Made by a program: the position numbers and the translations under genes
The notes under the pieces: generated by a model
Database searches by the model: none
The model's input: the letters and a program-made list of their open reading frames with translations, nothing else
Told to the model about the DNA's origin: nothing
Assembly: GCA_964571855.1 (NCBI GenBank)
Contig: CAZNDO010000018.1
Coordinates: 3,886-67,885 of the forward strand
Length of the DNA: 64,000 nucleotides
Direction: 5' to 3'
From: an uncultured Gemmatimonadota bacterium
GTDB lineage: Bacteria; ARS69
Shown: positions 1 to 64,000 of the stretch, piece by piece
Layout: every line of letters starts with the position of its first letter
Numbering within the stretch: the stretch's first letter is position 1

Positions 1-1725
1 CCGAAGCTCGTCCCGCTGCAGCCCGGCGCCGTGCGCATCTCCTACCTCGGGCGCGGCACGAGCCGCACCGTGCACCTCCTGGAGTGGACCGATCCCGGCG
101 GCGACGCGTTCGAGGGCGTGCGCTTCGAGTGCATCCTCAAGGTGAACGACGACCTCTCCTGGGAGGACGTGCAGAAGGAGCTGCGGCTTGCCGTGCGCAT
201 CCGCTCCACGTACGCGCGCGCGATCGTGAAGACCCACGGCGGCGGCTACCGGGACTTCGGGCTGTGGACCGAGGAGTACGTGCCCGGGCTCACGCTGGAC
301 CGTCTCGTGGATTCCCTCGCGCGCGAGCGCATGCGCGCGATGCACGGCCCCGCGGGGCGGCTGCCGGAGGTGTGGCCGTTCCTCGTGTCGTCGTGCGTGT
401 CGCTGATGGTGGACTTCTGGCGAAGGTCCGGACGGCGCGAGCGGCTCGCGCACCCGAACCCCGCGAAGGTGGTGCTGCCCGAGCACGACTGGCAGATCGG
501 CGGGCGCCTCGTGTCGGTGGCGGACCGCGTGCCGTGCACCCGACTCACCGACGTCCTGGATTCCGTGCACCGCTTCATCGTGCGCCCCCTGGAGGAGCGG
601 CACGCGGACACGCCGCTGCCGCCGTCGTGGTCGCCGCTGTTCGCGGCCGCGCTGGAGGTGCTCGGCGAGCGCGAGGGAGTGGAGGCGCTGGAGGCGGAGG
701 CGCCGTGGATGCGGCCCGCCGCGGACCTGCCCGGCCCGACGCCGGAGCTGGGGCCGCCCGGCCGGCAGCTCGGCGCCGCTGCGCTGCGCTTCGTGTCGTC
801 CGTGAAGCGGCGCGGCTTCCTCCCCACGCGCATCCGCACCGCGGCGCGCCGCTGGCGCCGCTGGGCGCAGCTGAACCCGCACGCCACGCTCGAGGCGCAG
901 GCCGACACGCTGGAGCAGTTCGAGGACGCGTACGGGCTGGCGGAGCTGGAGTCGGAGCGGCCGGGATCGCGGCTGCAGCTCTTCCGGCACACCGCGTTCC
1001 GCGGGGCCGGTGCGCCCGTGGTGGCCGCGCTCGACGATCTCGTCACGCGCCTGTTGACGGGTGAGACGACGCGCGACGGCGCGCGCGCCGAGGTGGCGCA
1101 GCTCCGCGAGAAGCTCCCGCTGGACGACCGCGGCGAGTTCTTCCTCGCGCGCCTGCTGTACCCGCACGTGGACCCGCGCGGCCGCGCCGTGCTGCTGCGC
1201 GAGGAGGATCCGCGCGGTGGGCCGGTGGCCGGCGTGGAGGTGGAGCACCGCGACCCGGACGGCGAGATCTTCCGCATCCGCCGCCCCGCGAACCCGAACG
1301 AGACGAACGCGCTCATCCGCATCTTCCGCGCGTCGAACTTCCGGCGCGTGCCCACGTCGCCGGAGCACGATCTCCTCGTGGTGACCGAGGAGAGCGGCCG
1401 CGTCATCGGCGGGCTCATCTACCGCCGGCCCAGCGTCACCTACGCCGTGCTGGAGTGGATCGTGGTGTCGCGCCACCGGCGCGGCCGCCACATCGGCACC
1501 GTGCTGATGGTGGACTTCCTGGAGCGGCTCAAGGTGCAGGGCGTGAAGGCGGTCTCCACGGGCTTCTTCCGGCCCGGCTTCTTCGCGCGCTTCGGCTTCG
1601 GGCTGGATCCACGCTACGCCGGAATCGTGAGGATCCTCTCCGAAACCGCGTCCGGCGAGTTCGCGGCCCCCTCAGTCGCGGCAGCGATGGGACCGATACC
1701 GGACGAGGAGGGCCGAACCGCCTGA
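1..1725 (+). CDS. Protein with a C-terminal GNAT-family N-acetyltransferase domain and an uncharacterised, possibly kinase-like N-terminal region. The 5' end is probably truncated by the window edge (frame is open to nt 1).
   Basis: The C-terminal ~150 aa (VTEESGRVIGGLIYRR...HRRGRHIGTVLMVDFLERLKVQGVKAV) have the GNAT acetyl-CoA binding signature. There is no in-frame stop back to position 1. The stop codon overlaps the next start (ATGA at 1723-1727). Confidence 0.6.
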   Translation, partial: PKLVPLQPGAVRISYLGRGTSRTVHLLEWTDPGGDAFEGVRFECILKVNDDLSWEDVQKELRLAVRIRSTYARAIVKTHGGGYRDFGLWTEEYVPGLTLDRLVDSLARERMRAMHGPAGRLPEVWPFLVSSCVSLMVDFWRRSGRRERLAHPNPAKVVLPEHDWQIGGRLVSVADRVPCTRLTDVLDSVHRFIVRPLEERHADTPLPPSWSPLFAAALEVLGEREGVEALEAEAPWMRPAADLPGPTPELGPPGRQLGAAALRFVSSVKRRGFLPTRIRTAARRWRRWAQLNPHATLEAQADTLEQFEDAYGLAELESERPGSRLQLFRHTAFRGAGAPVVAALDDLVTRLLTGETTRDGARAEVAQLREKLPLDDRGEFFLARLLYPHVDPRGRAVLLREEDPRGGPVAGVEVEHRDPDGEIFRIRRPANPNETNALIRIFRASNFRRVPTSPEHDLLVVTEESGRVIGGLIYRRPSVTYAVLEWIVVSRHRRGRHIGTVLMVDFLERLKVQGVKAVSTGFFRPGFFARFGFGLDPRYAGIVRILSETASGEFAAPSVAAAMGPIPDEEGRTA

Positions 1726-3419
1726 TGGATCCGAGACCCTGGCACGCCCGCTACGACGAGGGCGTGCCCGCCTCCATCCCCGACGACGTGCCCTCCGTCC
1801 CGGAGCTGCTCCGGGAAGGGGCGCGGCGCTTCCCGGACCGCGCGGCCGTCCGCTTCATGAACTGCCGGATGACGTGGCGCGAACTGGACGAGGCGGTGGA
1901 CCGCTTCGCCGGCGGGCTCGCCGCGCTCGGCGTCGCGCCCGGCGACCGCGTGGCGATCCAGCTCCCGAACCTGCCGCAGACGGTGATCGCGTTCCTGGGG
2001 ACGCTGCGCGCGGGCGGCGTGGCCGTGATGACGAACCCGCTGGCGATGCCGCCGGAGATCGAGCGGCAGTGGACGGACGCGGGCTGTCGCGCGGCGGTCG
2101 TGGCGGACTTCCTGTGGCCGAAGCTGGACCCCATGCGCTCCCGGCTGCCCGTGCGCGACTGGATCGTGGCCGGAATCGCGGAGTACCTGCGCTTCCCGCT
2201 GAAGCAGCTCGCGCCGATGAAGCTGAAGCGCGCGGAGCCGCCGCTCACCGCGGACGTGCCGCGCGAGCCGCACGTGCACGCGTTCCGCCGCCTCGTGGCG
2301 GGCGCCGCGCGCACGACGGCCCCGATGCCCGCGCTCGAGGACCTCGCCGCGCTGCAGTACACGGGCGGCACCACCGGCGCCTCGAAGGGCGCCATGCTCA
2401 CGCACGCGAACCTCGCGCGGCAGGCGCGCCAGCTCATGGCGTGGATGCCGGAGCTCGTGCCCGGCGAGGAGGTGTTCCTGGCCGCGCTGCCGTACTTCCA
2501 CGTGTTCGGCCTCACGGTGGCCATGGTGCTCCCGGTAGCGCTCTCCGCCACGATGATCGTGGAGGCGAACCCCCGCGAGACGGCGCGGCTCATCGACGCC
2601 GTGAACCGGCACCGCGTGACGATCTTCCCGGTGGTCCCGGCGCTGGTGAACGCCATGTCCGCGCACGAGCGCGCGACGACGCTGGAGGTGGGCTCGCTCA
2701 AGCTGTGCGTGTCCGGCTCGGCGCCGCTCCCGGAGGAGACGCTGCGCCGCTTCGAGGAGATCACCGGCGGGCGCATCGTGGAGGGCTTCGGGCTGACCGA
2801 GGCGTCGCCCGTGACGCACGTGAACCCCACGCGCGGCCCGCGCAAGGTCAACCACATCGGCATGCCGCTGCCGTCCACGGACTGCCGGCTCGTGTCCGTG
2901 GACGACGGAGTCACGGAGGTGCCCGCGGGCGCGGAGGGCGAGCTGCTGCTGCGCGGCCCGCAGGTGATGCGCGGCTACTGGAACCGCCCGGAGGAGTCCG
3001 CGGAGGCGCTGCGCGACGGCTGGCTGCACACGGGCGACCTGGCGACCATGGACGCGGACGGGTACTTCCGCATCTGCGGCCGCAAGAAGGACATGATCGT
3101 GGTGGGCGGCTTCAAGGTGTACCCGGACGAGGTGGACCGCGTGCTCGCCGAGCACCCCGACGTGGTGGAGGCCGCCACGATCGGCGTGCCCGACGACCAG
3201 CGCGGCGAGATCGTGAAGTCCTTCGTGGTCTTGCGCGAGGGGACGAACGCGGAGGCGGAGGCGCTGCGTACCTTCTGCCGCGAACGCCTCGCCGCCTACA
3301 AGGTCCCGCGCGAGGTGGAGGTGCGCGACGCCCTCCCCAAGAGCACGATCCTCAAGATCCTCCGGCGCCAGCTCGTGGAGGAGGAGCTGCGCAAGCGCGG
3401 TCGGACGGCGACCGCGTAG
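1725..3419 (+). CDS. fadD: Long-chain fatty acid-CoA ligase (AMP-dependent synthetase/ligase)
   Basis: AMP-binding motifs are present (YTGGTTGASKGAMLTH, GYWNRPEE, TGDLATMDADGYFRICGRKKDMI, GGFKVYPDEVD) at a typical ~560 aa length. The start is chosen at the ATG overlapping the upstream stop. Confidence 0.9.
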   Translation: MDPRPWHARYDEGVPASIPDDVPSVPELLREGARRFPDRAAVRFMNCRMTWRELDEAVDRFAGGLAALGVAPGDRVAIQLPNLPQTVIAFLGTLRAGGVAVMTNPLAMPPEIERQWTDAGCRAAVVADFLWPKLDPMRSRLPVRDWIVAGIAEYLRFPLKQLAPMKLKRAEPPLTADVPREPHVHAFRRLVAGAARTTAPMPALEDLAALQYTGGTTGASKGAMLTHANLARQARQLMAWMPELVPGEEVFLAALPYFHVFGLTVAMVLPVALSATMIVEANPRETARLIDAVNRHRVTIFPVVPALVNAMSAHERATTLEVGSLKLCVSGSAPLPEETLRRFEEITGGRIVEGFGLTEASPVTHVNPTRGPRKVNHIGMPLPSTDCRLVSVDDGVTEVPAGAEGELLLRGPQVMRGYWNRPEESAEALRDGWLHTGDLATMDADGYFRICGRKKDMIVVGGFKVYPDEVDRVLAEHPDVVEAATIGVPDDQRGEIVKSFVVLREGTNAEAEALRTFCRERLAAYKVPREVEVRDALPKSTILKILRRQLVEEELRKRGRTATA

Positions 3420-3431
3420 CGGCGCGCCTGA

Positions 3432-4898
3432 TCACGCCACCTCGGTCTCCGGGTGCATCGGCGCCGGGACGGCCGCTTCCTGCACCAAGAGCGAGCGGCG
3501 CCACGCGTCGCTGCGGAAGCGGAAGACCAGCGGCACGGACAGGGCCGCCACCCACACCACGCAGGCCAGCCACCCGCCCTCCACGCCCATGCCCAGCCGC
3601 ACCACGAGCAGCCAGGCGAGCGGCACGAAGACGAGCCACGCGGCGGCCGTGGCCACCCACATCACGTAGCGCGTGTCCCCCGCACCACGCAAGGCGCTGC
3701 CGAGCACGACCTGGATGGCGTCCCCGAGCTGGAACAGGGCGGCCCACCGCATCACGCTCGCGCCGAGGCCGCGGACGCCGGCATCGCCGGTGAAGAGCCC
3801 GAACAGCTCCCCGCCGAAAACGAAGAACACGGCGCCCAGCGCGCCCATGTACACGCCGGCGATCCGCAGGCTGGTCCAGCCGGCGCGCGCGGCGGATGCC
3901 GGATCCTTCGCACCCAGGTACTGCCCCACGAGCGTCTGCGCGGCGGTGCCCACGGCGAATCCCGGCATGAACGACGTGCGGATCAGCGTGATCGCGATCA
4001 CGTTCGTGGCCGCCTGCGCGGAGTCCAGCCGCGCGATGCCGAGCGTGAACAGCGTCCACGCGGTGATGTCGAACATCCAGTGCAGCCCCGCGGGGGCGCC
4101 CACGCGGAAGAGGTCGCGCGCGTCCGCCAACGAGCTGCGCCGGAAGTGCAGCGGCGCGGGGAGGCCGCGGATCCGGCGCATCTCGGACGCCAGGCCCAGC
4201 AGGATCCACTGCGCCGCGGTGGCGATCACCGTGGCCCACGCCAGCCCGGCGACGCCGAGCGGCGGGATGCCGAGCGGGGCGAAGCCGAGGACGAACGCCG
4301 CATCCAGGATCACGTTCAGGGCGTTCGCCACCAGGGCCACGACCATGGGCGTGATCGTGTCGCCGATGCCGCGGAAGTAGCACTCCTGCACGCGGCTCAG
4401 GAAGACCGGGCCCGTGCCGAGGATGCGGATCGTCCAGTAGGTCGTGGCCGCGGGCACCATGTCGGCGGCGATCCCGAGCGTCTCGAACATCGGGCCGCCC
4501 ACGAGCGCGAGGGGTGCGAGCAGGAGCGAGCACGCGACCGCCGCGTGCAGCCCCGCCGTCCCGTAGCGGGCCGCACGGTCCGGCTGGTTCGCGCCGGTGT
4601 GCTGCGCCACGAACGTTTGCACGATCTCCAGCGTGCCCATGAAGAAGGCGTAGAACGCCCACAGGAGCGTCCCGCAGAACCCCACGGCGCCCTGCTCGGT
4701 GGTCCCCAGTCGCCCCGCGAAGTACGTGTCCGCCGCCAGCATCAGCGACAGGGACACGGTGCTGACCACGACCGGCCAGGCCAGCACGAGCACCTCGCGC
4801 GTCCGTCCGCGGAGGACGGGCGGCGGGAGCGTGGTCTCGGGAAGCAGCGGGGCGCTCACGGGGAACCTCCGTGCACCGGTTTTCCTTGCGGTGCGCAA
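3432..4898 (-). CDS. MATE-family multidrug efflux transporter
   Basis: About 12 predicted TM helices with a MATE/NorM-like duplicated architecture, a ~480 aa hydrophobic protein. It is divergent from the cytochrome operon. Confidence 0.8.
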   Translation of the reverse strand: MRTARKTGARRFPVSAPLLPETTLPPPVLRGRTREVLVLAWPVVVSTVSLSLMLAADTYFAGRLGTTEQGAVGFCGTLLWAFYAFFMGTLEIVQTFVAQHTGANQPDRAARYGTAGLHAAVACSLLLAPLALVGGPMFETLGIAADMVPAATTYWTIRILGTGPVFLSRVQECYFRGIGDTITPMVVALVANALNVILDAAFVLGFAPLGIPPLGVAGLAWATVIATAAQWILLGLASEMRRIRGLPAPLHFRRSSLADARDLFRVGAPAGLHWMFDITAWTLFTLGIARLDSAQAATNVIAITLIRTSFMPGFAVGTAAQTLVGQYLGAKDPASAARAGWTSLRIAGVYMGALGAVFFVFGGELFGLFTGDAGVRGLGASVMRWAALFQLGDAIQVVLGSALRGAGDTRYVMWVATAAAWLVFVPLAWLLVVRLGMGVEGGWLACVVWVAALSVPLVFRFRSDAWRRSLLVQEAAVPAPMHPETEVA

Positions 4899-5122
4899 AA
4901 CGGCACAGCATACATTACCCCGTGGGCGGTGAGCACCTCGGTCGGCCCCCTCGACCCCGTCCGCGCCCCCGGAGCCCCGGCACCACGCCGGGAGTCCACC
5001 CTCCTCCCGCCGGCACGGGACGGGCAGGGCGGAGCCGCCGGGAGCGCCCGGAGGTCGATCGGCGCCGGATCATCCGCGAGGGGACGAAAACCCCCTCCAG
5101 AAGCCAGCCCGAATCACCGATT

Positions 5123-5146
5123 GGAGACTGAAAAGTCTCCTTTCAT
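5123..5146 (+). promoter_or_regulatory. AT-rich perfect hairpin (GGAGACT-gaaa-AGTCTCC followed by TTTCAT) in the 5' leader about 60 nt upstream of the cytochrome lipoprotein gene. It is a candidate attenuator or operator.
   Basis: The 7-bp perfect inverted repeat was read directly. It lies in an AT-rich island that is conspicuous in a 72% GC background, and there is no upstream plus-strand gene for it to terminate. Confidence 0.4.
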
Positions 5147-5203
5147 CCGCGCCCGGGTGGGGGCGCGGGAGACCGGGAACCGGGAGGTTCCGGAGGTGCG
5201 CCG

Positions 5204-6667
5204 ATGAGAGTCCACGCCGGATGGATGCTCGTGCCCGCCGTCGCCTTGCTCGCGGCGGGTTGCTCGGATGACGAGAAGATCGTCTACCGCGATCGCGACC
5301 TGTTCAACCCGCCGCCTGACGCCGCGTCCGGCTTCCTGGGCTACTACGACTCCGCCACGAAGACCACGACCTGCGGGAACTGCCACGCGGGCGAGCAGGC
5401 GGACTGGGAGGCCACGAAGCACGCCGACGCGTACGACACGCTCGTGCAGTCCGGCCACGCGCAGGACTTCTGCTTCGAGTGCCACACGGTGAGCGACGCC
5501 GGCAACGACGTGGACACGCCGGCCGGCTGGAACGTGGTGCAGGACGGCGCGTACCACGACGTGCAGTGCGAGAGCTGTCACGGGCCGGGCAACGAGCACG
5601 TGCAGGATCCGGGCGCGTCCCAGCCCATCGCCAGCCTGGCGGTGGCGGACGACCTCTCCACCGGCTGCGCGGAGTGCCACTCCGGCACGCACCATCCCTT
5701 CGCCGAGGAGTGGCTGCAGTCCGGGCACTCCATGGTGATCGAGAGCGCGGCGGGGAATGCCTCGTGCCAGGGCTGCCACCGCGGCCAGGGCGTGCTGGCA
5801 GCGTGGGGCGTGGACGCCACGTACCTCGAGGAGGACAGCTCCGAGCACCTCCCGGTGACCTGCGGCGTCTGCCACGATCCGCACGACAAGACCTACGAGC
5901 ACCAGCTCCGCTTCCCCGTGAACACGCGGGATCCGGAGCTGCATCTGTGCGCCCGCTGCCACGACCGTCGCAGCGTGCCGAGCGCCACGTCCTCGCACGG
6001 GCTCGAGCCGCACTCCCCGGAGACGGCGCTGCTCTTGGGCGAAGCGGGCTGGTTCCCGCCGGGCGCGGACATCAACCCGGGCCAGATCGTGGCGTCGCAC
6101 GGCTCGGACGGGAACCCGAAGCTCTGCGCCACTTGCCATGTGGCGCGCTTCACGGTGGCCGACGCCGTCACGGGTGCGTTCACGTTCCAGGCCACCGGGC
6201 ACCTGTTCACGGCCATCCCGTGCGTGGACGGCTCGGGCATCCCGACCACGGGAGACTGCGACTACAACACCACGGACCGTTCGTTCGCGGCCTGCGCCAC
6301 CGCCGGCTGCCACACGAGCGAAACGTCGGCGGCGGCGGCGCTCACGGGGGCCACGTTCGGCATCCAGGCGTGGTCGGACGATCTGCTCGCGCTGCTCACG
6401 ACCGTGGATCCGAACCTGGACGCGGCGGGCGGAGAGATCGATCCCACGCTCACCACGTTCACCGTGGCCGAGGGAGCGTTCTTCAATTACAACCTCGCGA
6501 ACCACGGCGGCGGCATCCACGCGGCCACCGTGCACAACCCGTTCCTCATCGAGGCGCTGCTCGTCGCGAGCATCGCCGAGGTCGAGGACACGTACGGGCT
6601 GTCCGCCGGGCGCGGCGTGGACTACCGCGCGGAGCTGGACCGCATCCTGGGCCGCTCGGGACGGTAG
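5204..6667 (+). CDS. Multihaem c-type cytochrome lipoprotein (at least 8 CxxCH plus one Cx4CH)
   Basis: A signal peptide with lipobox (LLAAGC) is present. Haem motifs are CGNCH, CFECH, CESCH, CAECH, CQGCH, CGVCH, CARCH, CATCH and CATAGCH. An RBS-like GGAGG lies upstream. Confidence 0.85.
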   Translation: MRVHAGWMLVPAVALLAAGCSDDEKIVYRDRDLFNPPPDAASGFLGYYDSATKTTTCGNCHAGEQADWEATKHADAYDTLVQSGHAQDFCFECHTVSDAGNDVDTPAGWNVVQDGAYHDVQCESCHGPGNEHVQDPGASQPIASLAVADDLSTGCAECHSGTHHPFAEEWLQSGHSMVIESAAGNASCQGCHRGQGVLAAWGVDATYLEEDSSEHLPVTCGVCHDPHDKTYEHQLRFPVNTRDPELHLCARCHDRRSVPSATSSHGLEPHSPETALLLGEAGWFPPGADINPGQIVASHGSDGNPKLCATCHVARFTVADAVTGAFTFQATGHLFTAIPCVDGSGIPTTGDCDYNTTDRSFAACATAGCHTSETSAAAALTGATFGIQAWSDDLLALLTTVDPNLDAAGGEIDPTLTTFTVAEGAFFNYNLANHGGGIHAATVHNPFLIEALLVASIAEVEDTYGLSAGRGVDYRAELDRILGRSGR

Positions 6668-6670
6668 GCC

Positions 6671-8194
6671 GTGTTCCTCCCCGTCGCGACGATCCGGCTC
6701 GTCGCGGCCGCACTGCTGTTGACCGCCGTCGGGGCGGGACCCGCGCACGCGGGTCCCGCCTGGCGGCTCCGCGTGGACGCCGCCGCGCGCACCTTCGCGT
6801 TCCGCGGCGTGGAGCTGGACAGCATCCGCACCACCCAGGCCGTCCGCGGCCCCTTCGGCGGGCTGCAGACGCCGGACGGCTACGCCGTCACGTGCCCGCC
6901 CGGATCCGCGTGGTGCTACTTCTTCCGCGCGGGGGACGAGGAGCGCACGAGCCCCGTCACCGGGACCATGGACCTGCGTGCGTGGGATCTCGGGCCGCGC
7001 GGCCTGTCCGTGCGCGTGCGCGCGCGCGGCGCGGGAGCATTCGACCGCCCGTCCGCGTGGGCGGACACGCGCCCCGCGGTGCGCTTCCAGGAGGCGTACG
7101 CGGACTGGACGCGCCGCGGCGTCGGTGTGCGCGCGGGACGGCTGCGGCAGATCACGCGGCTCGGATCGTCCGGCTGGGACGGCGGCCGCGCCGAGGCGCG
7201 CGCGCTGGACGGCCTCGTGCGCGCGAGCGCATGGGGTGGCTGGGGCTTGGCCGGGCCCACGGACCTTCCGGCCACGAACGGGTCGCTGGATCCCTTGGAG
7301 GAGTTCACGCCGCGGCAGCGGCCGGTGCTGTTCGGCGCGGAGCTGGGCGCCGGACGGCGCGCGATGGACGCCCGCATGCTGTACGAGCGGCTCGTGGACA
7401 CGCGCGCGGACGACTTCGTGTCCGAGCGCATCGGCGCCGAGCTCGCCGTGCGTCCCGGCGGCGGCGTCACGCTCGCCACCGGCTCGGACTGGGATCTCGC
7501 CGCGGGCGCGTGGGGCAACGCCGAGGCGTCGCTGCGCTGGCAGCCGCCGCGCGGCATGGAGAACGTGACCACGGGCGTGCGCCGCTACCGTCCGCGGTTC
7601 GACCTCTGGTACGTCTGGACCGCATTCAGCCCCGTGGGCTACACGGCGTACTTCATGGAAGGCGCCGCGCGTCCCGACCCGCGCCTTCGCGTGTCGGTGC
7701 GCGGCGAGACGTGGGACTTCGAGGGAACGGACGCGGACTCGCCGCTGTTCCGCGGCGAGAGCGACGGCTGGCGCTGGAGCGCCGAGGCCGCATGGGATGC
7801 GGACCGGCACTGGCGCCTGCGCGCGCGCGCCCACGAGGAGTTCGGCCCCGGCGCCGCCGCCACGAGCTTCGACGGGGAAGCCGGCTGGGAGCACGGCGCG
7901 TGGGACGTGGCGGTTTCCGCCGGCTGGCTGGAGCGGCCGCTGGAGCTGCGGTACAACGATGTCACGCTCACGTCGTACGGCGTGCGCGGGAGCTGGGCGG
8001 CGCGGCCCGAAGTGTCGGTGCACGCCGAGGTGCGCGCGTTCGACGAGGAGCGGGACCGCCCGGACGCCGCGGCCGTGGACGGCACGCACGTGCGCGCGTC
8101 CGTCGGCATGTCGTTCCTGCTGGGCTCGTCCTCGCCGCGCGGCACGCTGCCCGACGCGGTGCGCGCGATCCCGCCGCGGAGGGTCACGCCGTGA
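6671..8194 (+). CDS. Secreted putative outer-membrane beta-barrel protein, a possible porin partner of the flanking cytochromes
   Basis: It has an N-terminal signal peptide (AALLLTAVGAGPAHAG) and alternating hydrophobic/polar stretches rich in W, Y, R and D. The start lies 4 nt after the upstream stop and its own stop overlaps the next start (GTGA). Confidence 0.55.
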   Translation: MFLPVATIRLVAAALLLTAVGAGPAHAGPAWRLRVDAAARTFAFRGVELDSIRTTQAVRGPFGGLQTPDGYAVTCPPGSAWCYFFRAGDEERTSPVTGTMDLRAWDLGPRGLSVRVRARGAGAFDRPSAWADTRPAVRFQEAYADWTRRGVGVRAGRLRQITRLGSSGWDGGRAEARALDGLVRASAWGGWGLAGPTDLPATNGSLDPLEEFTPRQRPVLFGAELGAGRRAMDARMLYERLVDTRADDFVSERIGAELAVRPGGGVTLATGSDWDLAAGAWGNAEASLRWQPPRGMENVTTGVRRYRPRFDLWYVWTAFSPVGYTAYFMEGAARPDPRLRVSVRGETWDFEGTDADSPLFRGESDGWRWSAEAAWDADRHWRLRARAHEEFGPGAAATSFDGEAGWEHGAWDVAVSAGWLERPLELRYNDVTLTSYGVRGSWAARPEVSVHAEVRAFDEERDRPDAAAVDGTHVRASVGMSFLLGSSSPRGTLPDAVRAIPPRRVTP

Positions 8195-9249
8195 GGCGAA
8201 GCGTCGTCGTGCTCGCGCTGCTCGCGTTCGCCGCCGCCGGGAACGCGCGGGCCCAGGAGATCGCGGCGCCGGCCGCGCCCATCGCGGGCAGCCACCTGAC
8301 GTTCGACCACGCGCTGCACGAGGACATCGCGTGCGAGGACTGCCACGGCGACGCGCCGGCCGCCGGAGTCCCGGTGCAGCGACCCGATCCCGCGGTGTGC
8401 ATGGACTGCCATGGCGACGGGAACGACCATCTCGAGCAGGCCGCGTCCGAGTGCGCCACGTGCCATCGCCCGTTGGCCCAGGCCACGCGGCTCACCGCCG
8501 CGGAGGTCGCCGCGTTGCCGGCGCCGCGGTCCCACGCCGATCCGTCGTTCCTGGAGGGCGGCCACGGGCGCGCGGCATGCCCGGCCGACGGCTCCGGGAC
8601 GCCGGCCAGCTGCGGCGTGTGCCACACGCAGCAGAGTTGCGAGGTCTGCCACGTGGCCACGCCCGAGGTGGCCTCGGGACTGCTCCGGGCCGGCGCGGCG
8701 CACCTCGCCGGGCCGCCGTTCGCGCGCAAGCGGCCGGCCTCGCACGAGGACGGGTGGGCGCGCGCGCACGGGCACGAGGCCTCGGCGGATCCGCGCTCCT
8801 GCGCCGGCTGCCACGCGCAGGAGGACTGCCTGCACTGCCACCTCCCGGACGCGGCCGCCGCGCCGGGGAACGCGGTGCACCCGCCCGATTTCCTCGCGCG
8901 GCATCCGGCCGCCGCCTGGTCGCGGGAGACCTCCTGTGCGGACTGCCACGATCCGCGCGGCTTCTGCGCGTCCTGCCACGAGGAGGCGGGGCTCACCGCC
9001 CAGCGTCCCAGCCTGGGCTCCGGCTTCCACGACGGCGCGAACTTCCTGCTGGGCCACGGCGATGCGGCCCGCCGCGGCCTGGACACGTGCGTGACCTGCC
9101 ACGACGAGAACGACTGCCTCAAGTGCCACTCCGACCGCACCGGCCGCGGCTTCAGCCCGCACGGCCCGGACTTCGACGCGGAGCGGCTCTCCCGCACGGC
9201 TGCACAGATGTGCACGGTGTGCCACGGCGGGGTCATCCCGAAGCGCTGA
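8191..9249 (+). CDS. Dodecahaem c-type cytochrome (12 CxxCH in ~350 aa), periplasmic
   Basis: The GTG start overlaps the upstream stop. The signal peptide is MRRSVVVLALLAFAAAGNARAQE. There are twelve CxxCH motifs (CEDCH, CMDCH, CATCH, CGVCH, CEVCH, CAGCH, CLHCH, CADCH, CASCH, CVTCH, CLKCH, CTVCH). Confidence 0.8.
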   Translation: MRRSVVVLALLAFAAAGNARAQEIAAPAAPIAGSHLTFDHALHEDIACEDCHGDAPAAGVPVQRPDPAVCMDCHGDGNDHLEQAASECATCHRPLAQATRLTAAEVAALPAPRSHADPSFLEGGHGRAACPADGSGTPASCGVCHTQQSCEVCHVATPEVASGLLRAGAAHLAGPPFARKRPASHEDGWARAHGHEASADPRSCAGCHAQEDCLHCHLPDAAAAPGNAVHPPDFLARHPAAAWSRETSCADCHDPRGFCASCHEEAGLTAQRPSLGSGFHDGANFLLGHGDAARRGLDTCVTCHDENDCLKCHSDRTGRGFSPHGPDFDAERLSRTAAQMCTVCHGGVIPKR

Positions 9250-9267
9250 TCGCATCCGCCGGACGCA

Positions 9268-9298
9268 AGGAGCGCCCCGGCCCGCGAGGGACCGGGGC
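9268..9298. terminator. GC-rich hairpin (GCGCCCCGG-N11-CCGGGGCGC) between convergent genes; a possible bidirectional terminator
   Basis: A perfect 9-bp inverted repeat was read from the sequence. There is no clear U-tract. Confidence 0.3.
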
Positions 9299-9325
9299 GC
9301 TCGTGGGTCCGGGCCGCGGCGCGTC

Positions 9326-11878
9326 TCAGATCACGCGCACGGCGAGCCGCGCGGAGTCCGCGGCGCCGCCGAACGGCGCGCCCTCCACGAACAGGTGGTA
9401 GACGCCCGGCTTCCTCAGGAACGCCGCCTGCTCCGGCGTGAGCCGGACGGTGAACGTGCGCGACTGTCCCGCGGCCAGCCGGTCCTCGGCGCGGCCGCGC
9501 AGCTTGTCGAGCACCCCGGCCTTCCCCAGCACGATCTCGTTCCAGCGCGAGTCGAGCACGCGGAGCCGCAGCTGCCCGTCGCCGAGCTTCGGCGCCGTCG
9601 CGATGCGCACGTCCGCGCCCGTGCCGTTCGTCACGGTCACGGTCAGGGTGAGCGTCCCGCCCGCGCGCAGCTCGGTGCGGTCCGCCGACACGGTCACGGT
9701 GACGCCGGACGCATCCTTGTCCTCCGGGGAGCGGTACCGGCGGTCCACCGCGGACCTCTCGGCCTCTTCCGGGGAGGCCGCCTCGTCGCGCAGGACGCCC
9801 AGGCTGCGCCCGGCGTGGCCGCGCGGATCGGGGCGACCGAGCGGAGCGACGGACGCGGGCGGCGCCGCCATGGACTTCATCATCTCGGCGCCCGCCCTCT
9901 CCTGCCGGCCCTCGAACGAGCCCGCCTCGCCGAACACGCCCTCGAAGCTCACGCCCTCGGGCATCTCCACGGGGACGCGCACGCGCTTCGGCCGCCCGTC
10001 GGACACGACCAGCTTCTCCTCCACCGCCACGAAGCTCGTGTACGGCGTGACCAGGTGGTGCGCCAGCCCGATGGACTCGATCTCGGCGCGAACCGCCGCG
10101 TTCGTCTGCGAGCGGTCGGAGCGCTGGAGGTCGGCGATGCGCGCCCGAGCCCACAGCGTGCCCACGGCCGGGTTGCCGGACGGGCCGCGCGGCAGGTCCA
10201 GCTCCACGCGCGTCTTCCACGGTCGGCCGGCGATGCGGCCGCGCACCTCGAGCCACCCGTCACCGCGCCCGTCGTAGCGCGCGTGCACCGCAAGGGGCTG
10301 CCCGCCGAACACGTCGGGCACCTGCTCGGGGTAGCGGTCCGTCACGTCCACGCCGTGCCACACGAGCTCCACGTCCGTGAGGTACGGGTTGCGGATGCGC
10401 TCGTAGAAGCGGTCCACGGACTGCGCCATCGAGCTGCCGCCGAGGAAGTACTGCGCCTCGCCGCGTCCCTCCAGCGCCAGGCCGTCCAGCAGCTCGCGGT
10501 TCACGGAGCTGCCCACGCCGAACGAGAAGAGCCGCGCGTTGCCGATGGCGGCGCGCACGGCGTCCAGGATCTCGGCCTCGTTCCCGATGTAGCCGTCGGT
10601 GAGGAACATCACGATGCGCAGCCGCTTCGGATCGTGCGGGAAGTCCAGCGCGGCCTTGATCCCCTCGATCATCATCGTGCCGCCCTCGCCCTGGAGCTGC
10701 TCCAGGTACGCGAGGCCGCGCTTGACGTTCGCCGGCGTGGCCTCGATCGGCGCGCGGGCGAGGCCGGACGCGCGCTCGGAGAAGCGGATGATCTGGAACG
10801 TGTCGCCCGGGTTCACGTTCGTCAGCGCGCGCCGCACCAGCCCCTTCGCCGCGGCGATCGGCTCGCCGGACATGGAGCCGGAGCAGTCCAGCACGAAGAT
10901 CATCTCCTTCGCGGTCAGGTCCGCCGCGCGGAGGTCCAGCTTCGGGTGCACCAGCACGGAGACGTAGCCGTCGGTGCCGTCGTGGTACGCCAGCACGCCC
11001 GTGTCGGCGCCGGCGCCCTTCGCCTTCGCCTTCAGCACGAAGTCCTTGTTCGGGCGCGTGTCCAGCGGGTGCAGCGTGATCACCGCGCGGCGCGGTCCCT
11101 TGCGGCGCACGTCCACGCGATGCGTGGGGCTGGACCAGTCCTCCACCGGGATGCCGGCGTCCCAGTCCACCGTGATCTCGAGGTCGTGGCGGGACTGCAC
11201 GTGCGGCGGCAGGAACGGGGGGTTCTCGAGGCGCGAAGGGTCGGGGTCGTCCGGGCGCGGAGGCGGCGCCAGGAAGTCGCCGCCCGCCGGCACGATGTCG
11301 CCGCGCGTGCCCGGCGGGTTGAACCGCGGACCCACGACGGTGGGGAGCACCATCTCCCAGGAGCCGGCGTCGTACGGGAGCTGCTCCACGTAGGTCAGCG
11401 TCACGTCGATCTCGTTCCCGGGGAGGATGTTGGCCACGGACTGCGTGAACACGTTCGTGCGCTCCTGCTCCAGCAGCGCGGCCACGTGGCCGGCGTTGCG
11501 CGCGTCCTCGTACAGGCGCCGCGCCTCCGCGCGCCGCTCGATGATGCCGGCGATCGTGCGGTCGCCCACGCGCATCTCGAACTCGTTCACCGCGGAGTCC
11601 ACCGGCAGCGGGAACACGTAGACGGCCTCGATGGTCTCGTCGCTCGGGTTGGCGAACGTCTGGGTCACGCGCACGCGCGCCACCGGGCCGGAGACGTCGG
11701 CGTGCACCTTCGTGTGCTTCAGCGGGAAGTCGACGACGCGGCCGTCGATCTCGGCGCGCAGGCACCCCGTGCCGGGAAGGGGAGGCGGCTCGGGCGGCGT
11801 GGCGGGGGCGGCGGCCGGCGCGGCCGCGAGGCCGATCCCGACCAGCAGCGCCCGCGGGAAATCGCGCAGGGCAGGCAT
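9326..11878 (-). CDS. Secreted VIT-domain plus von Willebrand factor type A (vWA) domain protein
   Basis: The signal peptide is MPALRDFPRALLVGIGLAAAPAAAP. A vWA MIDAS motif is present (VLDCSGSM ... TDG). An N-terminal VIT-like region and a long C-terminal region follow. The start is chosen at the internal ATG that begins the signal peptide. Confidence 0.75.
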   Translation of the reverse strand: MPALRDFPRALLVGIGLAAAPAAAPATPPEPPPLPGTGCLRAEIDGRVVDFPLKHTKVHADVSGPVARVRVTQTFANPSDETIEAVYVFPLPVDSAVNEFEMRVGDRTIAGIIERRAEARRLYEDARNAGHVAALLEQERTNVFTQSVANILPGNEIDVTLTYVEQLPYDAGSWEMVLPTVVGPRFNPPGTRGDIVPAGGDFLAPPPRPDDPDPSRLENPPFLPPHVQSRHDLEITVDWDAGIPVEDWSSPTHRVDVRRKGPRRAVITLHPLDTRPNKDFVLKAKAKGAGADTGVLAYHDGTDGYVSVLVHPKLDLRAADLTAKEMIFVLDCSGSMSGEPIAAAKGLVRRALTNVNPGDTFQIIRFSERASGLARAPIEATPANVKRGLAYLEQLQGEGGTMMIEGIKAALDFPHDPKRLRIVMFLTDGYIGNEAEILDAVRAAIGNARLFSFGVGSSVNRELLDGLALEGRGEAQYFLGGSSMAQSVDRFYERIRNPYLTDVELVWHGVDVTDRYPEQVPDVFGGQPLAVHARYDGRGDGWLEVRGRIAGRPWKTRVELDLPRGPSGNPAVGTLWARARIADLQRSDRSQTNAAVRAEIESIGLAHHLVTPYTSFVAVEEKLVVSDGRPKRVRVPVEMPEGVSFEGVFGEAGSFEGRQERAGAEMMKSMAAPPASVAPLGRPDPRGHAGRSLGVLRDEAASPEEAERSAVDRRYRSPEDKDASGVTVTVSADRTELRAGGTLTLTVTVTNGTGADVRIATAPKLGDGQLRLRVLDSRWNEIVLGKAGVLDKLRGRAEDRLAAGQSRTFTVRLTPEQAAFLRKPGVYHLFVEGAPFGGAADSARLAVRVI

Positions 11879-12061
11879 GGCGGCTCCTTCGAGGGGTCCG
11901 GGCCCCGCGGGGAGCCTCCTCCCCGCGCGCGCCCGTGACCGGTTCGAAGGGGATACCTCGAAGGCCCCGCGCCTATTCCGGGCTCTGGGGGGAATGACGG
12001 CAAACGCCATCCGGGCCTAGACTTGCGGCGTGGAATGCCGCGAGCCCTTCCGGGGTAGGGA

Positions 12062-12628
12062 GTGAGGATGCGCGAACTCGCCAGGGATCCCGCGGAAGAG
12101 CCCACGGACGGCGAGCTCGTGCGGCTCGCGAAGCGCGGGGACCGGCACGCGTTCGGCCGCCTCGTGCGCCGGCACCAGCCGCGCGTGTTCGCGCTGGGCC
12201 TGCGCTGGCTGCGCAACGCGGACGACGCGGACGACCTGGTGCAGGAGACGTTCGTGCGCGCATGGCAGGGGCTGGCCCGGTTCGACGAGTCGCGGCCGTT
12301 CGCCCCGTGGGTGGTCACGATCGCGGTGAACCGCGCGAAGACGCGGCTGGCGCGGGCGCGGCCGCTGGACGAGGTGGACGAGTCCGTGCCGTGGACCGGA
12401 CCGTCGCCGGAGGAGGGCGCGGAGCGAGCGCTGCTCGCCCGCGCGGTGCACGCGGCGGTGGACGCGCTGCCGGAGGAGCAGCGGATCGTGCTGCACCTGC
12501 GGGCCGTGGAGGACCTGTCGTACCGCGAGATCGCGGAGGCGCTGGGGATCCCGGCGGGAACGGTGATGTCGAGACTGTCGCGGGCGCGGGAAGCGCTGCG
12601 GAAGTCGCTCGGAGGGGCTGCGCCATGA
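12062..12628 (+). CDS. ECF-family RNA polymerase sigma-70 factor
   Basis: Sigma-70 region 2 (DLVQETFVRAWQGLARF) and region 4 HTH (LSYREIAEALGIPAGTVMSRLSRAREAL) are present, at ~185 aa. Confidence 0.9.
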   Translation: MRMRELARDPAEEPTDGELVRLAKRGDRHAFGRLVRRHQPRVFALGLRWLRNADDADDLVQETFVRAWQGLARFDESRPFAPWVVTIAVNRAKTRLARARPLDEVDESVPWTGPSPEEGAERALLARAVHAAVDALPEEQRIVLHLRAVEDLSYREIAEALGIPAGTVMSRLSRAREALRKSLGGAAP

Positions 12629-13806
12629 AGACCGACTGCCGGGACATCGAGGCGCTGCTTTCGCCCTACGCGGACGGCGAGCTGGACGCCGCGGACGCCG
12701 CGCGGGTGGAGAGCCACCTGGCGGAGTGCGCTGCGTGCCGGGAGACGCTGGCCGCGTGGCGCGAGGCCGAGGCCGCGTTCGCTTCCATGCGGGTGGAACG
12801 TTCCGATGTGGAGTGGGAGCGCCTGGCGCGCCGCGTGGACGATGCGATCGACGCGTCCGGGACGGCGGAGGCCGGCGGCCGCGTGGCGGCGGCGCCGCAG
12901 GCCGCGGGCGCACGGACGCCGGAGCGGCGCCGCGTGCACCCCTGGCTCTGGGGAAGCAGCGGCGTGCTCATGGCCGCGGCGTTGGTGCTGCTCTTCTGGC
13001 CCTGGATCACCTCGGAGGACGGCGACATGCAGACCCGGACGATGCTCCCGCCCGCGAGCCGGCCGCCCGCGGTGGCCGGGAACGAGGGCGCGGAACGCGA
13101 CGACGCGCGTGCCGGTGCGCCGGCGGAGCAGGGCGGCGCCGGCGCGGACATCCCCGTGGCGCAAGGCGACGCGAAGGCGCCGGGCACGCGTGGCGTGGAC
13201 ATCCGCCGCGTGGCGATCGAGCAGGAGGCGAAGGCGAAGGACGAGCTGAGCGCGTCGCTGTCGAAGGAGGCGCGGGACGAATCGGGGGCGCCGGGGACGC
13301 CGCCGGCAGAGGCAACGAGGGCCCTGGGGTACCTGACGTCGCCCGCCCCGGCCCCGAAGAGCGCGGAAGAGATGGCGCCGGCGCCGGTCGAGGCGAGGAA
13401 GTCGCTGGCCGTCCCGCCACCGGCCTCCCGCGCGCGGGACGGGGACAAGGCCGAGTCGGCGTTCCGGCAGGAGCCGGACGTCCTGCTCGAGGACGCCGTC
13501 CGGAGCGCGCCGGACTCCGCGTTCGTTCCCGTGCAGCGCGCGGCGCAGCAGGCGCTGGACTCCGGCGAGCCCGCCGCGCTGGAGCGCGCCGCGTCGACCC
13601 TCGCGGCGTTCACGCTCGCCTGGCCGGAGGATCCGCGTCGTGCGGACGCGCTCGCGCAGCGCGTGCGCGTCCTCGCGGCGCTCGCCGTCCACGATCCGGG
13701 GCGGTGGTGCGCGGGGCTGGCCGAGGCGCGCACGCAGTGGCGCGAGGCCGCGGGCGACGCCGCACCGTTCCCGGAGCCCGAACCGGCCGAAGCGGTGTGT
13801 CCGTGA
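12625..13806 (+). CDS. Anti-sigma factor (zinc-finger ChrR/RsiW-like N-terminus, single TM, low-complexity periplasmic domain)
   Basis: The start ATG overlaps the sigma-factor stop (ATGA). The anti-sigma zinc motif is present (HLAECAACRETL). There is one TM segment (LWGSSGVLMAAALVLLFWPWI). Confidence 0.75.
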   Translation: MKTDCRDIEALLSPYADGELDAADAARVESHLAECAACRETLAAWREAEAAFASMRVERSDVEWERLARRVDDAIDASGTAEAGGRVAAAPQAAGARTPERRRVHPWLWGSSGVLMAAALVLLFWPWITSEDGDMQTRTMLPPASRPPAVAGNEGAERDDARAGAPAEQGGAGADIPVAQGDAKAPGTRGVDIRRVAIEQEAKAKDELSASLSKEARDESGAPGTPPAEATRALGYLTSPAPAPKSAEEMAPAPVEARKSLAVPPPASRARDGDKAESAFRQEPDVLLEDAVRSAPDSAFVPVQRAAQQALDSGEPAALERAASTLAAFTLAWPEDPRRADALAQRVRVLAALAVHDPGRWCAGLAEARTQWREAAGDAAPFPEPEPAEAVCP

Positions 13807-14798
13807 GGCCGCCCGCGATCCTCGCCGCGCTTGTCGTGCTCGCCGCCGGCGATACGCGCGCGCAGATCCGCACCCAGGACTTCGACGGACCGGACGGCTC
13901 CCCCTGGCCGGCGCCGTGGTTCGCGGGGACGCCGCACGTGACGTTGCAGGACCTTTCCGGCAACCGCGGCCGCATCAACGGCGACCCGCAGCACGTGGCC
14001 CGCATGATCCTCCCCGGCTTCGCCGAGACCGACGTGGAGGTGGAGATCACGGTGGAGTTCGAGGACGTGGCCTTCCAGGGCTTCGGCCTGTACGTGCGCC
14101 AGAACGGCGGCTATCTGCAGGACACCATCCCCTTCGGCCAGGGCTACGCCACGTTCCTCAAGGGCAACTGGGCGTGGCCGGAGGATCTGGGACTCTGGAC
14201 CGAGACGAACGGCGTGGAGACCCAGTACCTCTTCGGGCTCAACCCGATCGCCGGCGGACTGCAGAACGGCGTGCCGTACCGCGTGCGCTTCCGTGTGGAG
14301 CAGGACACTCCGGCGCAGACGCTCGTGCAGGCGAAGGTGTGGGAGGTGGGTGATCCGGAGCCCGTCGCGTGGACGATCGAGGCGCTGAACGGGGAGGCTG
14401 TGCTGCAGAACACGGCCGGGAGCTTCGCCATCGACCTCTACAACCACTCCGGCACCGGGCACCTGTTCGTGGACGATCTGGTGATCCACCGGCTACCGCT
14501 CGGGACGTCGGCGCCGGTGGCCGCCGCGGCGGCGCCGTCCCTCTCCGTGCACCCGAACCCGATGACCACCTCCTGCCGCGTCTCCTTCGCGGGCGGCGGC
14601 GGCGCCCCGGTCACGATGCGGGTGTTCGACGTGGCCGGCCGCCTCCGCGCGACCCGCCGCGCCGCGCCGGGCGAGAGCGCACTCACGTGGACCGGCACCG
14701 ATGACTCGGGCGCCCCGCTCCCGGGCGGCGTGTACTTCCTGCGGGCCGGCTCGGGAAACGGCGCCTCGCGATCGGAACGGGTCGTCCTGCGCCGGTGA
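13803..14798 (+). CDS. Secreted protein with a C-terminal ~80-aa sorting-type beta-sandwich domain (FlgD-Ig-like / T9SS-CTD-like)
   Basis: The GTG start overlaps the anti-sigma stop (GTGA). A signal peptide is present (AILAALVVLAAGDTRAQ). The C-terminus reads SLSVHPNPMTTSCRVSF...GVYFLRAGSG..RSERVVLRR, the same tail type as four other proteins in this window. Confidence 0.6.
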   Translation: MRPPAILAALVVLAAGDTRAQIRTQDFDGPDGSPWPAPWFAGTPHVTLQDLSGNRGRINGDPQHVARMILPGFAETDVEVEITVEFEDVAFQGFGLYVRQNGGYLQDTIPFGQGYATFLKGNWAWPEDLGLWTETNGVETQYLFGLNPIAGGLQNGVPYRVRFRVEQDTPAQTLVQAKVWEVGDPEPVAWTIEALNGEAVLQNTAGSFAIDLYNHSGTGHLFVDDLVIHRLPLGTSAPVAAAAAPSLSVHPNPMTTSCRVSFAGGGGAPVTMRVFDVAGRLRATRRAAPGESALTWTGTDDSGAPLPGGVYFLRAGSGNGASRSERVVLRR

Positions 14799-14908
14799 CG
14801 GGAGGGCGGCGCCCTGCGGGGGCCCGCCGCGGCCATTGGCACTTTCGCCGCGGATCCCGGCGTTGAGGGGTGTGGCACGAGCACCCACCCTGAACCGCGA
14901 GGCTTCCC

Positions 14909-15538
14909 ATGGATTTCCACGGCATCCGCAGGACCCTGCCGCTCCCCGCCGCCCTGATCGCCCTGATCGCGCTGGCGCCTTCCGCGCGGGCCGAGGGCAC
15001 CGCGGTGGACTTCACGTTCTCCGGCGGCGTCTTCAACCCCACCGAGAACAACCTCGACGAGGTGATCCCCGGCGTCGGCTCCGTCACCGCGAAGCACGGG
15101 GCCGGCAACGCGCTCGGCGCACGGCTGGACATCTGGCTGAACGACCACTTCGCCCTCGAGGGGACCGGCACGTTCATGACCGGCTCGTCCCTCGAGGGGC
15201 AGGCATTCGGCGTCCCGGGCAGCGTGGACGCGTCCTTCTTCTACGGCAGCGCGCGCGGCGTGCTGGGCATCGGCGGGCGAGCGCGCCTGCTCCTGAGCGG
15301 CGGCGTCGGCCTCGCGAGCAGCAGCTACGACACGCGCGGGATCGAGGACGGCAGCATCACCGTGGGCGTGGTGGGGATCGGCGCGCTGATCCCGCTGGGG
15401 AACGCCGTCTCCCTGCGCCTCGACGTGGACAATTACATGTACAACATGTACTGGGAGTTCGACGGGCTGCAGAGCGAGGAACGGCTGCAGCGGGACGTCG
15501 TGGCGATGGCGGGGCTGACGTTCCACACGGGACGGTAG
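14909..15538 (+). CDS. Small outer-membrane beta-barrel protein (OmpW/OmpA-like 8-strand barrel family)
   Basis: It has a signal peptide (ALIALIALAPSARAEG) and alternating beta-strand pattern. It is ~210 aa with a C-terminal aromatic-rich strand (AGLTFHTGR). Confidence 0.7.
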   Translation: MDFHGIRRTLPLPAALIALIALAPSARAEGTAVDFTFSGGVFNPTENNLDEVIPGVGSVTAKHGAGNALGARLDIWLNDHFALEGTGTFMTGSSLEGQAFGVPGSVDASFFYGSARGVLGIGGRARLLLSGGVGLASSSYDTRGIEDGSITVGVVGIGALIPLGNAVSLRLDVDNYMYNMYWEFDGLQSEERLQRDVVAMAGLTFHTGR

Positions 15539-15593
15539 CAGCGTCGCGTCCCGGAGGCCGTGCGAGCTTCCGGGACGCACGGCCTCGAGGGGG

Positions 15594-16145
15594 TTACGTT
15601 CGCGGCTTCGCGCCCCCGAGGTAGCTCTGCGGCGCGGCGTTGAACATCGCCGACGCCCCCTTCGCCACGCTCAGGGTCGTCCACTGCGCTCCCGCGAAGT
15701 GCCGCGCGAGCAGCACGATCTGGCCCGCGTGGTACGCGTAGTGACTGATCTGCCGGTTCACGGCCTGCACCACCGTGTGCGGCTCGCCGCGGATGGTCAC
15801 CGTGCGGTCCAGATCCGCGTCCGTCAGGGCCTCCAGCGTGGCGAAGAGGATGCCCCAGCCTTCCTCCCAGCGCCGCAGCAAGGACGCGCGGTCGTCCGCC
15901 GCGTCCAGCTCGAACTCCGTGTCGCGGCGCCGGTCGGGCTTCTCGCCGTCCGTGGTCAGGAAGTCCCGCCAGCGGGAGCGCAGGTTGCCGGCCATGTGCT
16001 TCACGACGATCGCGATCGGGTTCGTCTCCGGTCCCGGCGCGGCGAGGAACTGCTCGTCCGACACCTGCGCCATCGCGCGGTCCGCCAGCGCCTTCGTGCG
16101 GCGGAACTCGCGGAGCACGTCCTCGCGCCAGCCCTTCGCGTCCAT
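15594..16145 (-). CDS. DinB/DUF1572-family (DinB_2) putative metal-dependent protein
   Basis: The translation MDAKGWREDVLREF...VVKHMAGNLRSRW...HYAYHAGQIVLLARH has the His-rich pattern of the DinB_2 four-helix-bundle family. It lies 6 nt downstream of glyA. Confidence 0.6.
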   Translation of the reverse strand: MDAKGWREDVLREFRRTKALADRAMAQVSDEQFLAAPGPETNPIAIVVKHMAGNLRSRWRDFLTTDGEKPDRRRDTEFELDAADDRASLLRRWEEGWGILFATLEALTDADLDRTVTIRGEPHTVVQAVNRQISHYAYHAGQIVLLARHFAGAQWTTLSVAKGASAMFNAAPQSYLGGAKPRT

Positions 16146-16150
16146 GCCCG

Positions 16151-17431
16151 TCAGCCCCGCACGTCCGCGGCGGTCTCCACGAGATCCGGGTACAGCGGGT
16201 GCTCCGCGGCCAGCGCCTCCACGTCCTTGCGGATGGCCGCCTTCGCGGCGTCGTCCTCGTGCTCGTTCGCCAGCGTCCGCGCGATGAGCTTCGCGATGCG
16301 GACCATCGCGTCCTTCCCCATCCCGCGCGTGGTGACGGCCGGCGTCCCGATGCGCACGCCGCTGGTCAAAGTCGGCGGCTTCGGGTCGAACGGGATGGCG
16401 TTCTTGTTCACCGTGATGCCCACCTCGCCCAGCAGCCGCTCCGCCTTCTTCCCGGAGATGCCCTTCGGCGTCATGTCCACGAGCATGAGGTGGTTGTCCG
16501 TGCCGCCGGACACGAGCCGCAGCCCCTCCGCCTGCAGCGCCTCGGCCAGCGCCGCCGCGTTCTCCACCACGCGCCGCGCGTAGTCCTTGAACTCCGGCCG
16601 CAGCGCCTCGCCGAAACACACGGCCTTCGCCGCGATCATGTGCATCAACGGCCCGCCCTGCATGCCGGGAAAGTTCGTCTTGTCGATGGCAGCGGCGTGC
16701 GCCTCCTTGCACAGGATGAACCCGGAGCGCGGGCCGCGCAGCGTCTTGTGCGCGGTACTGGTCACGATGTCCGCGTGCGGCACCGGCGACGGATGCACCC
16801 CGCCGGCCACCAGCCCCGCGAAGTGCGCCATGTCCACGAGGAAGAGCGCGCCCACCTCGTCCGCGATGGACCGGAACGCCGCGAAGTCCCACGTGCGCGG
16901 GTACGCCGACGCGCCCGCCACGATCATCTTCGGCCGGTGCTCCTTCGCCAGCGCGCGCACCTTGTCCAGGTCGATGCGCTCGGTCTCCGGCTCCACCTCG
17001 TACGCCGACACCTCGAAGAAGCGGCCGGAGAAGTTCACCGGGTGGCCGTGCGTGAGGTGGCCGCCGTGCGCCAGCGACAGCCCGAGGATGCGATCCTTCG
17101 GCTCCAGCACCGCGAAGTACGCGGTCATGTTCGCGGTGGATCCGGAGTGCGGCTGCACGTTCGCGTGGTCCGCGCCGAACAGCTTCTTGGCGCGCACGCG
17201 GGCCGTGTCCTCCGCCTTGTCCACCTCCTCGCAGCCGCCATAGTACCGCTTGCCGGGATACCCCTCGGCGTACTTGTTCGTGAGCGGCGAACCCATGGCC
17301 TCCAGGACCGCGCGGCTCACGAAGTTCTCCGAGGCGATCAGCTCCAGCCCCTCGTTCTGCCGGCGGATCTCGCCCTGCACGATGCGGAACAGATCGGGGT
17401 CGGACTTGGCCAGCGATTCGAAGCGGGACAT
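16151..17431 (-). CDS. glyA: Serine hydroxymethyltransferase
   Basis: Strong full-length conservation is seen ([29 protein letters not shown]-site [14 protein letters not shown]), at 426 aa. Confidence 0.97.
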
Positions 17432-17444
17432 CGGGTCCTCCCTC

Positions 17445-17930
17445 CTACCGTTCGGCCTTGCGCCGCGCGAGTTCCGTGAGCCGCGGCAGGCCGTCTTCCA
17501 GGAGCGTTTCCAGGCGATCGAACGTGGTGCGGTACGCGGCGGGCGGGCCGCCGAAGGGGTCGGCCACCGCCGCGTCCGGGCCGTTCGCGCCGGACAGCTC
17601 GCCCAGCAGCATGGTCTTCGTGTCCGCCAGCGGCTGGATGCTCAGCACCTTCGAGCGGTGCGCCGGCTCCATCACCAGCACCAGGTCCGCCGCCTCCAGG
17701 AGCTCCGGCGTGAGGCGGCCGCTCCGGAAGCGCTCCAGCTCCAGCCCGTTCTCCCGGGCGACGAGCCGCGCGCCGTCCGAGGCCCGGCCGCCCGCGTCGG
17801 CGTTCGTTCCCGCGGAGGATACCGCGAACTCGCCCGGCGCCGCGCGGTCCAGCAGGCGCCGCGCGAGGATCTCCGCCAGGGGGCTCCGGCAGGAGTTGCC
17901 CGTGCACACGAAGAGGATCCTGAACGCCAT
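17445..17930 (-). CDS. Low-molecular-weight protein tyrosine/arsenate phosphatase family protein
   Basis: The CX5R P-loop (VCTGNSCRS) lies at the N-terminus of a ~160 aa protein. Confidence 0.85.
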
Positions 17931-17965
17931 GGCGCTCCTCGGCGCATCCGCGCCCGGTGTTTCGC

Positions 17966-18598
17966 TCAGCGCGTGACCAGCTCGTCCGGATCCAGCGCCA
18001 CCAGGCCGGGACGCAGGATCACGCCGTCGGGGCCCGTGCAGTCCACCACCGTGGACGGGCGGTCCGAGACGGGCGGCCCGCCGTCCAGGGCCAGGTCCAC
18101 GCCGTCGCCGAACACCTCGAGCACCGCTTCCACGCGCGTGAGCGGGGCGTCGCCCGGGAGGTTCGCGCTGGGCGCGGCGAGCGCGGCGCGCATCTCGCGC
18201 AGGATGGCGGCGAGCCAGGGGTCGTCCGGGATGCGCACGGCCACGGTGCGGCCGCCCGCCGTGACCTCCTCGGGCAGCCCCTCCGCGGCCGGCAGCACGA
18301 GCGTCAACGCGCCCGGCCAGTGCCGCGCGCCGAGCGCGCGCGCGAGCGGGCCCAGGTGCGACGTGACCGCGCGCACGCCGATCCAGTCCGGCGCGACCAG
18401 CGCGAAGGGCTTGCCGGGCGGGCGCACCTTCAGCTTCACGAGCTTGTGCAGCGCGTCCGGGCGGTTCACGCTGGCGAGGAGTCCGTAGACGGTGTCGGTG
18501 CGCATGGCCACGACGCCGCCGCCCTTGAGGACGGTGGCGGTCTGGCGCACGAGATCGGGATCCGGGGCGGCGGGATCGACGCGGAGGATGTCGGTCAA
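17966..18598 (-). CDS. tsaC: L-threonylcarbamoyladenylate synthase (YrdC/Sua5 family)
   Basis: The YrdC-domain pattern is present (KGGGVVAMRTDTVYGL...SANLPGD), at ~210 aa. Confidence 0.8.
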   Translation of the reverse strand: MTDILRVDPAAPDPDLVRQTATVLKGGGVVAMRTDTVYGLLASVNRPDALHKLVKLKVRPPGKPFALVAPDWIGVRAVTSHLGPLARALGARHWPGALTLVLPAAEGLPEEVTAGGRTVAVRIPDDPWLAAILREMRAALAAPSANLPGDAPLTRVEAVLEVFGDGVDLALDGGPPVSDRPSTVVDCTGPDGVILRPGLVALDPDELVTR

Positions 18599-18611
18599 GT
18601 TCGGGACGCTC

Positions 18612-19073
18612 CTACTTTCCGGCCAGCTCGTTCTTGTAGTTGTCCAGCTTCGCGCGCAGCGCGTCGTCGGACAGCGCGAGGATCTCCACGGCGAGGATGG
18701 CCGCGTTCTTCGCGCCGGCGGGGCCGATGGCCATGGTGGCCACGGGCACGCCCGGGGGCATCTGCACGATCGCGTGCAGGCTGTCCACGCCGCGCATCGG
18801 CGAGCCGTCCAGCGGCACGCCGATCACGGGCAGCGTGGTGTGCGCCGCCACGACGCCGGGCAGCGCGGCGGCCATGCCCGCGGCGCAGATGAGCACGCGG
18901 ACGCCGCGGTCCCGCGCGCCGGCGGCGAGATCGCGCGTCTTCTCCGGCTGCCGGTGCGCGGACGACACGACGAACTCGTGCGAGACGTCGAAGCGATCGA
19001 GGTTGTCCATGCACCCCTTCATCGCCTCGCGGTCGCTCTCCGAGCCCACGAGGATCAGGACCTTCGGGTTCAT
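18612..19073 (-). CDS. purE: N5-carboxyaminoimidazole ribonucleotide mutase
   Basis: The translation MNPKVLILVGSESDREAMKGC...VIGVPLDGS..LHAIVQMPPGVPVATMAIG is a classic PurE. The start overlaps the purD stop. Confidence 0.9.
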   Translation of the reverse strand: MNPKVLILVGSESDREAMKGCMDNLDRFDVSHEFVVSSAHRQPEKTRDLAAGARDRGVRVLICAAGMAAALPGVVAAHTTLPVIGVPLDGSPMRGVDSLHAIVQMPPGVPVATMAIGPAGAKNAAILAVEILALSDDALRAKLDNYKNELAGK

Positions 19074-20362
19074 CGGGCCTCCTGCAGGTTGCCGGCGAGG
19101 GCGCGGGCGCCGATGTCCCGCCGGTGGTGCATGCCGTCGAATCGGATGGTGGCCAGCGCACGATACGCGGCCGTGCGCGCGGCGGCGAGCGTGTCGCCGA
19201 GCCCGGTGACCGCGAGCACGCGGCCGCCGGCGGTCACGACGTCCTTGCCCGCGAGCGCGGTGCCCGCGTGGAAGACGAGGGCGTCGCCGCGGTCGTCGTC
19301 CACATCCAGCCCTTCGATGCGCCGTCCCTTCTCCGCGGTCTGCGGGTAGCCGCGCGAGGCGGCCACGACCGTGAGGGCGGCGCGGGTGGAGGGCGCGATG
19401 GTCGGCGTGGACGCGAGCTCGCCGCGGGCGGTGGCCGCGAGGTAGCCCAGCGCGTTCTCGCCGAGCAGCGGCAGGACGACCTGGGTCTCGGGGTCGCCGA
19501 AGCGCACGTTGTACTCGAGGACTTTCGGGCCGTCCTTCGTGAGCATGAGCCCGGCGTAGAGGACGCCGCGGTAGGGGACGCCGTCCGCGGCGAGAAGACG
19601 TGCGACCGGGCGGAGGCACGTGTCCACCGCGGACGCGAGGGCGGCGCCGGTGAGGTTCGGATACGGCGCGTACGCGCCCATGCCGCCGGTGTTCGGGCCC
19701 TGGTCGCCGTCGAAGGCGCGCTTGTGGTCCTGGCTGGGGACGAGGGGGCGGATCTCCTCCCCGTCGACGAGCGCCATCAGGGAGACCTCCTCCCCCTCGA
19801 GCCACTCCTCGAGGACCACGACCTGCCCGGCCGCGCCGAAGGCGCGGCCTTCCACGGAGGCCCGGACGGCGGCGATGGCTTCGTCCTTCGAGGCCGCCAT
19901 GACCACGCCCTTGCCGGCGGCAAGCCCGTCGGCCTTCACGGCGACCCGGTCCCCGAGCCAGGCGAGGGCCTTGGCGGCCTCGGTGACGCTGCGGACCGTG
20001 GCAGACCGGGCCGTGGGGACGCCGGCGCGCTCCATGACGGCCTTCGCGTGGGCCTTGCTGCCCTCGAGGCGGGCGCCGGCGGCGCCGGGGCCGAACACGG
20101 CGAAGCCCTCGGCGCGGAGCGCGTCGGCGACGCCGGCCACGAGGGGGGCTTCCGGGCCGATCAGGACGAGGTCGACGGAGCGGTCCCGGGCGAGGGCGGC
20201 CACCGCGGCGGGGTCGACGGGGTCGAGGGGGACGTTCTCCGCGATCCGGGCGGTCCCGGCGTTCCCGGGGGCCACGAGGCAGTCCCGGGCCGCCTGGCCC
20301 TGGGACGCGGCCCAGGCCAGCGCGTGCTCCCGCCCGCCGCTGCCGAGGATGAGGACGTTCAT
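19070..20362 (-). CDS. purD: Phosphoribosylamine-glycine ligase
   Basis: MNVLILGSGGREHALAW is followed by the ATP-grasp region, at ~430 aa. The start is chosen at the ATG beginning this motif; the longer 572-aa ORF upstream is Arg/Pro-rich junk. Confidence 0.9.
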   Translation of the reverse strand: MNVLILGSGGREHALAWAASQGQAARDCLVAPGNAGTARIAENVPLDPVDPAAVAALARDRSVDLVLIGPEAPLVAGVADALRAEGFAVFGPGAAGARLEGSKAHAKAVMERAGVPTARSATVRSVTEAAKALAWLGDRVAVKADGLAAGKGVVMAASKDEAIAAVRASVEGRAFGAAGQVVVLEEWLEGEEVSLMALVDGEEIRPLVPSQDHKRAFDGDQGPNTGGMGAYAPYPNLTGAALASAVDTCLRPVARLLAADGVPYRGVLYAGLMLTKDGPKVLEYNVRFGDPETQVVLPLLGENALGYLAATARGELASTPTIAPSTRAALTVVAASRGYPQTAEKGRRIEGLDVDDDRGDALVFHAGTALAGKDVVTAGGRVLAVTGLGDTLAAARTAAYRALATIRFDGMHHRRDIGARALAGNLQEAR

Positions 20363-20666
20363 GGGACGGCTCCGAGGGATGCGGTACCGGGCGCCGGAGT
20401 GGCCCGGAACACCCAAAGGTGCCGCATACGGGCCCGGGCGTCGAGGCCGGAGCGCCATCCCCGGAGGCGCCTCCGGGGGGCGGTGGCCGGCTGTCCACGT
20501 GCGGCGCGACGGCGAGCGCACCTTCCTCGAGCTCCATGATGATCCGGCCGCGAGGCAGAGCGGACGCGGCGACGGCGCATCGGCTCGCGCACCATTGACG
20601 AACGGACGACCTGCGACTAAAGCAACAACACCCCTGGGTCGGTACTTCCTCCCGAGGAGGTCGACC

Positions 20667-23600
20667 ATGCGCATCGCGTGCCGCTGTCTGCCGCTTCGCA
20701 GCTTGCTGCCACTTGCCGTCGTCCTCTGTTCGGCTGCCGCCGCCTTCGCAAGCGACCCTGCGCCCCCGCCGGATTCCCTCCGCACCACGGATGCGTTCCG
20801 GGAAGCAATCCTCTCCGTGCCGCCCGGCGACTCCCGAACGAACCTCTACTACGCGTTGATGGAGCGGATCGAGTCCGGCGCGCTTCCCGTGGAGGCCGGG
20901 CCCGCACTGGACGATCTCGTCGGCTTCCTGGTCGCCGCCCTGGACGATCCCGTGGAGGCGGCGGTCGTCCGGTACCGGATCGCGACCTTCCTCACCACCC
21001 ACCCCCATCCGGCCGCGCGGGATGCCCTGCGGAGGGCGGCCCTGGACACGTCCGACCGGCTCCACGACCGGGCGCGGGCCGCCCTCGTGGCCCTCCGCGA
21101 CGATGCGGCGCTGGACCTGCTCCTCGACGAAGCCCGACGCACGCGGACGCACGACGCCCGCGAGACGTTCCGCATGATCGGCGAGTTCGGCGCCGCGCGC
21201 GCGATCAAGCCTCTCCGGCGCATGATCGCCGGCGGGAAGCTGGAGCAGGAGATGGCGGACGCCATGGCGGACTTCGAGCGCGAGCACGGGCGCCCTCCGG
21301 AGTCCGAGCGCCTCCGGCAGCGGGCCGCGACCACCGCGCGGAGCTACCGCGAGCACGCGCGACGCGCGCTGCGGGACGTCGAATTCCACGTGAAGACCGG
21401 AATGGTGATGCCGTTCGGCCTGGACGACGGGGCTCGGGCATCCCTCGCGCGCGAGGGATTCGTGATCCTCCCGGAGCTGAAGAACGAGCTCTACGAGCAC
21501 CTGGGCTCCGAGTACCCCTATGTCACCGTCGATGTCGTGTTCCACGCCTTCCTGCTGCTCGCTCGCGCGTCCTTCGATGACTTGGAGCGCCTCGTCCTGG
21601 CGCCGAAGCTGACGGAGTTCGCGCGCGGCATGACGGAGGCCTGTCTCGCGGGGAAGGACCGCGTCCCCTCCCCCGACGACCGGGGGCTCGTGGACCTGAA
21701 CGCGGCGACGTTCGCCGTCGTGCTCGCCGCCCTGGAGGGCGGCCAGATCCCCGAGGGTGCCCTGGATGGAAGCGCCGTCGTCGCCGCGGCCCGGGAGGAA
21801 CTCGACGCCATACGCACGCACTCGGCGGTCCTGCCTTCGGCCCTCTTCGAGAGAGAGGAGGACTTCACGAAGTACACGCCCCGCGGACGCCACGGCGAGA
21901 GCGCGGATCTCATGCGGTACTTCCAGGCGATGCTGTACCTGGGTCGAATGGGGTTCCGCGCGGAGAGCGCATCGGAGACCCGGCGCGCGCTCCTCCTCCT
22001 GGACGTCCTGGAGCGGAACCCGAAGCTCCGGCAGCAGTGGTCGGAGATCGACACCCTCCTCGGCATGTTCTTCGGGCCGCTGGATGACGCCGGCGTCCGG
22101 GAGTACGAGGCGCTGCTTCGCGAGGTGGCCGAGGATTCGTCCGAAGGAGTCGCGATCGGTGTCCTGCGCGATCCGTCGCGGTTCGAGGCGTTCCGCGACG
22201 CCGCGCTGGCGCTTCCGGTTCCCCGGGTGATGTCGGATGTGCCTTCTGAGACGGATCGCGCGGGGAGCCGCGGCTTCCGCGTCCTCGGGCAACGCTACTC
22301 GCGCGGGGCGGACGTCTTCCAGCAGTGGATGGAGGGGGCGCAGGCCCTCCCTTCGGGTCTGCACATCGCCTCGGCGCTGCTCGGCTCGCGCGAGGCCGAG
22401 CGCATCCTCGTGGCGGAGGGACGGCGCGCGACCGCGGATGTGGTGACCCTGCCGCCGCCGGCCGAGGATCCCCTCGGCTCCCTTCCCGACGGGTACCTCC
22501 ACTGCTTCGAGCCGCTCTTCGAGGAGGCCTCCGGTCGCCCGGAGTTCATGAGCGGCCCCGTGTGGGAGCGCCGGCTGGTCAACTCCTCGCTCGGCGGGTG
22601 GGCGGAGGTCGTCCACGCGACGATGCTGTACGTGAAGGATGCCAACGAGTACGCAGGCATGTCCGCGATGCTGGACCGCTTCCACGGCTGCGTGGACCCG
22701 TATCCGGAGTTCTACATCCGCCTCGCCGGCCTCACGGACCGGTTCGTATCCGCGCTGGAGCGTTGCGGGTTGTTCGATCGGCTGGATGAGGAGGTAGCCC
22801 CGCTCCGAGAGCGCGCGGCCGCGTTGGATCGGGGGCTCGACCAGTACGAGGAACGAACCCGGCTCAAGGAGGCGGGCATTCGCGCCACGCGGGAGATGTA
22901 CGCCGAGCTCCGCGACATCCTCCCGGACCTGGCGGCAATCGCACAGAAGGAACTCCGGGGCGAGGGGCAGTCCTTGGAAGACGGCGTGTTCCTCAAGGGG
23001 CTGCATCGAAAGTTCAAGCGGCTGGCGTTCAACTGGTCCAGCTCGGATCACCACCGCGAGTCCATGGCGCTGATCACCGATCCCGCCACCGACTACTACT
23101 CGGAGCGATGCCTCCAGGTCGGCATCGGCCGGCCCCTCGTGATGTACGTGGCCGTCCCGTTCGGGGACCGAACATACGTGTGCCGCGGCCCCGTCTACTC
23201 CTACTACGAGTTCTCGCGACCGATCACGGAACGCCTCGATGACGAGACCTGGCGTCGCCTGTGCCGCGAACTTGAGCCCGACCTCCTCCCGTGGTTCGGG
23301 CGTTTCCCGGAGATCGGACTGACTCGCGCGGCGACCAGCGCGGAGCTCGAGGCGCTGCTGGACGTCGAAGGGCCGGACGGTCGGAATATCAGCGGCGGAT
23401 CTTCTCCGTGGCGCGGGCAGGTTTTCGACGATCCGACGGTAGCCTTCGAGGGTGTGAGGATCCGGGACGGGGATCTGAAGTTGCTGATCCGCATGGCGGA
23501 TCGAGACTCGATCGACATGAGGGTACGGCGCTTCGCGCTCCGGAAACTACGCGACTTCGGGACGCGGCACGAGGTCCTGGACGCATACCGGCGCCAGCTC

Positions 23601-23888
23601 GAGCTGGCCGGCCCGCTGTCGCTGAGTCCGTTCCCGTGCAACCTCTTCCACGTGTGTGCCTACAACGCCGTCGACGGGCTCGGATACTGCGGGCTCGCCG
23701 CGCTCCCGGAACTGGACCGTGCGGAGGCGATGCTCGAGAAGACCCTGCACCCCCGGGAGGCAAAGCCGGGGAGCGGACCGGAAGTGCTGGCCAGTCAGTA
23801 CCGGAACGCGCTTTCGGAAGCACGAGCCCGGATCGCCCGCTTCCCGGGCGGATTCGACCGCTCGCGCGACGGCGAGCGTCGCTTCTGA
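20667..23888 (+). CDS. Large (1073 aa) secreted hypothetical protein; Leu/Arg/Glu-rich, probably largely alpha-helical
   Basis: The signal peptide is MRIACRCLPLRSLLPLAVVLCSAAAAFA. A GAGGAGG RBS lies 7 nt upstream. Codon usage is consistent but slightly lower-GC3 than neighbours. No recognisable catalytic motif was found. Confidence 0.6.
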   Translation: MRIACRCLPLRSLLPLAVVLCSAAAAFASDPAPPPDSLRTTDAFREAILSVPPGDSRTNLYYALMERIESGALPVEAGPALDDLVGFLVAALDDPVEAAVVRYRIATFLTTHPHPAARDALRRAALDTSDRLHDRARAALVALRDDAALDLLLDEARRTRTHDARETFRMIGEFGAARAIKPLRRMIAGGKLEQEMADAMADFEREHGRPPESERLRQRAATTARSYREHARRALRDVEFHVKTGMVMPFGLDDGARASLAREGFVILPELKNELYEHLGSEYPYVTVDVVFHAFLLLARASFDDLERLVLAPKLTEFARGMTEACLAGKDRVPSPDDRGLVDLNAATFAVVLAALEGGQIPEGALDGSAVVAAAREELDAIRTHSAVLPSALFEREEDFTKYTPRGRHGESADLMRYFQAMLYLGRMGFRAESASETRRALLLLDVLERNPKLRQQWSEIDTLLGMFFGPLDDAGVREYEALLREVAEDSSEGVAIGVLRDPSRFEAFRDAALALPVPRVMSDVPSETDRAGSRGFRVLGQRYSRGADVFQQWMEGAQALPSGLHIASALLGSREAERILVAEGRRATADVVTLPPPAEDPLGSLPDGYLHCFEPLFEEASGRPEFMSGPVWERRLVNSSLGGWAEVVHATMLYVKDANEYAGMSAMLDRFHGCVDPYPEFYIRLAGLTDRFVSALERCGLFDRLDEEVAPLRERAAALDRGLDQYEERTRLKEAGIRATREMYAELRDILPDLAAIAQKELRGEGQSLEDGVFLKGLHRKFKRLAFNWSSSDHHRESMALITDPATDYYSERCLQVGIGRPLVMYVAVPFGDRTYVCRGPVYSYYEFSRPITERLDDETWRRLCRELEPDLLPWFGRFPEIGLTRAATSAELEALLDVEGPDGRNISGGSSPWRGQVFDDPTVAFEGVRIRDGDLKLLIRMADRDSIDMRVRRFALRKLRDFGTRHEVLDAYRRQLELAGPLSLSPFPCNLFHVCAYNAVDGLGYCGLAALPELDRAEAMLEKTLHPREAKPGSGPEVLASQYRNALSEARARIARFPGGFDRSRDGERRF

Positions 23889-24031
23889 CGAACCGAACGA
23901 CCCGCGAGGCACCCGAGCGCAACCCGTGGAACGTCGATCCCCAGGGAACCCGGGAAGCGTATTCTCCGTAGAGCAACGATCCGCCTGCGAGCGACGGGCC
24001 CGGGCGCCGGCGCATCGGGAAGGGAGATCCT

Positions 24032-24727
24032 GTGCAGACCATCCAACAGCAGGCGCGAGCCGCGGGATTCCTCTACCTCGCGCTCGCGGTCACCGCCCCC
24101 ATCGGACTGCTGTATGTGCCGGGCAAGCTGATCGTCCCGCGCGACGCGGCGGCGACCGCCGAGAACCTCCGGGCATCCGAGGGGCTGCTGCGTCTCGGCA
24201 TCGCGAGCGAGCTGTTCCACCAGGTCATGGTCGTGTTCCTCGTGCTGGCGCTCTATCGCCTGTTCAAGCCCGTCAGCGAGACGCTCGCGAAGCAGCTCGT
24301 GGTCCTCGGCGCCCTGGTCTCGGTCCCGATCATGTTCGTCAACGTGCTGAACGAGCTTGCCGCCATCGTCCTCGCGAAGGGCGGCGGCTTCCTGACGCCG
24401 TTCGAGCAGCCCCAGCGCGACGCCCTGGCGTACCTGTTCCTCCACCTGCACGGCCAGGGGATCAAGGTGACCTCGATCTTCTGGGGGCTGTGGCTGTTCC
24501 CGTTCGGGCTGCTGGTCATCCGCTCGGGGTTCATTCCCCCCGTCCTCGGGGCGCTTCTCCTCGTCGCGGGCGCGGCCTACCTCGTCGACTCCTTCGTCCG
24601 CCTGATCGTGCCCTCGGTGGCGCCGGCGGTCACGAAGGTCACCGACCTGCTCGTGATCGCGGAGGTCCCGATCATCCTCTGGCTCGTGATCCGGGGGGCG
24701 AGCCCGCGCCCGGACGCGACCACGTAG
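24032..24727 (+). CDS. DUF4386-family integral membrane protein
   Basis: The N-terminal ARAAGFLYLALAV...GDAAATAENLRASEGLLRLGI is characteristic of DUF4386. It has ~5 TM segments at ~230 aa. Confidence 0.65.
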   Translation: MQTIQQQARAAGFLYLALAVTAPIGLLYVPGKLIVPRDAAATAENLRASEGLLRLGIASELFHQVMVVFLVLALYRLFKPVSETLAKQLVVLGALVSVPIMFVNVLNELAAIVLAKGGGFLTPFEQPQRDALAYLFLHLHGQGIKVTSIFWGLWLFPFGLLVIRSGFIPPVLGALLLVAGAAYLVDSFVRLIVPSVAPAVTKVTDLLVIAEVPIILWLVIRGASPRPDATT

Positions 24728-24754
24728 TGTGTCGGCCCCGATGACGCAGGACCT

Positions 24755-27451
24755 CTACGGTCCCTTCGTCTCCCGGAGCGGATCCCCCAGGATCGGCCTC
24801 CCGCCCAACGCCGTCGCGGCCCCGTAACCGAGAATCGCGAGCAGGAGCACGAGCGGAACGAGCGCGCGATCGGCGTACCAGGATGCGAGGTCGAACGAGG
24901 GCACGACGCCGCCCATGACGAGCGCGAAGAACGACGCGACCACCGCGGCGAGCAGGCCGAAGCGCATGAGAACGAGGGTTCCCGCGGACGTCAGGACGGC
25001 CCCGAGGACGGCCAGGGGCCAGCCCTCGGAGGGAGCGGCGCCGAACGCGCCGCTGGCGACGTGGATCAGGATCGTGAGCGCCACGGCGGCCCAGGTCCGG
25101 CGCAGGAGCAGGCGCAGCACGAGCAGGACGACCAGTGTCCTCAGGACGTCCAGCACGCAGATCGAGCCGGCGTAGGAGAGATTGCAGCCCGTGTTCGCGA
25201 GGCTGGTGAGCGACGCGAGCATCCCCGGCGCCAGGAGCGTGGGAACCCGCGTGAGCCCGAAGTGGGCACCGCCGAGCGTGACCAGCACCCCGAGGGCGAC
25301 GAGGACCGATCCGGCGGCGCCGCCGATCAGGAGGTCGCGTCCGACCAGCGGGTCCCGTGCCCTCCCCGAGACCAGCCGCGCCCACCCGACGAGCATCCTC
25401 GGCCACAACCTCCGCACATAGGGCTCGAGCGCCATGTAGCCGAGCCACATGGACACGCCGTGGATCAGGGAGTGTCCGAACGCGCGGCCGGCCAGCCAAT
25501 CCCACGCGGCGCCGATAAGACCGACCTCCGGGAGCTTCGTGGTGAAGACGGCTTCGAGGATGTTCATGAGGAAGACGAAGACACCGATCCGGGTGGCGCT
25601 TCGCCAGTCCCCGCGTCCGAGGCCCAGGTTCCGCATGGCGAAGACGACGCTGGCCACGAACGGCACGGCGACGAAGAGCAGGAGGTCGATCCACGCGGTG
25701 GGCCCGGGCCGCTCCGGGGCCCGCGGGTCCACCGGGGCGGTCGTGGCTCCCCAGTCGTGGACGATCGTGAAGTGGGCCAGGCGCCCGCGCGACGCCCCGG
25801 CCTGCACGGTGACGGTCTCGTCGCCCAGCCACGGCACGGGGCCGGTCCAGGCGGCGGCCGAGTCGCACATCGCCGGCACGGGGCGGACCAGCGCGGCGGG
25901 CACGAAGGTCGCGGGGTCCAGCGCCGCGGCCGCGAACAGGGCGGACCAATCGGGCCCGCCCTCCGGGGCGCGAACCGTGTCGGGCGGGACGGCGCGAAGC
26001 CCCAGCAGGCGGCCCTCCGGATCCAGGAGGACCGCAGCCTCGCCGGCGGCGAAGTGCGGCGGATCGCCCACGCTGACGATCTCGTCGTGGACGCCCACCG
26101 CCTCGATCAGTCCCGGGCTCCACCGGCGCCAGAAGAACACCGTGCTGCTGGTCGCCGCGGGTTCCGCGCGGCTCTCGCGCAGGTGCTTGAGTTGTTCCGG
26201 GTACTGGGCGAACCCCTCGGCCGAGTGCGGCGGCAGCTCCGCGAAGCTCCCGGTCCGCGCGAGGATGTCCGCCGCGCGCACCGAGAGGACCGGCGTGGGC
26301 TCCTGCAACGGACGGAACTCGGGACCGATCGCGCTCGCCCAGACCCCGATCGCGGCGACCGCGGCCGCCACCCAGGCGAAGGCGACCGCCGGGGACATCC
26401 GGCCGCGCTCGCCCGCATTCGCGACCAGCTCGGGCGACGGCGTCTCCCCCGCGGCAAGCGCCGCGGCCAGCGGATCCCCGCCGGGTAGCGCGCCGAGCAC
26501 CGCGTACGCGGAAGGCGGGCGAAGCTCGGGGTCCCGTTCGAGACAGTGGAGGATCACGCGCTCCACCGCCGGATCGATGTCGCGCGCCGCGTCCGAGGGC
26601 GTGGTGACCGAGCCGGACTCGTGCATGCGCCGCAGCTCGTTTACGTTCCCCGTCGGGAAGGCGCGCTTCCCCGTGAACAGCTCGTACAGGACGAGACCCA
26701 GCGAATACAGGTCGCTGCGCACCGAGACTCGCCCGCCCGCGAGCTGCTCGGGCGCCATGTACGACGGGGTGCCGGCGATCTCTCCCGAGCGGGCCAGCTC
26801 GTCGGCGAGGCCGGCGAGGCCGAAGTCCGTGATGCGGGCCCGGCCGCGGCCGTCGATCATCACGTTCGCGGGCTTGAGGTCGCGGTGCAGCATCCCGGCT
26901 TCGTGCGCGGCGGCAAGTCCCAGGCAGATCTGCCGGGCGATCTCGATCGCCTTGTCCGAGGTGGGTCGGCCCATGCGGCGGAGGACGGCCGCGAGATCCT
27001 CGCCGTCGATGTACTCCATCGACAGGAACACGTGCCCGTCGATCTCGCCGATGTCGTAGACGCGGCACACGTTCGGATGGGCGATCTGCCGGGCGACCCG
27101 CACCTCGGATCGGAAGCGCGCCAGCTCCGCGGTGCTCCGGGACACGGCCTCCGGCAGGAACTTCAGCGCGACCGACTGCCCGAGCTCGAGATCGTCGGCC
27201 CGGTAGACCTCGCCCATCCCGCCGCGCCCGAGGAGGGCGACGGTGCGGTAGCGGGTGCCCAGGCGGGTCCCGGGCTCGAACCGCCCGTGGACACCGGAGG
27301 AGGACGGGGGCGCGACCGGACGGGCCGCCGCGCCGCGGGTCGGAGCCTGGGAGGTGACGGGCTCCGCGGCGGCGGCCACGGCCGCGCCGCAGCCGGGACA
27401 GAACCGGGCCGCCTCGGGGATCGCGTGCGCGCAGTGCGTGCAGAACGGCAT
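24755..27451 (-). CDS. Serine/threonine protein kinase with an N-terminal zinc-ribbon and a C-terminal polytopic membrane domain
   Basis: The zinc-ribbon is CTHC...CPGC. Kinase motifs are present (LGRGGMGEVYRA, HRDLKPANV, DFG, APE), followed by at least 8 hydrophobic helices. Confidence 0.85.
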   Translation of the reverse strand: MPFCTHCAHAIPEAARFCPGCGAAVAAAAEPVTSQAPTRGAAARPVAPPSSSGVHGRFEPGTRLGTRYRTVALLGRGGMGEVYRADDLELGQSVALKFLPEAVSRSTAELARFRSEVRVARQIAHPNVCRVYDIGEIDGHVFLSMEYIDGEDLAAVLRRMGRPTSDKAIEIARQICLGLAAAHEAGMLHRDLKPANVMIDGRGRARITDFGLAGLADELARSGEIAGTPSYMAPEQLAGGRVSVRSDLYSLGLVLYELFTGKRAFPTGNVNELRRMHESGSVTTPSDAARDIDPAVERVILHCLERDPELRPPSAYAVLGALPGGDPLAAALAAGETPSPELVANAGERGRMSPAVAFAWVAAAVAAIGVWASAIGPEFRPLQEPTPVLSVRAADILARTGSFAELPPHSAEGFAQYPEQLKHLRESRAEPAATSSTVFFWRRWSPGLIEAVGVHDEIVSVGDPPHFAAGEAAVLLDPEGRLLGLRAVPPDTVRAPEGGPDWSALFAAAALDPATFVPAALVRPVPAMCDSAAAWTGPVPWLGDETVTVQAGASRGRLAHFTIVHDWGATTAPVDPRAPERPGPTAWIDLLLFVAVPFVASVVFAMRNLGLGRGDWRSATRIGVFVFLMNILEAVFTTKLPEVGLIGAAWDWLAGRAFGHSLIHGVSMWLGYMALEPYVRRLWPRMLVGWARLVSGRARDPLVGRDLLIGGAAGSVLVALGVLVTLGGAHFGLTRVPTLLAPGMLASLTSLANTGCNLSYAGSICVLDVLRTLVVLLVLRLLLRRTWAAVALTILIHVASGAFGAAPSEGWPLAVLGAVLTSAGTLVLMRFGLLAAVVASFFALVMGGVVPSFDLASWYADRALVPLVLLLAILGYGAATALGGRPILGDPLRETKGP

Positions 27452-27612
27452 GGGGGCGGAGACTAGTGGCCCGCGGGTTGCCGCACCAGATCTTCCGCGC
27501 GGGTCGCGCGCGGTGACGGGCCCCCCGGCCTCAGCCTTCCGAGGCCAGGTCCCGCAGCGCCTCGAGTTCCGCCACTCGGTTCGTGCTGAGGGCGACGAGC
27601 AGCGTGCGGAAG

Positions 27613-27795
27613 TCAGTCATGGGGGTGTCGCGCGTCGCGGCCGGCGCGGCGCATCTCCTCGGCCAGGCGCTGCAGCTCCATGGCCGCCAGGATGCGCTCC
27701 TCGGGCGTCTTGCGCAGGTTCCGCCGGAGGAGCGTGAGGTCGAGGTCCCGCTTGTACGCCTCGACGACCGGATCGCGTTCCTCGGGAGCTCCCAT
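27613..27795 (-). CDS. Small hypothetical protein (60 aa, charged/helical); its start lies 2 nt after the stop of the upstream PPDK_N-NTase gene
   Basis: The ORF MGAPEERDPVVEAYKRDLDLTLLRRNLRKTPEERILAAMELQRLAEEMRRAGRDARHPHD is tightly coupled (TAG-GC-ATG). No homology was recognised. Confidence 0.3.
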   Translation of the reverse strand: MGAPEERDPVVEAYKRDLDLTLLRRNLRKTPEERILAAMELQRLAEEMRRAGRDARHPHD

Positions 27796-27797
27796 GC

Positions 27798-30700
27798 CTA
27801 CGGCCCCGCTTCCGCATCCGGCAGCAGCGGCCTTGCCGCATCCGCCGCCGCCCCGATGCCCTCGGCCGCCCCGCGCCGCAGCCGCACGTCCTCGTCGGTG
27901 ACCCACGCGATGTCCAGCAGCCCGCCGCGCCGCTGCCCGGTGCGGAGGTAGTTCGCCTCGTCCAGGCTCCGGCTCCACCCGTCCAGCCACTGCTCCAGCT
28001 CGCGGCGCAGCGCCTCGTCGCCCTCGAAGTGGACGATCAGGTCGATGTCGCTGTCCGCCTCCGCCGTTCCGCTCTTCGTGTTCCCGGCCAGGTACACCTG
28101 CCGCACGGGCCAGCGGTCCCGGTCGATCTCCGCCGCCAGGCGCTGCGCCATGTACTCGCGCCAGGACGAGGCGTGGTGCGAATCCGCCGCGCCGTGCCCG
28201 TTCCCGCCGCGCACGCCGGGCGCCGCCACGAAGACGGCCACCGCCTTGTCCAGCTCCCCGTTCATGAGCACGCTGAGCGTCTTCCCGCCGAGCGTGGCCG
28301 GCACGTCGATCACCTTCACCACGTGCTCCAGGTCCGCGAACTCCGGCAGCAGCTCCGTGAGCACGCTGCGCGAGCCCGTGAGGAACCGCTCGTCCAGGAC
28401 GTTGCCCGGCTCGTCCGGGTACAGCGGCAGGTACCGGATCCCCGCTTCCACCAGATCCTGGAAGAAGTGCGTGCCGAACGACAGGTCCGGCATGTACCCC
28501 TCGCGCCGCCGCGCGATCTCGGCCAGCAGCGCCGTGTTGTTGATGTCCGAGTACGTGACGGACACGCCCAGCCGCACGTCGCCGCGGCTGCCCCACCGCC
28601 CGGGGCCGAGCAGGATGAACTGCCGCTTCGGCAGCATGGCGTTCAGCCGCCCCACGGCCCGCCCCACGCGCAGGAACGCCTCGTGGTCCGGCAGCCCCGC
28701 GTACTCCTCCGGGTCCACGTACACCACGTGCGTCACGTTCGTGGCCGAGCCGTTGGACACGTGCCGGTTCGCGGTGAACAGCGTCTCCTCCCGGCGCAGC
28801 GTGCGCGGGATGGGCGCCGGCTGCGGCGAGAGCGAGTAGCTCTGCGGCCGGCATTGCAACAGGTACAGGTGCTCCCCGTCGGACGCGAACTCGATGTCCA
28901 CCGGACCGCCGAGCTTCTTCTCCAGCAATTGCAACAGGCCGCGGATCTGCGCCACGAACGGCGTCTCGGCCACGAGCCCGTCGAACGTGACGATCCACGT
29001 GCCCGTCTCGAAGTTCGATCCCAGCCCCAGGGGCCGCACGAGCCGCCCGTCCTCGAACCGGGACACGAGCCGGCGGATCTCCGGGTACTCCCGCCCGCAC
29101 GTGCGCAGCATCGCCTCGAAGTCCGCGGTCTCGAAGGTCCCGGTCTCCAGGTCGATCGCGTCCACCTTGCTCGGCGCGTACCGGACGATCTCCTCCGGCG
29201 TGATGTTCGCGCGGATGCCGGGCTGCCCCGGCGCCAGCAGCACGGGATAGTCGTCCCCCAGCCGGTCCACGGCCCGCGTGCCCAGCCCCGGGACCAGCCG
29301 GATCAGCCCGTCGGAGCGGCGGATGCGCGGCGACCACCGGAAGTCGTTGTTGCTGAAGGCCACGCCGGCGAACGCGGGCAGGAAGTACCGCCCCACCTGC
29401 TTGCCCACGACCTCCTGGATCATGATGCCCATCTCCTCGTGCACGTCGAGGAGGTCGCGCTCCGCGCGGTACTGGATGGGATCGGGGCTGAAGATGGACG
29501 CGTACACCTCGGCGATGGCGTCCTGCAGCGCCTCCAGCCGCACGCGCTTGGACCCCCGGTTCGCCAGGAACAGGCTCTTGTACTTCCCGGAGAACGCGGC
29601 CTCGGTGCCGTCCTCCAGCAGGCTGGAGCTGCGCACGATCAGCGGCCGCTGCCCCAGGTCGTCCAGCGCGAGCGACAGCCCGCGGATCACGTCCGGCGGG
29701 AAGTGCGAGTTCTTGAAGAGCTGGATGACGTGCGGGTAGTCCTGCCGGATCTGGTCGATGTCCTGGTACTTCCGGTCGTACAGGTCCTCGAGGTTGTTGT
29801 AGCGGATGAAGTCCAGCTGCGCGTCCGACGCCACGTACCAGGTCCGCGGCACGCGCACGTCCGCGAAGAGGTCGTCCGTGGCGTGCCGCGCGAGCTGCAT
29901 GGCCACGAACAGCCCGGAGCTCTTGCCTCCGAGCTTCCCGCGGCTGCGCGGCGTGGCGATGATGCGCGGCGCGATGTCGCAGAAGTCCCCCACGCGCACG
30001 GCGTCGCGCGCGGCGGCGATGAACTCGGTGCGCTCGGAGAAGAACCGCCGCAGGAGCGCCACGCGCAGCTGCGTCTGCGAGGAGGGCGACAGCGTGCTCT
30101 CGTCCACCCCGGTCCGCCGGAACCGGTCCAGCGCCTCGGTGATGTCCGCGAGCGAGCTGTCCAGCCGCTCCAGCGCGCCGGCCAGGTCCGCGCTCTTGTC
30201 CTCCTGGATCCACTGCTGGATCCGCTTGAGGATCTCGGCCTCCGAGAGGTGCTCCTCCGCCACGTCGAACGTGCGCTTGACCAGGGAGTCCACCTCCACG
30301 TGCCGCTGCCGGGCGGACGGCCGGTTCTCGGTGGACGACCCGGATGCGCCCGTGGGATCCGGCGCGAACTCCCGCAGCAGCTCCGGCGCGCCGGGCACGC
30401 CGTGCCAGCAGAGGTAGTTGATCATCTTGCGGGTCATGCGGAGCAGCAGCGCCTGGTCCGTGCGCCGCAGGAAGTCCAGGATGACGCGCCAGTCCCGGCC
30501 CGGGCTGCCCGTCACGTCCGCGAGGTGCGCGTCCTCCTTGATGCGCTCCGCGCGCGCGCGGTGCGAGAGGCGCAGCCCGGTGAGCTTCGCGAGCGCGCCG
30601 AGCAGCCGGCGCTCGCCCTCCACGAACGGCCCGTCCGCGTCTCCCGGACGCTCCTCCGTGTAGTACACGGAGATCTCGCCCACGGGATAGCCGTCCACGT

Positions 30701-30959
30701 CCAGCGGCGCGCTGAGCCCCCACGGCCCGGCGCGGAAGCCGGGCGACTCGTAGCTCTTCCCCTCGAGCGCGATGCGGCAGTGGCAGACGTCCGAGTGGCG
30801 CCAGCCGCCGGGAATGGCGGCGGCCAGCGCCAGCAGCATCTCCTCGATGGGACGACGGCGCCGGGACAGGATCTCCTCGGCGCGGTACAGGCAGGCGAGC
30901 TCCTGCTCGCGCTTGCCCAGCTCGTCCCGGAGACGATCCGCATCGGAACGGACGCCCAA
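27798..30959 (-). CDS. PEP-utilising enzyme N-terminal (PPDK_N / PEP synthase ATP-grasp-like) domain protein with a possible GAF-like N-terminus and a C-terminal polymerase-beta-type nucleotidyltransferase domain
   Basis: The PPDK_N-like core is present (GGKSSGLFVAMQL...LIVRSSSLLEDGTEAAFSGKYKS...GIMIQEV). The C-terminal NTase motif is GNTKSGTAEADSDIDLIVHF. The start is tentatively the in-frame TTG after a GGAGGA; the internal ATG (MLLALAAA) is an alternative. Confidence 0.6.
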   Translation of the reverse strand: MGVRSDADRLRDELGKREQELACLYRAEEILSRRRRPIEEMLLALAAAIPGGWRHSDVCHCRIALEGKSYESPGFRAGPWGLSAPLDVDGYPVGEISVYYTEERPGDADGPFVEGERRLLGALAKLTGLRLSHRARAERIKEDAHLADVTGSPGRDWRVILDFLRRTDQALLLRMTRKMINYLCWHGVPGAPELLREFAPDPTGASGSSTENRPSARQRHVEVDSLVKRTFDVAEEHLSEAEILKRIQQWIQEDKSADLAGALERLDSSLADITEALDRFRRTGVDESTLSPSSQTQLRVALLRRFFSERTEFIAAARDAVRVGDFCDIAPRIIATPRSRGKLGGKSSGLFVAMQLARHATDDLFADVRVPRTWYVASDAQLDFIRYNNLEDLYDRKYQDIDQIRQDYPHVIQLFKNSHFPPDVIRGLSLALDDLGQRPLIVRSSSLLEDGTEAAFSGKYKSLFLANRGSKRVRLEALQDAIAEVYASIFSPDPIQYRAERDLLDVHEEMGIMIQEVVGKQVGRYFLPAFAGVAFSNNDFRWSPRIRRSDGLIRLVPGLGTRAVDRLGDDYPVLLAPGQPGIRANITPEEIVRYAPSKVDAIDLETGTFETADFEAMLRTCGREYPEIRRLVSRFEDGRLVRPLGLGSNFETGTWIVTFDGLVAETPFVAQIRGLLQLLEKKLGGPVDIEFASDGEHLYLLQCRPQSYSLSPQPAPIPRTLRREETLFTANRHVSNGSATNVTHVVYVDPEEYAGLPDHEAFLRVGRAVGRLNAMLPKRQFILLGPGRWGSRGDVRLGVSVTYSDINNTALLAEIARRREGYMPDLSFGTHFFQDLVEAGIRYLPLYPDEPGNVLDERFLTGSRSVLTELLPEFADLEHVVKVIDVPATLGGKTLSVLMNGELDKAVAVFVAAPGVRGGNGHGAADSHHASSWREYMAQRLAAEIDRDRWPVRQVYLAGNTKSGTAEADSDIDLIVHFEGDEALRRELEQWLDGWSRSLDEANYLRTGQRRGGLLDIAWVTDEDVRLRRGAAEGIGAAADAARPLLPDAEAGP

Positions 30960-30988
30960 CGGATCCTCCCCCGGCCTCCCGCGGCCGA

Positions 30989-32296
30989 TCAGACCCAGCC
31001 GCGCTCCCGGCACGCCTCGGCCACGCGCGTGATGCCGATGACGTACGCCGCGTCGCGCATGAACAGCTTCTCGCGCTGCGCCAGATCGTACGCGGAGTGG
31101 AACGCCGCCGTCATCTTCGTGTCCAGCTTCGTCAGCACCTCGTCCCGGCCCCAGAAGTAGTTCATGTTGCTCTGGACCTGCTCGAAGTAGCTGCAGGTGA
31201 CCCCGCCGGCATTCGCCAGGAAGTCCGGGATGACCATGATGCCGCGGCCCTTGATGACCTCGTCCGCCTCCAGCGTGGTCGGCCCGTTCGCGCCCTCCGC
31301 GATCAGCTTCACGGTGGGCTTGATGGCGTTCACGTTGTCGGCGTGGATCTGGTTCTCGTACGCGGCCGGGATGAGGATGTCCACCTCCTGCTCCAGCCAC
31401 GCATCCGCCGGCAGCAGCTCGTAGCCCGCGTCCCGGGCCTTCTGCTTGTCGATGCCGCCGAACCGGTCCGTGATGGACACGAGCTGGTCCATGTCGATGC
31501 CGTCGCGCTTGCGGAACGTGTAGGCGCGCTTGTCGCCCTGGTCCCAGCACGCCACGGCCACGACCTTGCCGCCCAGCTCCTGGTACAGCCGGATGGCGTA
31601 CTGCGCCACGTTGCCGAAGCCCTGCACGCTGGCCACGGTGCCCGCCGCCTTCTTGCCCATCGCGGCCAGGGCCTCGCGCACGGTGTAGATCACGCCGTAG
31701 CCCGTGGCCTCCACGCGCCCGAGCGACCCGCCCAGCGCCACCGGCTTGCCGGTGATGAAGCCGGGCGCGTGGGTGCCGGTGATGGCCTCGTATTCGTCCA
31801 GCATCCAGATCATGTGCCGGGCGGACGTCATCACGTCCGGCGCCGGGACGTCGGACTCGGGGCCCACGTTCCGCACGATCTGGCGCACCCACTTCCGGCA
31901 GATCTGCTCCTGCTCCCGGTCGCTCAGCTCGTGCGGGTCGCAGATCACGCCGCCCTTGGCGCCGCCGAGGGGGATGTCCGCGAGCGCGCACTTCCAGGTC
32001 ATCCACATCGAGAGGGCCCGGACCGTGTCCAGGGTCTCCTGGGGGTGGAAGCGGATGCCGCCCTTGCACGGCCCGCGCGCGTCGTTGTGCTGGACGCGGA
32101 ACCCCTTGAAGACGCGGCGGCTGCCGTCGTCCATCTTGATCGGCATGAGGAACGAGTACTCGCGCAGCGGCTCCCGCAGGAGCGCGCGCGTGGCGTCGTC
32201 CAGCCCGATCAGGTTGGCGACGCGGTCGAACTGACCCTGGGCCACGTGGAAGGCGTTGAACGGCTTCACCGGCCCGGCGGTGGTGGTGGCGGTCAT
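30989..32296 (-). CDS. gdhA: Glutamate dehydrogenase (NAD(P)+-dependent, GdhA-type)
   Basis: The Glu/Leu/Phe/Val dehydrogenase signature is present (KGGIRFHPQETLDTVRALSMWMTWKCALADIPLGGAKGG) with a Rossmann fold (GFGNVAQYA), at 435 aa. Confidence 0.95.
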   Translation of the reverse strand: MTATTTAGPVKPFNAFHVAQGQFDRVANLIGLDDATRALLREPLREYSFLMPIKMDDGSRRVFKGFRVQHNDARGPCKGGIRFHPQETLDTVRALSMWMTWKCALADIPLGGAKGGVICDPHELSDREQEQICRKWVRQIVRNVGPESDVPAPDVMTSARHMIWMLDEYEAITGTHAPGFITGKPVALGGSLGRVEATGYGVIYTVREALAAMGKKAAGTVASVQGFGNVAQYAIRLYQELGGKVVAVACWDQGDKRAYTFRKRDGIDMDQLVSITDRFGGIDKQKARDAGYELLPADAWLEQEVDILIPAAYENQIHADNVNAIKPTVKLIAEGANGPTTLEADEVIKGRGIMVIPDFLANAGGVTCSYFEQVQSNMNYFWGRDEVLTKLDTKMTAAFHSAYDLAQREKLFMRDAAYVIGITRVAEACRERGWV

Positions 32297-32443
32297 CGGA
32301 AGACCTCTCCTTCGAGTGGACGCTGCCTGGCGCGTCCGAGGCCCACCAATCTACCGCGGGTCCGGGGCGGGGAGGAAGGGATCCCGGACGGAAGGGGAAC
32401 GGCCCGGAAACGGGCCTGGAGAGGCCCCTGGGGCCCGCCGGAC

Positions 32444-33985
32444 CTAGAACCGCCACCCCGCCGACGCGTGGATCTGCGTGGTCTTCTCCGCCGCCCCCCG
32501 GCTCCGCTCCACGGACGCCAGCACCAGCCAGGACCGCCCGACCGCGACGTCGGTGTCCAGGGACACCCAGGTCAGGCGCGTGTCGGCCCCCGTGGCCGCT
32601 GCGTGCTCCCGCCGCTCGCCGAGCGACGCTCCCACGTGCGCCCGGTTCGTCACGTTCATCCCCACGGTCCCCGACAGCAGCCAGCCGTCCGTGCGATCGG
32701 AGGTGTACCGCGTTGTCCGCGTGCTGCCCGTCAGGCTGCGGAAGCGCGCGGTGCCGGCGCGACCGCGCAGCGTGTACGCGTTCGTGCCGCCGGAGGAACC
32801 GCCGCCTGCGCGGCGGAAGTCCGCCGCCACGGACGCGCGTCGCGCCGGGCGGTACTCCAGGCCGCTCCAGTAGCCGTTGCGGTAGGCGTCGTCGAAGTCC
32901 GTCTCCGGGGTCACGAGGTTGCGGTACAGCCGCACGTTGCGCCGCGTGTCCGCCCCGCCGTCCACGGACCACTTGTCCGCGAAGCGCCAGCGGGCGTTCA
33001 CGAGCGCGCTCGTCGCCGTGACCGCGTCCTCCCCCGCCTTCCGCTTCCACCCGCGGGCCAGGTCCACTTCCTGCACGGCGAACGCCTCCAGCTTCCCGCC
33101 CGACATCCGGCCCTGCAGCGCGAAGTACTCGCGGTCGATCGTGGACCCCGCGTACGAGCCCACGGCCGCCAGCGTGAGCCGCCACAGGCCGGCCCGTCCG
33201 CCGCTGCCGCCGCGCTCGATCCACACGCCGTGCTCGCGGATGTCCGTGGACGTCCCGAAGGAGCGCGGGTCCGGCTGGTACCCGAAGAACCCGCCGGTCC
33301 CCCAGCGCTCGCCGCGCCACTCGGCCATGACGCCGTCGAACACGCCGACCGAACTGAGCGACGTGGACACCTGCCGCCCGAGGGCCGCGTGCGCGCCGCC
33401 GGTGGGGCGGCCGTACTCCGCGAGCAGCCGGTACACGCGCGTGCGCCCGGTGTCCTCGTCCGGCCGGTAGGTGCGGCGCGCGCGCGCGTCCACGGACACG
33501 CGCCACTCCCCCGCCACGCGTCCGTCCGCGCGCACGTCCACGCCCGGCTCGGAGTACCCGCGATCCAGGGACGACCCGTCCACGAGCCCCAGGTACCGCA
33601 CGTCGATGCGGCCGCGGAGCGGTCGGTCCCGCCGCGACGTCCGCGGCTTCGCCTCGGGCTTCGGCGCCTCGTCCACCACGGGCTCGCCCGCGCGCACGGG
33701 GCGGAAGGTGACGGCATCGCCCACGCGGATCTCCGCGTCCGGCTCCACGCGCCGGCAGGACGCGCGTTTGGACGACAGCGCGGTCACCTCGAGCCACGTC
33801 ACGAGCAGTCCCTCGCGGCGCACCTCGACCACCTCGCCCTTCGCCAGACCGGCCTCCGTGCCGGCGTCCACGTACACCGTGGTGGTCGTGACATAGCTGA
33901 CGGCGGCGCGAACGGTCTCCGCCGCGCGGGACGGGACCGCCGTGGCGAGCAGCACGGCGAGGGCGAGAGCGACGGCGCGCGGCAT
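32444..33985 (-). CDS. Outer-membrane beta-barrel protein (513 aa) translationally coupled to the upstream multihaem cytochromes; a putative porin component of a cytochrome conduit
   Basis: The signal peptide is MPRAVALALAVLLATAVPSRAAE. There are abundant amphipathic beta-strands rich in R, Y, W and G. The C-terminus is ...SAGWRF with a terminal Phe, the OMP beta-signal. The start ATG overlaps the upstream stop (ATGA). Confidence 0.7.
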   Translation of the reverse strand: MPRAVALALAVLLATAVPSRAAETVRAAVSYVTTTTVYVDAGTEAGLAKGEVVEVRREGLLVTWLEVTALSSKRASCRRVEPDAEIRVGDAVTFRPVRAGEPVVDEAPKPEAKPRTSRRDRPLRGRIDVRYLGLVDGSSLDRGYSEPGVDVRADGRVAGEWRVSVDARARRTYRPDEDTGRTRVYRLLAEYGRPTGGAHAALGRQVSTSLSSVGVFDGVMAEWRGERWGTGGFFGYQPDPRSFGTSTDIREHGVWIERGGSGGRAGLWRLTLAAVGSYAGSTIDREYFALQGRMSGGKLEAFAVQEVDLARGWKRKAGEDAVTATSALVNARWRFADKWSVDGGADTRRNVRLYRNLVTPETDFDDAYRNGYWSGLEYRPARRASVAADFRRAGGGSSGGTNAYTLRGRAGTARFRSLTGSTRTTRYTSDRTDGWLLSGTVGMNVTNRAHVGASLGERREHAAATGADTRLTWVSLDTDVAVGRSWLVLASVERSRGAAEKTTQIHASAGWRF

Positions 33986-35271
33986 CAGTGCCTCCCGTCC
34001 GGATGGCAGCGGTAGCAGGCCGCGCTGTTGTACGCGTACCCGGGTTCGCCGCGGTGCTTGTTGTCCACCTCGCTGCGATTCGAGTGCTCGTGGCACAGGA
34101 TGCACTCGAACACGGCGTAGTTCGCGGGCGCCACGTGGCAGTCCGCGCAAGCGGACCACTTCCCGCGATGCGTGCCGCTGTTGATCGGGAAGTAGCGGCC
34201 GTCGTGGTCGAACGTGGCGCCGTACCAGCCGGACGTGCCGTGGCAGTCGGCGCAGGACGTGGGGAACCCCGTGCCGGCGTGCGGCGGGTTCGTCGTGGCG
34301 TCGTACTCGCCGCGATGGCAGCCCACGCACTCGGGGGAGAGCGGTCCGATGGGTCCCGTGCCGTGGCAGGCCGCGCACTCGGCGCCGGCGTGCCGCCCCG
34401 TGAGCGCGAACCCGGTGACCGCATGGTCGAACGACGCGCCGTCCCAGCTCGCCGTCCCGTGGCAGCGTGCGCAGTCCGTGGGAAAGCCCACGGAGGCATG
34501 CGCCGGCGCCGTCGTGGCGTCGTAGTCCGCGCGGTGGCAGCTCACGCACTCCGCGGACACGCGCGCCGGCGGACCCTCGCCGTGGCACGACGCGCACTGC
34601 ACGCCGATGTGCGCACCGGTGAGCGGGAACGCGGTGGCGGAGTGGTCGAACGTGCCGCCCGCGAAGGACGACGTGGAGTGGCACCGCGCACAGTCCGTGG
34701 AGTACCCGCCCGCCACGTGGTCCGGGTTCTTCGCCGCCTGGTAATCCGCCAGGTGGCAGCCCTCGCACGTCTCCGCCGTCCCCGCGAAGCGCATGGCGCT
34801 CCCCGCCTGCGGCCGGTGGCAGGCCGCGCAGTCCGTGGTCAGGTGCGCGCCGGTCAGCGGGAACCGGCCGAGGCGATGCTGCCGCACGGCCTCCGCGCGA
34901 TCGATGAAGTCCCGCGTGGTGTGGCAGCGCGCGCAATCGATCCCCATCTCGCCCCGGTGCACGTCCTGGTGGCAGTCCGCGCAGCGGCTCCCGGACGTCT
35001 CCGCGAACTCCAGCGACGTGTGGCACAGGAGGCACGGCACGTCCTTGTGCGAGCCGTCCAGCGGAAAGCCGAACCGCGAGTGGTCGAACTCCGCGGTCGG
35101 CTTCGCCGGCGTCCACGACTCAGCCCGGTGGCACAGCGCGCAGTCCTGCTTGAAGGAACCGTGCGGGTTCGGCGTGGCCACCTGCGGCGTGACGGCCGCG
35201 GACGGCTCCGCGCCGCGGGCCGCCACGGGCAGGATCGCCATGACGAGAAGCACGGGCAGATGACGGAGCAT
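33985..35271 (-). CDS. Multihaem c-type cytochrome (16 CxxCH in 428 aa), secreted
   Basis: The signal peptide is MLRHLPVLLVMAILPVAARGA. Sixteen CxxCH motifs were counted. It is a paralog of the upstream 25-haem gene, and about 200 aa of the N-terminus are nearly identical. The start overlaps the upstream stop. Confidence 0.85.
   Translation of the reverse strand: MLRHLPVLLVMAILPVAARGAEPSAAVTPQVATPNPHGSFKQDCALCHRAESWTPAKPTAEFDHSRFGFPLDGSHKDVPCLLCHTSLEFAETSGSRCADCHQDVHRGEMGIDCARCHTTRDFIDRAEAVRQHRLGRFPLTGAHLTTDCAACHRPQAGSAMRFAGTAETCEGCHLADYQAAKNPDHVAGGYSTDCARCHSTSSFAGGTFDHSATAFPLTGAHIGVQCASCHGEGPPARVSAECVSCHRADYDATTAPAHASVGFPTDCARCHGTASWDGASFDHAVTGFALTGRHAGAECAACHGTGPIGPLSPECVGCHRGEYDATTNPPHAGTGFPTSCADCHGTSGWYGATFDHDGRYFPINSGTHRGKWSACADCHVAPANYAVFECILCHEHSNRSEVDNKHRGEPGYAYNSAACYRCHPDGRH
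34600..35190 (-). repeat. About 590-bp segment roughly 90% identical to 36535-37125. It is the shared N-terminal tetra/octahaem module of the 16-haem and 25-haem paralogous cytochrome genes.
   Basis: The two DNA stretches align by eye nearly base for base (for example cttcgccggcgtccacgactc[a/g]gcccggtggca[c/a]agcgcgcagtcctgcttgaaggaaccgtgcgggttcggcgtggccacctgcgg). Confidence 0.8.
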
Positions 35272-37274
35272 CACGACCTCCCGTCCGGGTGGCAGCGGTA
35301 GCACGCCGCGCTGTTGTAGGAGTACCCGGACTCCCCCTGGTGGTCCCGATCCACCTTCGCACGGTCGGAGTGCTGGTGACACAGGATGCACTCGAAGACC
35401 GAGTAGTTCGTGGGCGACACGTGGCAGTCCGCGCACGTGGACCACTCGCCGCGGTGCCGGCCGCTGTAGATCGGGAAGTACAGACCGTCGTGATCGAACG
35501 TGGCGCCGTCCCAGCCGGTCGTGCCGTGGCAGGCCGCGCAGTCCGTGGGGAACCCGGCGCCCGCGTGCGGCGGGCTCGTGGTGGCGTCGTACTCCGGGCG
35601 GTGACAATCCACGCACTCCGGCGACAGTGATCCGATCGGGCCCGTGCCGTGGCACGCGGCGCACTCGGCGGCGGCGTGCCGGCCGGTCAACGGGAAACCG
35701 GTGGAGGCGTGATCGAACGACGCGCCGTCCCAGCTCGCCGTCCCGTGGCAGGTGACGCAGTCCGTGGGGAATCCCACCGACGCGTGGCTCGGGGACGTCG
35801 TGCCGTCGTAGTCGGCGCGGTGGCACCCCACGCACTCCAGCGGCGGCGGGCCGGAGCCGCCGTGGCATTGCGCGCACGTCGCGATCAGGTGCGCGCCCGT
35901 CAGCGGGAATCCGGTGGTGGAGTGGTTGAACGTGGCGCCCGGCCACCCGGAGGTCCCGTGGCACGAGGCGCAATCCGTGGAGAAGCCCACCGCCGCATGG
36001 TTCGGATCCGTGCTCGCGTCGTACTCGCCGCGATGGCAGTCCACGCACTCCGGCGAGATCGACCCGATCGGCCCCGTGCCGTGGCAGGCCGCGCACTCCG
36101 GCCCCAGGTGGCGGCCGGTGAGAGGGAAGCCGGTGGACGCGTGATCGAACGACGCCCCGTCCCAGCTCGCCGTCCCGTGGCACGTCACGCAGTCGGTGGG
36201 AAAACCCACGGACGCGTGGCTCGGGGCGGTGGTGCCGTCGTAGTCCGCGCGGTGGCAGCCCACGCACTCGGACGGCGGCGCGCTGCCCGTCGCGCCGCCA
36301 TGGCAGTCCGCGCACGACGTCACGACGTGCGCGCCGGTCAGCGGGAAGCCCGTCCCGGCGTGGTCGAACGTGGCCGTTCCCCATGCGACGGTGGAGTGGC
36401 AGGACGCGCAGTCCGTGGGGAAGCCGACCGCGGCATGCGGCGGGTCGAGCGTGGCGTCGTAGTCCGCGCGGTGGCAGCTCGCGCACTCGGCGGACACCGG
36501 TCCCGGCGGGCCCTCGCCGTGGCACGCCGCGCACTGCACGCTCGTGTGCGCCCCGGTCAGCGGGAACGCAGTGGCGGAGTGATCGAATGTTCCGCCCGCG
36601 AACGACGACGTGGAGTGGCAGGCCGCACAGTCCGTGGAGAAGCCGCCGGCCACGTGGTCCGGGGACTTCGCCGCCTGGTAGTCCGCCATGTGGCAGCCTT
36701 CGCAGGTCTCCGACGTCCCCGCGAACCGCATGGCGCTCCCGGCCTGCGGCCGGTGGCACGCGGCGCAGTCCGTGGTCAGGTGCGCGCCGGTGAGGGGGAA
36801 GCGTCCCAGGCGGTGCTTGCGCACGGCCTCCGCGCGGTCGATGAAGTCCCGCGTGTCGTGGCAGCGAGCGCAGTCCATGCCCATCTCGCCGCGGTGCACG
36901 TCCTGGTGGCAGTCCGCGCACCGGCTCCCCGACGTCTCGGCGAACTCCAGCGACGTATGGCACAGGAGGCACGGAACGTCCTTGTGCGAACCGTCCAGCG
37001 GGAAGCCGGTCTTCGAGTGATCGAAGTCCGTGGGGCTCTTCGCCGGCGTCCACGACTCGGCCCGGTGGCAAAGCGCGCAGTCCTGCTTGAAGGAACCGTG
37101 CGGGTTCGGCGTGGCCACCTGCGGCTTCGCGGGTGCGGACCCGGACGCCGCGGCGCCCTCCCCGGCAGCGGACGAAGCCGCCGGCATCGCGGCGAGCGCG
37201 AGCGCCCCGGCTTGGACGGACAGGCGGAAGAGCAGGCGGACCGCGGGCGGGCGGCGGATCATGGCGAACCTCAT
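35271..37274 (-). CDS. Multihaem c-type cytochrome (25 CxxCH in 667 aa), secreted, built from repeated ~50-aa dihaem modules
   Basis: The signal peptide is MRFAMIRRPPAVRLLFRLSVQAGALALAA. Twenty-five CxxCH motifs were counted by hand. An internal near-identical ~144-aa tandem duplication is present. The start ATG overlaps the upstream stop (ATGA). Confidence 0.85.
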   Translation of the reverse strand: MRFAMIRRPPAVRLLFRLSVQAGALALAAMPAASSAAGEGAAASGSAPAKPQVATPNPHGSFKQDCALCHRAESWTPAKSPTDFDHSKTGFPLDGSHKDVPCLLCHTSLEFAETSGSRCADCHQDVHRGEMGMDCARCHDTRDFIDRAEAVRKHRLGRFPLTGAHLTTDCAACHRPQAGSAMRFAGTSETCEGCHMADYQAAKSPDHVAGGFSTDCAACHSTSSFAGGTFDHSATAFPLTGAHTSVQCAACHGEGPPGPVSAECASCHRADYDATLDPPHAAVGFPTDCASCHSTVAWGTATFDHAGTGFPLTGAHVVTSCADCHGGATGSAPPSECVGCHRADYDGTTAPSHASVGFPTDCVTCHGTASWDGASFDHASTGFPLTGRHLGPECAACHGTGPIGSISPECVDCHRGEYDASTDPNHAAVGFSTDCASCHGTSGWPGATFNHSTTGFPLTGAHLIATCAQCHGGSGPPPLECVGCHRADYDGTTSPSHASVGFPTDCVTCHGTASWDGASFDHASTGFPLTGRHAAAECAACHGTGPIGSLSPECVDCHRPEYDATTSPPHAGAGFPTDCAACHGTTGWDGATFDHDGLYFPIYSGRHRGEWSTCADCHVSPTNYSVFECILCHQHSDRAKVDRDHQGESGYSYNSAACYRCHPDGRS
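35477..36269 (-). repeat. Intragenic tandem duplication (2 x ~432 bp) inside the 25-haem cytochrome gene; each copy encodes a ~144-aa, 6-CxxCH module
   Basis: Protein residues 336-479 and 480-~600 are near-identical (ECVGCHRADYDGTT[A/S]PSHASVGFPTDCVTCHGTASWDGASFDHASTGFPLTGRH...). The corresponding DNA is visibly near-identical. Confidence 0.8.
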
Positions 37275-39031
37275 CCGGGGGATCCGGTGGACTGCGGGGT
37301 CCCGGCCACGTGGCAGGCCTCGCACGCGGTGGGCGCTCCCACCCACACCGCGCCGCGCTTCCCGTCCGGCAGGGTCCCCTCGGCGTGGCAGGCCGCACAC
37401 GCCACCTTCGCGTGGGCGCCGGCCAGCGGGAACTTCGTCTTCTCGTGATCGAAGCGGACGGCCGGCCGGAACGTGTCCGCGCCGTGGCAGACGCTGCACT
37501 CGTCCCCGCCCTTGCGCTTCGCGAACTGGCCGCCGTGCGGGTCCTCGTGGCAGTCCCGGCAGGCACGCGCCTTCTCCTGGAACGACAGATCCGGCCACGC
37601 CTTCGCGGTCCCGAGCAGCGTGGACTCCGGGTGCTTCGTCTCCAGGCCCTGGTGGCACAGGAAGCACGGCACGGCCGCGTGCGCGCCCTCCAGCGGGAAC
37701 TCGTACGCCGCGTGCGCCGCCGGGTCCACGCGGGAGGGCGCGAACGCCGCCGGATCGTGGCAGGCAAGGCACTTGTCGTCGGTGGCCCCGAGCGCCTCGC
37801 GATGCGGGTCCGCGTGGCAGTCCACGCACTGCATGGTCTGGAACCGCAGCAGCACGCCGGCGGTCCCGATGCGCTTCGCGTCCGGCAGGGGCGGCAGGTG
37901 CGCGCGCTGCGGTCCGTGGCACGCCTCGCACGCCGCCTTCTCGTGCGCGCCCTGCAGCGGGAAGCGCAGCGCCGCGTGGTCCGCCACCGTGAACTTCGCG
38001 GGGCGGAACGTGGTCACGTCGTGGCAGCTCTCGCAGCGCCCGCCGTCGGCGCGACGCGCGAGCTGCCCGCCGTGCGCGTCCGCGTGGCAGTCCGCGCACT
38101 TCGCGAACGCGGGCCGGAACCGGAAGGGCACCGCCGGGTCCTTCGAGGCGTGGCACTCCCGGCACGCGACCGCGCGGTGCTTCCCTTCCAGCGCGTACTT
38201 CGCCTTCGCGTGCCGCGTCACGTCGAACGTGGACGGCACGAAGCCCTCCACGCGGTGGCACGATTCGCAGTCCACGGCCGCGCCGGCGAGCGTGGCCTCG
38301 CCGCGGTGCGGATCCGCGTGGCAGTCCACGCACTTCGCGAATGCCGGCAGCACGTCGTAGCCGTCCTTGTGGCACTTCGCGCACTCCAGCGCGCGGTGCT
38401 TCCCGCGCAGCGGGTAGCGCGTCTTCTCGTGGTCGAACGCGCCCTGCACCACCTGCTTCCAGTCCGCGGTGGTGTGGCACTCCGTGCAGTTCGCGCCGAA
38501 GCGGTCCTTGTGCGGATCGGCGTGGCAGGAGAGGCACTGCGTCTCCAGGCCCAGCCGGGAGTCGTCCGCCACCCGGCCCTTGCGCTTCGCGAGGGCCGCG
38601 GACTTGCGCAACTCCGGGCGGTGGCACTTCGCGCACTCCAGGGACGCGTGCTTCCCGTCCAGCGCCCACCCGGTCTTCGCATGGTCGAAGGCGTCGTCGC
38701 CCGCCCACTCCACGAGCGGGAAGTCCACGCCGCCGTGCTCCACGTGGCACTCGGCGCAGGCGCCGGCCGCATCGCGCGCGTGGAAGCCGCGCCCGGCCTC
38801 GCGCAGCGCGGCGATCTCGCCGTGGCAGGAGAGGCACTGCGCGTCCACGCCCTTCTCCTTGATGCCGTGGCAGGCCAGGCAGTTCTTCACGCCCTCCAGG
38901 TCCGCGTGCGCGCGCGACAGCGGCCCCGGGGAGATCTGGCCCCGGGTCGGAGCGGCGGGCAGGAGGAAGGACACGGCCAACGTCATGACGATCGTCCGGA
39001 GCGGGCCGCCGCGCCGTCTACGCGGGAGCAC
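37271..39031 (-). CDS. Multihaem c-type cytochrome (20 CxxCH in ~586 aa), secreted
   Basis: Twenty CxxCH motifs are present (CLACH, CLSCH, CAECH, ...). A hydrophobic N-terminal signal (MTLAVSFLLPAAP) is present. Start is either the GTG at 39031 or the ATG at 38986. The stop overlaps the downstream start. Confidence 0.8.
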   Translation of the reverse strand: MLPRRRRGGPLRTIVMTLAVSFLLPAAPTRGQISPGPLSRAHADLEGVKNCLACHGIKEKGVDAQCLSCHGEIAALREAGRGFHARDAAGACAECHVEHGGVDFPLVEWAGDDAFDHAKTGWALDGKHASLECAKCHRPELRKSAALAKRKGRVADDSRLGLETQCLSCHADPHKDRFGANCTECHTTADWKQVVQGAFDHEKTRYPLRGKHRALECAKCHKDGYDVLPAFAKCVDCHADPHRGEATLAGAAVDCESCHRVEGFVPSTFDVTRHAKAKYALEGKHRAVACRECHASKDPAVPFRFRPAFAKCADCHADAHGGQLARRADGGRCESCHDVTTFRPAKFTVADHAALRFPLQGAHEKAACEACHGPQRAHLPPLPDAKRIGTAGVLLRFQTMQCVDCHADPHREALGATDDKCLACHDPAAFAPSRVDPAAHAAYEFPLEGAHAAVPCFLCHQGLETKHPESTLLGTAKAWPDLSFQEKARACRDCHEDPHGGQFAKRKGGDECSVCHGADTFRPAVRFDHEKTKFPLAGAHAKVACAACHAEGTLPDGKRGAVWVGAPTACEACHVAGTPQSTGSPG

Positions 39032-40451
39032 CGGCTTTCGCCTCCTCGAGCGGAATGGCCTTCGTGACCATGCGGATGCCCGCCTTCTCCAGGAACGCGG
39101 CCGGCGGCTCGCCGCCGATGCGCACGATCACGTCGTCGTTGGGGAGGGTGAGGACCTTGCCGCCGGCCTCGATCTCCACGGCGTCCGCGCGGATGGCCTT
39201 CACCGCGCTTTCGCGCAGGATCCGCACCTTCCCGTTGCGCTCGGCCTCCGCCAGCTTCTGCCGGTTGCGCTCCTTCGCGCGGTCGAAGTCCGCCTTGCGG
39301 TGGCTGAGCACGACCTCGGTGCCCTCCTGGTTCGCGAGGCCCAGCGCGGACTCCAGCGCGCTGTCCCCGCCGCCGACCACGAGCACCTTCCGGCCCTTGA
39401 ATTCCTCCATCTCCACGATGTCGTAGAAGACCTTCTCGGTCTCCTCCCCCGGCACGCCGAGGCGGCGCGGCGTGCCGCGCCGGCCGAGCGCCAGGATCAC
39501 GCGGCGCGCGCGCACCTCGAACCCCTGGCCGCGCACGGCGATGGACGCCCCTTCGCGCGCCACCTCCTCCACGCGCCGGTTCGACAGCACCGTGAGGCCG
39601 CTCTGCTCCACCATCGCCTCCCACACGGCGAGGAGCGTCTCCTTCGAGGCGTCCGCCACCCAAAGGTCCCCGTACAGCGGCACCTTGATCGGCTCCGCGA
39701 GCAGCAGCTTGTGGCGCGGGTACTTGCGGATCGTGTCGGCCAGGCTGCCCTGATCCAGGATCACGAAGTCCAGTCCCGCCTTGCGGGCGGTGAGCGCGGC
39801 GCTCAGCCCGGCCGGGCCGGAGCCCACGATCGCGAGGTCGTGCACGCTGCCGCACGCGCCGGTCCCGCACGCCTGCAGCTCGCGCGCCGCGTTCTCCGCG
39901 GCCACGCGGCCCTCGTTGATGGCGTTCTTGATGAGCCCGCGCCCGCCGAGCTCGCCCACGATGTACACGCCCGGCACGTTCGACTGGAAGTCCGCCTTCA
40001 GATCCGGCACGGTCACGCGGTGCACGGCCGCGCCCGTGGCGATCACGATGCCGCCCACCGGGCACGCCTCCGCGCACTTCCCGTGTCCCTTGCAGCGATC
40101 CTTCTCCACGATGGCCAGCTTGCCCTCGAGGCGGATGGCGCCGGGCTCGGGGCACACGGGGACGCAACAGCCGCAGCCCACGCACACGTCCGCGCGGACA
40201 ATGGCGTGCGGGGCCGCATCGTCGGCCGGCGCGGCGGCCGGGTCCGGGGCGGCCTCCACCTCGGCGGCGGCGATCTCGAACACCTGCATCGGGACGTCGC
40301 AACCGGGGCAGCGCGAGGCGCCCGCGGGGACCTCGCCGCCGCACCGGGGGCACGCGGTGCGCGGCCCGCCGCCCTTGCGGCGGATCTGCCACGCCATGAG
40401 CGCCGCGGTGAGGACGGCGAAGGCGACCGTCGCGAGGACGCCGGAGTTCAT
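39018..40451 (-). CDS. Membrane-anchored iron-sulfur flavoprotein: N-terminal TM helix, zinc-ribbon, 2x[4Fe-4S] ferredoxin domain and a thioredoxin-reductase-like FAD/NAD(P)-binding oxidoreductase domain
   Basis: The TM segment is VLATVAFAVLTAALMAWQI and the zinc-ribbon is CPRCGG..CPGC. Ferredoxin motifs CVGCGCCVPVCP and CKGHGKCAEACP are present. There are two Rossmann GxGxxG motifs (AIVGSGPAGL, VLVVGGGDSAL). The start ATG overlaps the upstream stop. Confidence 0.8.
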   Translation of the reverse strand: MNSGVLATVAFAVLTAALMAWQIRRKGGGPRTACPRCGGEVPAGASRCPGCDVPMQVFEIAAAEVEAAPDPAAAPADDAAPHAIVRADVCVGCGCCVPVCPEPGAIRLEGKLAIVEKDRCKGHGKCAEACPVGGIVIATGAAVHRVTVPDLKADFQSNVPGVYIVGELGGRGLIKNAINEGRVAAENAARELQACGTGACGSVHDLAIVGSGPAGLSAALTARKAGLDFVILDQGSLADTIRKYPRHKLLLAEPIKVPLYGDLWVADASKETLLAVWEAMVEQSGLTVLSNRRVEEVAREGASIAVRGQGFEVRARRVILALGRRGTPRRLGVPGEETEKVFYDIVEMEEFKGRKVLVVGGGDSALESALGLANQEGTEVVLSHRKADFDRAKERNRQKLAEAERNGKVRILRESAVKAIRADAVEIEAGGKVLTLPNDDVIVRIGGEPPAAFLEKAGIRMVTKAIPLEEAKAGAPA

Positions 40452-41404
40452 CAGCGCAGCCACGTGTCGCTGAACAGGATCGCCACCGCCACGTGCACCG
40501 CCACCGCGAGGAACGCCATGATCGCGAAGGGCATGTGGAACGCGTGCCACAACCGGAACACGCGGTTCGTGGCATCCAGGATGCGGATTTGCTGGCCGAG
40601 CGCCATCTCGCGGCGCGCGAGACGGGTGACCTTCCGCACCTCGCGCGCGTCGAACCTCCGCTTCGACGTGCGCATGCCCGCCTCGAGGCGATGCACGGCA
40701 CGGCGACGATCGAGGTCGTCGCGCAGCATGCGCCCGAGGGCACGCACCACGCCGCCCCGGGGCGCCACGTCCACCGGCTTCAGCAGCTCGAGGATCTCGC
40801 GCGGGTCCAGGCCGGTGGACTCCACCAGCGTGCCGAGGATCTCGCGGCGCTCCGCGGAGACCTGCTCGCGCGTGAGCTCCAGCCCGGCCCGCCCGCGCGG
40901 GATGCGCACGTACAGGTACCGGCCCACCACGCCCGAGCACGCCACCACGAGCATCGAGAAGTACCCGAGCCCGATGAGCCCCTCGAACCGGAACCCCGCG
41001 TGCACCGCGCCCGCCAGCGGCATCAGCACGCCGGCCACGATGTGCGCGTCCAGCCAGCGCGGGATGGGGCCGAGGAACGTGGCGGACGAGAGGCGCTTCC
41101 GCACCGGGTAGAGCCACAGGAAGGCGAACAGCGCGAAGGCCAGGAGGCCGGCGGACTGCCCCACGTACCCCGTGGGACCCAGCCACTCGTGCCAGGGATT
41201 GCGGAGCCGCTCCCCGAACGGCAGGGCGTAGTACGAAGCCCCCGCCGCCGCCACGAGCAGCAACGGGAACACGCCGACGAGCACCGCGCGCGGCACGAAG
41301 GGCGGCGCGACGGAGCGGACGGCCGGGGACGCCGGCTCGGTTGCCTTGGCCGGCTTCCCCGGCGCCGCACTTGCCCGCGGCGCCGCCAGTTCGGTGGTGG
41401 CCAT
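40451..41404 (-). CDS. Integral membrane protein with two conserved His pairs spaced 13-14 residues apart in TM helices; a putative di-haem b-type cytochrome / ferric-reductase-like electron-transfer subunit
   Basis: There are about 6 TM helices. The His pairs are AHIVAGVLMPLAGAVHAGF and HAFHMPFAIMAFLAVAVHV. It is the first gene of the operon. The start is taken at the internal ATG (MATTEL...); the upstream ATG at 41467 is the alternative. Confidence 0.5.
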   Translation of the reverse strand: MATTELAAPRASAAPGKPAKATEPASPAVRSVAPPFVPRAVLVGVFPLLLVAAAGASYYALPFGERLRNPWHEWLGPTGYVGQSAGLLAFALFAFLWLYPVRKRLSSATFLGPIPRWLDAHIVAGVLMPLAGAVHAGFRFEGLIGLGYFSMLVVACSGVVGRYLYVRIPRGRAGLELTREQVSAERREILGTLVESTGLDPREILELLKPVDVAPRGGVVRALGRMLRDDLDRRRAVHRLEAGMRTSKRRFDAREVRKVTRLARREMALGQQIRILDATNRVFRLWHAFHMPFAIMAFLAVAVHVAVAILFSDTWLR

Positions 41405-41550
41405 GCCCGTCGTCCCGTCCTCCCGTCGATGCAGGAACGTCCTCCCGCGTGTGCATTCTGCGACCACGCGGTGCGCAAAGAGGGCCCGGTCCCCCCCTTC
41501 GCGCCGGGCGGGATGTGGTGCCGCGACTCCGGAATTCCCCGAAAAGGGGG

Positions 41551-42126
41551 TTAGTTATCCAGCACGCGGCGGAGATCGACGAGGCGCCGAGCGAAGTACG
41601 GATCTTCGAGTTCGGTCACGATCACGCCGCGGCTCAGGGATGCATGCAAGAACCGGTCCCGTCCGAGCATCACCCCCACGTGGCTCACGCGGGAGCCGAT
41701 GCGGAAGAAGACGAGGTCGCCGGCGCGGGCTTCGTCCCGTTCGATGGAGCGGCCCTCGCGGCTCTGCGCCCACGTCGTGCGCGGCAACTCCACGCCCAGC
41801 TCGTCCATCACGGACTGCACGAGGGCGGAGCAGTCCACGCCGCGTCCGTCCGTCCCGCCGTGGCGGTACGGAGTGCCGAGCCAGTTCGACGCGGCGTCCT
41901 CCAGCATCCGCGCCCGCCACGCGTCCGGATCGGGCGAGTCCTGGAGCTCGGTGAGCGGCCCGGGACCGCGCGCCGGCGCCGGCCCGGCCATGGGCCCCAC
42001 CGGGGAAACGGGATCGGGATACACCGGCGCGCGGAACGCGGGGCGCGGGCCGCAGCCGGCCAGGAGCGCCGCCGCAAGCGTCGCGGCGAGGAGGCGGCCG
42101 CCCGAGCGGGCGCGGACGCGCCTCAC
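41551..42126 (-). CDS. NlpC/P60-family (C40) peptidoglycan endopeptidase lipoprotein
   Basis: The lipobox is LLAGC. The catalytic Cys region (GVDCSALVQSV) and His region (GDLVFF...HVGVMLG) are present, at ~190 aa. Confidence 0.85.
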   Translation of the reverse strand: MRRVRARSGGRLLAATLAAALLAGCGPRPAFRAPVYPDPVSPVGPMAGPAPARGPGPLTELQDSPDPDAWRARMLEDAASNWLGTPYRHGGTDGRGVDCSALVQSVMDELGVELPRTTWAQSREGRSIERDEARAGDLVFFRIGSRVSHVGVMLGRDRFLHASLSRGVIVTELEDPYFARRLVDLRRVLDN

Positions 42127-43568
42127 GGCGGCGGCCCCGCCAGGCGCGCCGCGAACAGCTCGCGCACGCGCTTCGGGTTCGCCTTCCCGCCGCTGGACTT
42201 CATGGCCTGCCCCACGAGGAAGCCGAGCACCTTCTCCTCCCCGGCGCGCACCTGCGCAGCCTGGTCCGGGTGCCGCGCCACCACGTCGTCCACGATCGCG
42301 GCGAGCGCGGCATCATCCGACACCTGCGTGAGCCCCTCCGCCTCCACGATCTCGCGCGGCGCGCGGCCGGTCTCGCGCATCCTCTCGAAGACCGTCTTCG
42401 CGGCGCTCCCGGACACGGTGCCGTCCCGCACGAGCGCCAGCAGCTCCCCGAGCGACGCGCCGGTCACCCCCACGTCCGCCACGCGCGTCCCCTCGTCCTT
42501 CAACAGCCGCAGCACCTCGCCCATCGTCCAGTTCGCGGCGAGCTTCCCGTCGCCGCACGCGCGCGCGGCCTCCTCGAAGGTGTCGGCCACGTCGCGGCGC
42601 TCCGTGAGGACGGCCGCGTCGTACGCCGGCAACCCCCACTCCGCGGCGAACCGCGCCCGCCGCGCGAGCGGCAGCTCCGGCAGCGCCGCGCGCGCCGCGT
42701 CCACGTCCGCCGGGGCCAACTCCAGCGGCGGCAGATCCGGCTCCGGGAAGTAGCGGTAGTCCGGCGCGTCCTCCTTGGAGCGCATCATGCGCACGTCGCC
42801 GGCCCCGTCGTCCCACAGCATCGTGGCGGCCTCGATCCGCCCGCCGCCCTCCCGCACGGACGCCTGCCGCGCCGCCTCCCGCGCGATCGCGCGCTCCACC
42901 ATGCGGATGCTGTTCAGGTTCTTCACCTCGGTCTTCGTGCCGAGCGCGGCGTCGCCCGCGCGGCGCACGGAGACGTTCGCGTCGCAGCGGAGGTTCCCGC
43001 GGCTCATCTCCCCGTCGGACACGCCGAGCCAGCGCACCGTGCGCCGCAGGGACTCCAGCACGGCGCCCGCCTCCTCGGGGCGCCGGAGCGCCGGCTCCGT
43101 CACGATCTCGAGCAGCGGCGTGCCGCAGCGGTTCAGGTCCAGCCGCGTGTCCCCGCCCGCGCCGGTCTCGTCGTGCAGCGACTTCCCAGCGTCCTCCTCC
43201 AGGTGCACGCGCACGAGCGGCACCGCGCGCTCCTCGCCGTCCCGCGCGAAGGGGATGGCGCCGCCCACGCCGAGCGGCGCCTCGTACTGCGAGATCTGGT
43301 AGCCCTTCGGCAGGTCCGGGTAGAAGTAGTTCTTCCGCGCGAAGACCGAGCGCGAAGGCACGCGGCACCCGAGCGCGAGCACCGTGCGCAGCGACAGCTC
43401 CACCGCGCGCGCGTTCAGCACCGGCAGCGCACCCGGCAGCCCCAGGCACACCGCGCACACGTTCGTGTTCGGCGGGTCGCCGAAGCGCCGCGGGCACGCG
43501 CAGAAGCACTTCGACTCGGTGTCGAGCTGCACGTGGATCTCAAGCCCGATCACGGTCTCCCAGGTCAT
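42123..43568 (-). CDS. gatB: Asp-tRNA(Asn)/Glu-tRNA(Gln) amidotransferase subunit B
   Basis: The translation MTWETVIGLEIHVQL...NLNSIRMVERAI is a strong match. The start ATG overlaps the gatA stop. Confidence 0.95.
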   Translation of the reverse strand: MTWETVIGLEIHVQLDTESKCFCACPRRFGDPPNTNVCAVCLGLPGALPVLNARAVELSLRTVLALGCRVPSRSVFARKNYFYPDLPKGYQISQYEAPLGVGGAIPFARDGEERAVPLVRVHLEEDAGKSLHDETGAGGDTRLDLNRCGTPLLEIVTEPALRRPEEAGAVLESLRRTVRWLGVSDGEMSRGNLRCDANVSVRRAGDAALGTKTEVKNLNSIRMVERAIAREAARQASVREGGGRIEAATMLWDDGAGDVRMMRSKEDAPDYRYFPEPDLPPLELAPADVDAARAALPELPLARRARFAAEWGLPAYDAAVLTERRDVADTFEEAARACGDGKLAANWTMGEVLRLLKDEGTRVADVGVTGASLGELLALVRDGTVSGSAAKTVFERMRETGRAPREIVEAEGLTQVSDDAALAAIVDDVVARHPDQAAQVRAGEEKVLGFLVGQAMKSSGGKANPKRVRELFAARLAGPPP

Positions 43569-44977
43569 CGCGCCGCCTCGAACGCGGCCGCGGCGCGCAG
43601 CAGCAGGTCCTCGCGCCACGCGGGCGCCTGGATCTGCAGACCCACCGGGAAGCCCTCGCGGTCCGTCCCGCACGGGACGGAGATCGCGGGGATGCCGGCC
43701 AGGCTGGCCGGGATCGTCATGGCGTCGGTGAGGTACATCGCGAGGGGATCATCCGTTCGCGCGCCGCGGGCGAAGGGTCCGGTGGGCGCCACCGGCGACA
43801 GCAGGAGGTCGGCGTGCGCGAAGGCGTCGCGGTAGTCGCGCGCCAGGTGGGCCCGCGCCTTCGAAGCGCGCCCGTAGAAGCGATCGTGGTACCCGGACGA
43901 GAGGCAGAACGTGCCCATGAGGATGCGCCGTTTCACCTCGGCGCCGAAGCCCTCGTCGCGCGTGCGCGTGTACAGGTCATCCAGATCGCGCGGGGCGGCG
44001 GCGCGGTGGCCGTAGCGCACGCCGTCGTAGCGCGCCAGGTTCGACGACGCTTCGGCGCTCGCCAGCACGTAGTACGCCGCGATCCCGTAGCGCGCGTGCG
44101 GGAGGCGCGCCTCCACGCGCGCGGCGCCCAGCCGCTCGAACACGGCGGCGGCCTCCTCCACGCGCGCGCGGACGTCCTCCGCCACGCCCTCGCCGAGCAG
44201 CTCCGGCACGACGCCCACGCGCAAGCCCCGCACATCCGTGGCGGCGAGGTCCCCGATCGGCTCCACCGGCGTCGCGCGACACGTGGCGTCCGCGGGGTCG
44301 CCGCCCGCGATCGTCTCGTACAGCCGCGCCACTCCCGCCACGTCCGCCGCCACCGGCCCGATCTGGTCCAGCGAGGATGCGAACGCCACGAGCCCGGACC
44401 GCGACACCCGTCCCCACGTGGGCTTCAGCCCCACCACGCCGCACCACGCCGCAGGGAGGCGCACCGAGCCGCCGGTGTCGCTGCCGAGCGCGAGCACGGC
44501 CATCCCGTCGGCCACCGCCACGCACGATCCCCCGGACGATCCGCCGGGGACGCGCGCCGGATCGCGCGGGTGCGCCGCCGCGCCGAACGCGGAGTGCTCG
44601 TTGGAGCTGCCCATGGCGAACTCGTCGAGGTTCGTCTTGCCGAGGATCACCGCGCCGGCGGCGCGAAGCCGGCCCACGACCGTGGCGTCCACCGGGGAGC
44701 GGTAGCCCGCGAGGATGCGCGAAGCGCAGGTCGTCGGGAGGTCGCGGGTGACGAGGTTGTCCTTCAGCGCGATCGGCACGCCGTCCAGCGGCCCGAGCGC
44801 GCGCCCCGCCGCGCGGCGCGCATCCGAAGCCGCCGCCTGCGCCCTCGCCCCGGCCTCGTCCACGTGCAGGAAGGCGCGCAGCTCCCCGTTGCGGGCGGCG
44901 ATCCGCGCCAGACATCGCTCGGTGAGGGCCGTGGACGTGAGCGCGCCGCCGGCGAGATCCGCGAGCACCCCGCTCAC
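43565..44977 (-). CDS. gatA: Glutamyl-tRNA(Gln) amidotransferase subunit A
   Basis: The amidase signature is present (GGSSGGS...GSDTGGSVRLPAAWCG), at 470 aa. Confidence 0.95.
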   Translation of the reverse strand: MSGVLADLAGGALTSTALTERCLARIAARNGELRAFLHVDEAGARAQAAASDARRAAGRALGPLDGVPIALKDNLVTRDLPTTCASRILAGYRSPVDATVVGRLRAAGAVILGKTNLDEFAMGSSNEHSAFGAAAHPRDPARVPGGSSGGSCVAVADGMAVLALGSDTGGSVRLPAAWCGVVGLKPTWGRVSRSGLVAFASSLDQIGPVAADVAGVARLYETIAGGDPADATCRATPVEPIGDLAATDVRGLRVGVVPELLGEGVAEDVRARVEEAAAVFERLGAARVEARLPHARYGIAAYYVLASAEASSNLARYDGVRYGHRAAAPRDLDDLYTRTRDEGFGAEVKRRILMGTFCLSSGYHDRFYGRASKARAHLARDYRDAFAHADLLLSPVAPTGPFARGARTDDPLAMYLTDAMTIPASLAGIPAISVPCGTDREGFPVGLQIQAPAWREDLLLRAAAAFEAAR

Positions 44978-45273
44978 GCCGCGGGCTCCGCGTCGATCAC
45001 GGGCGGGACGACGAACGTGCCGCCGGCCGGATCCGCGCCCGGCGCCTGCGCGAGCACGTCGTCCCGCGGCAGCCCGGGCCGCGCCGCGTCCGCGCGCAGC
45101 ATGCCCGGCGACGCGTCGCGCTCGCCGGGATCCGGCTCTTCGTCGATGTCCTTGAGCAGCTCCACGTAATCCAGGATCCGCACGAGCTGGGCGGACAGCT
45201 CCCGCTCCTCGTCGGGCGTGAGCGCCAGCTTCGCCAGCCGTGCGACCCGCGCGATCTCGTCCCGCGAAACCAC
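44974..45273 (-). CDS. gatC: Glutamyl-tRNA(Gln) amidotransferase subunit C (start is uncertain; the ORF extends to 45300)
   Basis: The N-terminus (SRDEIARVARLAKLAL...EELSAQLVRILDYVELL) matches GatC. It overlaps the gatA start. Confidence 0.75.
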   Translation of the reverse strand: MVSRDEIARVARLAKLALTPDEERELSAQLVRILDYVELLKDIDEEPDPGERDASPGMLRADAARPGLPRDDVLAQAPGADPAGGTFVVPPVIDAEPAA

Positions 45274-45382
45274 CGCCCCTCCCCTGCGCAACCGGCGCAC
45301 GCGTGGATGCCGCGCGGAGGATACCCCGATTCGCGGCGGGGACGGGATGATCCGATGCGGGTGGTCCGGCGGGTGGCGCGAC

Positions 45383-45700
45383 CTACCGGGCGGGCTGCAC
45401 GACCACGCGGATGGTCACCTTCGGCGGGACCCAGGACCGGGACGCCAGGCTGCCCGCGACCTTCCAGAGATGCGCGCGCAGCGACGGATCCGGGGCGGTC
45501 TCGCCGCCGCAGAGGATGCGGTAGATGGACTCGCGGTCCAGCTCCTGGGCCGGGGAGGTGGTGCTCCCCAGGAGAAGCAGCGGCCCGGCGCCGGGGCCCG
45601 GAGTGCCGAGCAGGCGCATGGGGGACGCCGCGGCGGGCGCGAAGGAGACGAGAAGCAGCGCGAGGGCGGACGCGGCGGCGGCGAGGGAGCGTGCGGACAT
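45383..45700 (-). CDS. Small secreted hypothetical protein (~105 aa)
   Basis: The signal peptide is MSARSLAAAASALALLLVSFAPAAAS. Only the C-terminal third of a long Arg-rich ORF is plausible. Confidence 0.4.
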   Translation of the reverse strand: MSARSLAAAASALALLLVSFAPAAASPMRLLGTPGPGAGPLLLLGSTTSPAQELDRESIYRILCGGETAPDPSLRAHLWKVAGSLASRSWVPPKVTIRVVVQPAR

Positions 45701-45755
45701 TCCGGCAGGGCCTCCGAAGGGGATCGGCGATTCGGCGGGGGTACGACGAAGCCGA

Positions 45756-46333
45756 CTACTCTCCCAACGATCGTCCGGAACGTCCAGCCGCTTGATCAGG
45801 ATTTGCGAGGATCGCGCGTTTCGTGGCGGACGCGGCGGGAAGATCCGCGGGGGCCGCCGCCCAGGCCGCGGCGAACGCCTCGCGCAGCGGACCCTCGGCG
45901 GCCACCGCCAGCCGCGCCGCGAGCTCCGGCTCGTGCTCGAAGGGGAACGCCAGCGCCGCCAGCTCCGGATTCCACGCCTCCCCGTGCGGCAGCTCCAGGA
46001 CCGCGCCATCCGAGATCCGCCGCTCGCCGCCGGTCTCGCGGATCACCGCCGGCGTCCGCCCCGGTGCGAACGCCGCCATCGCGAGCCGCGCGCCGGGCCG
46101 CCACGGGATCTTCACCGGCTCGCGCGCGGAATCCGGCACTTCCCCGGCCCGCCCGGCCACGCGCCACGCGTAGGCGAACGCGCCGGAGTCGTCCACCGCT
46201 TCCACGTAGAACACGGCGCCCGGGAGGGGCGCCGTGCGCTCGTCCACGAGGGTCACGCGCACGTCGCGCGTGGAGGCCAGATCGGCGCAACCCGGCGACG
46301 CCGCCAGCGCCAGCGCCGACCCGGCCGCGGCGA

Positions 46334-46358
<25 letters not shown>
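45756..46358 (-). CDS. Hypothetical secreted protein (~200 aa)
   Basis: A GTG start overlaps the end of fbaB. Its signal-like N-terminus is [18 protein letters not shown]. Its composition is protein-like, unlike the surrounding shadow ORFs. Confidence 0.35.
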
Positions 46359-47410
<1,052 letters not shown>

Positions 47411-47611
47411 TTCGGACTCCTTTCGGGGTTGCGGAGCGCATCTTAGCACTGCCGGGCCGGGCCAGCGGACGCGCGCGTCCGGTCCGCGGGGCCCCGCCAT
47501 CGCTGCGCCGGCGGCACAGGCTCACCCTGATCAGGGGGAGACTGTGTGTCTTCTTTGGACAGACCCCCCTCGGGGGGCTCGCCCGCCTTCCGGCCGGCCT
47601 GCTACGATGCC

Positions 47612-49441
47612 CCGATGATGCACCGAGGACTTTTCCCAGCCAACCCTCGCCTCGCCCGCAACGCGGCGTGGCTCGCGCTGTGTGGCGCGGTGCTGCTGCC
47701 GCTCGCGTGCGCGCCGGGTCCGGCGCTCCGGGGTTCCGGGGCCCCGCCGCTTCGCGTGCTGGTGGCGGCGGCGTCCACGCCGCTCCTCCCGGGGCTGGCC
47801 GGAGACGTGGAGCGGGACCTCGCGCGCGGGATCGCGGCGGGGCTCGGGCGCGAGGCGTTGTTCGTTCCCTGCACAGCGGGGGATCCGCTGGAGCCCCTGC
47901 AGGCGGGCGGCGTGGACCTGGTCGCCACCGGGTTCGAGGCGGCCGGCGATGCCCCGGACGGGGTGGTCTACTCCCTGCCCTACCGGCACGAGGACGCTCC
48001 CGTGGTCCTCGCCCTCAAGGCAGACGACCCCGTGCTCCGGCGCCGCGTGAACGAGATGATCGTGTCCCGGGCCTTCGCCGCGGGCGACCGGGTGCACCGC
48101 GACGATCTGGAGGGCATCCGGAAGCGGGGCTCGCTGCGACTGCTGGCGCTGCCGCACGTGGGCTCCTTCTTCCTGCAGGACGGTGCGCCGCGGGGCTTCG
48201 AGTACGAGCTGCTGCACCGCTTCGCGGAGGAGCAGGGGCTGGCGCTCGAGATCGTGAGCCCGAGGACGCCCGAGGAGCTGACGGAGTGGCTGCTGGCCGG
48301 GCGCGGGGACGTCCTGGCCGCGAACCCCGAGGCGCCGCTGGCCGCGAACGCCCGCATCGCCTCCACGCGCGCGGTCGCGCGGGTGGAGATGGTGGTGGCC
48401 GCCCGGGACGACGATCCGCGCCCGGTGCGCGAGATGGGCGATCTGGCCGGGCGCACGCTGGTGGCGCGCCGTGGCGGGGCCGAGGCCGCGCTGGCCACGC
48501 AGCTGGCCGACGCGGTGGAAGGGCTGACCCTGGAGTGGGCCGACGGGGCGATCGGGTCCACCGCGCTGATCGCCGGCGTGGGCGAGGGACGCTACGACCT
48601 GGCGCTCGTCCCTTCGCACCTGGTCACCGTGGAGCGGCACGCGGGTCGCCGCGTGGACGCGGCGCTGCGGCTCGAGAACGCGGATCTCGTGTGGAGCGTC
48701 CGGGCGTCGAGTCCGAAGCTGCGCACCGCGCTGGACGCGTACCTGGCCCGCGCGTACCGCGGCGCCGAGTACAACGTGCTCTGGCGGAAGTACTTCCGCA
48801 ACGGGCAGGCCGTGGCGCGCGCCGTGCAGCGGCCGGGCCGGCTCTCCCCGTGGGACGGCGAGGTCCGGCACTGGGCGGCCGTGCACGATCTGGACTGGCG
48901 GCTCGTGGTGGCGCTCATGCACCAGGAGTCCCGCTTCCAGCCCGAGGTGGTGAGCCCGTCCGGCGCGGCCGGCCTCATGCAGATCGTGCCCGAGACCGCC
49001 ACCGAGCTGGACCTCGTGGATCTGCACGATCCCGAGGAGTCCATCCGCGCCGGCACGCGCTACCTGCGCTGGCTGCTGGAGCTGTACGACGAGGACCTTT
49101 CGCTCGTGACGCGGCTGCGCTTCGCGCTGGCCAGCTACAACGCGGGCCCCGGCCACGTGGCGGATGCGCGGAAGCTGGCAGCCACGATCGGGCTGGATCC
49201 GGACCGCTGGTACGACCACGTGGAGCGCGCCATGCTGCTGCTGGAGCAGCCCGAGTACTACGCGAACGCGCGGTGCGGCTACTGCCGCGGGTCGGAGACG
49301 GTGCGCTACGTGCGGGAGATCGACCGCCGGTACCGGCTGTACGTGCAGTTCGTGCCTCAGGACGCGCCGGAGTCCTCCCCGGACTCGGGCGCCCTGGCGG
49401 CGCTTCCGGCCGCGCCGGCCGCCCCGTTGCCGCCGGCCTGA
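47612..49441 (+). CDS. mltF: Membrane-bound lytic murein transglycosylase F-like lipoprotein (two SBP_bac_3 domains plus an SLT domain)
   Basis: The lipobox is LPLAC. The SLT catalytic motif is present (LMHQESRFQPEVVSPSGAAGLMQIVPETA). Periplasmic-binding-protein-like repeats are present. The start is chosen at MMHRGLF. Confidence 0.8.
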   Translation, partial: PMMHRGLFPANPRLARNAAWLALCGAVLLPLACAPGPALRGSGAPPLRVLVAAASTPLLPGLAGDVERDLARGIAAGLGREALFVPCTAGDPLEPLQAGGVDLVATGFEAAGDAPDGVVYSLPYRHEDAPVVLALKADDPVLRRRVNEMIVSRAFAAGDRVHRDDLEGIRKRGSLRLLALPHVGSFFLQDGAPRGFEYELLHRFAEEQGLALEIVSPRTPEELTEWLLAGRGDVLAANPEAPLAANARIASTRAVARVEMVVAARDDDPRPVREMGDLAGRTLVARRGGAEAALATQLADAVEGLTLEWADGAIGSTALIAGVGEGRYDLALVPSHLVTVERHAGRRVDAALRLENADLVWSVRASSPKLRTALDAYLARAYRGAEYNVLWRKYFRNGQAVARAVQRPGRLSPWDGEVRHWAAVHDLDWRLVVALMHQESRFQPEVVSPSGAAGLMQIVPETATELDLVDLHDPEESIRAGTRYLRWLLELYDEDLSLVTRLRFALASYNAGPGHVADARKLAATIGLDPDRWYDHVERAMLLLEQPEYYANARCGYCRGSETVRYVREIDRRYRLYVQFVPQDAPESSPDSGALAALPAAPAAPLPPA

Positions 49442-51321
49442 TCCCGCGGCACCACCTCCAGCACCTCGATGGCCGCCGCCACGTTCCCGAACGGCGGCAT
49501 CACGTACACGCCCTGCACCATCGGCATGGCCTCAAGCAGCGCCTCGCGCGCGATCTCGATCCCGGCGGCGCGCGCGTCCTCGGCGGACTCGGCGCGGGCC
49601 AGCCGCTCGAGGATGCGCTCCGGGACCTCCATGCCGGGGACCTCGTTCGTGAGGAACTCGGCGTTGCGATAGCTGCGCAGCGGGAGGATGCCCACGAGCA
49701 GCGGGATCCGGCAGTGCTCCGTGCGCCGGATGAACCGCTCCAGGACGCGCACGTCGTACACGGGCTGCGTCATCACGTACTCGGCGCCGGCCTCCACCTT
49801 GTACTCGAAGCGGCGGATCTCCTCGTCCAGGTTCACGGCGGCGGGGTTCGCGCCCACGCCCAGGTGCAGGGCCGTGCGCTGGTCGATGGGGTTGCCCACG
49901 AGATCCTGCGCCCGGTTCAGCCGGCTCGCGATCTGCAGGAGACCGATGGAGTCCACGTCGAACACCGCGGTGGCCGACGGGTAGTCCCCCAGCTTCGGCG
50001 GGTCCCCGGTGACGATGAGCACGTTGCCCACGCCGAGCGCGCCCATCCCCAGGAGATCGGACTGCATGCCGAGCAGGTTCCGGTCCCGGCAGCAGTAGTG
50101 CAGGATGGTCTCCATCCCCACCTTCGCGGAGGCGAGGACGGCCAGCGCGAGCGAGCTCATGCGCGCGGACGCTCGCGGCCCGTCCGGGATGTTCACCGCA
50201 TCCACGCCGGCGGCCCTCAGCTTCTCGATACGCGCGAGCGCCTTGGCCGGGTCCGGGCTCTTCGGCGGCGAGATCTCCACCGAGCACACGAACCGCCCGG
50301 CCGCGATCTTCGCGCCGAGGCCGGATTTCCGCTCGCGCGGCAGCGGCTCGGCCGCCGGCGCGGGTTCGGCCGTGGCGACCTTCGGGGGCGGCTTCGGGGC
50401 GCGGTAGTCCTCCGGCCGCTGCGCGCGCAGCGCCGCCTTCACCGCGCGGATGTGATCCGGCGTGGTGCCGCAGCAGCCGCCGATGATCCGCACGCCGGCG
50501 CGCAGGAAGCGGCGCGCGTACTTGGCGAAGTACTCCGGCGAGGACAGGTACATGTACCGGCCCTCGACGAGCCGGGGCATCCCGGCGTTCGGCATCACGG
50601 CGAGCGGCCGGTCCGTGGCCTCCCGCATGCGCTCGATGGCGGCCAGCATGGGCTGCGGGCCCACCGAGCAGTTCAAGCCCACCGCGTCGGCGCCCCACTC
50701 GGAGAGGCGGACGGCGATCTTGTCCGGGGCGTCGCCGAACGCGGAGTGCTCCTCGTCGGACACGCTCATCATGGCCACGACCGGCCGGTCGCTCACCTCG
50801 CGGACGGCGCGGATGGCCTCGCGCATCTCCTCCAGGCGGCGGATGGTCTCGAGGACGAAGAAGTCCACGCCGCCCTCCGCCAGCGCCTCGGCCTGCGCGC
50901 GGAAGACCGCGCGGGCCTCGTCGTAGGCGATGCGGCCGAGGGGCTCGATGGGAACGCCCAGGGGGCCCATGGACCCCGCCACGAGCACGTCCTCCCCCGC
51001 CTCGGCGCGGGCCAGGGCCACGCCGGCACGGTTGATCTCCGCCACCCGGGCACCCAGCCCGTGGGGCTCCAGCTTGAAGACGTTCGCCCCGAAGGTGTTG
51101 GTCTCGACGAAGTCCGCGCCGGCCTCGACGTACTCCCGGTGGACCTCCCGCACGAGCTCCGGCTCGGCGAGATTCAGCTCGTCGAAGCAACGGTTGATGA
51201 AGATCCCCTTGGAGTAGAGGCGCGTGCCCATGGCCCCGTCGCCCACGACGGCGCCGCGCGCGATCCTCTCCAGAAGGCCTTCCGCCACGGCGTCTCCCCG
51301 GCTGCGGTGGCGGACCACCAT
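49357..51321 (-). CDS. metF: Bifunctional homocysteine S-methyltransferase-domain / 5,10-methylenetetrahydrofolate reductase protein
   Basis: The N-terminal Hcy-binding domain (GAMGTRLY...GGCCGTTPDHI) and the C-terminal MTHFR domain were recognised. It is 654 aa. Confidence 0.85.
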   Translation of the reverse strand: MVVRHRSRGDAVAEGLLERIARGAVVGDGAMGTRLYSKGIFINRCFDELNLAEPELVREVHREYVEAGADFVETNTFGANVFKLEPHGLGARVAEINRAGVALARAEAGEDVLVAGSMGPLGVPIEPLGRIAYDEARAVFRAQAEALAEGGVDFFVLETIRRLEEMREAIRAVREVSDRPVVAMMSVSDEEHSAFGDAPDKIAVRLSEWGADAVGLNCSVGPQPMLAAIERMREATDRPLAVMPNAGMPRLVEGRYMYLSSPEYFAKYARRFLRAGVRIIGGCCGTTPDHIRAVKAALRAQRPEDYRAPKPPPKVATAEPAPAAEPLPRERKSGLGAKIAAGRFVCSVEISPPKSPDPAKALARIEKLRAAGVDAVNIPDGPRASARMSSLALAVLASAKVGMETILHYCCRDRNLLGMQSDLLGMGALGVGNVLIVTGDPPKLGDYPSATAVFDVDSIGLLQIASRLNRAQDLVGNPIDQRTALHLGVGANPAAVNLDEEIRRFEYKVEAGAEYVMTQPVYDVRVLERFIRRTEHCRIPLLVGILPLRSYRNAEFLTNEVPGMEVPERILERLARAESAEDARAAGIEIAREALLEAMPMVQGVYVMPPFGNVAAAIEVLEVVPRDQAGGNGAAGAAGSAARAPESGEDSGAS

Positions 51322-51518
51322 AGAGCAAAACGCCGCGGCCCGGGGGGGTGATCCGGAACCGCGGCGCGCTGTCTCCCGACTGCTCTTCTCTTCGGAGGTG
51401 GAGCGTGGCTGCGCTTCCGCGCTCCGAATGTGTGTACCCCGGGACCGCGGCCGGGTTCCCGGGGATCGCCGGGGTTCCGGGGTCGGGCGGGGTCAGGTCC
51501 CCTCCGGCCGGCCGGTCG

Positions 51519-53090
51519 TCAGCGGCGGACCAGCACCCGGGCGACCGCCGTGGCCCCGGAGGCGGTCTCCGCCCGGAGGAAGTACACGCCGGGGGCGACC
51601 GGTCGGCCGGCAGCGTCGCGGCCGTCCCAGGCCACTTCCCCCGGCCCGCGGTCGTACCGCCCCCGGGCGAGGGTGGCCACGCGGCGGCCGGCGGCGTCGT
51701 GCACGGTGAAGTGGACGGCGGCGGCCTCCGGCAGCGCGAACGACAGCCGCGTGCCGGCGGCGGTCGGATTCGGGGCCGCCGTCAGGGTCATCCGCGACGG
51801 GTGCGCGGCCGGATCGTCCTCCCGCGCGGCCGGGGCCGGCGCCCGCTCGCGGACCTCGAACTCGTACAGGTGCGCCTCGTACGCCGCGAAGGAATCGGTG
51901 ATGCGCCCGCCCCGGATGGCGAGCGCGCGATCCTCGTGCACGACGACGGCGCGACCGTGGGGCCGCCGCGGGAGTTCGAACGTCACGTCCCCCGCGAAGC
52001 CGTTGCGCGACACGGCCACGAGCAGCGCGCTCCGGCCCGGGCCCTGCAGCACGCGGAAGTCCACCTCCGGCTCGCTGCACGACGCGCCCGGCAGGTCGGT
52101 CCCCACGAGGTACGGCGTGAGCGCCGCCACCTCCGACACGACCTGTCGGGTGATCGGCCAGTTCTCCTCTCCTCCGCCCAGCGCGTGGTACCAGGTCCAC
52201 CCGGCCCAGAAGATCCCCGTGGCCCCGTGCACCACGCTGGCCCACGCCTCCCAGCGCGCCTCCTTGAGCGGGATGCCCTTGTGCGCCTGGACGATCATCC
52301 ACAGCGGCTGCCCCGGGAGGTTCAGCTCCGAAAGGAAGAGGTCCGCCGCGGTGACCAGCCGATCCATCGGGCAGTCGGGATAGCCGAGCACGTTGAACGC
52401 GGTGCACGTTCCCGGCCCGGCCGGGTACGGGTAGCTCGCGAACATCACGACGTCCGTGGCGGTGGCGTAGGAGCCCACGTCCTGCTTCCAGTGCTCCAGG
52501 CTGCTGTCCGCCTGCGCGGGGGCATGGTTCATCGCGACCAGCGCGGACGGCGCGGCGGCGCGGAGTTGCGGATAGGTGTCGCGGACGTGCGCCTCGTCGA
52601 TGTCGCCGATCATGTCGCGGCTGATCGTCCACGACGGCTCATCCCGATTCGCGAACGCCACGACGCGCCCGGGATGCGCGGCGGCGCAGTCCAGCAGCGC
52701 GTCCAGCTCCGCCGTCTCGTACATCCGCTGATCCACCTCCAGCTCCGGCGTGCCGGGATCGTCCCAGTTCCACGTGTCCCCCGAGCCCACCAGCAGGTGC
52801 CACCCGCCCGCCTCGGCGGCCGCCAGCACGGCGGCGCAGGACGGCGTGGTGTCCGCGTACGCGATCTCGATGTCCCAGACGAAGTTCGCGCCGGACTCCG
52901 CGATGCGCGCCTCCCAGTCCGGATACCGCGGGCTGCCGAGATCCACGAGGCCCACCGGGAAGACCGGGGCGCCGTCGATCTCGAGCAGACCATCCGGGCG
53001 GATGGACGCCCCCTGCGCCGGGAATGCCGATGCCACCGCCACGGCCACCACGATGGCGGCGCGCGGAACGCGGGGAGACGACCGGGACAT
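51519..53090 (-). CDS. Secreted hypothetical protein (possibly a TIM-barrel glycoside-hydrolase-like fold) with a C-terminal sorting-type domain
   Basis: The signal peptide is MSRSSPRVPRAAIVVAVAVASAFPAQGAS. The C-terminal tail is LTAAPNPTAAGTRLSFALP...GVYFLRAETASG...RVLVRR. The start is chosen at the ATG beginning the signal peptide. Confidence 0.6.
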   Translation of the reverse strand: MSRSSPRVPRAAIVVAVAVASAFPAQGASIRPDGLLEIDGAPVFPVGLVDLGSPRYPDWEARIAESGANFVWDIEIAYADTTPSCAAVLAAAEAGGWHLLVGSGDTWNWDDPGTPELEVDQRMYETAELDALLDCAAAHPGRVVAFANRDEPSWTISRDMIGDIDEAHVRDTYPQLRAAAPSALVAMNHAPAQADSSLEHWKQDVGSYATATDVVMFASYPYPAGPGTCTAFNVLGYPDCPMDRLVTAADLFLSELNLPGQPLWMIVQAHKGIPLKEARWEAWASVVHGATGIFWAGWTWYHALGGGEENWPITRQVVSEVAALTPYLVGTDLPGASCSEPEVDFRVLQGPGRSALLVAVSRNGFAGDVTFELPRRPHGRAVVVHEDRALAIRGGRITDSFAAYEAHLYEFEVRERAPAPAAREDDPAAHPSRMTLTAAPNPTAAGTRLSFALPEAAAVHFTVHDAAGRRVATLARGRYDRGPGEVAWDGRDAAGRPVAPGVYFLRAETASGATAVARVLVRR

Positions 53091-53404
53091 GGCGGCGACT
53101 CCGGCGGGGGATGGGGTCGCGGGATGCGGCGCGGGGATCGCGCGTCGAGGCCCGGATGGTAGGACGCGCCCGCGGGCGGGATCAACCCCGGGACACCGGA
53201 CGGACGAAGGGGCCCCGAGGCCCCGGAGCGGCATCGACCCACCCGTCGCCGCTTGGCCGAGCCCCGGCAGCCCCCCGCCGTTTACGGACTCGGAGCCGTC
53301 TCTCCCAGTACCGGAGGCCTTCGGGGTCTCCGAACCAGGACCGCACCACCCGTCACCACACCACGAGCGGCCCCGAGTCACACCTGTGGAACGCGCGCTC
53401 CTCC

Positions 53405-53887
53405 CTACCTCCGCCAGAGGGTCCCGGTGCGGCGGCCGGGACGCCCGTCCGCGCCGTTCTCCGGGAACATCAGCTTCTCCACGTCCTCCAGTTCGGTGGC
53501 CAGCCGCCGCAGGCGCCGCGGGGTCACCTCTCCCCGCTCCAGCGCGTCCAGCAGGCGACCCGCGCCGGCCAGCGGCACGCGGCGCAGCGTCTCGCGGCCC
53601 CGGCGCGTGAGGTCCGTGGGGACCTTCCGCCGGTCCTCCGCGCTGCGGACGCGGGAGATGAGACCGAGTTCCGTGAGCCGCTCGAAGCGGCTCTGCATGG
53701 TGGGCACCGAGACGCCCAGCTTGCGCGCCAGCTCCACCATCGTGGCCCCCGGGTCCCCCTCCAGCAACCGGAGCACGAGCAGCAGCGGCGGGGACAGCCT
53801 CTGCCGCCGCAGCGTGCGCCGGTAGTCCTCGCGCCGGTCGCCCAGGCGCTCCACCCCGTTCACGATATGGATAATCTCGTTTCTCAT
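53405..53887 (-). CDS. MarR-family transcriptional regulator
   Basis: The winged-helix region is PLLLVLRLLEGDPGATMVELARKLGVSVPTMQSRFERLTELGLISR, at ~160 aa. Confidence 0.85.
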   Translation of the reverse strand: MRNEIIHIVNGVERLGDRREDYRRTLRRQRLSPPLLLVLRLLEGDPGATMVELARKLGVSVPTMQSRFERLTELGLISRVRSAEDRRKVPTDLTRRGRETLRRVPLAGAGRLLDALERGEVTPRRLRRLATELEDVEKLMFPENGADGRPGRRTGTLWRR

Positions 53888-53926
53888 ACGGTATGGGATT
53901 ATCCGCACTTCATAGTATGGCGCAAC

Positions 53927-53965
53927 AAAAAAAGCGGGCCGGAGGACGAAAATCCTCCGGCCCGC
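53927..53965 (-). terminator. Rho-independent terminator for the minus-strand secreted-protein gene ending at 53991
   Basis: On the minus strand it reads GCGGGCCGGAGGA-ttttcg-TCCTCCGGCCCGC followed by a run of seven T. The 13-bp GC stem and U-tract were read directly. Confidence 0.75.
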
Positions 53966-53990
53966 CGGCGCGCCCGTTCCGCGGGTGGGC

Positions 53991-55424
53991 TCAGGGCGCC
54001 ACGGTGATCCTCGCCGCCGCCGTGCGGCCCGCCGCCTCCAGGCGCGCGAAGTACACGCCCGCGGCCACGGGGCGGCCCGCCTCGTCGCGGCCGTCCCACG
54101 ACAGCTCCGCCGCCCCCGTGGCGGACGTCCGGGAGCCCAGCTCCCGCACGCTTCGCCCCGCCGCGTCCACGATGCGCGCGGACGCCGCCGCGCCGGCCGG
54201 CAGGCGGGCCGCGAGCAGGACCGGCGACCCGCGCCGCACCGGATTCGGCCGCGCCGGCCCGAGCGACACCACGGGCGCCTCCTGCGGCGCCGCCGGCACC
54301 GCGACGGCCGCGGCATTCGCCGCCGCCGGCGCCGCGCCGTCGTCCTCGAGCAGCTCCATCACGTACAGGCCACCCCCGATGTCGGACGCCACGAAGAGCC
54401 CCGGCGAGTCCGGGTAGTACGGGAACACGCCCCAGCAGCCCGCGAACGCCGGGATGTCGCCGCGCGGGAACGTGTCGTACCAGGCCACTTCCCGCATGTC
54501 CGCCGGGTCCGACACGTCCACGATCCGCACGCCCGCCGTGTACCAGGACACGTAGGCCAGCCGCCCCTTCACGTGGACGTTGTGCGGGATGCAGTACCGG
54601 CCGTTCGGCGGCTGCCACAGCCCGGCGAACTGCGGCGCGGCCGGATCCGAGATGTCCCACGCGCGCAGGCTGGCGCCGGAGCGCTCGTCCGTGGTGAGCA
54701 CGTGCACGCCGTCGCCGACCGGCCACGCGTTGTGCGTGAAGGCGCCCGGGTACGGCCCCACCTGGCCGAGGATCGCCGGCGTGGCCGGCGTGGAGACGTC
54801 CAGGAGGAAGAGTCGCGTCGCGTTGATGGCGGACACGTACGCCACGCCGTCCGCGGCGTAGACGTCGTGGGCGTACGCGCCGTCCCATCGCCCCGCCACC
54901 GTGGGCGCGGCCGGCGGCGCGAGATCCAGGATGAGGATGCCGCCCGTGCGGTCCCGCCCGGCGATGTACGCGCGCGCCGCCGCCTCGTCGATGTACAGGT
55001 TGTGCGCCGTGGTGAAGCCGCCCACCGTGGCGGCCGGCTGCGGCGCGGACGGGTCCGCGATGTTCACGACCTGCAGCCCGCCCCCGGCCTCGTTCACGAC
55101 GTACATGTACGAACCGTACGTCTTGATGTCCCGCCAGGCGGAGCCGGGCCCGGGAACGAACGACACCTCCACGGGCCGCCGGCGGTCCGTGATGTCGATC
55201 ACCGCCACGCCGTCGTACGCGCCGAGCAGCGCGTACTCCCGCCCGTCGGGCGCGGTCCAGCCCCAGATGTCGCTGTAGCTCGAGTGCTGGTCGAGGACCC
55301 CGTGGAGGGCGACGTTCTCCGCCGGGAAGCGCTCGGCACGGACCTCGGACGGCCCGGCGGACGCGGGAACGGGAAACACGACGGCGCCCAGTGCGGCGGC
55401 GCCGAGAACAGCCGGCCGGAACAT
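53991..55424 (-). CDS. Secreted beta-propeller protein of the choice-of-anchor-B / LVIVD-repeat type with a C-terminal sorting-type domain (paralog 1)
   Basis: It has a signal peptide and the conserved blocks YSDIWGWT, WRDIKTYG, AHNLYID, AFTHNAW and IPHN.H. The tail is ...AGVYFARLEAAGRTAAARITVAP. Confidence 0.7.
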   Translation of the reverse strand: MFRPAVLGAAALGAVVFPVPASAGPSEVRAERFPAENVALHGVLDQHSSYSDIWGWTAPDGREYALLGAYDGVAVIDITDRRRPVEVSFVPGPGSAWRDIKTYGSYMYVVNEAGGGLQVVNIADPSAPQPAATVGGFTTAHNLYIDEAAARAYIAGRDRTGGILILDLAPPAAPTVAGRWDGAYAHDVYAADGVAYVSAINATRLFLLDVSTPATPAILGQVGPYPGAFTHNAWPVGDGVHVLTTDERSGASLRAWDISDPAAPQFAGLWQPPNGRYCIPHNVHVKGRLAYVSWYTAGVRIVDVSDPADMREVAWYDTFPRGDIPAFAGCWGVFPYYPDSPGLFVASDIGGGLYVMELLEDDGAAPAAANAAAVAVPAAPQEAPVVSLGPARPNPVRRGSPVLLAARLPAGAAASARIVDAAGRSVRELGSRTSATGAAELSWDGRDEAGRPVAAGVYFARLEAAGRTAAARITVAP

Positions 55425-55530
55425 CGATGCCTCCGATCCGCGGAAACGAAGGGGACCCGCCCCACGGCGGGGCGGGTCCCGGGACTTTCCCGTCGGAGGC
55501 GGGCGATCGCAACCGCCCGCGCGCCCGGAC

Positions 55531-57951
55531 CTACCGGATCACGAGGATTTTACGAGTCCGCTCCTCCGCGCCGGCGCGAACCCGGAGGAAGTACACCCCG
55601 GCCGCTCCCGGCCGCCCGTCGCTGCCGCCGCCATCCCAGACCAGCCGGTGGCGGCCGGCCTCCATCGCCCCGTCCGCCAGGGTGGCCACCCGGCGCCCCA
55701 GGACGTCGTGGATCTCGGCCACGACGCGCTCCCGCGCGGGCAGCGCGAGGTCCAGCGCCGCCGACTCGCCGGCGCGCAGGGGGTTCGGGAACGGCGCGGA
55801 CAGCGCGAACCGGTGCACGCCGCCGTCCAGGACCGGCACCCCGGTGGGAACCGTGTCCGGACCGTCGTAGATCATGAAGTCGTCGATCAGCGCCTCGGTG
55901 ATGGATCCGTCCGCCGTGTCGCGCGCGGTGAACTGGAACCGCGTGAGGTTCGACGGCGTGATCAGGGACAGCAGCGGGACGTCCACGTTCAGCCAGCCGT
56001 CCGTGGAGGAGGTCTGCTCGTGCAGGACGACCCACGAGCCGCCGCCGTTCGTGGACACCCGAACGGTGAAGACGTCCGTGGACGGATTGCTGAGGATGCC
56101 GCTCGTGTACCACAGGCGGAACGTGACATGCGGGTCCGCGGCGCCGGCGAGCGCGAAGCTGGGCGAGAGGAGCACGGTCTCCCCGCCGTCCACGTCGTTC
56201 GAGCCCACCGTGACCCCGGCCGACGCGCCGGTGACCCAGCACAGCGTGCCCCCGCCGGGCGTGAAGTCGTCCCCGGGCTGCACGACCTGCGTGCCGGAGA
56301 GCGTCTGCTGCGGGTCCGCCCGCTCCCAGGCCCCGCTGGACACCGTCCCGGAGACCGACCAGCCCGGGTACGGATCCTGGAACGTGTCGGCCACGATGGC
56401 GGGGTTCAGCGGGAAGTCCATCGTCAGCGACCCGCCGACGTTCACGTCCACCGTGCCCTCCATCGGGTTGAAGCCGAAGGCGTCGGCGCGGATGCCGTAC
56501 ATGCCGGCCGGGATCGCGTTGTGGTCGTAGACCCCGGAGGCGTCCGAGGCCTTCACGAGGGGTGTTCCCACGACCGTCACCTGCGCGTTCTGGATCGGCA
56601 GCGACGTGAGCGCCTCCGTGACGGTGCCCGACACCGCGCCCGAGGGCAGCAGCGTGAGCTCCACGTCCAGCGGCGTGACGATGCTGGAGACGATCGTGGC
56701 CGGCACCAGCTCGGTCTCGTACCCGAACGCGCTCACCTCCAGCGTGACCGCGCCGGGCAGGTCGTCGAGCGAGTACGCGCCCGCGGCGTCGCTCTGGACG
56801 GACACGCCGGTCTCCACCACCTCGACCGTGGCCCCCGCGATCTTGACCGCGGGCTCGGACGCGCGCCGCACCTCGCCGGCCACGGTGCCGAGCGCGCCCT
56901 TGAACTCCAGGACGTACAGCCCGTTCGAGATGTCCGAGGCCAGCAGCAGGTCCGGGTTCGTCACGAAGAAGGGGAACGCGCCCCAGCAGCCGTCGTACGT
57001 GCTTCCGTCGTCCGCCGCCCACGTGTCGTACGCGCCCACTTCCACGAGATCGAAAGGATCGGACACGTCCACGATCTTCACGCCGAGCGTGTAGTAGGAG
57101 ATGTACGCGTAGTCGCCCTCGATGTGCGTGTTGTGCGGGATCGTGGTGTTGTTCGGCCGGTACGAGTCCGTCTGCTGCAGGGTGGGCAGCGTGGAGAGGT
57201 CCCACATGCGGCAGGAGGAGGCGCTGGTCTCGTCCGTGGTCATCACGTACAGCCCGTCCGGCGTGGGCCACGCGTTGTGCGTGAACGCCGCCGGATAGCC
57301 CTCCGCGGTGCCGAGCGGCGGCGGGATGCTCGCCGGGTTCGTCACGTCCAGCACGTACAGGCGGTCCACGTTGATCGCGCTGCCGAAGAGCCGGCCGTTC
57401 TGCACCTGCACGTCGTGGAAGTACGCGGTCTCCCAGCTCCCGATCTCCACCGGGGCCGTCGGGTTCGCCAGGCTCAGGATGCGCGTGCCGCCGATCCCGA
57501 TGTTCGAGCCCGCGGTGTACAGCCGTCCCGTGGTCGTATCGATGTACAGGTTGTGGGCGCGGCTGAACCCGCCCGCCGTGTAGGCGCCGGCCGCCACCGG
57601 GCTCTCCGGGTTCGACAGGTCGACGATGGCGATGCCGCCGGACGTCTCGTTCGTGACGTACGCGTAGTGCCCGTAGGTCTTGATGTCGCGCCACGTGGAC
57701 GTGGCCCCCGGCAGGAAGCCCGTCTCGTACGGCGCGCCCGGATCGGACACGTTGATGACGGCGAGGCCGGTGGTGCACCCGAGCAGCGCGTACTCGGCGC
57801 CGTTCGGGGCGGTGTAGCCCCACACGTCGTTGTACGCCGGGTGGTCGTCCACGCGGGCGTGGAAGATCACGTTGAACGTGGGACCCGCCTGGGTGGCGCC
57901 GGCGAGGAGCAGGAGGAGGAGCGCGGACGGGGGGAGGTGGCGAGCGGACAT
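55531..57951 (-). CDS. Secreted choice-of-anchor-B-like beta-propeller protein with central carboxypeptidase-regulatory-like / beta-sandwich domains and a C-terminal sorting-type domain (paralog 2)
   Basis: The signal peptide is MSARHLPPSALLLLLLAGATQAG. It has the same conserved blocks as paralog 1, and the tail is ...AGVYFLRVRAGAEERTRKILVIR. The start is chosen at the ATG beginning the signal peptide within the 1627-aa ORF. Confidence 0.7.
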   Translation of the reverse strand: MSARHLPPSALLLLLLAGATQAGPTFNVIFHARVDDHPAYNDVWGYTAPNGAEYALLGCTTGLAVINVSDPGAPYETGFLPGATSTWRDIKTYGHYAYVTNETSGGIAIVDLSNPESPVAAGAYTAGGFSRAHNLYIDTTTGRLYTAGSNIGIGGTRILSLANPTAPVEIGSWETAYFHDVQVQNGRLFGSAINVDRLYVLDVTNPASIPPPLGTAEGYPAAFTHNAWPTPDGLYVMTTDETSASSCRMWDLSTLPTLQQTDSYRPNNTTIPHNTHIEGDYAYISYYTLGVKIVDVSDPFDLVEVGAYDTWAADDGSTYDGCWGAFPFFVTNPDLLLASDISNGLYVLEFKGALGTVAGEVRRASEPAVKIAGATVEVVETGVSVQSDAAGAYSLDDLPGAVTLEVSAFGYETELVPATIVSSIVTPLDVELTLLPSGAVSGTVTEALTSLPIQNAQVTVVGTPLVKASDASGVYDHNAIPAGMYGIRADAFGFNPMEGTVDVNVGGSLTMDFPLNPAIVADTFQDPYPGWSVSGTVSSGAWERADPQQTLSGTQVVQPGDDFTPGGGTLCWVTGASAGVTVGSNDVDGGETVLLSPSFALAGAADPHVTFRLWYTSGILSNPSTDVFTVRVSTNGGGSWVVLHEQTSSTDGWLNVDVPLLSLITPSNLTRFQFTARDTADGSITEALIDDFMIYDGPDTVPTGVPVLDGGVHRFALSAPFPNPLRAGESAALDLALPARERVVAEIHDVLGRRVATLADGAMEAGRHRLVWDGGGSDGRPGAAGVYFLRVRAGAEERTRKILVIR

Positions 57952-58025
57952 CGGCGGTCTCCGTGCGGGGGGCGTCCGGGGAAGGCGGCCGGCGCCGCCT
58001 CCCCCGTGGGCCGGTTCATCGTGGG

Positions 58026-60458
58026 TCAGTCGATGCGGACCATCTTGCGGGTCCGGAGCTCGTCCTTCGTCTCGAGGCGGTAGAAGTACACGCCGGCCGC
58101 GGCGCGGCGGCGGCCGATGTCCTGCCCGTCCCACTCCACGCGGTGCGCGCCGGCCTCGAGCACGCCGTCCACCAGCGTGGCCACGCGGGCGCCGCGCACG
58201 TCGAACACGGACAGGCGCACCGCCTCCTTCGCCGGGATCGCGAAGTCGATGGTGGTGGCGCCGGGGAACGGGTTCGGCCGGTTCTGCGCGAGGTCCAGGC
58301 GCAGCCGCGGCGCGAACGTCTCCACGCCGGTGGCGCCGGGCGCCGCGTCGTACAGCGTGAAGTCGTCCAGCGCGCCCTCGACCACCTGGCCCGGATCCGG
58401 GTCCTCGGCGGTGAAGCGGAAGCGCACCTGATCCAGCGCGCCGAGGTGCGGCGTGAGATCGATGTCGATCGGCTGCCAGAAGTTCTCGTGCGCCGTGGTG
58501 CTCTCCAGCAGCGTCCAGCTGGACCCGCCGTCGTCGGACACGTGCACCTGCCACGCGTCCAGCGCGTCGTTCACCGCGTACCACCGGTAGTAGAACACGT
58601 GCGGCACGGCCATCCCGGTGAGGTCGTACACGGGGGAGAGGAGACGCGTGGCGCCGCCGTCCACGTCGTCCGTGCCGATGTTGAAGCTCGATGCGTTGCC
58701 GGTCACGGCGCACTGGTCGTCCGGGTCCAGCGTGTGGTCCAGCTCGGGGTTGTACAGGCCGTTCGAGTAGGTGCCGAACGGCTCGCCGAACACCCAGAAC
58801 CCGGACGTGGTGGACGCGTCGCTCTGCACCGACCAGCCGGCCGGCGCGGAGAAGTCCTCGTAGTGCGCGCCCGGCGTCAGCGAGTAGTCGTACGTCTGGT
58901 TCGTGCTGGCCACCACGGACACCGCGAGCCCCGTGCGCGGCTGGTACGCGTAGCGGACGAGGTCCAGCGCATAGGACGGCGAAGGCACGGTGGGAACGTC
59001 GGGGAAGGCGTAGTCCCCGTTCGCGTCCGTGACGGTGGCGAACGGCGTGCCGACGAGCGTGACCTCCACGCCGGCGATCGGGTCGCCGCTGCCGGCCTCG
59101 GTGATCGTCCCCGAGATGCCGCCGGACGGGTACTTGGTCAGCACGAAGTCCGTGACGGTGACGCCGTCCGGACCCACGGAGACCGTGGCGGAATCCGGCG
59201 CGTGCCCGTAGGCGGAGGCGCGGAGCAGGTGCCCGCCCCCGTGGAACACGGAGAACTTGTACGCGGCCGCGGCGGCCACGGTCTGCTCCAGGTTCAGCCC
59301 GTCGTATTCCACCAGGGCGCCCGGCAGCAGCCCGCCGGCCGAGGACGACACCGTGCCCTCCAGGCGGCCGGCGTCGGGCTGGTACTTCAGCAGGAACAGG
59401 CCGTACTTCCCGTCGTTCGCGGCGACGACGCCGGACGGCAGGTGCGGGTACACGCCCCAGTTGCCCGGCCCGACGCCGCCGGCATTCGAATCGGGGTACG
59501 TGTCCCAGTACCCCATCTCCGTGAGGCTGGCCGGGTTGCTCACGTCGATGATGCGCGTCCCGTACGCGTACCACGACGCCCAGCACTGCGTGCCCTGCAC
59601 GTGCACGTTGTGGACGGACGCGGCGGGGTTCGGATTGAACGCCGACACGAGCGCGATGGCGCTGGGCGCGCTGCGATCCAGGCACTTCACGTGCCCGCCG
59701 CCGGTCTCCTCCGCGATCATCACGTGCACGCCGTCGCCCACGGGCCAGGACGCGTGCACGGAACCCGTGGGATCCAGCCAGCCCGCGCCGAAGTTCACGG
59801 GGTTCGTGGAGTCCGTGATGTCGATCATCCGGAAGCGGTCCGCGTTGATGAGGCACGCGTGGACGATGTTCCCCTCGAACGAGATGTCGTGGATGTACTG
59901 GTTGTCCCAGCGGCCCACTTCCACGGGGTTGGCGGGGTTCGAGATGTCCAGGATGTTCATCCCGCCGTTCACCATGCCGCCGCCGTAACCGCCCACCACG
60001 CACAGCAGCGGCCGCGTGGGATGCGCCTTCAGGTTGTGCACGTTGTCCACGGTGGCGGTGTACGTGTTGACGATGGTGGGATCCGTGGGGTCGGAGATGT
60101 CCACGACCTGGATGCCGCCGCCGCCCTCGGTGCCCACGTAGGCGTAGTTGCCCTGCACCGCCATGTCGCGCCAGGTGCTGAACGGCCCCGGGATGTACTT
60201 CACGAGCACGGGGTTCACCGGGTCGTCGATGTCCCACCACGCGGTGCCCGTGGTCAGGCCCTGGATCACGTACTCGTGCCCGTCGCTGCCCACGAAGGCC
60301 CAGACGTCGTTGTAGCCATCGAACAGGTCGCGGTTCGCCAGCATCACGACGTTGTCGAAGTCGAAGACCTGCGCGGGTGCGGCGGGCGCGAGCGCGGCCA
60401 CGAGGCCGGCGCACGCCGCGACACGGAGGAACGCACGGACGGGGAGACTGCGGTGCAT
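58026..60458 (-). CDS. Secreted choice-of-anchor-B-like beta-propeller protein with a C-terminal sorting-type domain (paralog 3)
   Basis: The signal peptide is MHRSLPVRAFLRVAACAGLVAALAPAAPAQ. It has the same conserved blocks, and the tail is ...AGVYFYRLETKDELRTRKMVRID. Confidence 0.7.
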   Translation of the reverse strand: MHRSLPVRAFLRVAACAGLVAALAPAAPAQVFDFDNVVMLANRDLFDGYNDVWAFVGSDGHEYVIQGLTTGTAWWDIDDPVNPVLVKYIPGPFSTWRDMAVQGNYAYVGTEGGGGIQVVDISDPTDPTIVNTYTATVDNVHNLKAHPTRPLLCVVGGYGGGMVNGGMNILDISNPANPVEVGRWDNQYIHDISFEGNIVHACLINADRFRMIDITDSTNPVNFGAGWLDPTGSVHASWPVGDGVHVMIAEETGGGHVKCLDRSAPSAIALVSAFNPNPAASVHNVHVQGTQCWASWYAYGTRIIDVSNPASLTEMGYWDTYPDSNAGGVGPGNWGVYPHLPSGVVAANDGKYGLFLLKYQPDAGRLEGTVSSSAGGLLPGALVEYDGLNLEQTVAAAAAYKFSVFHGGGHLLRASAYGHAPDSATVSVGPDGVTVTDFVLTKYPSGGISGTITEAGSGDPIAGVEVTLVGTPFATVTDANGDYAFPDVPTVPSPSYALDLVRYAYQPRTGLAVSVVASTNQTYDYSLTPGAHYEDFSAPAGWSVQSDASTTSGFWVFGEPFGTYSNGLYNPELDHTLDPDDQCAVTGNASSFNIGTDDVDGGATRLLSPVYDLTGMAVPHVFYYRWYAVNDALDAWQVHVSDDGGSSWTLLESTTAHENFWQPIDIDLTPHLGALDQVRFRFTAEDPDPGQVVEGALDDFTLYDAAPGATGVETFAPRLRLDLAQNRPNPFPGATTIDFAIPAKEAVRLSVFDVRGARVATLVDGVLEAGAHRVEWDGQDIGRRRAAAGVYFYRLETKDELRTRKMVRID

Positions 60459-60641
60459 GGGACCCCCTGGAGGAACGCCGGAAGTGTCAGGACGGACGGG
60501 AGCCCGGCCCCCGGGATGGAACGGGGGGAAATCGGGACCGGCTCGAACGAGCGAGTGTATCGCAAGACGCGGCCCGGGCGCGCGTGCGGAGTGGCGAAGT
60601 CCGTGCGAACAATACACGACGCGCGGATCTACAATTCGAGG

Positions 60642-61946
60642 TCAGCGCGTGCCGTCGAGGAACGTCCGGCGAAGCGCGGCGCTCGCCGCGTGCACCTGCT
60701 CGAGGAGCTTCGCCTCCGCGTCGCCGAGCACCCGGCCGCGGCGCGTGGCCACCACGCGCGCCACGGAGAGCGCCTTGTCCAGGCGGTACTCGGACCAGCG
60801 GCCGTCGCCGCCCCAGCAGAAGCTGGGCACGGCCTTCGGCGAGAAGTCCGCACCGAGGAGGTTGCACGCCACGCCGAGGACCGAGCCGGTGTTGAGGCGC
60901 GTGTGGATGGCGGTCTTCGTGTGGTCGCCGATGAGGCTGCCCACGTGGCGCTCGCCGGAGTCGAAGGACTCTCCGGCGAGCGTGAGCCGCACCGGACCGT
61001 AGTCGTTCTTCAGGTCGCTCGTGTCGGTGGCGGCGCCGAGGTTGACCCAGGCGCCGAGGTAGGAGTGGCCGAGGAAGCCGTCGTGCTGCTTGTTGGACCA
61101 GCCAAGCACGATGCTCCCGTCCACCTCGCCGCCGAGGCGCACGACCGGGCCGATGCTGGAGGCTTCGAGTCGCGTGAGCGGCTTGAGGCGGCACTCCGCG
61201 CCGAGCGCGACCGGCCCGGTCACCACCGAGTTGGCCATGATCCGCGTGCGCGGGCCGACCAGGATGGGGCCTTCCGAGGCGTCGAGCACCACGCCCGGGT
61301 CCAGGCGCACGCCCTCGCCGAGGCGGATGTGGTCCGGCGCCACGAAGTGCACGCCGTCGAAGGAGTCCTCGTCCGGGCGGCGGATCATGCGGTCGTACTC
61401 GGGGAGATCCGCGGCCAGCGCCGCGCGGTTCCGGCCGATGAGGTCCACCAGCGTGCGCGGCCAGGACGCCGCGATCTCTTCGGCCTTGAGGCCGCCCGCG
61501 GCGAGCAACCGGCCGGGATCCGCCGACGGGTGCGGGCCGAAGCCGGACCCCGCGGCATCGCGCAGCGCGTCGGCCAGGCGGGCGGAGGCGTCGCCGGCGG
61601 TGCGCGCGGCCACGAGACGATCCTCCGAGACGAGGGCGCGCCCGGGGGCGAGCGCGCGGATGGCCTCCGTCACCGCGGGCTCGGGTCGGCCGAGCGCCGC
61701 GGCCACGAACAGCACGTCCGCGGCGGGAAGCTGATTCACCGCCTCCCAGTCCCCGCCCTCGCGCTCCGCGTCCGCCACCGCAGCGCGGCACACGAGGGCC
61801 AGGGATCGATCCGGGAAGCGGCGCTCCCAGCGCTCGCGGTGCGTCCAGGCGCCGAGGCGGAGCTGCGCCACCGAGCGCGTGAGCGCGAGCGGCTCGAACC
61901 AGCCGGCCTGGTCGTCCTCGAAGAGCGCCAGCCACTCCCCGCTCAC
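60642..61946 (-). CDS. Hexapeptide-repeat (left-handed beta-helix) protein, a putative sugar-nucleotidyltransferase-like enzyme
   Basis: C-terminal imperfect hexapeptide repeats are present (GPVALGAECRLKP..., GSIVLGW..., GAWVNLGAAT...). The GTG start overlaps the upstream stop (GTGA). Confidence 0.6.
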   Translation of the reverse strand: MSGEWLALFEDDQAGWFEPLALTRSVAQLRLGAWTHRERWERRFPDRSLALVCRAAVADAEREGGDWEAVNQLPAADVLFVAAALGRPEPAVTEAIRALAPGRALVSEDRLVAARTAGDASARLADALRDAAGSGFGPHPSADPGRLLAAGGLKAEEIAASWPRTLVDLIGRNRAALAADLPEYDRMIRRPDEDSFDGVHFVAPDHIRLGEGVRLDPGVVLDASEGPILVGPRTRIMANSVVTGPVALGAECRLKPLTRLEASSIGPVVRLGGEVDGSIVLGWSNKQHDGFLGHSYLGAWVNLGAATDTSDLKNDYGPVRLTLAGESFDSGERHVGSLIGDHTKTAIHTRLNTGSVLGVACNLLGADFSPKAVPSFCWGGDGRWSEYRLDKALSVARVVATRRGRVLGDAEAKLLEQVHAASAALRRTFLDGTR

Positions 61947-62812
61947 GGCGCCGCGTCCTCCCGGAGCCGGAGCACGAGGAAGCCGGCGGAGAACCCGGCG
62001 CGGGCCGCGTAGTCCGCGAGCGGCTCCTCGGTCACCTTCCCCGCCTTGGACGAGGCGTGCCGGAACAGCACGGGGCCGCCGCCTTCCGGACGGACGGCGA
62101 GCCCGGTGTGGACGATCAGGATGCCGTCCTTCCTGCCCGCCCAGAACACGAGGTCGCCGCTCTGCAGGTTGGACGCGGCGGCCGCCACGGACTCGCGCGG
62201 GATGATGTGCGCGGAAACCTTGCGCGGGTCGTCCAGGCCGGGGCGCGGCTCGGCGCCGTGGTCGCGCAGGAATGCGGCACGATCGATCGTCCGTTCCACG
62301 AGGACGGTGGCGCCCGGGGCGACGGACTGCGTCACGTCCTCCAGGAGCCAGGCGTTGTTCGGGATCCAGTCCCGCGAGGTGTAGTGGTTGCGGTCCGCGT
62401 AGCTCACGTTCCCGTCGCGGTATCGGATGCGGTCCAGCGCGGCGAGGAACGGATCGCGCATGGGTACGCTGCGGCCGGAGTCCCGGGTGAGCGCGAGCGC
62501 GAGGGACTGCTCCAGGTAGGTCACGCAATCCGCGCGGTCGAAGCACACGCGGGGGTCCGGGTCCGGGCCGCCGGCGTCGCCTTCGCCGAGCGGGCCGTCG
62601 GCGTAGGGCGTGCCGAGAAAGAGCGCGCTGGCCTGGACGAAGCGGCCGGCCAGCGTGGGCGCGTCCAGTTTCGCCGCGAGCGCGGGCCAGCGGGCGAGGT
62701 CGGTCGGGGCGCTCCGGGCCGGGGCGCCGTGCGAGCCGTCATCCTGCGCGCACGCCGGCAGTGCCGCGGCGAGCACGAGAAACGGGATCCGGAGGGCAAA
62801 GGGAACGTTCAT
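61943..62812 (-). CDS. Hypothetical lipoprotein (289 aa)
   Basis: The signal peptide plus lipobox is MNVPFALRIPFLVLAAALPAC. The start is chosen at the ATG beginning the signal within the longer ORF. Confidence 0.55.
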   Translation of the reverse strand: MNVPFALRIPFLVLAAALPACAQDDGSHGAPARSAPTDLARWPALAAKLDAPTLAGRFVQASALFLGTPYADGPLGEGDAGGPDPDPRVCFDRADCVTYLEQSLALALTRDSGRSVPMRDPFLAALDRIRYRDGNVSYADRNHYTSRDWIPNNAWLLEDVTQSVAPGATVLVERTIDRAAFLRDHGAEPRPGLDDPRKVSAHIIPRESVAAAASNLQSGDLVFWAGRKDGILIVHTGLAVRPEGGGPVLFRHASSKAGKVTEEPLADYAARAGFSAGFLVLRLREDAAP

Positions 62813-62889
62813 CGGCCGCCTCCGCGACAAGGAGCGGAAGATAGGACCGGGGGTGCGGAGTCGCAAGCGAAGGGGACCGGCGGCGCGGC

Positions 62890-63522
62890 TCAGCGCGCGG
62901 CGGCCTTCGGCTCCACGGCGAGCGGCCGGTACTGCCGGGTGGAGCGGACGCGGTACAGCACGTCCTCCAGGCCCCACTTGCCGAGGTCGTCGCACTTCCA
63001 CAGGACCTCGAACAGCACGAGGAACGGCGCCACGTACTCGCCCTTCGCGAAGACGCGGAGGAACTCCTCCCAGTGCGCCGTCTTCGACGCGCACGGCGCG
63101 TCCATGTGGTCCAGCCGGCCGGCCACGTGCACGTTCCAGGCGCAGAGGAACTCCTCGTCCTGGTTCTCGGGGATGCCCCACTCCTGCACGTCGCGCCACT
63201 GCAGCAGCAGGCGGTACAGAACCTCGAGCGTGGCCTGCGGGTCGAACGCCCGGACGGGCAGCGAGCCATGGCGCTTGCGCGGGTCGTCGTGGTAGCGCGG
63301 CTTGAGGAAATGGTCGTAGCGCAGGTGCAGGCGGACGCCGCCGTTGGAGTACACCTCGATGGAGTCGGCGGGGTTGCGCGGCGTGCGGCTTCCGTAGTCC
63401 AGGATGTCGATCATCACGCTGCCCAGCGTGCGCGTCATCGAGAGCTTGGCCGCCACCCGGCGCACGAGCGGGACGGTCCGCTCCGCGAACGGGAAGTCCG
63501 GCTGCGCGAACGTCACCTTCAT
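62890..63522 (-). CDS. Hypothetical protein (~210 aa), cytoplasmic, Trp/His-rich
   Basis: A clean ORF with protein-like composition (MKVTFAQPDFPFAERT...). No motif was recognised. Confidence 0.4.
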   Translation of the reverse strand: MKVTFAQPDFPFAERTVPLVRRVAAKLSMTRTLGSVMIDILDYGSRTPRNPADSIEVYSNGGVRLHLRYDHFLKPRYHDDPRKRHGSLPVRAFDPQATLEVLYRLLLQWRDVQEWGIPENQDEEFLCAWNVHVAGRLDHMDAPCASKTAHWEEFLRVFAKGEYVAPFLVLFEVLWKCDDLGKWGLEDVLYRVRSTRQYRPLAVEPKAAAR

Positions 63523-63712
63523 CCCCATCTCCTCCCGCGCCGGGTGGTGCTGCGGGAGGTATCGGCACGGGGGGAGGGGGACTGAACGGGGGGGACTCCG
63601 GCGGGGCCGGCGCGGGCCGACCGCAGCGTCCCGGGGGGGTCGGGGTGCCGCGACGTGGCGCGACGGCAGCGGCGGTGGCCCGCCGGCAGCGCACTCGCCG
63701 TCTCATACCCTC

Positions 63713-64000
63713 TCACCTCACGACGGCGTCTCCGGACTCCCGCGCGGCCCTGACATCGTCGAGGAAGCGGGCCATGCCCGGCACCGGCACGTGGTCCGGT
63801 ACCATGCTCGGGTCATCGAGCAACGGTCGAAGGGTGGCCGCATCAGCAGCCGAAAGTCCGAAAGTGTAGCCGGTGCCCACGGCGAAGATGCCGTGGTTGC
63901 TGAGGGTCCAAGCGACCGACCTGACCAGCGACTGTTGGCTGGAGCGCCGCGCCGCAGCCGCACGGTCGACCTCGGCCTGCGAGGGCGGCACGCGTGGGTC
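63713..64000 (-). CDS. C-terminal fragment of a hypothetical protein; its 5' end lies beyond the window
   Basis: The ORF is open to the window edge. Too little sequence is available to classify it. Confidence 0.3.
   Translation of the reverse strand, partial: DPRVPPSQAEVDRAAAARRSSQQSLVRSVAWTLSNHGIFAVGTGYTFGLSAADAATLRPLLDDPSMVPDHVPVPGMARFLDDVRAARESGDAVVR

What the first reader, a model, noticed from the sequence alone, without database searches (positions are those of the whole stretch)
5204..9249. Second, smaller cytochrome / OM-protein / cytochrome module with overlapping start-stop junctions
A lipoprotein multihaem cytochrome (at least 8 haems plus an unusual Cx4CH), a 507-aa secreted beta-rich protein and a periplasmic 12-haem cytochrome are arranged like the lipoprotein-cytochrome / porin / periplasmic-cytochrome triads of porin-cytochrome complexes. 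The junctions are a 4-nt gap and a GTGA overlap. Together with the large operon, the window carries two independent candidate conduits, which suggests a lifestyle centred on extracellular or insoluble electron acceptors or donors.
Basis: partly seen in the sequence, partly recalled or inferred. Interest (0 to 1): 0.7.

Follow-up and report, generated by a model that had tools for sequence, protein, structure and literature searches.

The report
Gemmatimonadota-type porin–cytochrome electron conduit operon
Three tightly packed genes encode a lipid-anchored nine-haem cytochrome, a large empty outer-membrane barrel and a twelve-haem "wire" cytochrome; together they look like an uncharacterised conduit for moving respiratory electrons across the outer membrane, and relatives occur in hundreds of Gemmatimonadota species.

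Summary
Positions 5204-9249 (+) carry three real genes under purifying selection (dN/dS about 0.1):
- a lipoprotein cytochrome with 8 CxxCH plus a family-invariant Cx4CH;
- a 507-aa secreted protein;
- a secreted 12-CxxCH cytochrome.

The middle protein models confidently as a plug-less barrel of about 22 strands. It has no sequence link to MtrB/PioB. Its family occurs in 543 species genomes, and all 80 listed are Gemmatimonadota-type or unclassified MAGs. It is nearly always flanked by multihaem cytochromes, and its stop overlaps the start of a haem-rich downstream gene by 4 nt in 74 of 86 loci.

Most relatives (47 of 59) also carry an inner-membrane NrfH-like 18-19-haem cytochrome. The window holds a reduced three-gene version without it.

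The porin-cytochrome reading is supported in silico. Topology, direction of electron flow and substrate are untested. I rate it a new variant of a known kind, of moderate interest.

The parts
5123..5140 (+). Hairpin in the 5' leader of the operon (GGAGACU-GAAA-AGUCUCC). Possibly regulatory; role unknown.
   Evidence: dG -14.2 kcal/mol, z -3.5. The stem is identical in L091, with only a loop substitution. No Rfam match.
5192..5196 (+). GGAGG Shine-Dalgarno-like motif, 7 nt upstream of the cyt1 ATG.
   Evidence: Read directly from the sequence. Invariant in L091.
5204..6667 (+). cyt1: a lipoprotein nonahaem c-type cytochrome of the OcwA/OmhA type. It has 8 CxxCH plus Cx4CH, a lipobox Cys20 and the HH163/164 motif. 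Proposed outer (terminal) redox partner.
6671..8194 (+). Outer-membrane beta-barrel of about 22 strands, without a plug, with a Sec signal peptide and a conserved C-terminal periplasmic tail. Proposed sheath for the haem wire.
8191..9249 (+). cyt3: a secreted 12-haem cytochrome built of di-haem repeats. Its GTG start overlaps the barrel's stop (GTGA). Proposed periplasm-to-barrel haem wire.
   Evidence: 12 CxxCH. 12 conserved non-motif His. Orthologous to the downstream 16-haem cytochromes but lacking two 2-haem inserts. A 4-nt overlap with a haem-rich downstream gene is present in 74 of 86 loci. Profile against PDB: Hmc 2e-11, ActA-like 1e-9, MtrF 1.4e-5, MtrA not significant. dN/dS 0.12.
9259..9312 (.). 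GC-rich stem-loop between the convergent cyt3 and VIT/VWA genes. Probable 3' end of the operon.
   Evidence: dG -49.6 kcal/mol, z -4.9, 0 of 200 shuffles as stable. It has no T-run, so the consensus terminator scan does not call it.

Best explanation
The three genes form one operon for an outer-membrane-spanning porin-cytochrome electron conduit, of a family that seems to be found mainly in Gemmatimonadota.

Proposed mechanism (inferred):
1. The 12-haem cytochrome is exported by Sec. It is made in 1:1 coupling with the barrel and threads into the lumen of the roughly 22-strand barrel. There it forms an insulated chain of closely spaced bis-His haems across the outer membrane, as MtrA does in MtrB.
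2. The OcwA-like nonahaem lipoprotein is anchored to the outer membrane and docks on the end of that wire. It serves as the terminal oxidoreductase, exchanging electrons with an extracellular or insoluble partner such as Fe(III)/Mn(IV) minerals, humic matter or shuttles. One haem possibly has an open coordination site, marked by the conserved His-His motif.
3. In most relatives, a two-helix inner-membrane NrfH/NapC-like 18-19-haem cytochrome in the same operon links the conduit to the quinol pool. The window's operon lacks this gene, so electrons must enter from a component encoded elsewhere.

Shown here: gene structure, selection, folds, family relationships and synteny.
Inferred: assembly, topology, direction of electron flow and substrate.
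For: - The barrel fold is predicted with high confidence. It has no plug, and its short turns alternate with long loops in the pattern expected of an outer-membrane protein.
- cyt3 has about 28 residues per haem, and 12 conserved distal His for 12 haems. That is typical of a pure electron wire.
- The barrel stop and the start of a haem-rich downstream gene overlap by 4 nt in 74 of 86 loci.
- Cytochrome genes flank the barrel gene in essentially all loci.
- 47 of 59 loci with full flanks hold the set lipoprotein cyt1 / NrfH-like inner-membrane cytochrome / barrel / wire. Every role of an inner-membrane-to-surface path is filled exactly once.
- cyt1 has a family-invariant lipobox Cys. Its closest solved relatives are the two known cell-surface Fe(III) reductases, OcwA and OmhA (PMC6703420, PMC9250108).
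- All three genes are under purifying selection.
Against: - There is no experimental evidence for any member of the family. No paper on it was found.
- Whether cyt1 faces outwards or into the periplasm cannot be determined from sequence.
- The window's operon has no quinol-oxidising partner, and none was detected in the 64 kb.
- cyt1 is far more conserved (54-67% identity) than the barrel (32-46% outside the two closest relatives). It belongs to the NrfA/c554 superfamily and keeps a His-His active-site-like motif. That pattern would also fit an enzyme.
- The strand count (22) is read from the DSSP string, not from coordinates.
Confidence: 0.62

Rival explanations
1. The hardware is the same but electrons flow inwards. 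The conduit would take electrons from extracellular Fe(II), Mn(II), reduced humics, a cathode or a partner cell, and deliver them to periplasmic carriers, as proposed for MtoAB/PioAB.
For: Porin-cytochrome conduits and NrfH/CymA-type quinol dehydrogenases are reversible in principle (established knowledge of Mto/Pio and CymA). The window's operon lacks the quinol-linked NrfH-like gene that relatives have. Some related loci lie next to Rieske/cytochrome b and mono-haem c genes.
Against: The closest solved relatives of cyt1 are reductases of Fe(III)-respiring bacteria. 80% of relatives couple the module to an NrfH/NapC-like cytochrome, and proteins of that type usually oxidise quinol. Sequence says nothing decisive about direction.
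Confidence: 0.2
2. cyt1 is a periplasm-facing lipoprotein enzyme of the NrfA/ONR/MccA/c554 superfamily that reduces or oxidises a soluble small molecule, such as nitrite, NO, hydroxylamine or a sulfur oxyanion. cyt3 would be its electron donor and the barrel a substrate or product channel.
Against: - There is no CxxCK haem motif.
- The second His-His site of OcwA is reduced to a single His followed by Ser/Ala.
- OcwA's nitrite turnover is only about 1 per minute (PMC6703420).
- cyt1 scores higher to OcwA/OmhA than to any enzyme.
- A plug-less barrel of about 22 strands, translationally coupled to a 12-16-haem wire, is excessive for small-molecule diffusion.
- The relatives add an 18-19-haem inner-membrane cytochrome, so each module holds at least 40 haems.
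Confidence: 0.13
3. The co-location is incidental. The 507-aa protein would be an ordinary porin or unrelated outer-membrane protein that merely sits between two periplasmic cytochromes.
For: The barrel's best structural matches are generic porins and TonB-receptor barrels. A few family members hit generic OMP or porin Pfam models.
Against: Cytochrome genes flank the barrel gene in almost all of the fetched loci, which come from 543 species genomes encoding a barrel relative. A conserved 4-nt overlap joins it to a haem-rich gene in 74 of 86 loci. The same triad recurs in a distant sister subfamily (L088). No cytochrome-free context was seen.
Confidence: 0.03

Closest known systems
MtrCAB / MtoAB / PioAB porin-cytochrome complexes (Shewanella, Sideroxydans, Rhodopseudomonas; structure 6R2Q)
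   Different: - There is no sequence homology. Pfam and NCBIfam scans gave no MtrB_PioB hit, and the barrel profile found nothing among PDB sequences.
- The barrel has about 22 strands rather than 26.
- The wire has 12-16 haems of c3/c7/Hmc type, and MtrA scores E 0.92.
- The lipoprotein is OcwA-like, not an MtrC/OmcA staggered-cross cytochrome.
- The gene order is lipoprotein-barrel-wire.
OcwA (Thermincola potens, 6I5B) and OmhA (Carboxydothermus ferrireducens, 6QVM): cell-surface terminal Fe(III) reductases of Gram-positive bacteria
   Same: - Both have nine haem sites.
- Both have a c554-like N-terminal module and C-terminal long helices.
- The His-His motif after haem 4's motif is conserved, aligned to OcwA HH281/282.
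   Different: - cyt1 is a lipoprotein of a diderm, encoded beside an outer-membrane barrel.
- Its last haem uses Cx4CH.
- OcwA's second His-His site (380/381) is a single His followed by Ser/Ala.
- There are enough invariant His for eight bis-His haems, so probably one open-site haem at most, where OcwA has two plus a His-Met haem (PMC6703420).
Geobacter Pcc (OmbB-OmaB-OmcB) and the porin-MHC clusters described in Acidobacteriota and Verrucomicrobiota (bioRxiv 10.64898/2026.05.27.727921, which reports 'OwcA-like' MHCs)
   Same: These are independent, sequence-divergent triads of barrel, periplasmic MHC and outer lipoprotein or extracellular MHC. The preprint likewise reports OcwA-like cytochromes in porin clusters of diderms.
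   Different: The phylum and the protein families differ. The only Geobacter-type model that scored at all (GSU2203 decahaem) reached 29 bits against a 325-bit cutoff. I could not compare directly with the preprint's sequences or with OmbB, because neither was available in the tools.
NrfH/NapC/CymA and ImcH/CbcL inner-membrane quinol dehydrogenases. This applies to the extra gene of the related four-gene modules, not to the window.
   Same: The 18-19-haem protein of the relatives has N-terminal transmembrane helices followed by an NrfH-like FCxxCH...CHxCH segment (TIGR03153 E 5e-9 to 1e-8).
   Different: The scores are far below the NrfH cutoff. The protein carries about 14 extra haems and two transmembrane helices. 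It is absent from the window's operon.

Membership tests
Porin-cytochrome complex (architectural class; Richardson 2012, Shi 2014) | An outer-membrane beta-barrel large enough to house a cytochrome, without a plug domain | tested here: met
   The AF2 model has pLDDT 83 and pTM 0.78. It shows about 22 strands spanning residues 30-485 and no globular insert. It aligns over about 350 residues with 22-strand TonB-receptor barrels. The strand count is read from the DSSP string.
Porin-cytochrome complex (architectural class) | An adjacent gene for a Sec-exported, haem-dense periplasmic multihaem cytochrome | tested here: met
   cyt3 has a signal peptide and 12 CxxCH in 352 aa, and its start overlaps the barrel's stop as GTGA. 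The overlap with a haem-rich downstream gene is conserved in 74 of 86 loci.
Porin-cytochrome complex (architectural class) | An outer-membrane lipoprotein multihaem cytochrome in the same cluster | tested here: met
   The lipobox LLAAG|C is present, and Cys20 is invariant in 53 homologues. Surface exposure was not tested.
Porin-cytochrome complex (architectural class) | Physical complex formation and electron transfer across the outer membrane | not testable with these tools
   This needs biochemistry, or at least a multimer structure prediction. Only single-chain prediction was available.
MtrB/PioB family (Pfam MtrB_PioB, the NCBIfam counterpart, PDB 6R2Q_B) | A sequence match to the family model, or to MtrB itself | tested here: not met
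MtrA/DmsE decahaem family (TIGR03508; PDB 6R2Q_A) | A sequence match, and ten haems in two pentahaem modules | tested here: not met
   cyt3 has no NCBIfam hit. The A3 profile against 6r2q_A gives E 0.92. cyt3 has 12 haems arranged as di-haem repeats.
OcwA/OmhA clade of the NrfA/c554 multihaem superfamily | The overall fold and haem-motif order of OcwA (c554-like N-terminal module, NrfA-like C-terminal module with long helices) | tested here: met
OcwA/OmhA clade | Nine (OcwA) haem-binding sites | tested here: met
   There are 8 CxxCH plus C364-x4-C369-H370, all invariant. One relative (L002) has a ninth CxxCH in place of the Cx4CH.
OcwA/OmhA clade | Two His-His motifs over two penta-coordinate haems (HH281/282 and HH380/381) | tested here: inconclusive
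   The first motif is conserved: H163 is invariant and H164 is at least 90% conserved, aligned to OcwA 'SHH..EW..GH'. At the second site only H270 is kept, followed by Ser/Ala. Actual haem coordination cannot be derived without haem-containing coordinates.
OcwA/OmhA clade | Cell-surface location and Fe(III)-oxide reductase activity | not testable with these tools
   This requires localisation and enzymology.
NrfA-type cytochrome c nitrite reductase | A catalytic haem bound by CxxCK | tested here: not met
   cyt1 and cyt3 have no CxxCK motif (regex). NrfA ranks below OcwA and OmhA structurally.
   There is no Pfam or NCBIfam hit for either cytochrome. NapB chains score E 0.17-0.56 against the cyt3 profile and 0.26 against the cyt1 profile.

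The most novel reading that the evidence does not exclude
This would be a fourth, independently evolved class of outer-membrane electron conduit, found mainly in Gemmatimonadota. A new barrel family of about 22 strands sheaths a modular di-haem-repeat wire of variable length (9-16 haems). The terminal reductase is the OcwA/OmhA type, so far characterised only on Gram-positive cell walls. If so, members of a major soil phylum usually regarded as aerobic heterotrophs would commonly be able to respire, or take electrons from, minerals and humic matter.
Probability: 0.45. Interest if true: 0.72.

Novelty: new variant of a known kind. Interest (0 to 1): 0.58.

Why it matters
Gemmatimonadota are among the most abundant soil and sediment phyla, but few are cultured and their anaerobic physiology is poorly known.

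A conserved module that runs from the inner membrane to the cell surface, present in 543 species-level genomes, would point to widespread extracellular electron transfer in this phylum. That bears on iron, manganese and humic redox cycling in soils.

It would also show that the OcwA-type terminal reductase, described on Gram-positive cell walls, is used on diderm outer membranes with its own barrel family. This gives a third structural solution, besides Mtr and Pcc, for comparative and bioelectrochemical work.

The variation in haem number through insertion and loss of di-haem units offers a natural series for studying the length of haem wires.

Tried and rejected
- MtrB/PioB/OmbB homology of the barrel. 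Pfam, NCBIfam, a PDB sequence-profile search and a per-member Pfam scan were all negative.
- A paralogue of the barrel in the window's second cytochrome cluster. tblastn and hhalign were negative.
- An NrfH-like quinol dehydrogenase elsewhere in the window. Only haem-motif-level matches appeared.
- A sigma-70 promoter or intrinsic terminator. The consensus scan found none, which is expected at 73% GC.
- An Rfam family in the 5' leader. None was found.
- AFDB Foldseek search for the barrel. The library was unavailable.
- Literature on a Gemmatimonadota porin-cytochrome or OcwA-like system. Nothing specific was found. The only Gemmatimonadota link is a single horizontally acquired MtrCAB in 'Gemmatimonas sp. 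SG8_38_2' (PMC8805035).
- 'All nine cyt1 haems are bis-His'. I considered this first, from the nine invariant extra His. I then weakened it, because H163/H164 align with OcwA's non-ligating His-His pocket.
- A complex (multimer) prediction. The tools do not allow it.


Full report
**1. Observation**

The window has 73% GC, so spurious ORFs abound. Codon-position GC identifies three consecutive + strand genes with GC3 of 0.92-0.94.

- cyt1, 5204-6667, 487 aa. It starts MRVHAGWMLVPAVALLAAG|C, which is a lipobox. It has 8 CxxCH motifs plus CATAGCH at residues 364-370.
- The middle gene, 6671-8194, 507 aa. It has a Sec signal peptide ending AHA|GP and no haem motif.
- cyt3, 8191-9249, 352 aa. Its signal peptide ends ARA|QE, and it has 12 CxxCH motifs.

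A relative that is 93% identical at the protein level (L091, GCA_964471155.1) has the same three genes. NCBI called them at the same lengths, and the flanks are the same (AMP-binding enzyme and MatE). Nei-Gojobori dN/dS between the two is 0.10, 0.12 and 0.12. All three are therefore real genes under purifying selection.

The unit is self-contained. A MatE gene diverges upstream. Downstream, a VIT/VWA gene converges behind a stem-loop of -49.6 kcal/mol (z -4.9).

The window matches an NCBI contig of 74.5 kb. The closest named homologues of its SHMT protein (76-88% identity) come from Gemmatimonadota MAGs.

**2. The middle protein is a large outer-membrane barrel of an uncharacterised family**

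It matches no Pfam or NCBIfam family. A word-indexed search found 91 homologues, every one labelled 'hypothetical' or left unnamed. The named ones come from Gemmatimonadales or Gemmatimonadota MAGs and one Candidatus Eiseniibacteriota MAG.

An exhaustive profile search of 1.84 billion representative proteins gave only 548 hits at E<=1e-3. A scan of one genome per GTDB species found 543 genomes that encode a relative. All 80 listed are Gemmatimonadota-type or unclassified 'bacterium' MAGs, and none is more than 44% identical to the window.

AlphaFold2 with a 56-sequence alignment gave pLDDT 83 and pTM 0.78. The model is beta-strand from residue 30 to 485 and has no plug.

I read the DSSP string as 22 strands, treating 81-93 and 95-105 as one bulged strand. 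On that reading:
- every even connection is a short turn of 6 residues or fewer;
- all long connections (27, 13, 26, 17, 14, 8 and 11 residues) fall on the odd, extracellular side.

This is the canonical topology of an outer-membrane protein. The count comes from the string rather than from coordinates, so 24 strands is not excluded.

**3. Synteny**

In 86 loci holding a barrel homologue, multihaem cytochrome genes flank it almost without exception. The barrel's stop codon overlaps the start of a haem-rich downstream gene by 4 nt (ATGA, GTGA or TTGA) in 74 of 86 loci. That argues for translational coupling and a stoichiometric complex.

Among the 59 loci with adequate flanks, 47 have a four-gene module:
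- a cyt1-like lipoprotein (8 CxxCH plus Cx4CH, about 490 aa);
- an 18-19-haem cytochrome of about 650 aa;
- the barrel;
- a 16-haem cytochrome of about 480 aa.

The 18-19-haem protein has two N-terminal transmembrane helices. These are followed by W-x-YMQHDN-x-FC-x-x-CH...CH-x-CHQQS, which matches the first 60 positions of the NrfH model (E 5e-9 to 1e-8, well below the cutoff). It therefore looks like an inner-membrane NapC/NrfH-type quinol dehydrogenase extended by a long haem chain.

The window and L091 lack this gene, and no equivalent was found in the 64 kb. The same reduced triad recurs in a distant sister subfamily (L088/L089). An Eiseniibacteriota locus has only cyt1 plus barrel, next to a divergent cluster that holds an NrfH-family cytochrome and a cytochrome b.

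**4. cyt1 is an OcwA-type nonahaem lipoprotein**

More than 1,900 homologues were found. The top ones are 54-67% identical to the window protein, against 32-46% for the barrel outside its two closest relatives.

In 53 aligned sequences the following are invariant:
- the lipobox Cys20;
- all eight CxxCH motifs;
- C364-x4-C369-H370;
- nine further His residues (73, 132, 163, 175, 227, 270, 299, 333, 444).

Against PDB sequences, the profile hits OcwA (6i5b) at E 1.8e-15, OmhA (6qvm) at 2.6e-10 and cytochrome c554 at 3.8e-5.

The AF2 model (pLDDT 80) gives these structural matches:

| Search | Target | Score |
|---|---|---|
| Foldseek | OcwA | E 3.6e-7, 449 columns |

OcwA and OmhA are the cell-surface terminal Fe(III)-oxide reductases of the Gram-positive bacteria Thermincola potens and Carboxydothermus ferrireducens. 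In OcwA, haems 2 and 5 are penta-coordinate, each beneath a His-His motif, and the protein has weak nitrite and hydroxylamine activity (PMC6703420, PMC9250108).

cyt1 keeps the first His-His motif. THH163/164PFAEEW..GH aligns with OcwA SHH..PEW..GH. At the second site it keeps only one His (H270, followed by Ser/Ala). I infer at most one open-site haem and eight bis-His haems. This is not shown.

There is no CxxCK motif, and neither NrfB nor NapB is a significant match.

**5. cyt3 is a modular haem wire**

Aligned with 72 downstream orthologues, cyt3 shows 12 conserved non-motif His for its 12 haems. That implies bis-His ligation throughout. The density is about 28 residues per haem.

The protein is built of repeats of the form H-x7-8-H-x10-CxxCH-x4-5-CxxCH. 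Compared with the 16-haem orthologues (about 50% identity over the C-terminal 290 residues) it lacks two 2-haem inserts. Across the family the haem count ranges over 9, 11, 12, 14 and 16.

The profile relates it to Desulfovibrio Hmc (2e-11), ActA-like pentahaem subunits (1e-9), MtrF (1.4e-5) and c7 cytochromes. MtrA is not significant (E 0.92).

**6. Interpretation**

There is a lipoprotein cytochrome whose nearest solved relatives are surface Fe(III) reductases. There is a plug-less barrel wide enough for a cytochrome. And there is a translationally coupled, haem-dense, all-bis-His cytochrome.

The four-gene relatives add an inner-membrane quinol-type entry point. Each role in a path from inner membrane to surface is then filled exactly once. 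This is my main argument for placing cyt1 outside and cyt3 inside the barrel. That placement is an inference.

The following remain unshown:
- assembly of the complex;
- which side of the membrane cyt1 faces;
- the direction of electron flow (a rival at about 0.2);
- the substrate.

The enzyme rival (about 0.13) is kept alive by three things: cyt1's strong conservation, its membership of the NrfA/c554 superfamily, and the retained His-His pocket.

**7. Comparison with what is known, and novelty**

The system works like MtrCAB or Pcc, but it belongs to none of those protein families; the tests were run and were negative. I found no paper describing it.

A 2026 preprint reports analogous, sequence-divergent porin-MHC clusters in Acidobacteriota and Verrucomicrobiota, including 'OwcA-like' cytochromes. 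The idea of OcwA-like proteins in diderm conduits is therefore emerging, though not for this phylum or this barrel family.

I class it as a new variant of a known kind. It is of moderate interest, mainly for the ecology of Gemmatimonadota and for the comparative biology of electron conduits.

**8. The second cluster**

Positions 32444-41467 (-) encode:
- a membrane-anchored 4Fe-4S flavoprotein;
- cytochromes of 20, 25 and 16 haems;
- a 513-aa secreted protein ending ...AGWRF, a classic outer-membrane beta-signal.

The 513-aa protein is unrelated to the 507-aa barrel.

Noticed in passing
window 32444-41467 (- strand): A second cytochrome cluster. It encodes a 338-aa protein with no Pfam match, a TM-anchored 4Fe-4S + Pyr_redox_3 flavoprotein (39018-40463), cytochromes of 20, 25 and 16 haems, and a 513-aa secreted protein (32444-33985) ending ...AGWRF, a classic OMP beta-signal. 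The 513-aa protein is unrelated in sequence to the 507-aa barrel.
   Followed up: partly
window 5070-5203 (5' leader of cyt1): Two hairpins lie upstream of cyt1. The stronger one is 5123-5140, GGAGACU-GAAA-AGUCUCC (dG -14.2, z -3.5). It is conserved in L091 with only a loop substitution. The MatE-cyt1 intergenic region is 87% identical between the two genomes, whereas about 28% of synonymous sites in the genes differ. That suggests constraint and a possible regulatory element. There is no Rfam match.
   Followed up: partly
L001, L005, L006 and 44 other loci (gene just upstream of the barrel): Most relatives carry an 18-19-haem cytochrome with two N-terminal TM helices and an NrfH/NapC-like first haem segment. 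It looks like a quinol dehydrogenase fused to a periplasm-spanning haem chain. It is absent from the window's operon.
   Followed up: partly
window 8191-9249 versus L001-L086 downstream cytochromes: The haem number of the wire cytochrome varies (9, 11, 12, 14, 16) through gain or loss of di-haem repeat units of about 50-65 aa. The window's protein lacks two such units.
   Followed up: yes
window 8125-8194 (barrel C-terminus) and residues 75/82: The barrel does not end in an aromatic beta-signal. After the last strand it carries a conserved tail of about 20 residues (consensus LPPAxRRxP). Loop 1 holds two nearly invariant Cys (75 and 82) that probably form a disulfide. The tail may be a docking element for a periplasmic partner.
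   Followed up: no
window 6665-6673 versus L091 9462-9469: cyt1 and the barrel gene are in the same reading frame in the window, separated only by TAG-GCC. In the 93%-identical relative the spacer is 2 nt (TAG-CG-GTG), so the shared frame is not conserved and readthrough fusion is unlikely to matter.
   Followed up: yes
window 9326-14798: Next to the operon lie a convergent secreted VIT/VWA protein (about 850-894 aa), then an ECF sigma factor (12119-12628), a zf-HC2 anti-sigma factor (12625-13806) and a secreted protein with a weak, sub-threshold FlgD_ig match (E 2.9e-4) (13797-14798). No link to the cytochrome operon was established.
   Followed up: no
L002 (Candidatus Eiseniibacteriota, JBQTGV010000002.1): Here the cyt1 + barrel pair has no downstream wire gene. 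It sits back-to-back with a cluster encoding an NrfH-family cytochrome, a Ni_hydr_CYTB cytochrome b and more multihaem cytochromes, and lies near a NiFe hydrogenase/Hdr-like gene set. This hints at a hydrogen-linked electron route.
   Followed up: no

What the first reader, a model, noticed from the sequence alone, without database searches (positions are those of the whole stretch)
32444..41404. Six-gene translationally coupled operon that looks like a complete inner-membrane-to-exterior electron conduit
Six minus-strand genes are joined by 4-nt ATGA overlaps at four of five junctions. In order they encode: a polytopic membrane protein with two bis-His pairs at haem-b-like spacing; a membrane-anchored 2x[4Fe-4S] ferredoxin fused to a thioredoxin-reductase-like FAD/NAD(P) oxidoreductase; three secreted c-type cytochromes with 20, 25 and 16 CxxCH motifs; and a 513-aa outer-membrane beta-barrel ending in ...WRF. 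The layout resembles known porin-cytochrome conduits (MtrCAB, Geobacter Pcc) but differs in two ways. The cytochromes are far more haem-dense (about 1 haem per 27 aa) and are built from tandem dihaem modules. The operon also carries its own cytoplasmic-side NAD(P)H/ferredoxin oxidoreductase and a b-type membrane subunit, so a whole NAD(P)H-to-extracellular-acceptor chain could be encoded in one transcript. I do not recognise this architecture as a described system.
Basis: partly seen in the sequence, partly recalled or inferred. Interest (0 to 1): 0.9.

Follow-up and report, generated by a model that had tools for sequence, protein, structure and literature searches.

The report
NAD(P)H-fed porin–cytochrome electron conduit (PCC3-like)
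This is a real six-gene operon that most likely wires cytoplasmic NAD(P)H through a two-haem membrane protein and giant multihaem cytochromes to an outer-membrane barrel; it closely resembles the predicted but untested "PCC3" clusters, with an added, conserved cytoplasmic flavoprotein that points to an electron source other than quinol.

Summary
The six minus-strand genes (32444-41404) are real. The haem counts (20, 25, 16), the four histidines in the membrane protein, the Fe-S/flavoprotein fusion and the barrel all check out. Two details are wrong. Only one junction is an ATGA overlap; three are TGATG. The cytochromes are built from 73-residue trihaem modules, not dihaem ones.

The cluster A-B-cytochrome(20/23 haem)-cytochrome(10-68 haem)-barrel recurs in nearly all 80 species genomes examined. 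These are Gemmatimonadota, Eisenbacteria, Krumholzibacteriota, Latescibacteria, Acidobacteriota and others. It also occurs in cultured Bacteroidota (an Emticicia oligotrophica plasmid, Aquirufa).

It is not undescribed. He et al. 2017 defined "PCC3" as porin + variable giant cytochrome + ~21-haem cytochrome + ~300-aa inner-membrane protein with SGxxG and two Wx3Hx13H motifs. Protein A carries exactly that signature. PCC3 is still functionally untested.

The addition here is gene B, adjacent in 76 of 80 loci. It is a membrane-anchored ferredoxin fused to a TrxR-type NAD(P)H flavoprotein. Proteobacterial plasmids pair a shorter A-like protein with an unrelated FNR-type NAD(P)H reductase. This argues for a NOX/ferric-reductase-like, quinone-independent outward electron path.

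Verdict: new variant of a known (predicted) kind, and moderately to highly interesting.

The parts
40451..41404 (-). A: 317-aa inner-membrane protein, predicted dihaem b-type cytochrome. It has 5 TM helices and a ~100-aa cytoplasmic helical insert between TM4 and TM5. W117-x3-H121-x13-H135 lies on TM3, S157-G158-x2-G161 on TM4 and W286-x3-H290-x13-H304 on TM5.
39018..40451 (-). B: 477-aa protein. In order it has an N-terminal TM anchor (N-out, body cytoplasmic by the positive-inside rule), a CPxCG..CPGC zinc-ribbon-like motif, a ferredoxin domain (CxxCxxCxxxCP and CxxHxxCxxxCP) and a TrxR/YpdA-type FAD + NAD(P)H domain that lacks the redox CxxC.
   Evidence: Pyr_redox_3 1.7e-40, Pyr_redox_2 2.6e-27, Fer4_21/Fer4_10. 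YpdA model TIGR04018 scores 150 bits against a cut-off of 340. PDB sequence hits are YpdA/Bdr 7a76 (3e-26) and TrxR-type ferredoxin-NADP reductases. Motif conservation was checked over 56 orthologues. B is adjacent to A in 76 of 80 loci.
37271..39031 (-). C: secreted 20-haem c-type cytochrome (571 aa from ATG 38986; probably 586 aa from GTG 39031). The mature N-terminus has the conserved SPGPLSxxHA motif. It is inferred to be the periplasm-spanning wire.
   Evidence: 20 CxxCH, 22 extra His and no free Cys. Cytochrom_c3_2 5.7e-23 and Cytochrome_C7 9.2e-22. The first cytochrome has 20 or 23 haems in 62 of 69 related loci. No solved-structure relative.
35271..37274 (-). D: secreted 25-haem cytochrome (667 aa) with a signal peptide and no lipobox. 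It contains five tandem 73-aa trihaem modules. It is inferred to be the variable-length distal (barrel-threading or extracellular) wire.
   Evidence: 219-nt repeat period. Cytochrome_C7 4.3e-27. The homologous second cytochrome ranges from 10 to 68 haems in related loci. Composition is A, G, S, T, H, C rich.
33985..35271 (-). E: secreted 16-haem cytochrome (428 aa). It is a paralogue of D with two rather than five trihaem modules and is an extra copy specific to this lineage.
   Evidence: 69% identity to D, with near-identical N- and C-terminal parts. Module count. Most related loci have only two cytochromes.
32444..33985 (-). F: 513-aa outer-membrane protein. It has a signal peptide, a small conserved N-terminal beta domain (about residues 25-94), a disordered linker (100-119) and a 22-strand beta-barrel (123-512) ending in the invariant RF.
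41405..41550 (-). 146-nt intergenic region upstream of A, after the NlpC/P60 gene. It is the presumed promoter region of the operon.
   Evidence: Sequence. No sigma-70 consensus was found, so the promoter is not identified.
32297..32443 (-). 147-nt intergenic gap between F and the downstream glutamate dehydrogenase gene. It is the presumed end of the operon.
   Evidence: No canonical intrinsic terminator was detected on the minus strand.

Best explanation
The operon encodes a PCC3-like porin-cytochrome conduit whose inner-membrane entry point is a split module resembling NADPH oxidase or ferric reductase.

Proposed path:
1. B sits on the cytoplasmic face, held by one TM helix. It oxidises NAD(P)H (or possibly reduced ferredoxin) at its FAD.
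2. B passes electrons through its two Fe-S clusters. The second cluster has a conserved His in place of one Cys.
3. The electrons reach the cytoplasmic-side haem b of A (His121/His290), cross the membrane to the periplasmic-side haem b (His135/His304) and enter C.
4. C is a 20-haem bis-His wire of nearly constant length, probably spanning the periplasm.
5. Electrons pass from C to D (and here its paralogue E). D is a chain of c7-like trihaem modules of very variable length that threads or caps the 22-strand barrel F and reaches extracellular acceptors such as Fe(III)/Mn(IV) minerals, humics or possibly O2.

Shown: gene content, cofactor motifs, barrel fold, topology signals and conserved synteny.
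Inferred: cofactor occupancy, protein contacts, outward direction, surface exposure of D and the physiological acceptor.

Because electrons would bypass the quinone pool, the path would act as a redox-balancing or assimilatory electron sink rather than an energy-conserving respiration.
For: (1) Conserved linkage. In 80 loci from different species genomes, A is followed by B (57 co-oriented, 19 divergent). In 44 of the 46 loci with at least 9 kb downstream it is also followed by a 20/23-haem cytochrome, a 10-68-haem cytochrome and F. The same cluster occurs in low-GC Bacteroidota: Emticicia plasmid pEMTOL02, Aquirufa and Saprospiraceae.

(2) A. Four invariant His sit as two H-x13-H pairs on parallel TM3 and TM5. 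This is the haem-b pattern of the ferric-reductase domain and of cytochrome b, as He et al. noted. The structural neighbours are dihaem four-helix bundles.

(3) B. It has Fe-S, FAD and NAD(P) motifs, no redox disulfide and a cytoplasmic orientation.

(4) Independent replacement of the reductase. On Bradyrhizobium and Acetobacter plasmids, shorter A-like proteins (tblastn E 6e-5 against 7.3 Gb; 35-52 bits against the A profile) are flanked by an unrelated FNR-type reductase (FAD_binding_6 + NAD_binding_1 + Fer2) and a 7-haem cytochrome that shares C's SPGPLSxxHA start. Two different NAD(P)H flavoproteins paired with the same membrane-protein family points to a cytoplasmic pyridine-nucleotide input.

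(5) Localisation. C, D, E and F have signal peptides; F is a 22-strand barrel with a terminal Phe.

(6) Length pattern. C is constant and D is variable. This fits a fixed periplasmic span plus a free distal wire.

(7) Direction (inference from standard potentials). NAD(P)H at about -320 mV to bis-His haems is downhill. The reverse, against an inside-negative membrane potential, is not.
Against: There are no experimental data for any member. PCC3 in Sideroxydans is 'functionally unverified' and was down-regulated on Fe(II).

- No A-B, A-C or C-D-F complex could be modelled.
- D has no lipobox or other surface-anchoring signal, so extracellular exposure is unproven.
- One locus with ample flanking sequence (L060) lacks B next to A.
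- The published four-gene PCC3 clusters contain no B, so A-type proteins may work without it, for instance with quinones as He et al. proposed.
- Carriers include aerobic freshwater oligotrophs (Emticicia, Aquirufa), for which a dissimilatory role is not obvious.
Confidence: 0.55

Rival explanations
1. Electron uptake, the original PCC3 hypothesis. The conduit carries electrons inward from extracellular Fe(II) or minerals through D, C and A to the quinone pool. B is an accessory protein or a reverse-electron-flow partner.
For: He et al. proposed this for PCC3 in iron oxidisers and suggested that the inner-membrane protein is quinone-active. Multihaem wires are intrinsically bidirectional. One locus lacks B.
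Against: B is adjacent in 76 of 80 loci, and a different NAD(P)H reductase takes its place in the proteobacterial mini-modules. Reducing NAD(P)+ from Fe(II) across an inside-negative membrane is strongly uphill (inference). PCC3 genes were down-regulated on Fe(II) in Sideroxydans ES-1. Most carriers here are heterotroph-like lineages.
Confidence: 0.15
2. A function confined to the periplasm. A and B deliver reducing power to periplasmic cytochromes that act as an electron store ('capacitor') or feed a periplasmic reductive or detoxifying reaction. F is a co-encoded porin or uptake channel, not a cytochrome sheath.
For: D and E have plain Sec signal peptides and no lipobox. The proteobacterial mini-modules have no barrel and sit next to copper-resistance genes. 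A capacitor role was suggested for giant Bacteroidota cytochromes.
Against: F is conserved in 44 of 46 loci, lies directly after the last cytochrome gene and has an overlapping start/stop. A 22-strand barrel with no plug domain assigned by homology is wide enough to take a haem wire (inference). The free variation in D length (10-68 haems) is hard to reconcile with a space limited to the width of the periplasm.
Confidence: 0.17
3. A maturation role. A and B supply reductant for haem or apocytochrome thiols so that the very haem-rich cytochromes can be assembled. They are not the physiological electron input.
For: In Bacteroidota a fused ccsBA (system II cytochrome c biogenesis) gene lies directly upstream of A.
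Against: A has no conserved Cys pair of the CcdA/DsbD kind but does have four invariant His. ccsBA is absent from the window and from most other loci. The mini-modules pair the A-like protein with a small 7-haem cytochrome that would not need dedicated machinery.
Confidence: 0.06
4. A known periplasmic nitrite, hydroxylamine or sulfur-oxyanion reductase system.
For: Only weak, sub-threshold hits to NrfB-like, HmcA and ExtN/ExtO models.
Against: No catalytic CxxCK haem or NrfA/HAO/octahaem family match. All hits lie far below the curated cut-offs. No solved-structure relative.
Confidence: 0.02

Closest known systems
PCC3 porin-cytochrome c gene clusters (He et al. 2017, PMC5566968; Gallionellaceae survey PMC9900912). 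Predicted from genomes only, in Alpha-, Beta- and Gammaproteobacteria; function untested.
   Same: Collinear gene content: barrel, variable repeat-rich giant cytochrome, cytochrome of about 21 (21/24/27) haems made of ~66-aa trihaem repeats, and a ~300-aa inner-membrane protein. 22-39 aa per haem. A 22-strand porin in Leptothrix cholodnii. An inner-membrane protein with 5 TM helices, SGxxG on TM4 and Wx3Hx13H on TM3 and TM5 (compared).
   Different: The clusters here carry a fifth conserved gene, B (ferredoxin plus NAD(P)H flavoprotein), which is not part of the PCC3 definition. They occur in Gemmatimonadota, Eisenbacteria, Krumholzibacteriota, Latescibacteria, Acidobacteriota and Bacteroidota rather than Proteobacteria. 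The first cytochrome has 20 or 23 haems rather than 21, 24 or 27. Sequence homology to reference PCC3 proteins could not be tested.
NADPH oxidase / ferric reductase (NOX, FRE, FRO; Ferric_reduct PF01794 plus an FNR-like dehydrogenase domain), and MsrQ with Fre
   Same: The logic is the same: NAD(P)H to flavin, to two stacked b haems held by two His pairs on TM3 and TM5, to an acceptor on the far side of the membrane.
   Different: A gives no significant match to PF01794 (E 0.29). The reductase is a separate polypeptide of a different fold class (TrxR-like, with an added 2x Fe-S ferredoxin domain). The acceptor is a multihaem cytochrome chain rather than O2 or Fe(III).
MtrCAB / MtoAB (Shewanella, Sideroxydans) and Geobacter Pcc/Ext porin-cytochrome complexes
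   Same: The concept is the same: a periplasmic multihaem cytochrome inserted in an outer-membrane barrel and handing electrons to a distal cytochrome.
   Different: F does not match the MtrB/PioB family, and all cytochrome hits are far below the cut-offs (DmsE family 48 bits against 192). The barrel has 22 strands rather than 26. There are 20-68 haems per protein instead of 5-12. There is no lipoprotein cytochrome. Input comes from a flavoprotein/dihaem-b module instead of quinol dehydrogenases (CymA, ImcH, CbcL).
Polymeric c7-type 'nanowire' cytochromes such as Geobacter GSU1996 (from my own knowledge)
   Same: Tandem trihaem c7-like modules with bis-His haems.
   Different: No significant sequence match to any solved multihaem cytochrome. 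The module is 73 aa with its own FDHxxTGFPLTGxH signature. The copy number is far larger and more variable.
YpdA/Bdr bacillithiol-disulfide reductase and TrxR-type ferredoxin-NADP+ reductases
   Same: They are the best sequence and solved-structure relatives of B's flavoprotein domain.
   Different: The score is below the family cut-off (150 against 340 bits). B also has a TM anchor, a Zn-ribbon and a ferredoxin domain, and possibly a relocated 'GD' FAD motif.

Membership tests
PCC3 (He et al. 2017) | Outer-membrane beta-barrel (porin-like) gene in the cluster | tested here: met
PCC3 (He et al. 2017) | Inner-membrane protein of about 300 aa with 5 TM helices, SGxxG on TM4 and Wx3Hx13H on TM3 and TM5 | tested here: met
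   A is 317 aa. W117/H121/H135, S157-G158-x-x-G161 and W286/H290/H304 are invariant. Helix layout. Definition.
PCC3 (He et al. 2017) | 'Periplasmic' cytochrome of about 21-27 haems built of ~66-aa repeats, with 22-39 aa per haem | tested here: met
   C has 20 haems at 28.6 aa per haem. Orthologues have 20 or 23, compared with 21/24/27.
PCC3 (He et al. 2017) | Second, repeat-rich cytochrome with a large and variable haem number, enriched in A/G/S/T | tested here: met
   D has 25 haems, 73-aa repeats and A, G, S, T as its top residues. Orthologues have 10-68 haems.
PCC3 (He et al. 2017) | Extracellular location of the variable cytochrome | not testable with these tools
   Only a Sec-type signal peptide can be seen. 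No localisation predictor or experiment was available.
PCC3 (He et al. 2017) | Sequence homology to reference PCC3 proteins (e.g. Slit_0867-0870, Slit_1446-1449, L. cholodnii) | not testable with these tools
   No reference sequence could be obtained. The supplements hold images only, the plasmid collection has none, and the afdb50 fold library was unavailable.
PCC3 (He et al. 2017) | Four-gene composition, with no cytoplasmic reductase gene described | tested here: not met
   B is an additional conserved member in 76 of 80 loci. No FAD or NAD protein is mentioned for PCC3.
MtrCAB / MtoAB | MtrB/PioB-family barrel, DmsE/MtrA-family decahaem cytochrome, OmcA/MtrC lipoprotein decahaem cytochrome | tested here: not met
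   F has no family hit. TIGR03508 scores 48 bits against a cut-off of 192, and TIGR03507 scores 19 against 209. D and E have no lipobox.
NOX/FRE ferric-reductase domain (PF01794) | Significant match to the Ferric_reduct transmembrane domain with two His pairs on TM3 and TM5 | tested here: inconclusive
NOX/FRE | Fused FNR-type FAD/NADPH dehydrogenase domain | tested here: not met
   The reductase is a separate TrxR-type protein, B. An FNR-type partner is found only in the proteobacterial mini-modules.
YpdA/Bdr (TIGR04018) | Score above the curated cut-off; stand-alone flavoprotein of about 320 aa | tested here: not met
   150 bits against a cut-off of 340. B has extra TM, Zn-ribbon and Fer4 domains.
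Thioredoxin reductase | Redox-active CxxC in the NADPH domain | tested here: not met
   There is no CxxC between residues 205 and 477 of B. TIGR01292 scores 77 bits against a cut-off of 343.

The most novel reading that the evidence does not exclude
The A-B pair is a previously unrecognised, quinone-independent inner-membrane entry module for extracellular electron transfer. It would be a split, NOX/ferric-reductase-like NAD(P)H:multihaem-cytochrome oxidoreductase. Together with a periplasm-spanning 20/23-haem wire, a length-variable trihaem-module nanowire and a 22-strand barrel, it would let very many uncultured soil and sediment lineages, and aerobic freshwater Bacteroidota, reduce extracellular substrates directly from cytoplasmic pyridine nucleotides. 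It would also assign an electron source and a direction to the orphan PCC3-type inner-membrane proteins.
Probability: 0.45. Interest if true: 0.8.

Novelty: new variant of a known kind. Interest (0 to 1): 0.62.

Why it matters
From my own knowledge of the field, every characterised Gram-negative extracellular electron-transfer pathway starts at a quinol dehydrogenase such as CymA, ImcH, CbcL or CbcBA. A conduit fed directly by a membrane-tethered NAD(P)H flavoprotein through a dihaem b protein would be a different solution, closer to eukaryotic NOX/FRE enzymes. It would be a redox-balancing or assimilatory electron outlet rather than a classical respiration.

The cluster is very widespread:
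- at least 537 species genomes carry relatives of A;
- there are 3190 50%-identity clusters in the A superfamily;
- more than 7000 90%-identity clusters (cluster representatives) belong to the Bacteroidota branch.

It probably also accounts for the 'undescribed' giant cytochromes reported in activated-sludge Saprospiraceae.

It gives a testable hypothesis for the orphan PCC3 clusters of iron-oxidising Proteobacteria. Cultured carriers (Emticicia oligotrophica DSM 17448, with the cluster on a 100-kb plasmid, and Aquirufa) make the question directly testable.

Tried and rejected
- Pfam and NCBIfam give nothing significant for A or F.
- PDB sequence searches give nothing for C and only marginal c3/HmcA-type matches for D and for a profile of the trihaem module.
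- The afdb50 fold library, which might have linked A to named proteobacterial PCC3 proteins, was not available.
- I tried to obtain PCC3 reference sequences from paper supplements (images only) and from the plasmid collection. This failed, so direct homology to PCC3 remains untested.
Second-tier A homologues were named only as Krumholzibacteriia and Calditrichota.
- The promoter/terminator scan found no sigma-70 promoter and no minus-strand terminator around the operon.
- Rejected: a nitrite/hydroxylamine reductase system (no catalytic haem motif or family hit); an Mtr or Geobacter Pcc orthologue (sub-threshold scores, no lipoprotein); B as a thiol-disulfide reductase (no CxxC).
- The papers on peat EET clusters and on a coastal consortium describe other architectures.

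Full report
**Observation**

The window is 73% G+C, so long spurious ORFs occur in every frame. Their translations are:

| Gene | Coordinates | Length | Notes |
|---|---|---|---|
| A | 40451-41404 | 317 aa | membrane protein |
| B | 39018-40451 | 477 aa | Fe-S/flavoprotein fusion |
| C | 37271-38986 | 571 aa | 20 CxxCH |
| D | 35271-37274 | 667 aa | 25 CxxCH |
| E | 33985-35271 | 428 aa | 16 CxxCH |
| F | 32444-33985 | 513 aa | ends WRF |

Every cysteine in C, D and E lies in a CxxCH motif. The number of histidines outside the motifs (22, 26, 19) is close to the haem number, which fits bis-His ligation. The density is 26.7-28.6 residues per haem.

Two details in the finding are wrong:
- **Junctions.** Only C/D is an ATGA overlap. 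A/B and E/F are TGATG and D/E is GTGATG. C probably starts at GTG 39031. That start supplies a credible signal peptide and overlaps the end of B by 14 nt. All five junctions are then overlapping or tightly packed, which still fits translational coupling.
- **Repeat unit.** The cytochrome repeat is a 73-residue (219-nt) trihaem module, not a dihaem one. D has five modules and E has two, which accounts for the difference of nine haems.

E is a 69%-identical paralogue of D.

The flanking genes are housekeeping genes: gatCAB and NlpC/P60 upstream, glutamate dehydrogenase and a PPDK-like protein downstream. The six genes are separated from them by intergenic gaps of about 146 nt.

**The parts**

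*Protein A.* It matches no curated family. It belongs to a very large uncharacterised superfamily: 3190 clusters at 50% identity with E<=1e-3, and 348 with E<=1e-30.
- In an alignment of 50 homologues the invariant residues include W117, H121, H135, S157, G158, G161, W286, H290 and H304.
- The AlphaFold model (pLDDT 86.8) has five transmembrane helices and a ~100-residue helical insert between TM4 and TM5.
- The distribution of Arg and Lys puts the N-terminus, the TM2-3 loop and the insert in the cytoplasm (read from the sequence).
- TM3 and TM5 therefore run in parallel, with H121/H290 near the cytoplasmic face and H135/H304 near the periplasmic face. This is the geometry of a transmembrane dihaem b wire.

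*Protein B.* It has one N-terminal helix followed by RRKGGGPR, so its body is cytoplasmic.
- It has a zinc-ribbon-like CPxCG..CPGC and a ferredoxin domain.
- Its flavoprotein domain is related to YpdA/Bdr and to TrxR-type ferredoxin-NADP reductases, but it scores below every family cut-off and lacks the redox CxxC.
- Across 56 orthologues the second Fe-S motif is C-x2-H-x2-C-x3-CP, with the His conserved in at least 95%.

*Protein F.* It has 66 homologues, all labelled 'hypothetical'.
- Its model shows a signal peptide, a small conserved N-terminal beta domain, a disordered linker and a 22-strand barrel (pLDDT 84.7).
- The C-terminal Arg-Phe is invariant.

**Comparative evidence**

A scan of one genome per species found at least 537 genomes that encode a relative of A. 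The best 80 were retrieved with flanking sequence. By record title they are:

| Group | Loci |
|---|---|
| Gemmatimonadota | 37 |
| Eisenbacteria | 10 |
| Acidobacteriota | 10 |
| Krumholzibacteriota | 7 |
| Latescibacteria | 3 |
| Myxococcales / 'Deltaproteobacteria' | 2 |
| Binatia | 1 |
| unclassified | 10 |

All are metagenome-assembled genomes. I scanned these loci with profiles of A, B and F and with CxxCH counts:
- B lies next to A in 76 of the 80 loci (57 co-oriented downstream, 19 divergent upstream). Three of the four exceptions have A at a contig end.
- Of the 46 loci with at least 9 kb downstream of A, 44 contain F and 42 contain at least two large cytochromes.
- The first cytochrome has 20 or 23 haems in 62 of 69 cases.
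- The second cytochrome ranges from 10 to 68 haems.

Independent look-ups gave the same picture. The cluster also exists in low-GC Bacteroidota:
- Emticicia oligotrophica DSM 17448 carries it on plasmid pEMTOL02: ccsBA, then A, B, a 23-haem cytochrome, a 40-haem cytochrome and F. Profile E-values are 6.5e-58 for A, 1e-89 for B and 1.9e-42 for F.
- Aquirufa sp. has it with 23 and 37 haems.
- A Saprospiraceae MAG has it with a 1724-residue, 68-haem second cytochrome.

This last case probably explains the 'undescribed' giant cytochromes reported for activated-sludge Saprospiraceae.

**What is already known**

He et al. 2017 (PMC5566968) defined 'PCC3' in Proteobacteria:
- a porin;
- an 'extracellular' repeat-rich multihaem cytochrome (median 34 haems, up to 85, rich in T/S/A/G);
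- a 'periplasmic' multihaem cytochrome (median 21 haems, ~66-residue repeats);
- a conserved ~300-residue inner-membrane protein with five TM helices, SGxxG on TM4 and Wx3Hx13H on TM3 and TM5;
- 22-39 residues per haem.

They noted the likeness of the inner-membrane protein to the ferric-reductase domain and to cytochrome b. They proposed that it links to the quinone pool. Later work counts 21/24/27 haems for the periplasmic subunit and 10-35 for the other. That work still calls PCC3 functionally unverified, and in Sideroxydans ES-1 the genes go down on Fe(II).

The cluster here meets every published descriptive criterion, including the exact motif signature of the inner-membrane protein. I could not obtain any reference PCC3 sequence, so orthology is not proven.

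What is not in the PCC3 description is B.

**Mechanism**

The conserved adjacency of B suggests that A is reduced from the cytoplasm rather than from quinol. An independent observation strengthens this.
- On Bradyrhizobium BTAi1 and Acetobacter aceti plasmids, shorter A-like proteins sit between two other genes. Their similarity to A is supported by tblastn (E 6e-5 at database scale) and by scores of 35-52 bits against the A profile.
- On one side is an FNR-type reductase (FAD_binding_6 + NAD_binding_1 + 2Fe-2S) that is unrelated to B.
- On the other side is a 7-haem cytochrome whose mature N-terminus carries the same SPGPLSxxHA motif as C.
- He et al. listed this class as 'MHC + IMP + other redox protein'.

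Two unrelated NAD(P)H flavoproteins recruited to the same membrane-protein family is best explained by this chain: NAD(P)H, then flavin, then Fe-S, then haem b (inner), then haem b (outer), then multihaem cytochrome. This is the logic of NOX/FRE enzymes, split into separate polypeptides.

The constant length of C against the free variation of D fits a periplasm-spanning wire plus a distal wire that passes through or sits on the 22-strand barrel. An outward direction follows from standard potentials and the polarity of the membrane potential; this step is inference. Cofactor occupancy, subunit contacts, surface exposure of D and the acceptor are all inferred.

Because the path would bypass the quinone pool, I expect a redox-balancing or assimilatory role rather than an energy-conserving respiration. 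One candidate is reductive iron acquisition, which is what FRE does in yeast. This would also fit aerobic oligotrophic carriers such as Emticicia and Aquirufa.

**Rivals**

- Inward electron uptake into the quinone pool, the original PCC3 idea.
- A periplasm-confined store or reductase supply, with F as an ordinary channel.
- A maturation role for A and B, suggested by the adjacent ccsBA gene in Bacteroidota.
- A known nitrite or hydroxylamine reductase system, which is effectively excluded.

**Verdict**

The operon is real, strongly conserved and widespread. It is a new variant of a predicted but untested kind (PCC3-like) with an added conserved cytoplasmic reductase. It is interesting mainly because it points to a quinone-independent, NOX-like entry into an extracellular electron conduit, and because cultured, plasmid-borne examples make that testable.

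Noticed in passing
window 5222-9249 (+): A second, different trio that resembles a porin-cytochrome complex. It comprises an 8-haem cytochrome with a lipoprotein box (LLAAGC), a 508-aa secreted protein with no Pfam hit (possibly a barrel, not modelled) and a 12-haem cytochrome with sub-threshold MtrC/MtrF domain II/IV hits.
   Followed up: partly
L087 9394-12666 and 939-2455 (Bradyrhizobium sp. BTAi1 pBBta01); L088 7537-10259 (Acetobacter aceti plasmid); many Sphingobium/Novosphingobium plasmids: A three-gene mini-module that lies next to copper-resistance (multicopper oxidase / CopB) genes on conjugative plasmids. It comprises an FNR-type reductase (FAD_binding_6 + NAD_binding_1 + Fer2), an A-like 234-247-aa dihaem membrane protein and a 7-haem c3-type cytochrome. 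Its function is unknown.
   Followed up: partly
L086 8857-21441 (Emticicia oligotrophica pEMTOL02); L089 (Aquirufa); L090 (Saprospiraceae): In Bacteroidota the cluster is preceded by a fused ResB-CcsA cytochrome c biogenesis gene of about 1025 aa, and in Emticicia and Aquirufa it is followed by a GW-domain protein. In Emticicia the cluster is plasmid-borne, which suggests horizontal mobility. The Saprospiraceae second cytochrome has 68 haems in 1724 aa.
   Followed up: partly
window 39018-40451 (-), protein B residues ~115-126 and ~160-187: The second Fe-S motif is CxxHxxCxxxCP, with the His at least 95% conserved. This could mean a His-ligated [4Fe-4S] cluster or a [3Fe-4S] cluster. The strongly conserved segment VPGVYxxGELGGxGLIKNAxxEG precedes the GxGxxG and resembles the C-terminal 'GD' FAD motif of TrxR-type enzymes. 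That would suggest a circular permutation of the flavoprotein fold (the resemblance is from my own knowledge and was not tested).
   Followed up: no
window 33985-37274 (-): D and E share near-identical ends and differ by three 219-nt trihaem modules. Some modules within D are nearly identical at the protein level. Recent duplication, recombination, or assembly collapse or expansion in this repeat is therefore possible.
   Followed up: partly
L053, L054 (Gemmatimonadales MAGs): Some relatives carry a tandem second [cytochrome + F-like barrel] pair after the first. Others have three or four cytochrome genes (L022, L029, L056).
   Followed up: no
window 13797-14798, 51519-53069, 53991-55403: Several predicted secreted proteins end in a FlgD_ig-like domain, and one also has LVIVD repeats. 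This may be a lineage-specific C-terminal sorting or secretion domain.
   Followed up: no
window 12059-13806 (+): An ECF sigma factor and zf-HC2 anti-sigma factor pair about 27 kb from the operon. No link to the operon was shown.
   Followed up: no

What the first reader, a model, noticed from the sequence alone, without database searches (positions are those of the whole stretch)
33985..37274. Ongoing modular expansion of the cytochromes: paralogous genes plus a near-perfect intragenic tandem duplication
The 16-haem and 25-haem genes share a ~590-bp, ~90%-identical N-terminal block. The 25-haem gene also contains two near-identical tandem ~432-bp units, each encoding six CxxCH motifs in the pattern CxxCHxxxYDxTxxPxHAxVGFPTDCxxCHGTxxWxGAxFDHxxTGFPLTGxH. 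Such high nucleotide identity implies a recent duplication or gene conversion, and it would make this locus prone to recombination and assembly collapse. Haem count could therefore vary between strains.
Basis: seen in the sequence. Interest (0 to 1): 0.6.

Follow-up and report, generated by a model that had tools for sequence, protein, structure and literature searches.

The report
Module-built multihaem cytochrome gene pair
Two neighbouring genes encode long electron-carrying proteins built from repeated three-haem modules; the repeats are real but old rather than near-perfect, and a sister genome lacks exactly one module in each gene, so the length of these "haem wires" changes in whole-module steps.

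Summary
The coordinates are two minus-strand genes: cytA (33985-35271, 428 aa, 16 CxxCH) and cytB (35271-37274, 667 aa, 25 CxxCH). Both have the same build: a five-haem N-cap, n copies of a 73-aa (219-bp) three-haem c7-like module, and a C-cap. cytA has 3 modules and cytB has 6.

- **Confirmed:** the ~590-bp N-terminal block is 89.3% identical, and there is a 432-bp periodicity inside cytB.
- **Not confirmed:** the 432-bp units are only 74-79% identical. Their best 219 bp is 85% identical (93% at protein level), and the longest exact match is 26 nt. Synonymous divergence (dS) is ~0.6-0.9, against ~0.1-0.3 for orthologues, so the duplication is old and held by purifying selection.
- **No gene conversion:** four-taxon sites support orthology over concerted evolution by 61 to 3.
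- **Prediction that holds:** a sister Gemmatimonadota MAG (92-96% nt identity) has 13 and 22 haems. Each gene lacks exactly one module, with in-register junctions inside CxxCH-coding motifs. The evidence points to loss in the sister genome, not gain here.
- **Assembly:** k=31 assemblies break exactly at the 39- and 54-nt exact repeats.

Family members carry 10-94 haems, mostly following 7+3n. The genes sit in a conserved five-gene cassette ending in a 22-strand β-barrel, probably a trans-envelope electron conduit.

The parts
33985..35271 (-). cytA: 428-aa, 16-haem cytochrome c. Signal peptide, five-haem N-cap, modules A1-A3 and C-cap. Its start codon overlaps the cytB stop by 1 nt and a GGGAGG Shine-Dalgarno sequence lies upstream.
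   Evidence: Pfam Cytochrome_C7 64.1 bits against a cut-off of 24.8
35271..37274 (-). cytB: 667-aa, 25-haem cytochrome c (663 aa from the MIRRPP start). N-cap, modules B1-B6 and C-cap. Its ATG overlaps the cytC stop (ATGA).
   Evidence: Pfam Cytochrome_C7 94.2 bits; identical protein P0010 on an NCBI contig of 74.5 kb
34450..35230 (-). N-terminal paralogous block of cytA (N-cap, A1 and the start of A2). Its partner in cytB is 36387-37167, at offset 1937.
   Evidence: 86% over 781 bp; best 590 bp 89.3%; longest exact run 54 nt at 35135-35188; dS 0.355, dN/dS 0.15
36387..37167 (-). N-terminal paralogous block of cytB, the partner of 34450-35230.
33985..34554 (-). C-terminal paralogous block of cytA (A2, A3 and C-cap). 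Its partner in cytB is 35271-35840, at offset 1286.
   Evidence: 81.8% over 570 bp; 39-nt exact run at 34427-34465
35958..36395 (-). First two-module super-unit of cytB (aa 294-439: second part of B2, B3, first part of B4). Six CxxCH.
   Evidence: the repeat finder family D1 and TRF period 219; 77-79% codon-aligned identity to the second unit
35526..35957 (-). Second two-module super-unit of cytB (aa 440-583: second part of B4, B5, first part of B6). 432 bp, six CxxCH.
   Evidence: dS 0.58-0.89
36048..36266 (-). Module B3 (73 aa, three CxxCH plus three free His).
   Evidence: 93% aa and 85% nt identity to B5, third-position identity 66%, dS 0.67
35616..35834 (-). Module B5, the closest copy of B3. 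Module A2 (34330-34548) is the third member of this module type.
34309..34527 (-). 219-bp segment of cytA (aa ~249-321, essentially module A2) that is absent from the sister MAG. The junction lies in TGCCAYCGCG, which codes CHR.
35739..35951 (-). 213-bp segment of cytB (aa 442-512, second part of B4 plus first part of B5) that is absent from the sister MAG. The junction lies in TGCCACGGGAC, which codes CHGT.
37271..39031 (-). cytC: 586-aa, 20-haem cytochrome c of a different build. It has the same length and haem count in the sister MAG.
32444..33985 (-). 513-aa outer-membrane protein: signal peptide, small N-terminal β domain and a ~22-strand β-barrel ending in ...GWRF. Its start overlaps the cytA stop.
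   Evidence: AF2 model with pLDDT 86.5; the nearest solved folds are PapC/FimD/AlgE/porin barrels; 66 homologues, no Pfam or NCBIfam family
39018..40451 (-). 477-aa Fe-S flavoprotein: transmembrane helix, zinc ribbon, 2x[4Fe-4S] and an FAD/NAD(P) domain. Part of the cassette.
   Evidence: Pyr_redox_3 1.7e-40, Fer4_21 and Fer4_10
40451..41467 (-). Membrane protein of 317-338 aa with two H-x13-H helices, which suggests a di-haem b protein. First gene of the cassette.
   Evidence: read from the sequence; only weak DUF4405 and Ferric_reduct hits; conserved next to the flavoprotein in L001, L003, L006, L009 and L011

Best explanation
cytA and cytB are paralogous haem-wire cytochromes c. Each is one polypeptide built from a five-haem N-cap, n tandem copies of a 73-aa c7-like module and a C-cap, which gives 7+3n haems. 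Each module carries three CxxCH motifs and three conserved free histidines, so all three haems should be bis-His ligated. cytA has n=3 and cytB has n=6.

The repeats are old. The two-module duplication inside cytB and the cytA/cytB gene duplication both predate the split from the sister species, and protein-level similarity has been kept by purifying selection (dN/dS ~0.13-0.3).

Module number still changes. It does so by in-frame, in-register recombination or slippage between neighbouring modules at the short identical stretches that encode the CxxCH motifs (inferred mechanism). Each event adds or removes exactly one module. Because a module carries its own haems and ligands, the chain stays intact and only its length changes, by roughly 3 nm per module by analogy with GSU1996. 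Since the species split, the visible events are two such losses in the sister lineage (16 to 13 and 25 to 22 haems).

Functionally (inferred, not shown), the genes belong to a translationally coupled, phylogenetically conserved cassette: a membrane protein with di-haem-b-like motifs, an Fe-S flavoprotein, the 20-haem cytC, the variable cytochrome(s) and a 22-strand outer-membrane barrel. This most likely carries electrons between cytoplasmic NAD(P)H or ferredoxin and the cell exterior.
For: - Architecture; Pfam Cytochrome_C7 above its cut-off; every CxxCH and three free His per module are invariant or nearly so in 63 family members.
- Age: B3 against B5 is 93% identical in protein but 66% at third positions, dS 0.67. 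The super-units have dS 0.58-0.89, the A/B N block 0.355, and orthologues 0.11-0.30.
- No concerted evolution: 43:2 and 18:1 informative sites, and pairwise distances satisfy the four-point condition.
- Module steps: the sister MAG (92-96% nt identity, fully syntenic) lacks 73 aa in cytA and 71 aa in cytB, with junctions inside CHR- and CHGT-coding motifs.
- Polarity: the extra segments are at most 85% identical to any other segment here. wA2 groups with outgroup module o2 and shares its TGFALTG signature. The closer outgroup L015 has the same module type directly before the C-cap.
- Family rule: 88 of the 120 best homologues, and 19 of 24 full-architecture hits, have haem counts equal to 1 mod 3, over a range of 10-94. 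In 27 of 120, at least one pair of modules is 95% or more identical in protein.
- Cassette: the same genes occur in L001, L003, L006, L009 and L011, with 13, 19, 22, 25 or 43 haems in the variable cytochrome. Start and stop codons overlap at every junction.
- Remote homology to polymer cytochromes: HmcA 1Z1N at 1.8e-8 and GSU1996 3OV0 at 2.1e-7 across nearly the whole chain.
Against: - Only one close relative is available, and it is a short-read MAG, so the module differences rest on two assemblies that I could not check against reads.
- NG86 dS is unreliable at GC3 of 93% and for 73-codon segments. The ordering of events is therefore approximate.
- The outgroup L009 also has 25 haems but with its own near-identical modules, so ancestral module numbers are uncertain.
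- No experimental evidence exists for expression, haem attachment, localisation or direction of electron flow. None of the three cytochromes has a lipobox, unlike the surface cytochromes of Mtr and Pcc systems.
- The AF2 model of cytA (pLDDT 77) found no Foldseek match in the PDB, and I could not inspect its geometry.
Confidence: 0.7

Rival explanations
1. A recent, near-perfect intragenic tandem duplication, together with recent duplication or gene conversion of the N-terminal block, shows that the cytochromes are expanding now.
For: Off-diagonals at offsets 432 and 1937 exist, with 100-nt peaks of 91 and 94%. B3 and B5 are 93% identical in protein. Other family members do contain very similar modules: 27 of 120 have a module pair at least 95% identical in protein, and L009 modules o4 and o5 are 92% identical in nucleotides.
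Against: The 432-bp units are 74-79% identical, with dS 0.58-0.89 and a longest exact run of 26 nt. Both copies are already present, with their diagnostic residues, in the sister genome. Four-taxon sites reject conversion since the split, 61 to 3. The post-split changes look like losses.
Confidence: 0.08
2. The difference in module number between the two genomes is an assembly artefact. Either repeats collapsed in the sister MAG or they were falsely expanded here.
For: Both genomes are metagenome assemblies. The repeats demonstrably break k=31 graph assemblies at 34456 and 37096. A third relative's contig (L015) also ends inside the cytochrome.
Against: The recombinant junctions rest on in-register identities of only about 11-15 nt between modules that are ~70% identical. 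That is too short for a de Bruijn collapse at usual k values. Both deletions are exactly in frame and keep every CxxCH and His spacing. The flanks of the window are reproduced at 99.97-100% identity by four Logan contigs from three sequencing runs. The sequence of the sister genes is otherwise collinear.
Confidence: 0.12
3. The window lineage gained one module in each gene after the split (a true recent expansion), and the sister keeps the ancestral 13 and 22 haems.
For: Two states cannot be polarised with certainty. 13-haem versions exist in more distant cassettes (L004, L006).
Against: A post-split gain should be about 93% or more identical to its donor. The extra segments are at most 82-85% identical to anything in the locus. 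wA2 shares the TGFALTG signature with outgroup module o2. L015 has the type-2 module before the C-cap. The sister's B4 is a clean hybrid of window B4 and B5.
Confidence: 0.08
4. A functional rival that does not exclude the evolutionary account. cytA and cytB are periplasmic electron stores or relays (capacitors), as proposed for Geobacter GSU1996, and do not thread an outer-membrane conduit.
For: They are remotely homologous to GSU1996. They have Sec-type signal peptides and no lipobox. One family member (P0058, 37 haems) stands alone without the cassette. The role of GSU1996 as a periplasmic nanowire is described in PMC10138318.
Against: In six lineages the variable cytochrome is encoded immediately upstream of, and overlapping, the barrel gene. 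The barrel family appears to be dedicated: 66 homologues with no other annotation.
Confidence: 0.3

Closest known systems
Geobacter sulfurreducens c7-type domain polymers (GSU1996 and GSU0592 with 12 haems, GSU2210 with 27 haems; PDB 3OV0, 3OUQ, 3OUE, 1RWJ)
   Same: A single polypeptide made of tandem three-haem domains of ~70-80 aa related to cytochrome c7, forming a linear haem wire. Pfam Cytochrome_C7 matches. The family profile aligns with nearly the whole 3OV0 chain at E 2.1e-7. Background on these proteins is in PMC10138318.
   Different: Similarity is only remote: a single-sequence search finds nothing. Here every module has three free His and no conserved Met, whereas GSU1996 has one His-Met haem per domain. 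This family also has fixed N- and C-caps, a far wider range of module numbers (1 to ~29) and a genetic link to an outer-membrane barrel.
Porin-cytochrome conduits (Shewanella MtrCAB; Geobacter Pcc OmaB-OmbB-OmcB; PioAB)
   Same: Multihaem cytochrome genes lie directly next to a large outer-membrane β-barrel gene in one operon. The inferred job is to move electrons across the outer membrane.
   Different: No family membership. DmsE/MtrA TIGR03508 scores 18-20 bits against a cut-off of 192, and the barrel has no Pfam or NCBIfam hit. There is no lipoprotein surface cytochrome. The cytochromes have 13-43 or more haems instead of 8-12. The predicted input module is an Fe-S flavoprotein plus a membrane protein with H-x13-H helices, not a quinol dehydrogenase such as CymA, ImcH or CbcL.
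High-molecular-weight c3-type cytochromes (HmcA 16-haem, nine-haem cytochrome c; PDB 1Z1N, 1H29, 1OFW)
   Same: Polymers of c3/c7-like domains. These are the best profile hits in the PDB, at 1.8e-8 to 2e-6. cytA shares the haem count of 16.
   Different: NF045713 HmcA scores 23 bits against a cut-off of 400. The domain order and spacing differ, and there is no Hmc membrane complex in the neighbourhood.
'Grafting and pruning' model of multihaem cytochrome evolution (Mol Biol Evol 2022, PMC9250108), and the reported gain, loss and duplication of Geobacter cytochromes (PMC12977616, PMC2825233)
   Same: Multihaem cytochromes evolve by adding and removing redox modules and by gene duplication.
   Different: Here the step is seen between two genomes at 92-96% nucleotide identity, with the junctions resolved to the CxxCH-coding motif. 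It acts on one uniform tandem module rather than on dissimilar domains.

Membership tests
c7-type triheme-domain polymer cytochromes (GSU1996 type) | Tandem ~70-80-aa domains, each with three CxxCH motifs | tested here: met
   Spacing of 25, 32 and 16 residues repeats 3 times in cytA and 6 times in cytB; TRF period 219
c7-type triheme-domain polymer cytochromes (GSU1996 type) | Match to the c7/c3 domain models above the curated cut-off | tested here: met
   PF14522 scores 64.1 and 94.2 bits against 24.8; PF14537 and PF02085 are also above their cut-offs
c7-type triheme-domain polymer cytochromes (GSU1996 type) | One His-Met ligated haem per domain | tested here: not met
   Each module has three conserved free His (for example H258, H283 and H294 in A2) and no conserved Met. 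This is judged from sequence only.
c7-type triheme-domain polymer cytochromes (GSU1996 type) | Detectable sequence homology to GSU1996 | tested here: inconclusive
Porin-cytochrome conduit (Mtr/Pcc/Pio) | Outer-membrane β-barrel gene adjacent to multihaem cytochrome genes | tested here: met
   ~22-strand barrel model with pLDDT 86.5. Its start overlaps the cytA stop. The adjacency is conserved in 6 lineages.
Porin-cytochrome conduit (Mtr/Pcc/Pio) | Homology to the MtrA/DmsE decahaem family or to MtrB/PioB/OmbB porins | tested here: not met
   TIGR03508 scores 17.7 and 20.1 bits for cytA and cytB and 49.6 for cytC, against a cut-off of 192. The barrel has no hit in Pfam or NCBIfam, and MtrB is not among the top 50 fold matches.
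Porin-cytochrome conduit (Mtr/Pcc/Pio) | Surface-exposed lipoprotein cytochrome (MtrC or OmcB type) | tested here: not met
   No Cys precedes the first CxxCH in the cytA, cytB or cytC leader sequences
Porin-cytochrome conduit (Mtr/Pcc/Pio) | Physical cytochrome-in-barrel complex and extracellular electron transfer activity | not testable with these tools
   Needs biochemistry or genetics
   432-bp units are 74-79% identical and B3/B5 85%, with a longest exact run of 26 nt. The N block is 89% identical with a longest run of 54 nt.
   dS is 0.355 (N block) and 0.58-0.89 (units), against 0.11-0.30 for orthologues
   Informative sites split 43 orthology to 2 concerted (N block) and 18 to 1 (C block). 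The four-point condition is satisfied.

The most novel reading that the evidence does not exclude
The cassette is an undescribed class of trans-envelope electron conduit found in Gemmatimonadota, Acidobacteriota and other phyla. Its parts would be a membrane protein with di-haem-b-like motifs, an Fe-S flavoprotein, a 20-haem cytochrome, a 7+3n-haem wire and a dedicated 22-strand barrel. In this reading, a NOX-like cytoplasmic NAD(P)H or ferredoxin input feeds a haem wire that threads the barrel. The reach of the wire (about 10 to about 94 haems) would be tuned in evolution by in-register one-module gains and losses, so that module number is an adaptive, fast-evolving trait comparable to length variation in surface adhesins.
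Probability: 0.3. Interest if true: 0.7.

Novelty: new variant of a known kind. Interest (0 to 1): 0.45.

Why it matters
Multihaem cytochromes drive extracellular electron transfer, but how their haem number evolves has mostly been inferred from deep comparisons. This locus shows the elementary step directly. Between genomes at 92-96% nucleotide identity, one three-haem module is present or absent in each of two paralogues, with junctions in the haem-motif codons and the reading frame and ligand pattern preserved.

The locus also defines a simple rule (7+3n haems) for a very large, unannotated family, and links that family to a conserved cassette with a dedicated outer-membrane barrel in phyla where electron-transfer machinery is poorly known.

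There is a practical point as well. Haem counts in this family from short-read MAGs need care, because k-mer assemblies break at the repeats, and orthologue calling by length or haem number will split true orthologues.

Tried and rejected
- A single-sequence PDB search with cytB found nothing. Only the family profile reached HmcA and GSU1996.
- Genome and metagenome scans seeded with the barrel protein found only one close relative and a few distant ones. I therefore could not survey module number within the species.
- The search with the 77-aa C-cap was meant to give an unbiased census of family lengths. It mostly returned other giant cytochromes in which that cap is itself the tandem unit, so it is not a clean census.
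- I looked for gene conversion three ways. The 2:2 site patterns, the four-point distances and the exact runs (39 and 54 nt, not longer than expected at 82-89% identity over hundreds of positions) give no support.
- YN00 dS failed with a 'math domain error' in 11 of 12 comparisons. The one value returned was dS 2.11 for the N-terminal block, against 0.36 by NG86. I use NG86 throughout, so dS is probably underestimated at this GC3.
- Literature searches for intragenic tandem duplication or triheme repeats in multihaem cytochromes, and for Gemmatimonadota porin-cytochrome systems, found no description of this family or cassette. The 2026 peat preprint describes other Acidobacteriota clusters with 8-13-haem cytochromes, and I could not tell whether any is the same.
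- The long ORFs on the other strand and in other frames across the region are by-products of 73% GC, and I did not pursue them.

Full report
**What is at the coordinates**

The interval 33985-37274 is exactly two genes on the minus strand. cytA (33985-35271) encodes 428 aa with 16 CxxCH motifs. cytB (35271-37274) encodes 667 aa with 25 CxxCH motifs. Neither has CxxxCH or CxxxxCH variants. Both begin with Sec-type signal peptides and have no lipobox.

All genes from 41467 down to 32444 overlap or abut at their start and stop codons (TGATG, ATGA or a 14-nt overlap), so they form one operon. In gene order it contains:
- a membrane protein (40451-41467);
- an Fe-S flavoprotein (39018-40451; Pyr_redox_3 1.7e-40 plus 4Fe-4S domains);
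- the 20-haem cytC (37271-39031);
- cytB, then cytA;
- a 513-aa protein (32444-33985).

**Anatomy of the repeats**

The spacing of haem motifs is 36, 17, 16, 35, 21, then n times (25, 32, 16), then 25, 35, 15, 29. This gives a five-haem N-cap, n tandem modules of 73 aa (219 bp) and a C-cap, for a total of 7+3n haems. cytA has n=3 and cytB has n=6.

Each module has three CxxCH and three further histidines. These are invariant or nearly so across 63 family members, which predicts three bis-His haems per module. Tandem Repeats Finder reports period 219. Pfam Cytochrome_C7, Cytochrom_c3_2 and Cytochrom_CIII all match above their cut-offs.

**Checking the observation**

A self dot-plot of 33900-37400 gives off-diagonals with these best 100-nt windows:

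| Offset | Best 100-nt identity |
|---|---|
| 1937 | 94% |
| 432 | 91% |
| 1286 | 89% |
| 1718 | 84% |

Thirty codon shuffles never exceeded 59, with a mean of 55, so the repeats are far beyond chance.

The best 590-bp window (34591-35180 against 36528-37117) is 89.3% identical, and the block extends to about 780 bp at 86%. The two genes are therefore collinear end to end, and cytB carries three extra modules in the middle.

The second statement holds only in outline.
- There is a two-module (432-438 bp, six-haem) super-repeat: 35958-36395 and 35526-35957.
- The copies are 74% identical ungapped and 77-79% codon-aligned.
- Their best part, B3 against B5, is 85% identical in nucleotides, although 93% in protein.
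- The longest exact match is 26 nt.

'Near-perfect' is therefore wrong.

**Age of the duplications**

B3 and B5 differ at 21 synonymous codons out of 68 conserved residues. Third-position identity is 66%, in genes with GC3 of 93%, where unrelated modules already score 53-60%. Nei-Gojobori dS values are:

| Comparison | dS |
|---|---|
| B3 / B5 | 0.67 |
| Halves of the super-unit | 0.58-0.89 |
| A / B N block | 0.355 |
| A / B C block | 0.47 |
| Orthologues, this genome against its nearest relative | 0.11-0.30 |

dN/dS is 0.13-0.3 throughout. The similarity is thus old duplication preserved by purifying selection, not recent duplication.

**The sister genome**

The protein search found one close relative of cytB, P0026 (592 aa). 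Its contig comes from an uncultured Gemmatimonadota MAG (GCA_964471155.1). The contig is fully syntenic and 92-96% identical in nucleotides gene by gene.

In that genome cytC again has 20 haems, but cytB has 22 and cytA has 13. The differences are clean. There are 73 aa (essentially module A2) missing from cytA, and 71 aa (the second part of B4 plus the first part of B5) missing from cytB. Both are in frame and in register.

The DNA switches from the left copy to the right copy inside TGCCAYCGCG (coding CHR) in cytA and TGCCACGGGAC (coding CHGT) in cytB.

**Direction of change**

If the window lineage had gained these modules after the split, they should be about 93% or more identical to their source. 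They are at most 82-85% identical to anything in the locus.

Three further observations agree:
- In a tree of modules, wA2 groups with module 2 of an outgroup gene and shares its unusual TGFALTG signature.
- A closer outgroup fragment (L015, barrel 65% identical) has the same module type directly in front of the C-cap, as in window cytA and cytB.
- The sister's fourth cytB module is a simple hybrid of window B4 and B5.

The parsimonious reading is two one-module losses in the sister lineage, not ongoing expansion here. I could not check either assembly against reads, so an artefact remains a minor rival. It is unlikely, because the in-register identities at the junctions are only about 11-15 nt.

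**Gene conversion**

With the four sequences (window A and B, sister A and B), informative sites support orthology over within-genome similarity 43:2 in the N block and 18:1 in the C block. The pairwise distances satisfy the four-point condition (0.108+0.150 against 0.127+0.132). The slightly higher A/B identity in the window is therefore just slower evolution, not conversion.

The more distant outgroup L009 (GCA_046330135.1) has the same neighbourhood with a single A/B-type gene. The gene duplication is therefore specific to this clade and predates the split of the two sister genomes.

**Assembly behaviour**

Only three exact repeats of 31 nt or more exist in the two genes: 34427-34465, 34513-34543 and 35135-35188, each with a partner copy.

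Four Logan (k=31) contigs from three sequencing runs are 99.97-100% identical to the window. They stop at 34456 and 37096, which is exactly 30 nt (k-1) into the outermost exact repeats. The repeats therefore fragment small-k graph assemblies. There is nothing long enough to collapse at k of 55 or more.

**The family**

cytB has at least 7,856 homologues at E up to 1e-10 among the 8,000 candidates scored. The 120 best share the same caps and module spacing. Of these, 88 have haem counts equal to 1 mod 3, over a range of 22 to 46. In 27 of them some pair of modules is at least 95% identical in protein, so recent module duplications do occur elsewhere in the family. An example is L009, where modules o4 and o5 are 92% identical in nucleotides.

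A search of 1.84 billion representatives with the 77-aa C-cap found full-architecture members from 10 to 94 haems, 19 of 24 obeying the rule. It also showed that the cap is itself the tandem unit of other giant cytochromes, such as P0187 with 75 CxxCH.

**Context and likely function**

The 513-aa protein downstream of cytA has no Pfam or NCBIfam family and 66 homologues, all unannotated. AlphaFold2 with that alignment gives a confident model (pLDDT 86.5): a small N-terminal β domain, a disordered linker and about 22 transmembrane β-strands ending in ...GWRF. The nearest solved folds are usher, AlgE and porin barrels at TM 0.3-0.45.

The five-gene set recurs in Gemmatimonadota, Terriglobia and other Acidobacteriota, and unclassified bacteria. 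It comprises the membrane protein, the flavoprotein, the cytC type, the variable cytochrome and the barrel. In these cassettes the variable cytochrome carries 13, 19, 22, 25 or 43 haems.

The membrane protein has two helices with H-x13-H, the spacing typical of di-haem b proteins of the ferric-reductase type. Its Pfam hits are only weak.

My inference is a trans-envelope electron path: cytoplasmic NAD(P)H or ferredoxin, then the flavoprotein, haem b, cytC, cytB and cytA, and finally the barrel and the outside, or the reverse. None of this is shown experimentally. A periplasmic storage role like that proposed for GSU1996 (PMC10138318) is a live alternative.

**Comparison with what is known**

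The closest known proteins are the Geobacter c7-type domain polymers GSU1996, GSU0592 and GSU2210 (PMC10138318). They share the principle of tandem three-haem domains forming a linear wire. The family profile aligns with almost the whole 3OV0 chain, but only at E 2e-7, and single-sequence search finds nothing. GSU1996 also has one His-Met haem per domain, whereas these modules look all bis-His.

The operon resembles porin-cytochrome conduits in organisation but fails their membership tests. DmsE/MtrA scores 18-50 bits against a cut-off of 192, there is no MtrB-type hit, and there is no lipoprotein cytochrome.

Evolution of multihaem cytochromes by adding and removing modules, and rapid gain, loss and duplication of cytochrome genes, are established ideas (PMC9250108, PMC12977616, PMC2825233). 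What this locus adds:
- the step is resolved at microevolutionary distance;
- the 7+3n rule;
- the cassette, of which I found no description in the searchable literature.

**Verdict**

The repeats and the paralogy are real, and the prediction of variable haem number is borne out. The 'near-perfect', 'recent' and 'ongoing expansion' parts are not. The tandem duplication is old, there is no detectable gene conversion, and the datable changes are module losses in the sister lineage.

I rate it a new variant of a known kind, with moderate interest (0.45).

Noticed in passing
window 39018-41467 (-): The first two genes of the operon look like a split, NOX-like electron input. One is a 317-338-aa membrane protein with two H-x13-H helices and only weak DUF4405 and Ferric_reduct hits. 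The other is a 477-aa protein with a transmembrane helix, a zinc ribbon, 2x[4Fe-4S] and an FAD/NAD(P) domain. Both are conserved next to the cytochromes in L001, L003, L006, L009 and L011.
   Followed up: partly
window 34456 and 37096; loci L007, L008, L013, L014: Four Logan contigs from three sequencing runs are 99.97-100% identical to the window. All end exactly 30 nt (k-1) inside the 39-nt (34427-34465) and 54-nt (37072-37125) exact repeats. This is a direct view of how the paralogous blocks fragment k=31 assemblies.
   Followed up: yes
L009 8049-10004 (GCA_046330135.1): The outgroup has a single A/B-type gene that also has 25 haems. Its modules 3-5 are a lineage-specific near-identical set: o4 and o5 are 92% identical in nucleotides and o3 and o4 85%. 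The same haem count was therefore reached with different modules, either by convergence on length or by concerted evolution.
   Followed up: partly
proteins P0187, P0193, P0310 and others: The 77-aa C-terminal cap of cytA is itself the tandem unit of other giant cytochromes. Examples are P0187 (1885 aa, 75 CxxCH, spacing 28-31-14) and P0310 (2321 aa, 94 CxxCH). There are 789 representative clusters at E up to 1e-3.
   Followed up: partly
window 5204-9249 (+): A second, unrelated multihaem cluster: a lipoprotein-like 487-aa cytochrome with 8 CxxCH (5204-6667, leader ...LLAAGC), a 507-aa protein that may be a β-barrel (6671-8194), and a cytochrome with ~12 CxxCH ending at 9249. It looks like a more classical porin-cytochrome arrangement.
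   Followed up: no
window ~34010-34090 and ~35300-35380 (C-caps of cytA and cytB): Lineage-specific substitutions are clustered. Window cytB has QHSDRAKV where window cytA and both sister genes have EHSNRSEV. Window cytA has DNKHRGEP where the other three have DRDHQGES. These could be short conversion tracts from an unseen donor or local fast evolution; I have no explanation.
   Followed up: no
L012 6001-8793 (P0058): A 37-haem family member in a 5.4-Mb genome stands alone among carbohydrate-metabolism genes, without the barrel, flavoprotein or cytC. Not all members of the family belong to the cassette.
   Followed up: no
window 30989-32296 and 27798-30960 (-), and the same in L001 and L009: The glutamate dehydrogenase and PPDK_N/nucleotidyltransferase-like genes downstream of the barrel are syntenic in the three related genomes. 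This synteny helped to establish orthology of the locus.
   Followed up: partly
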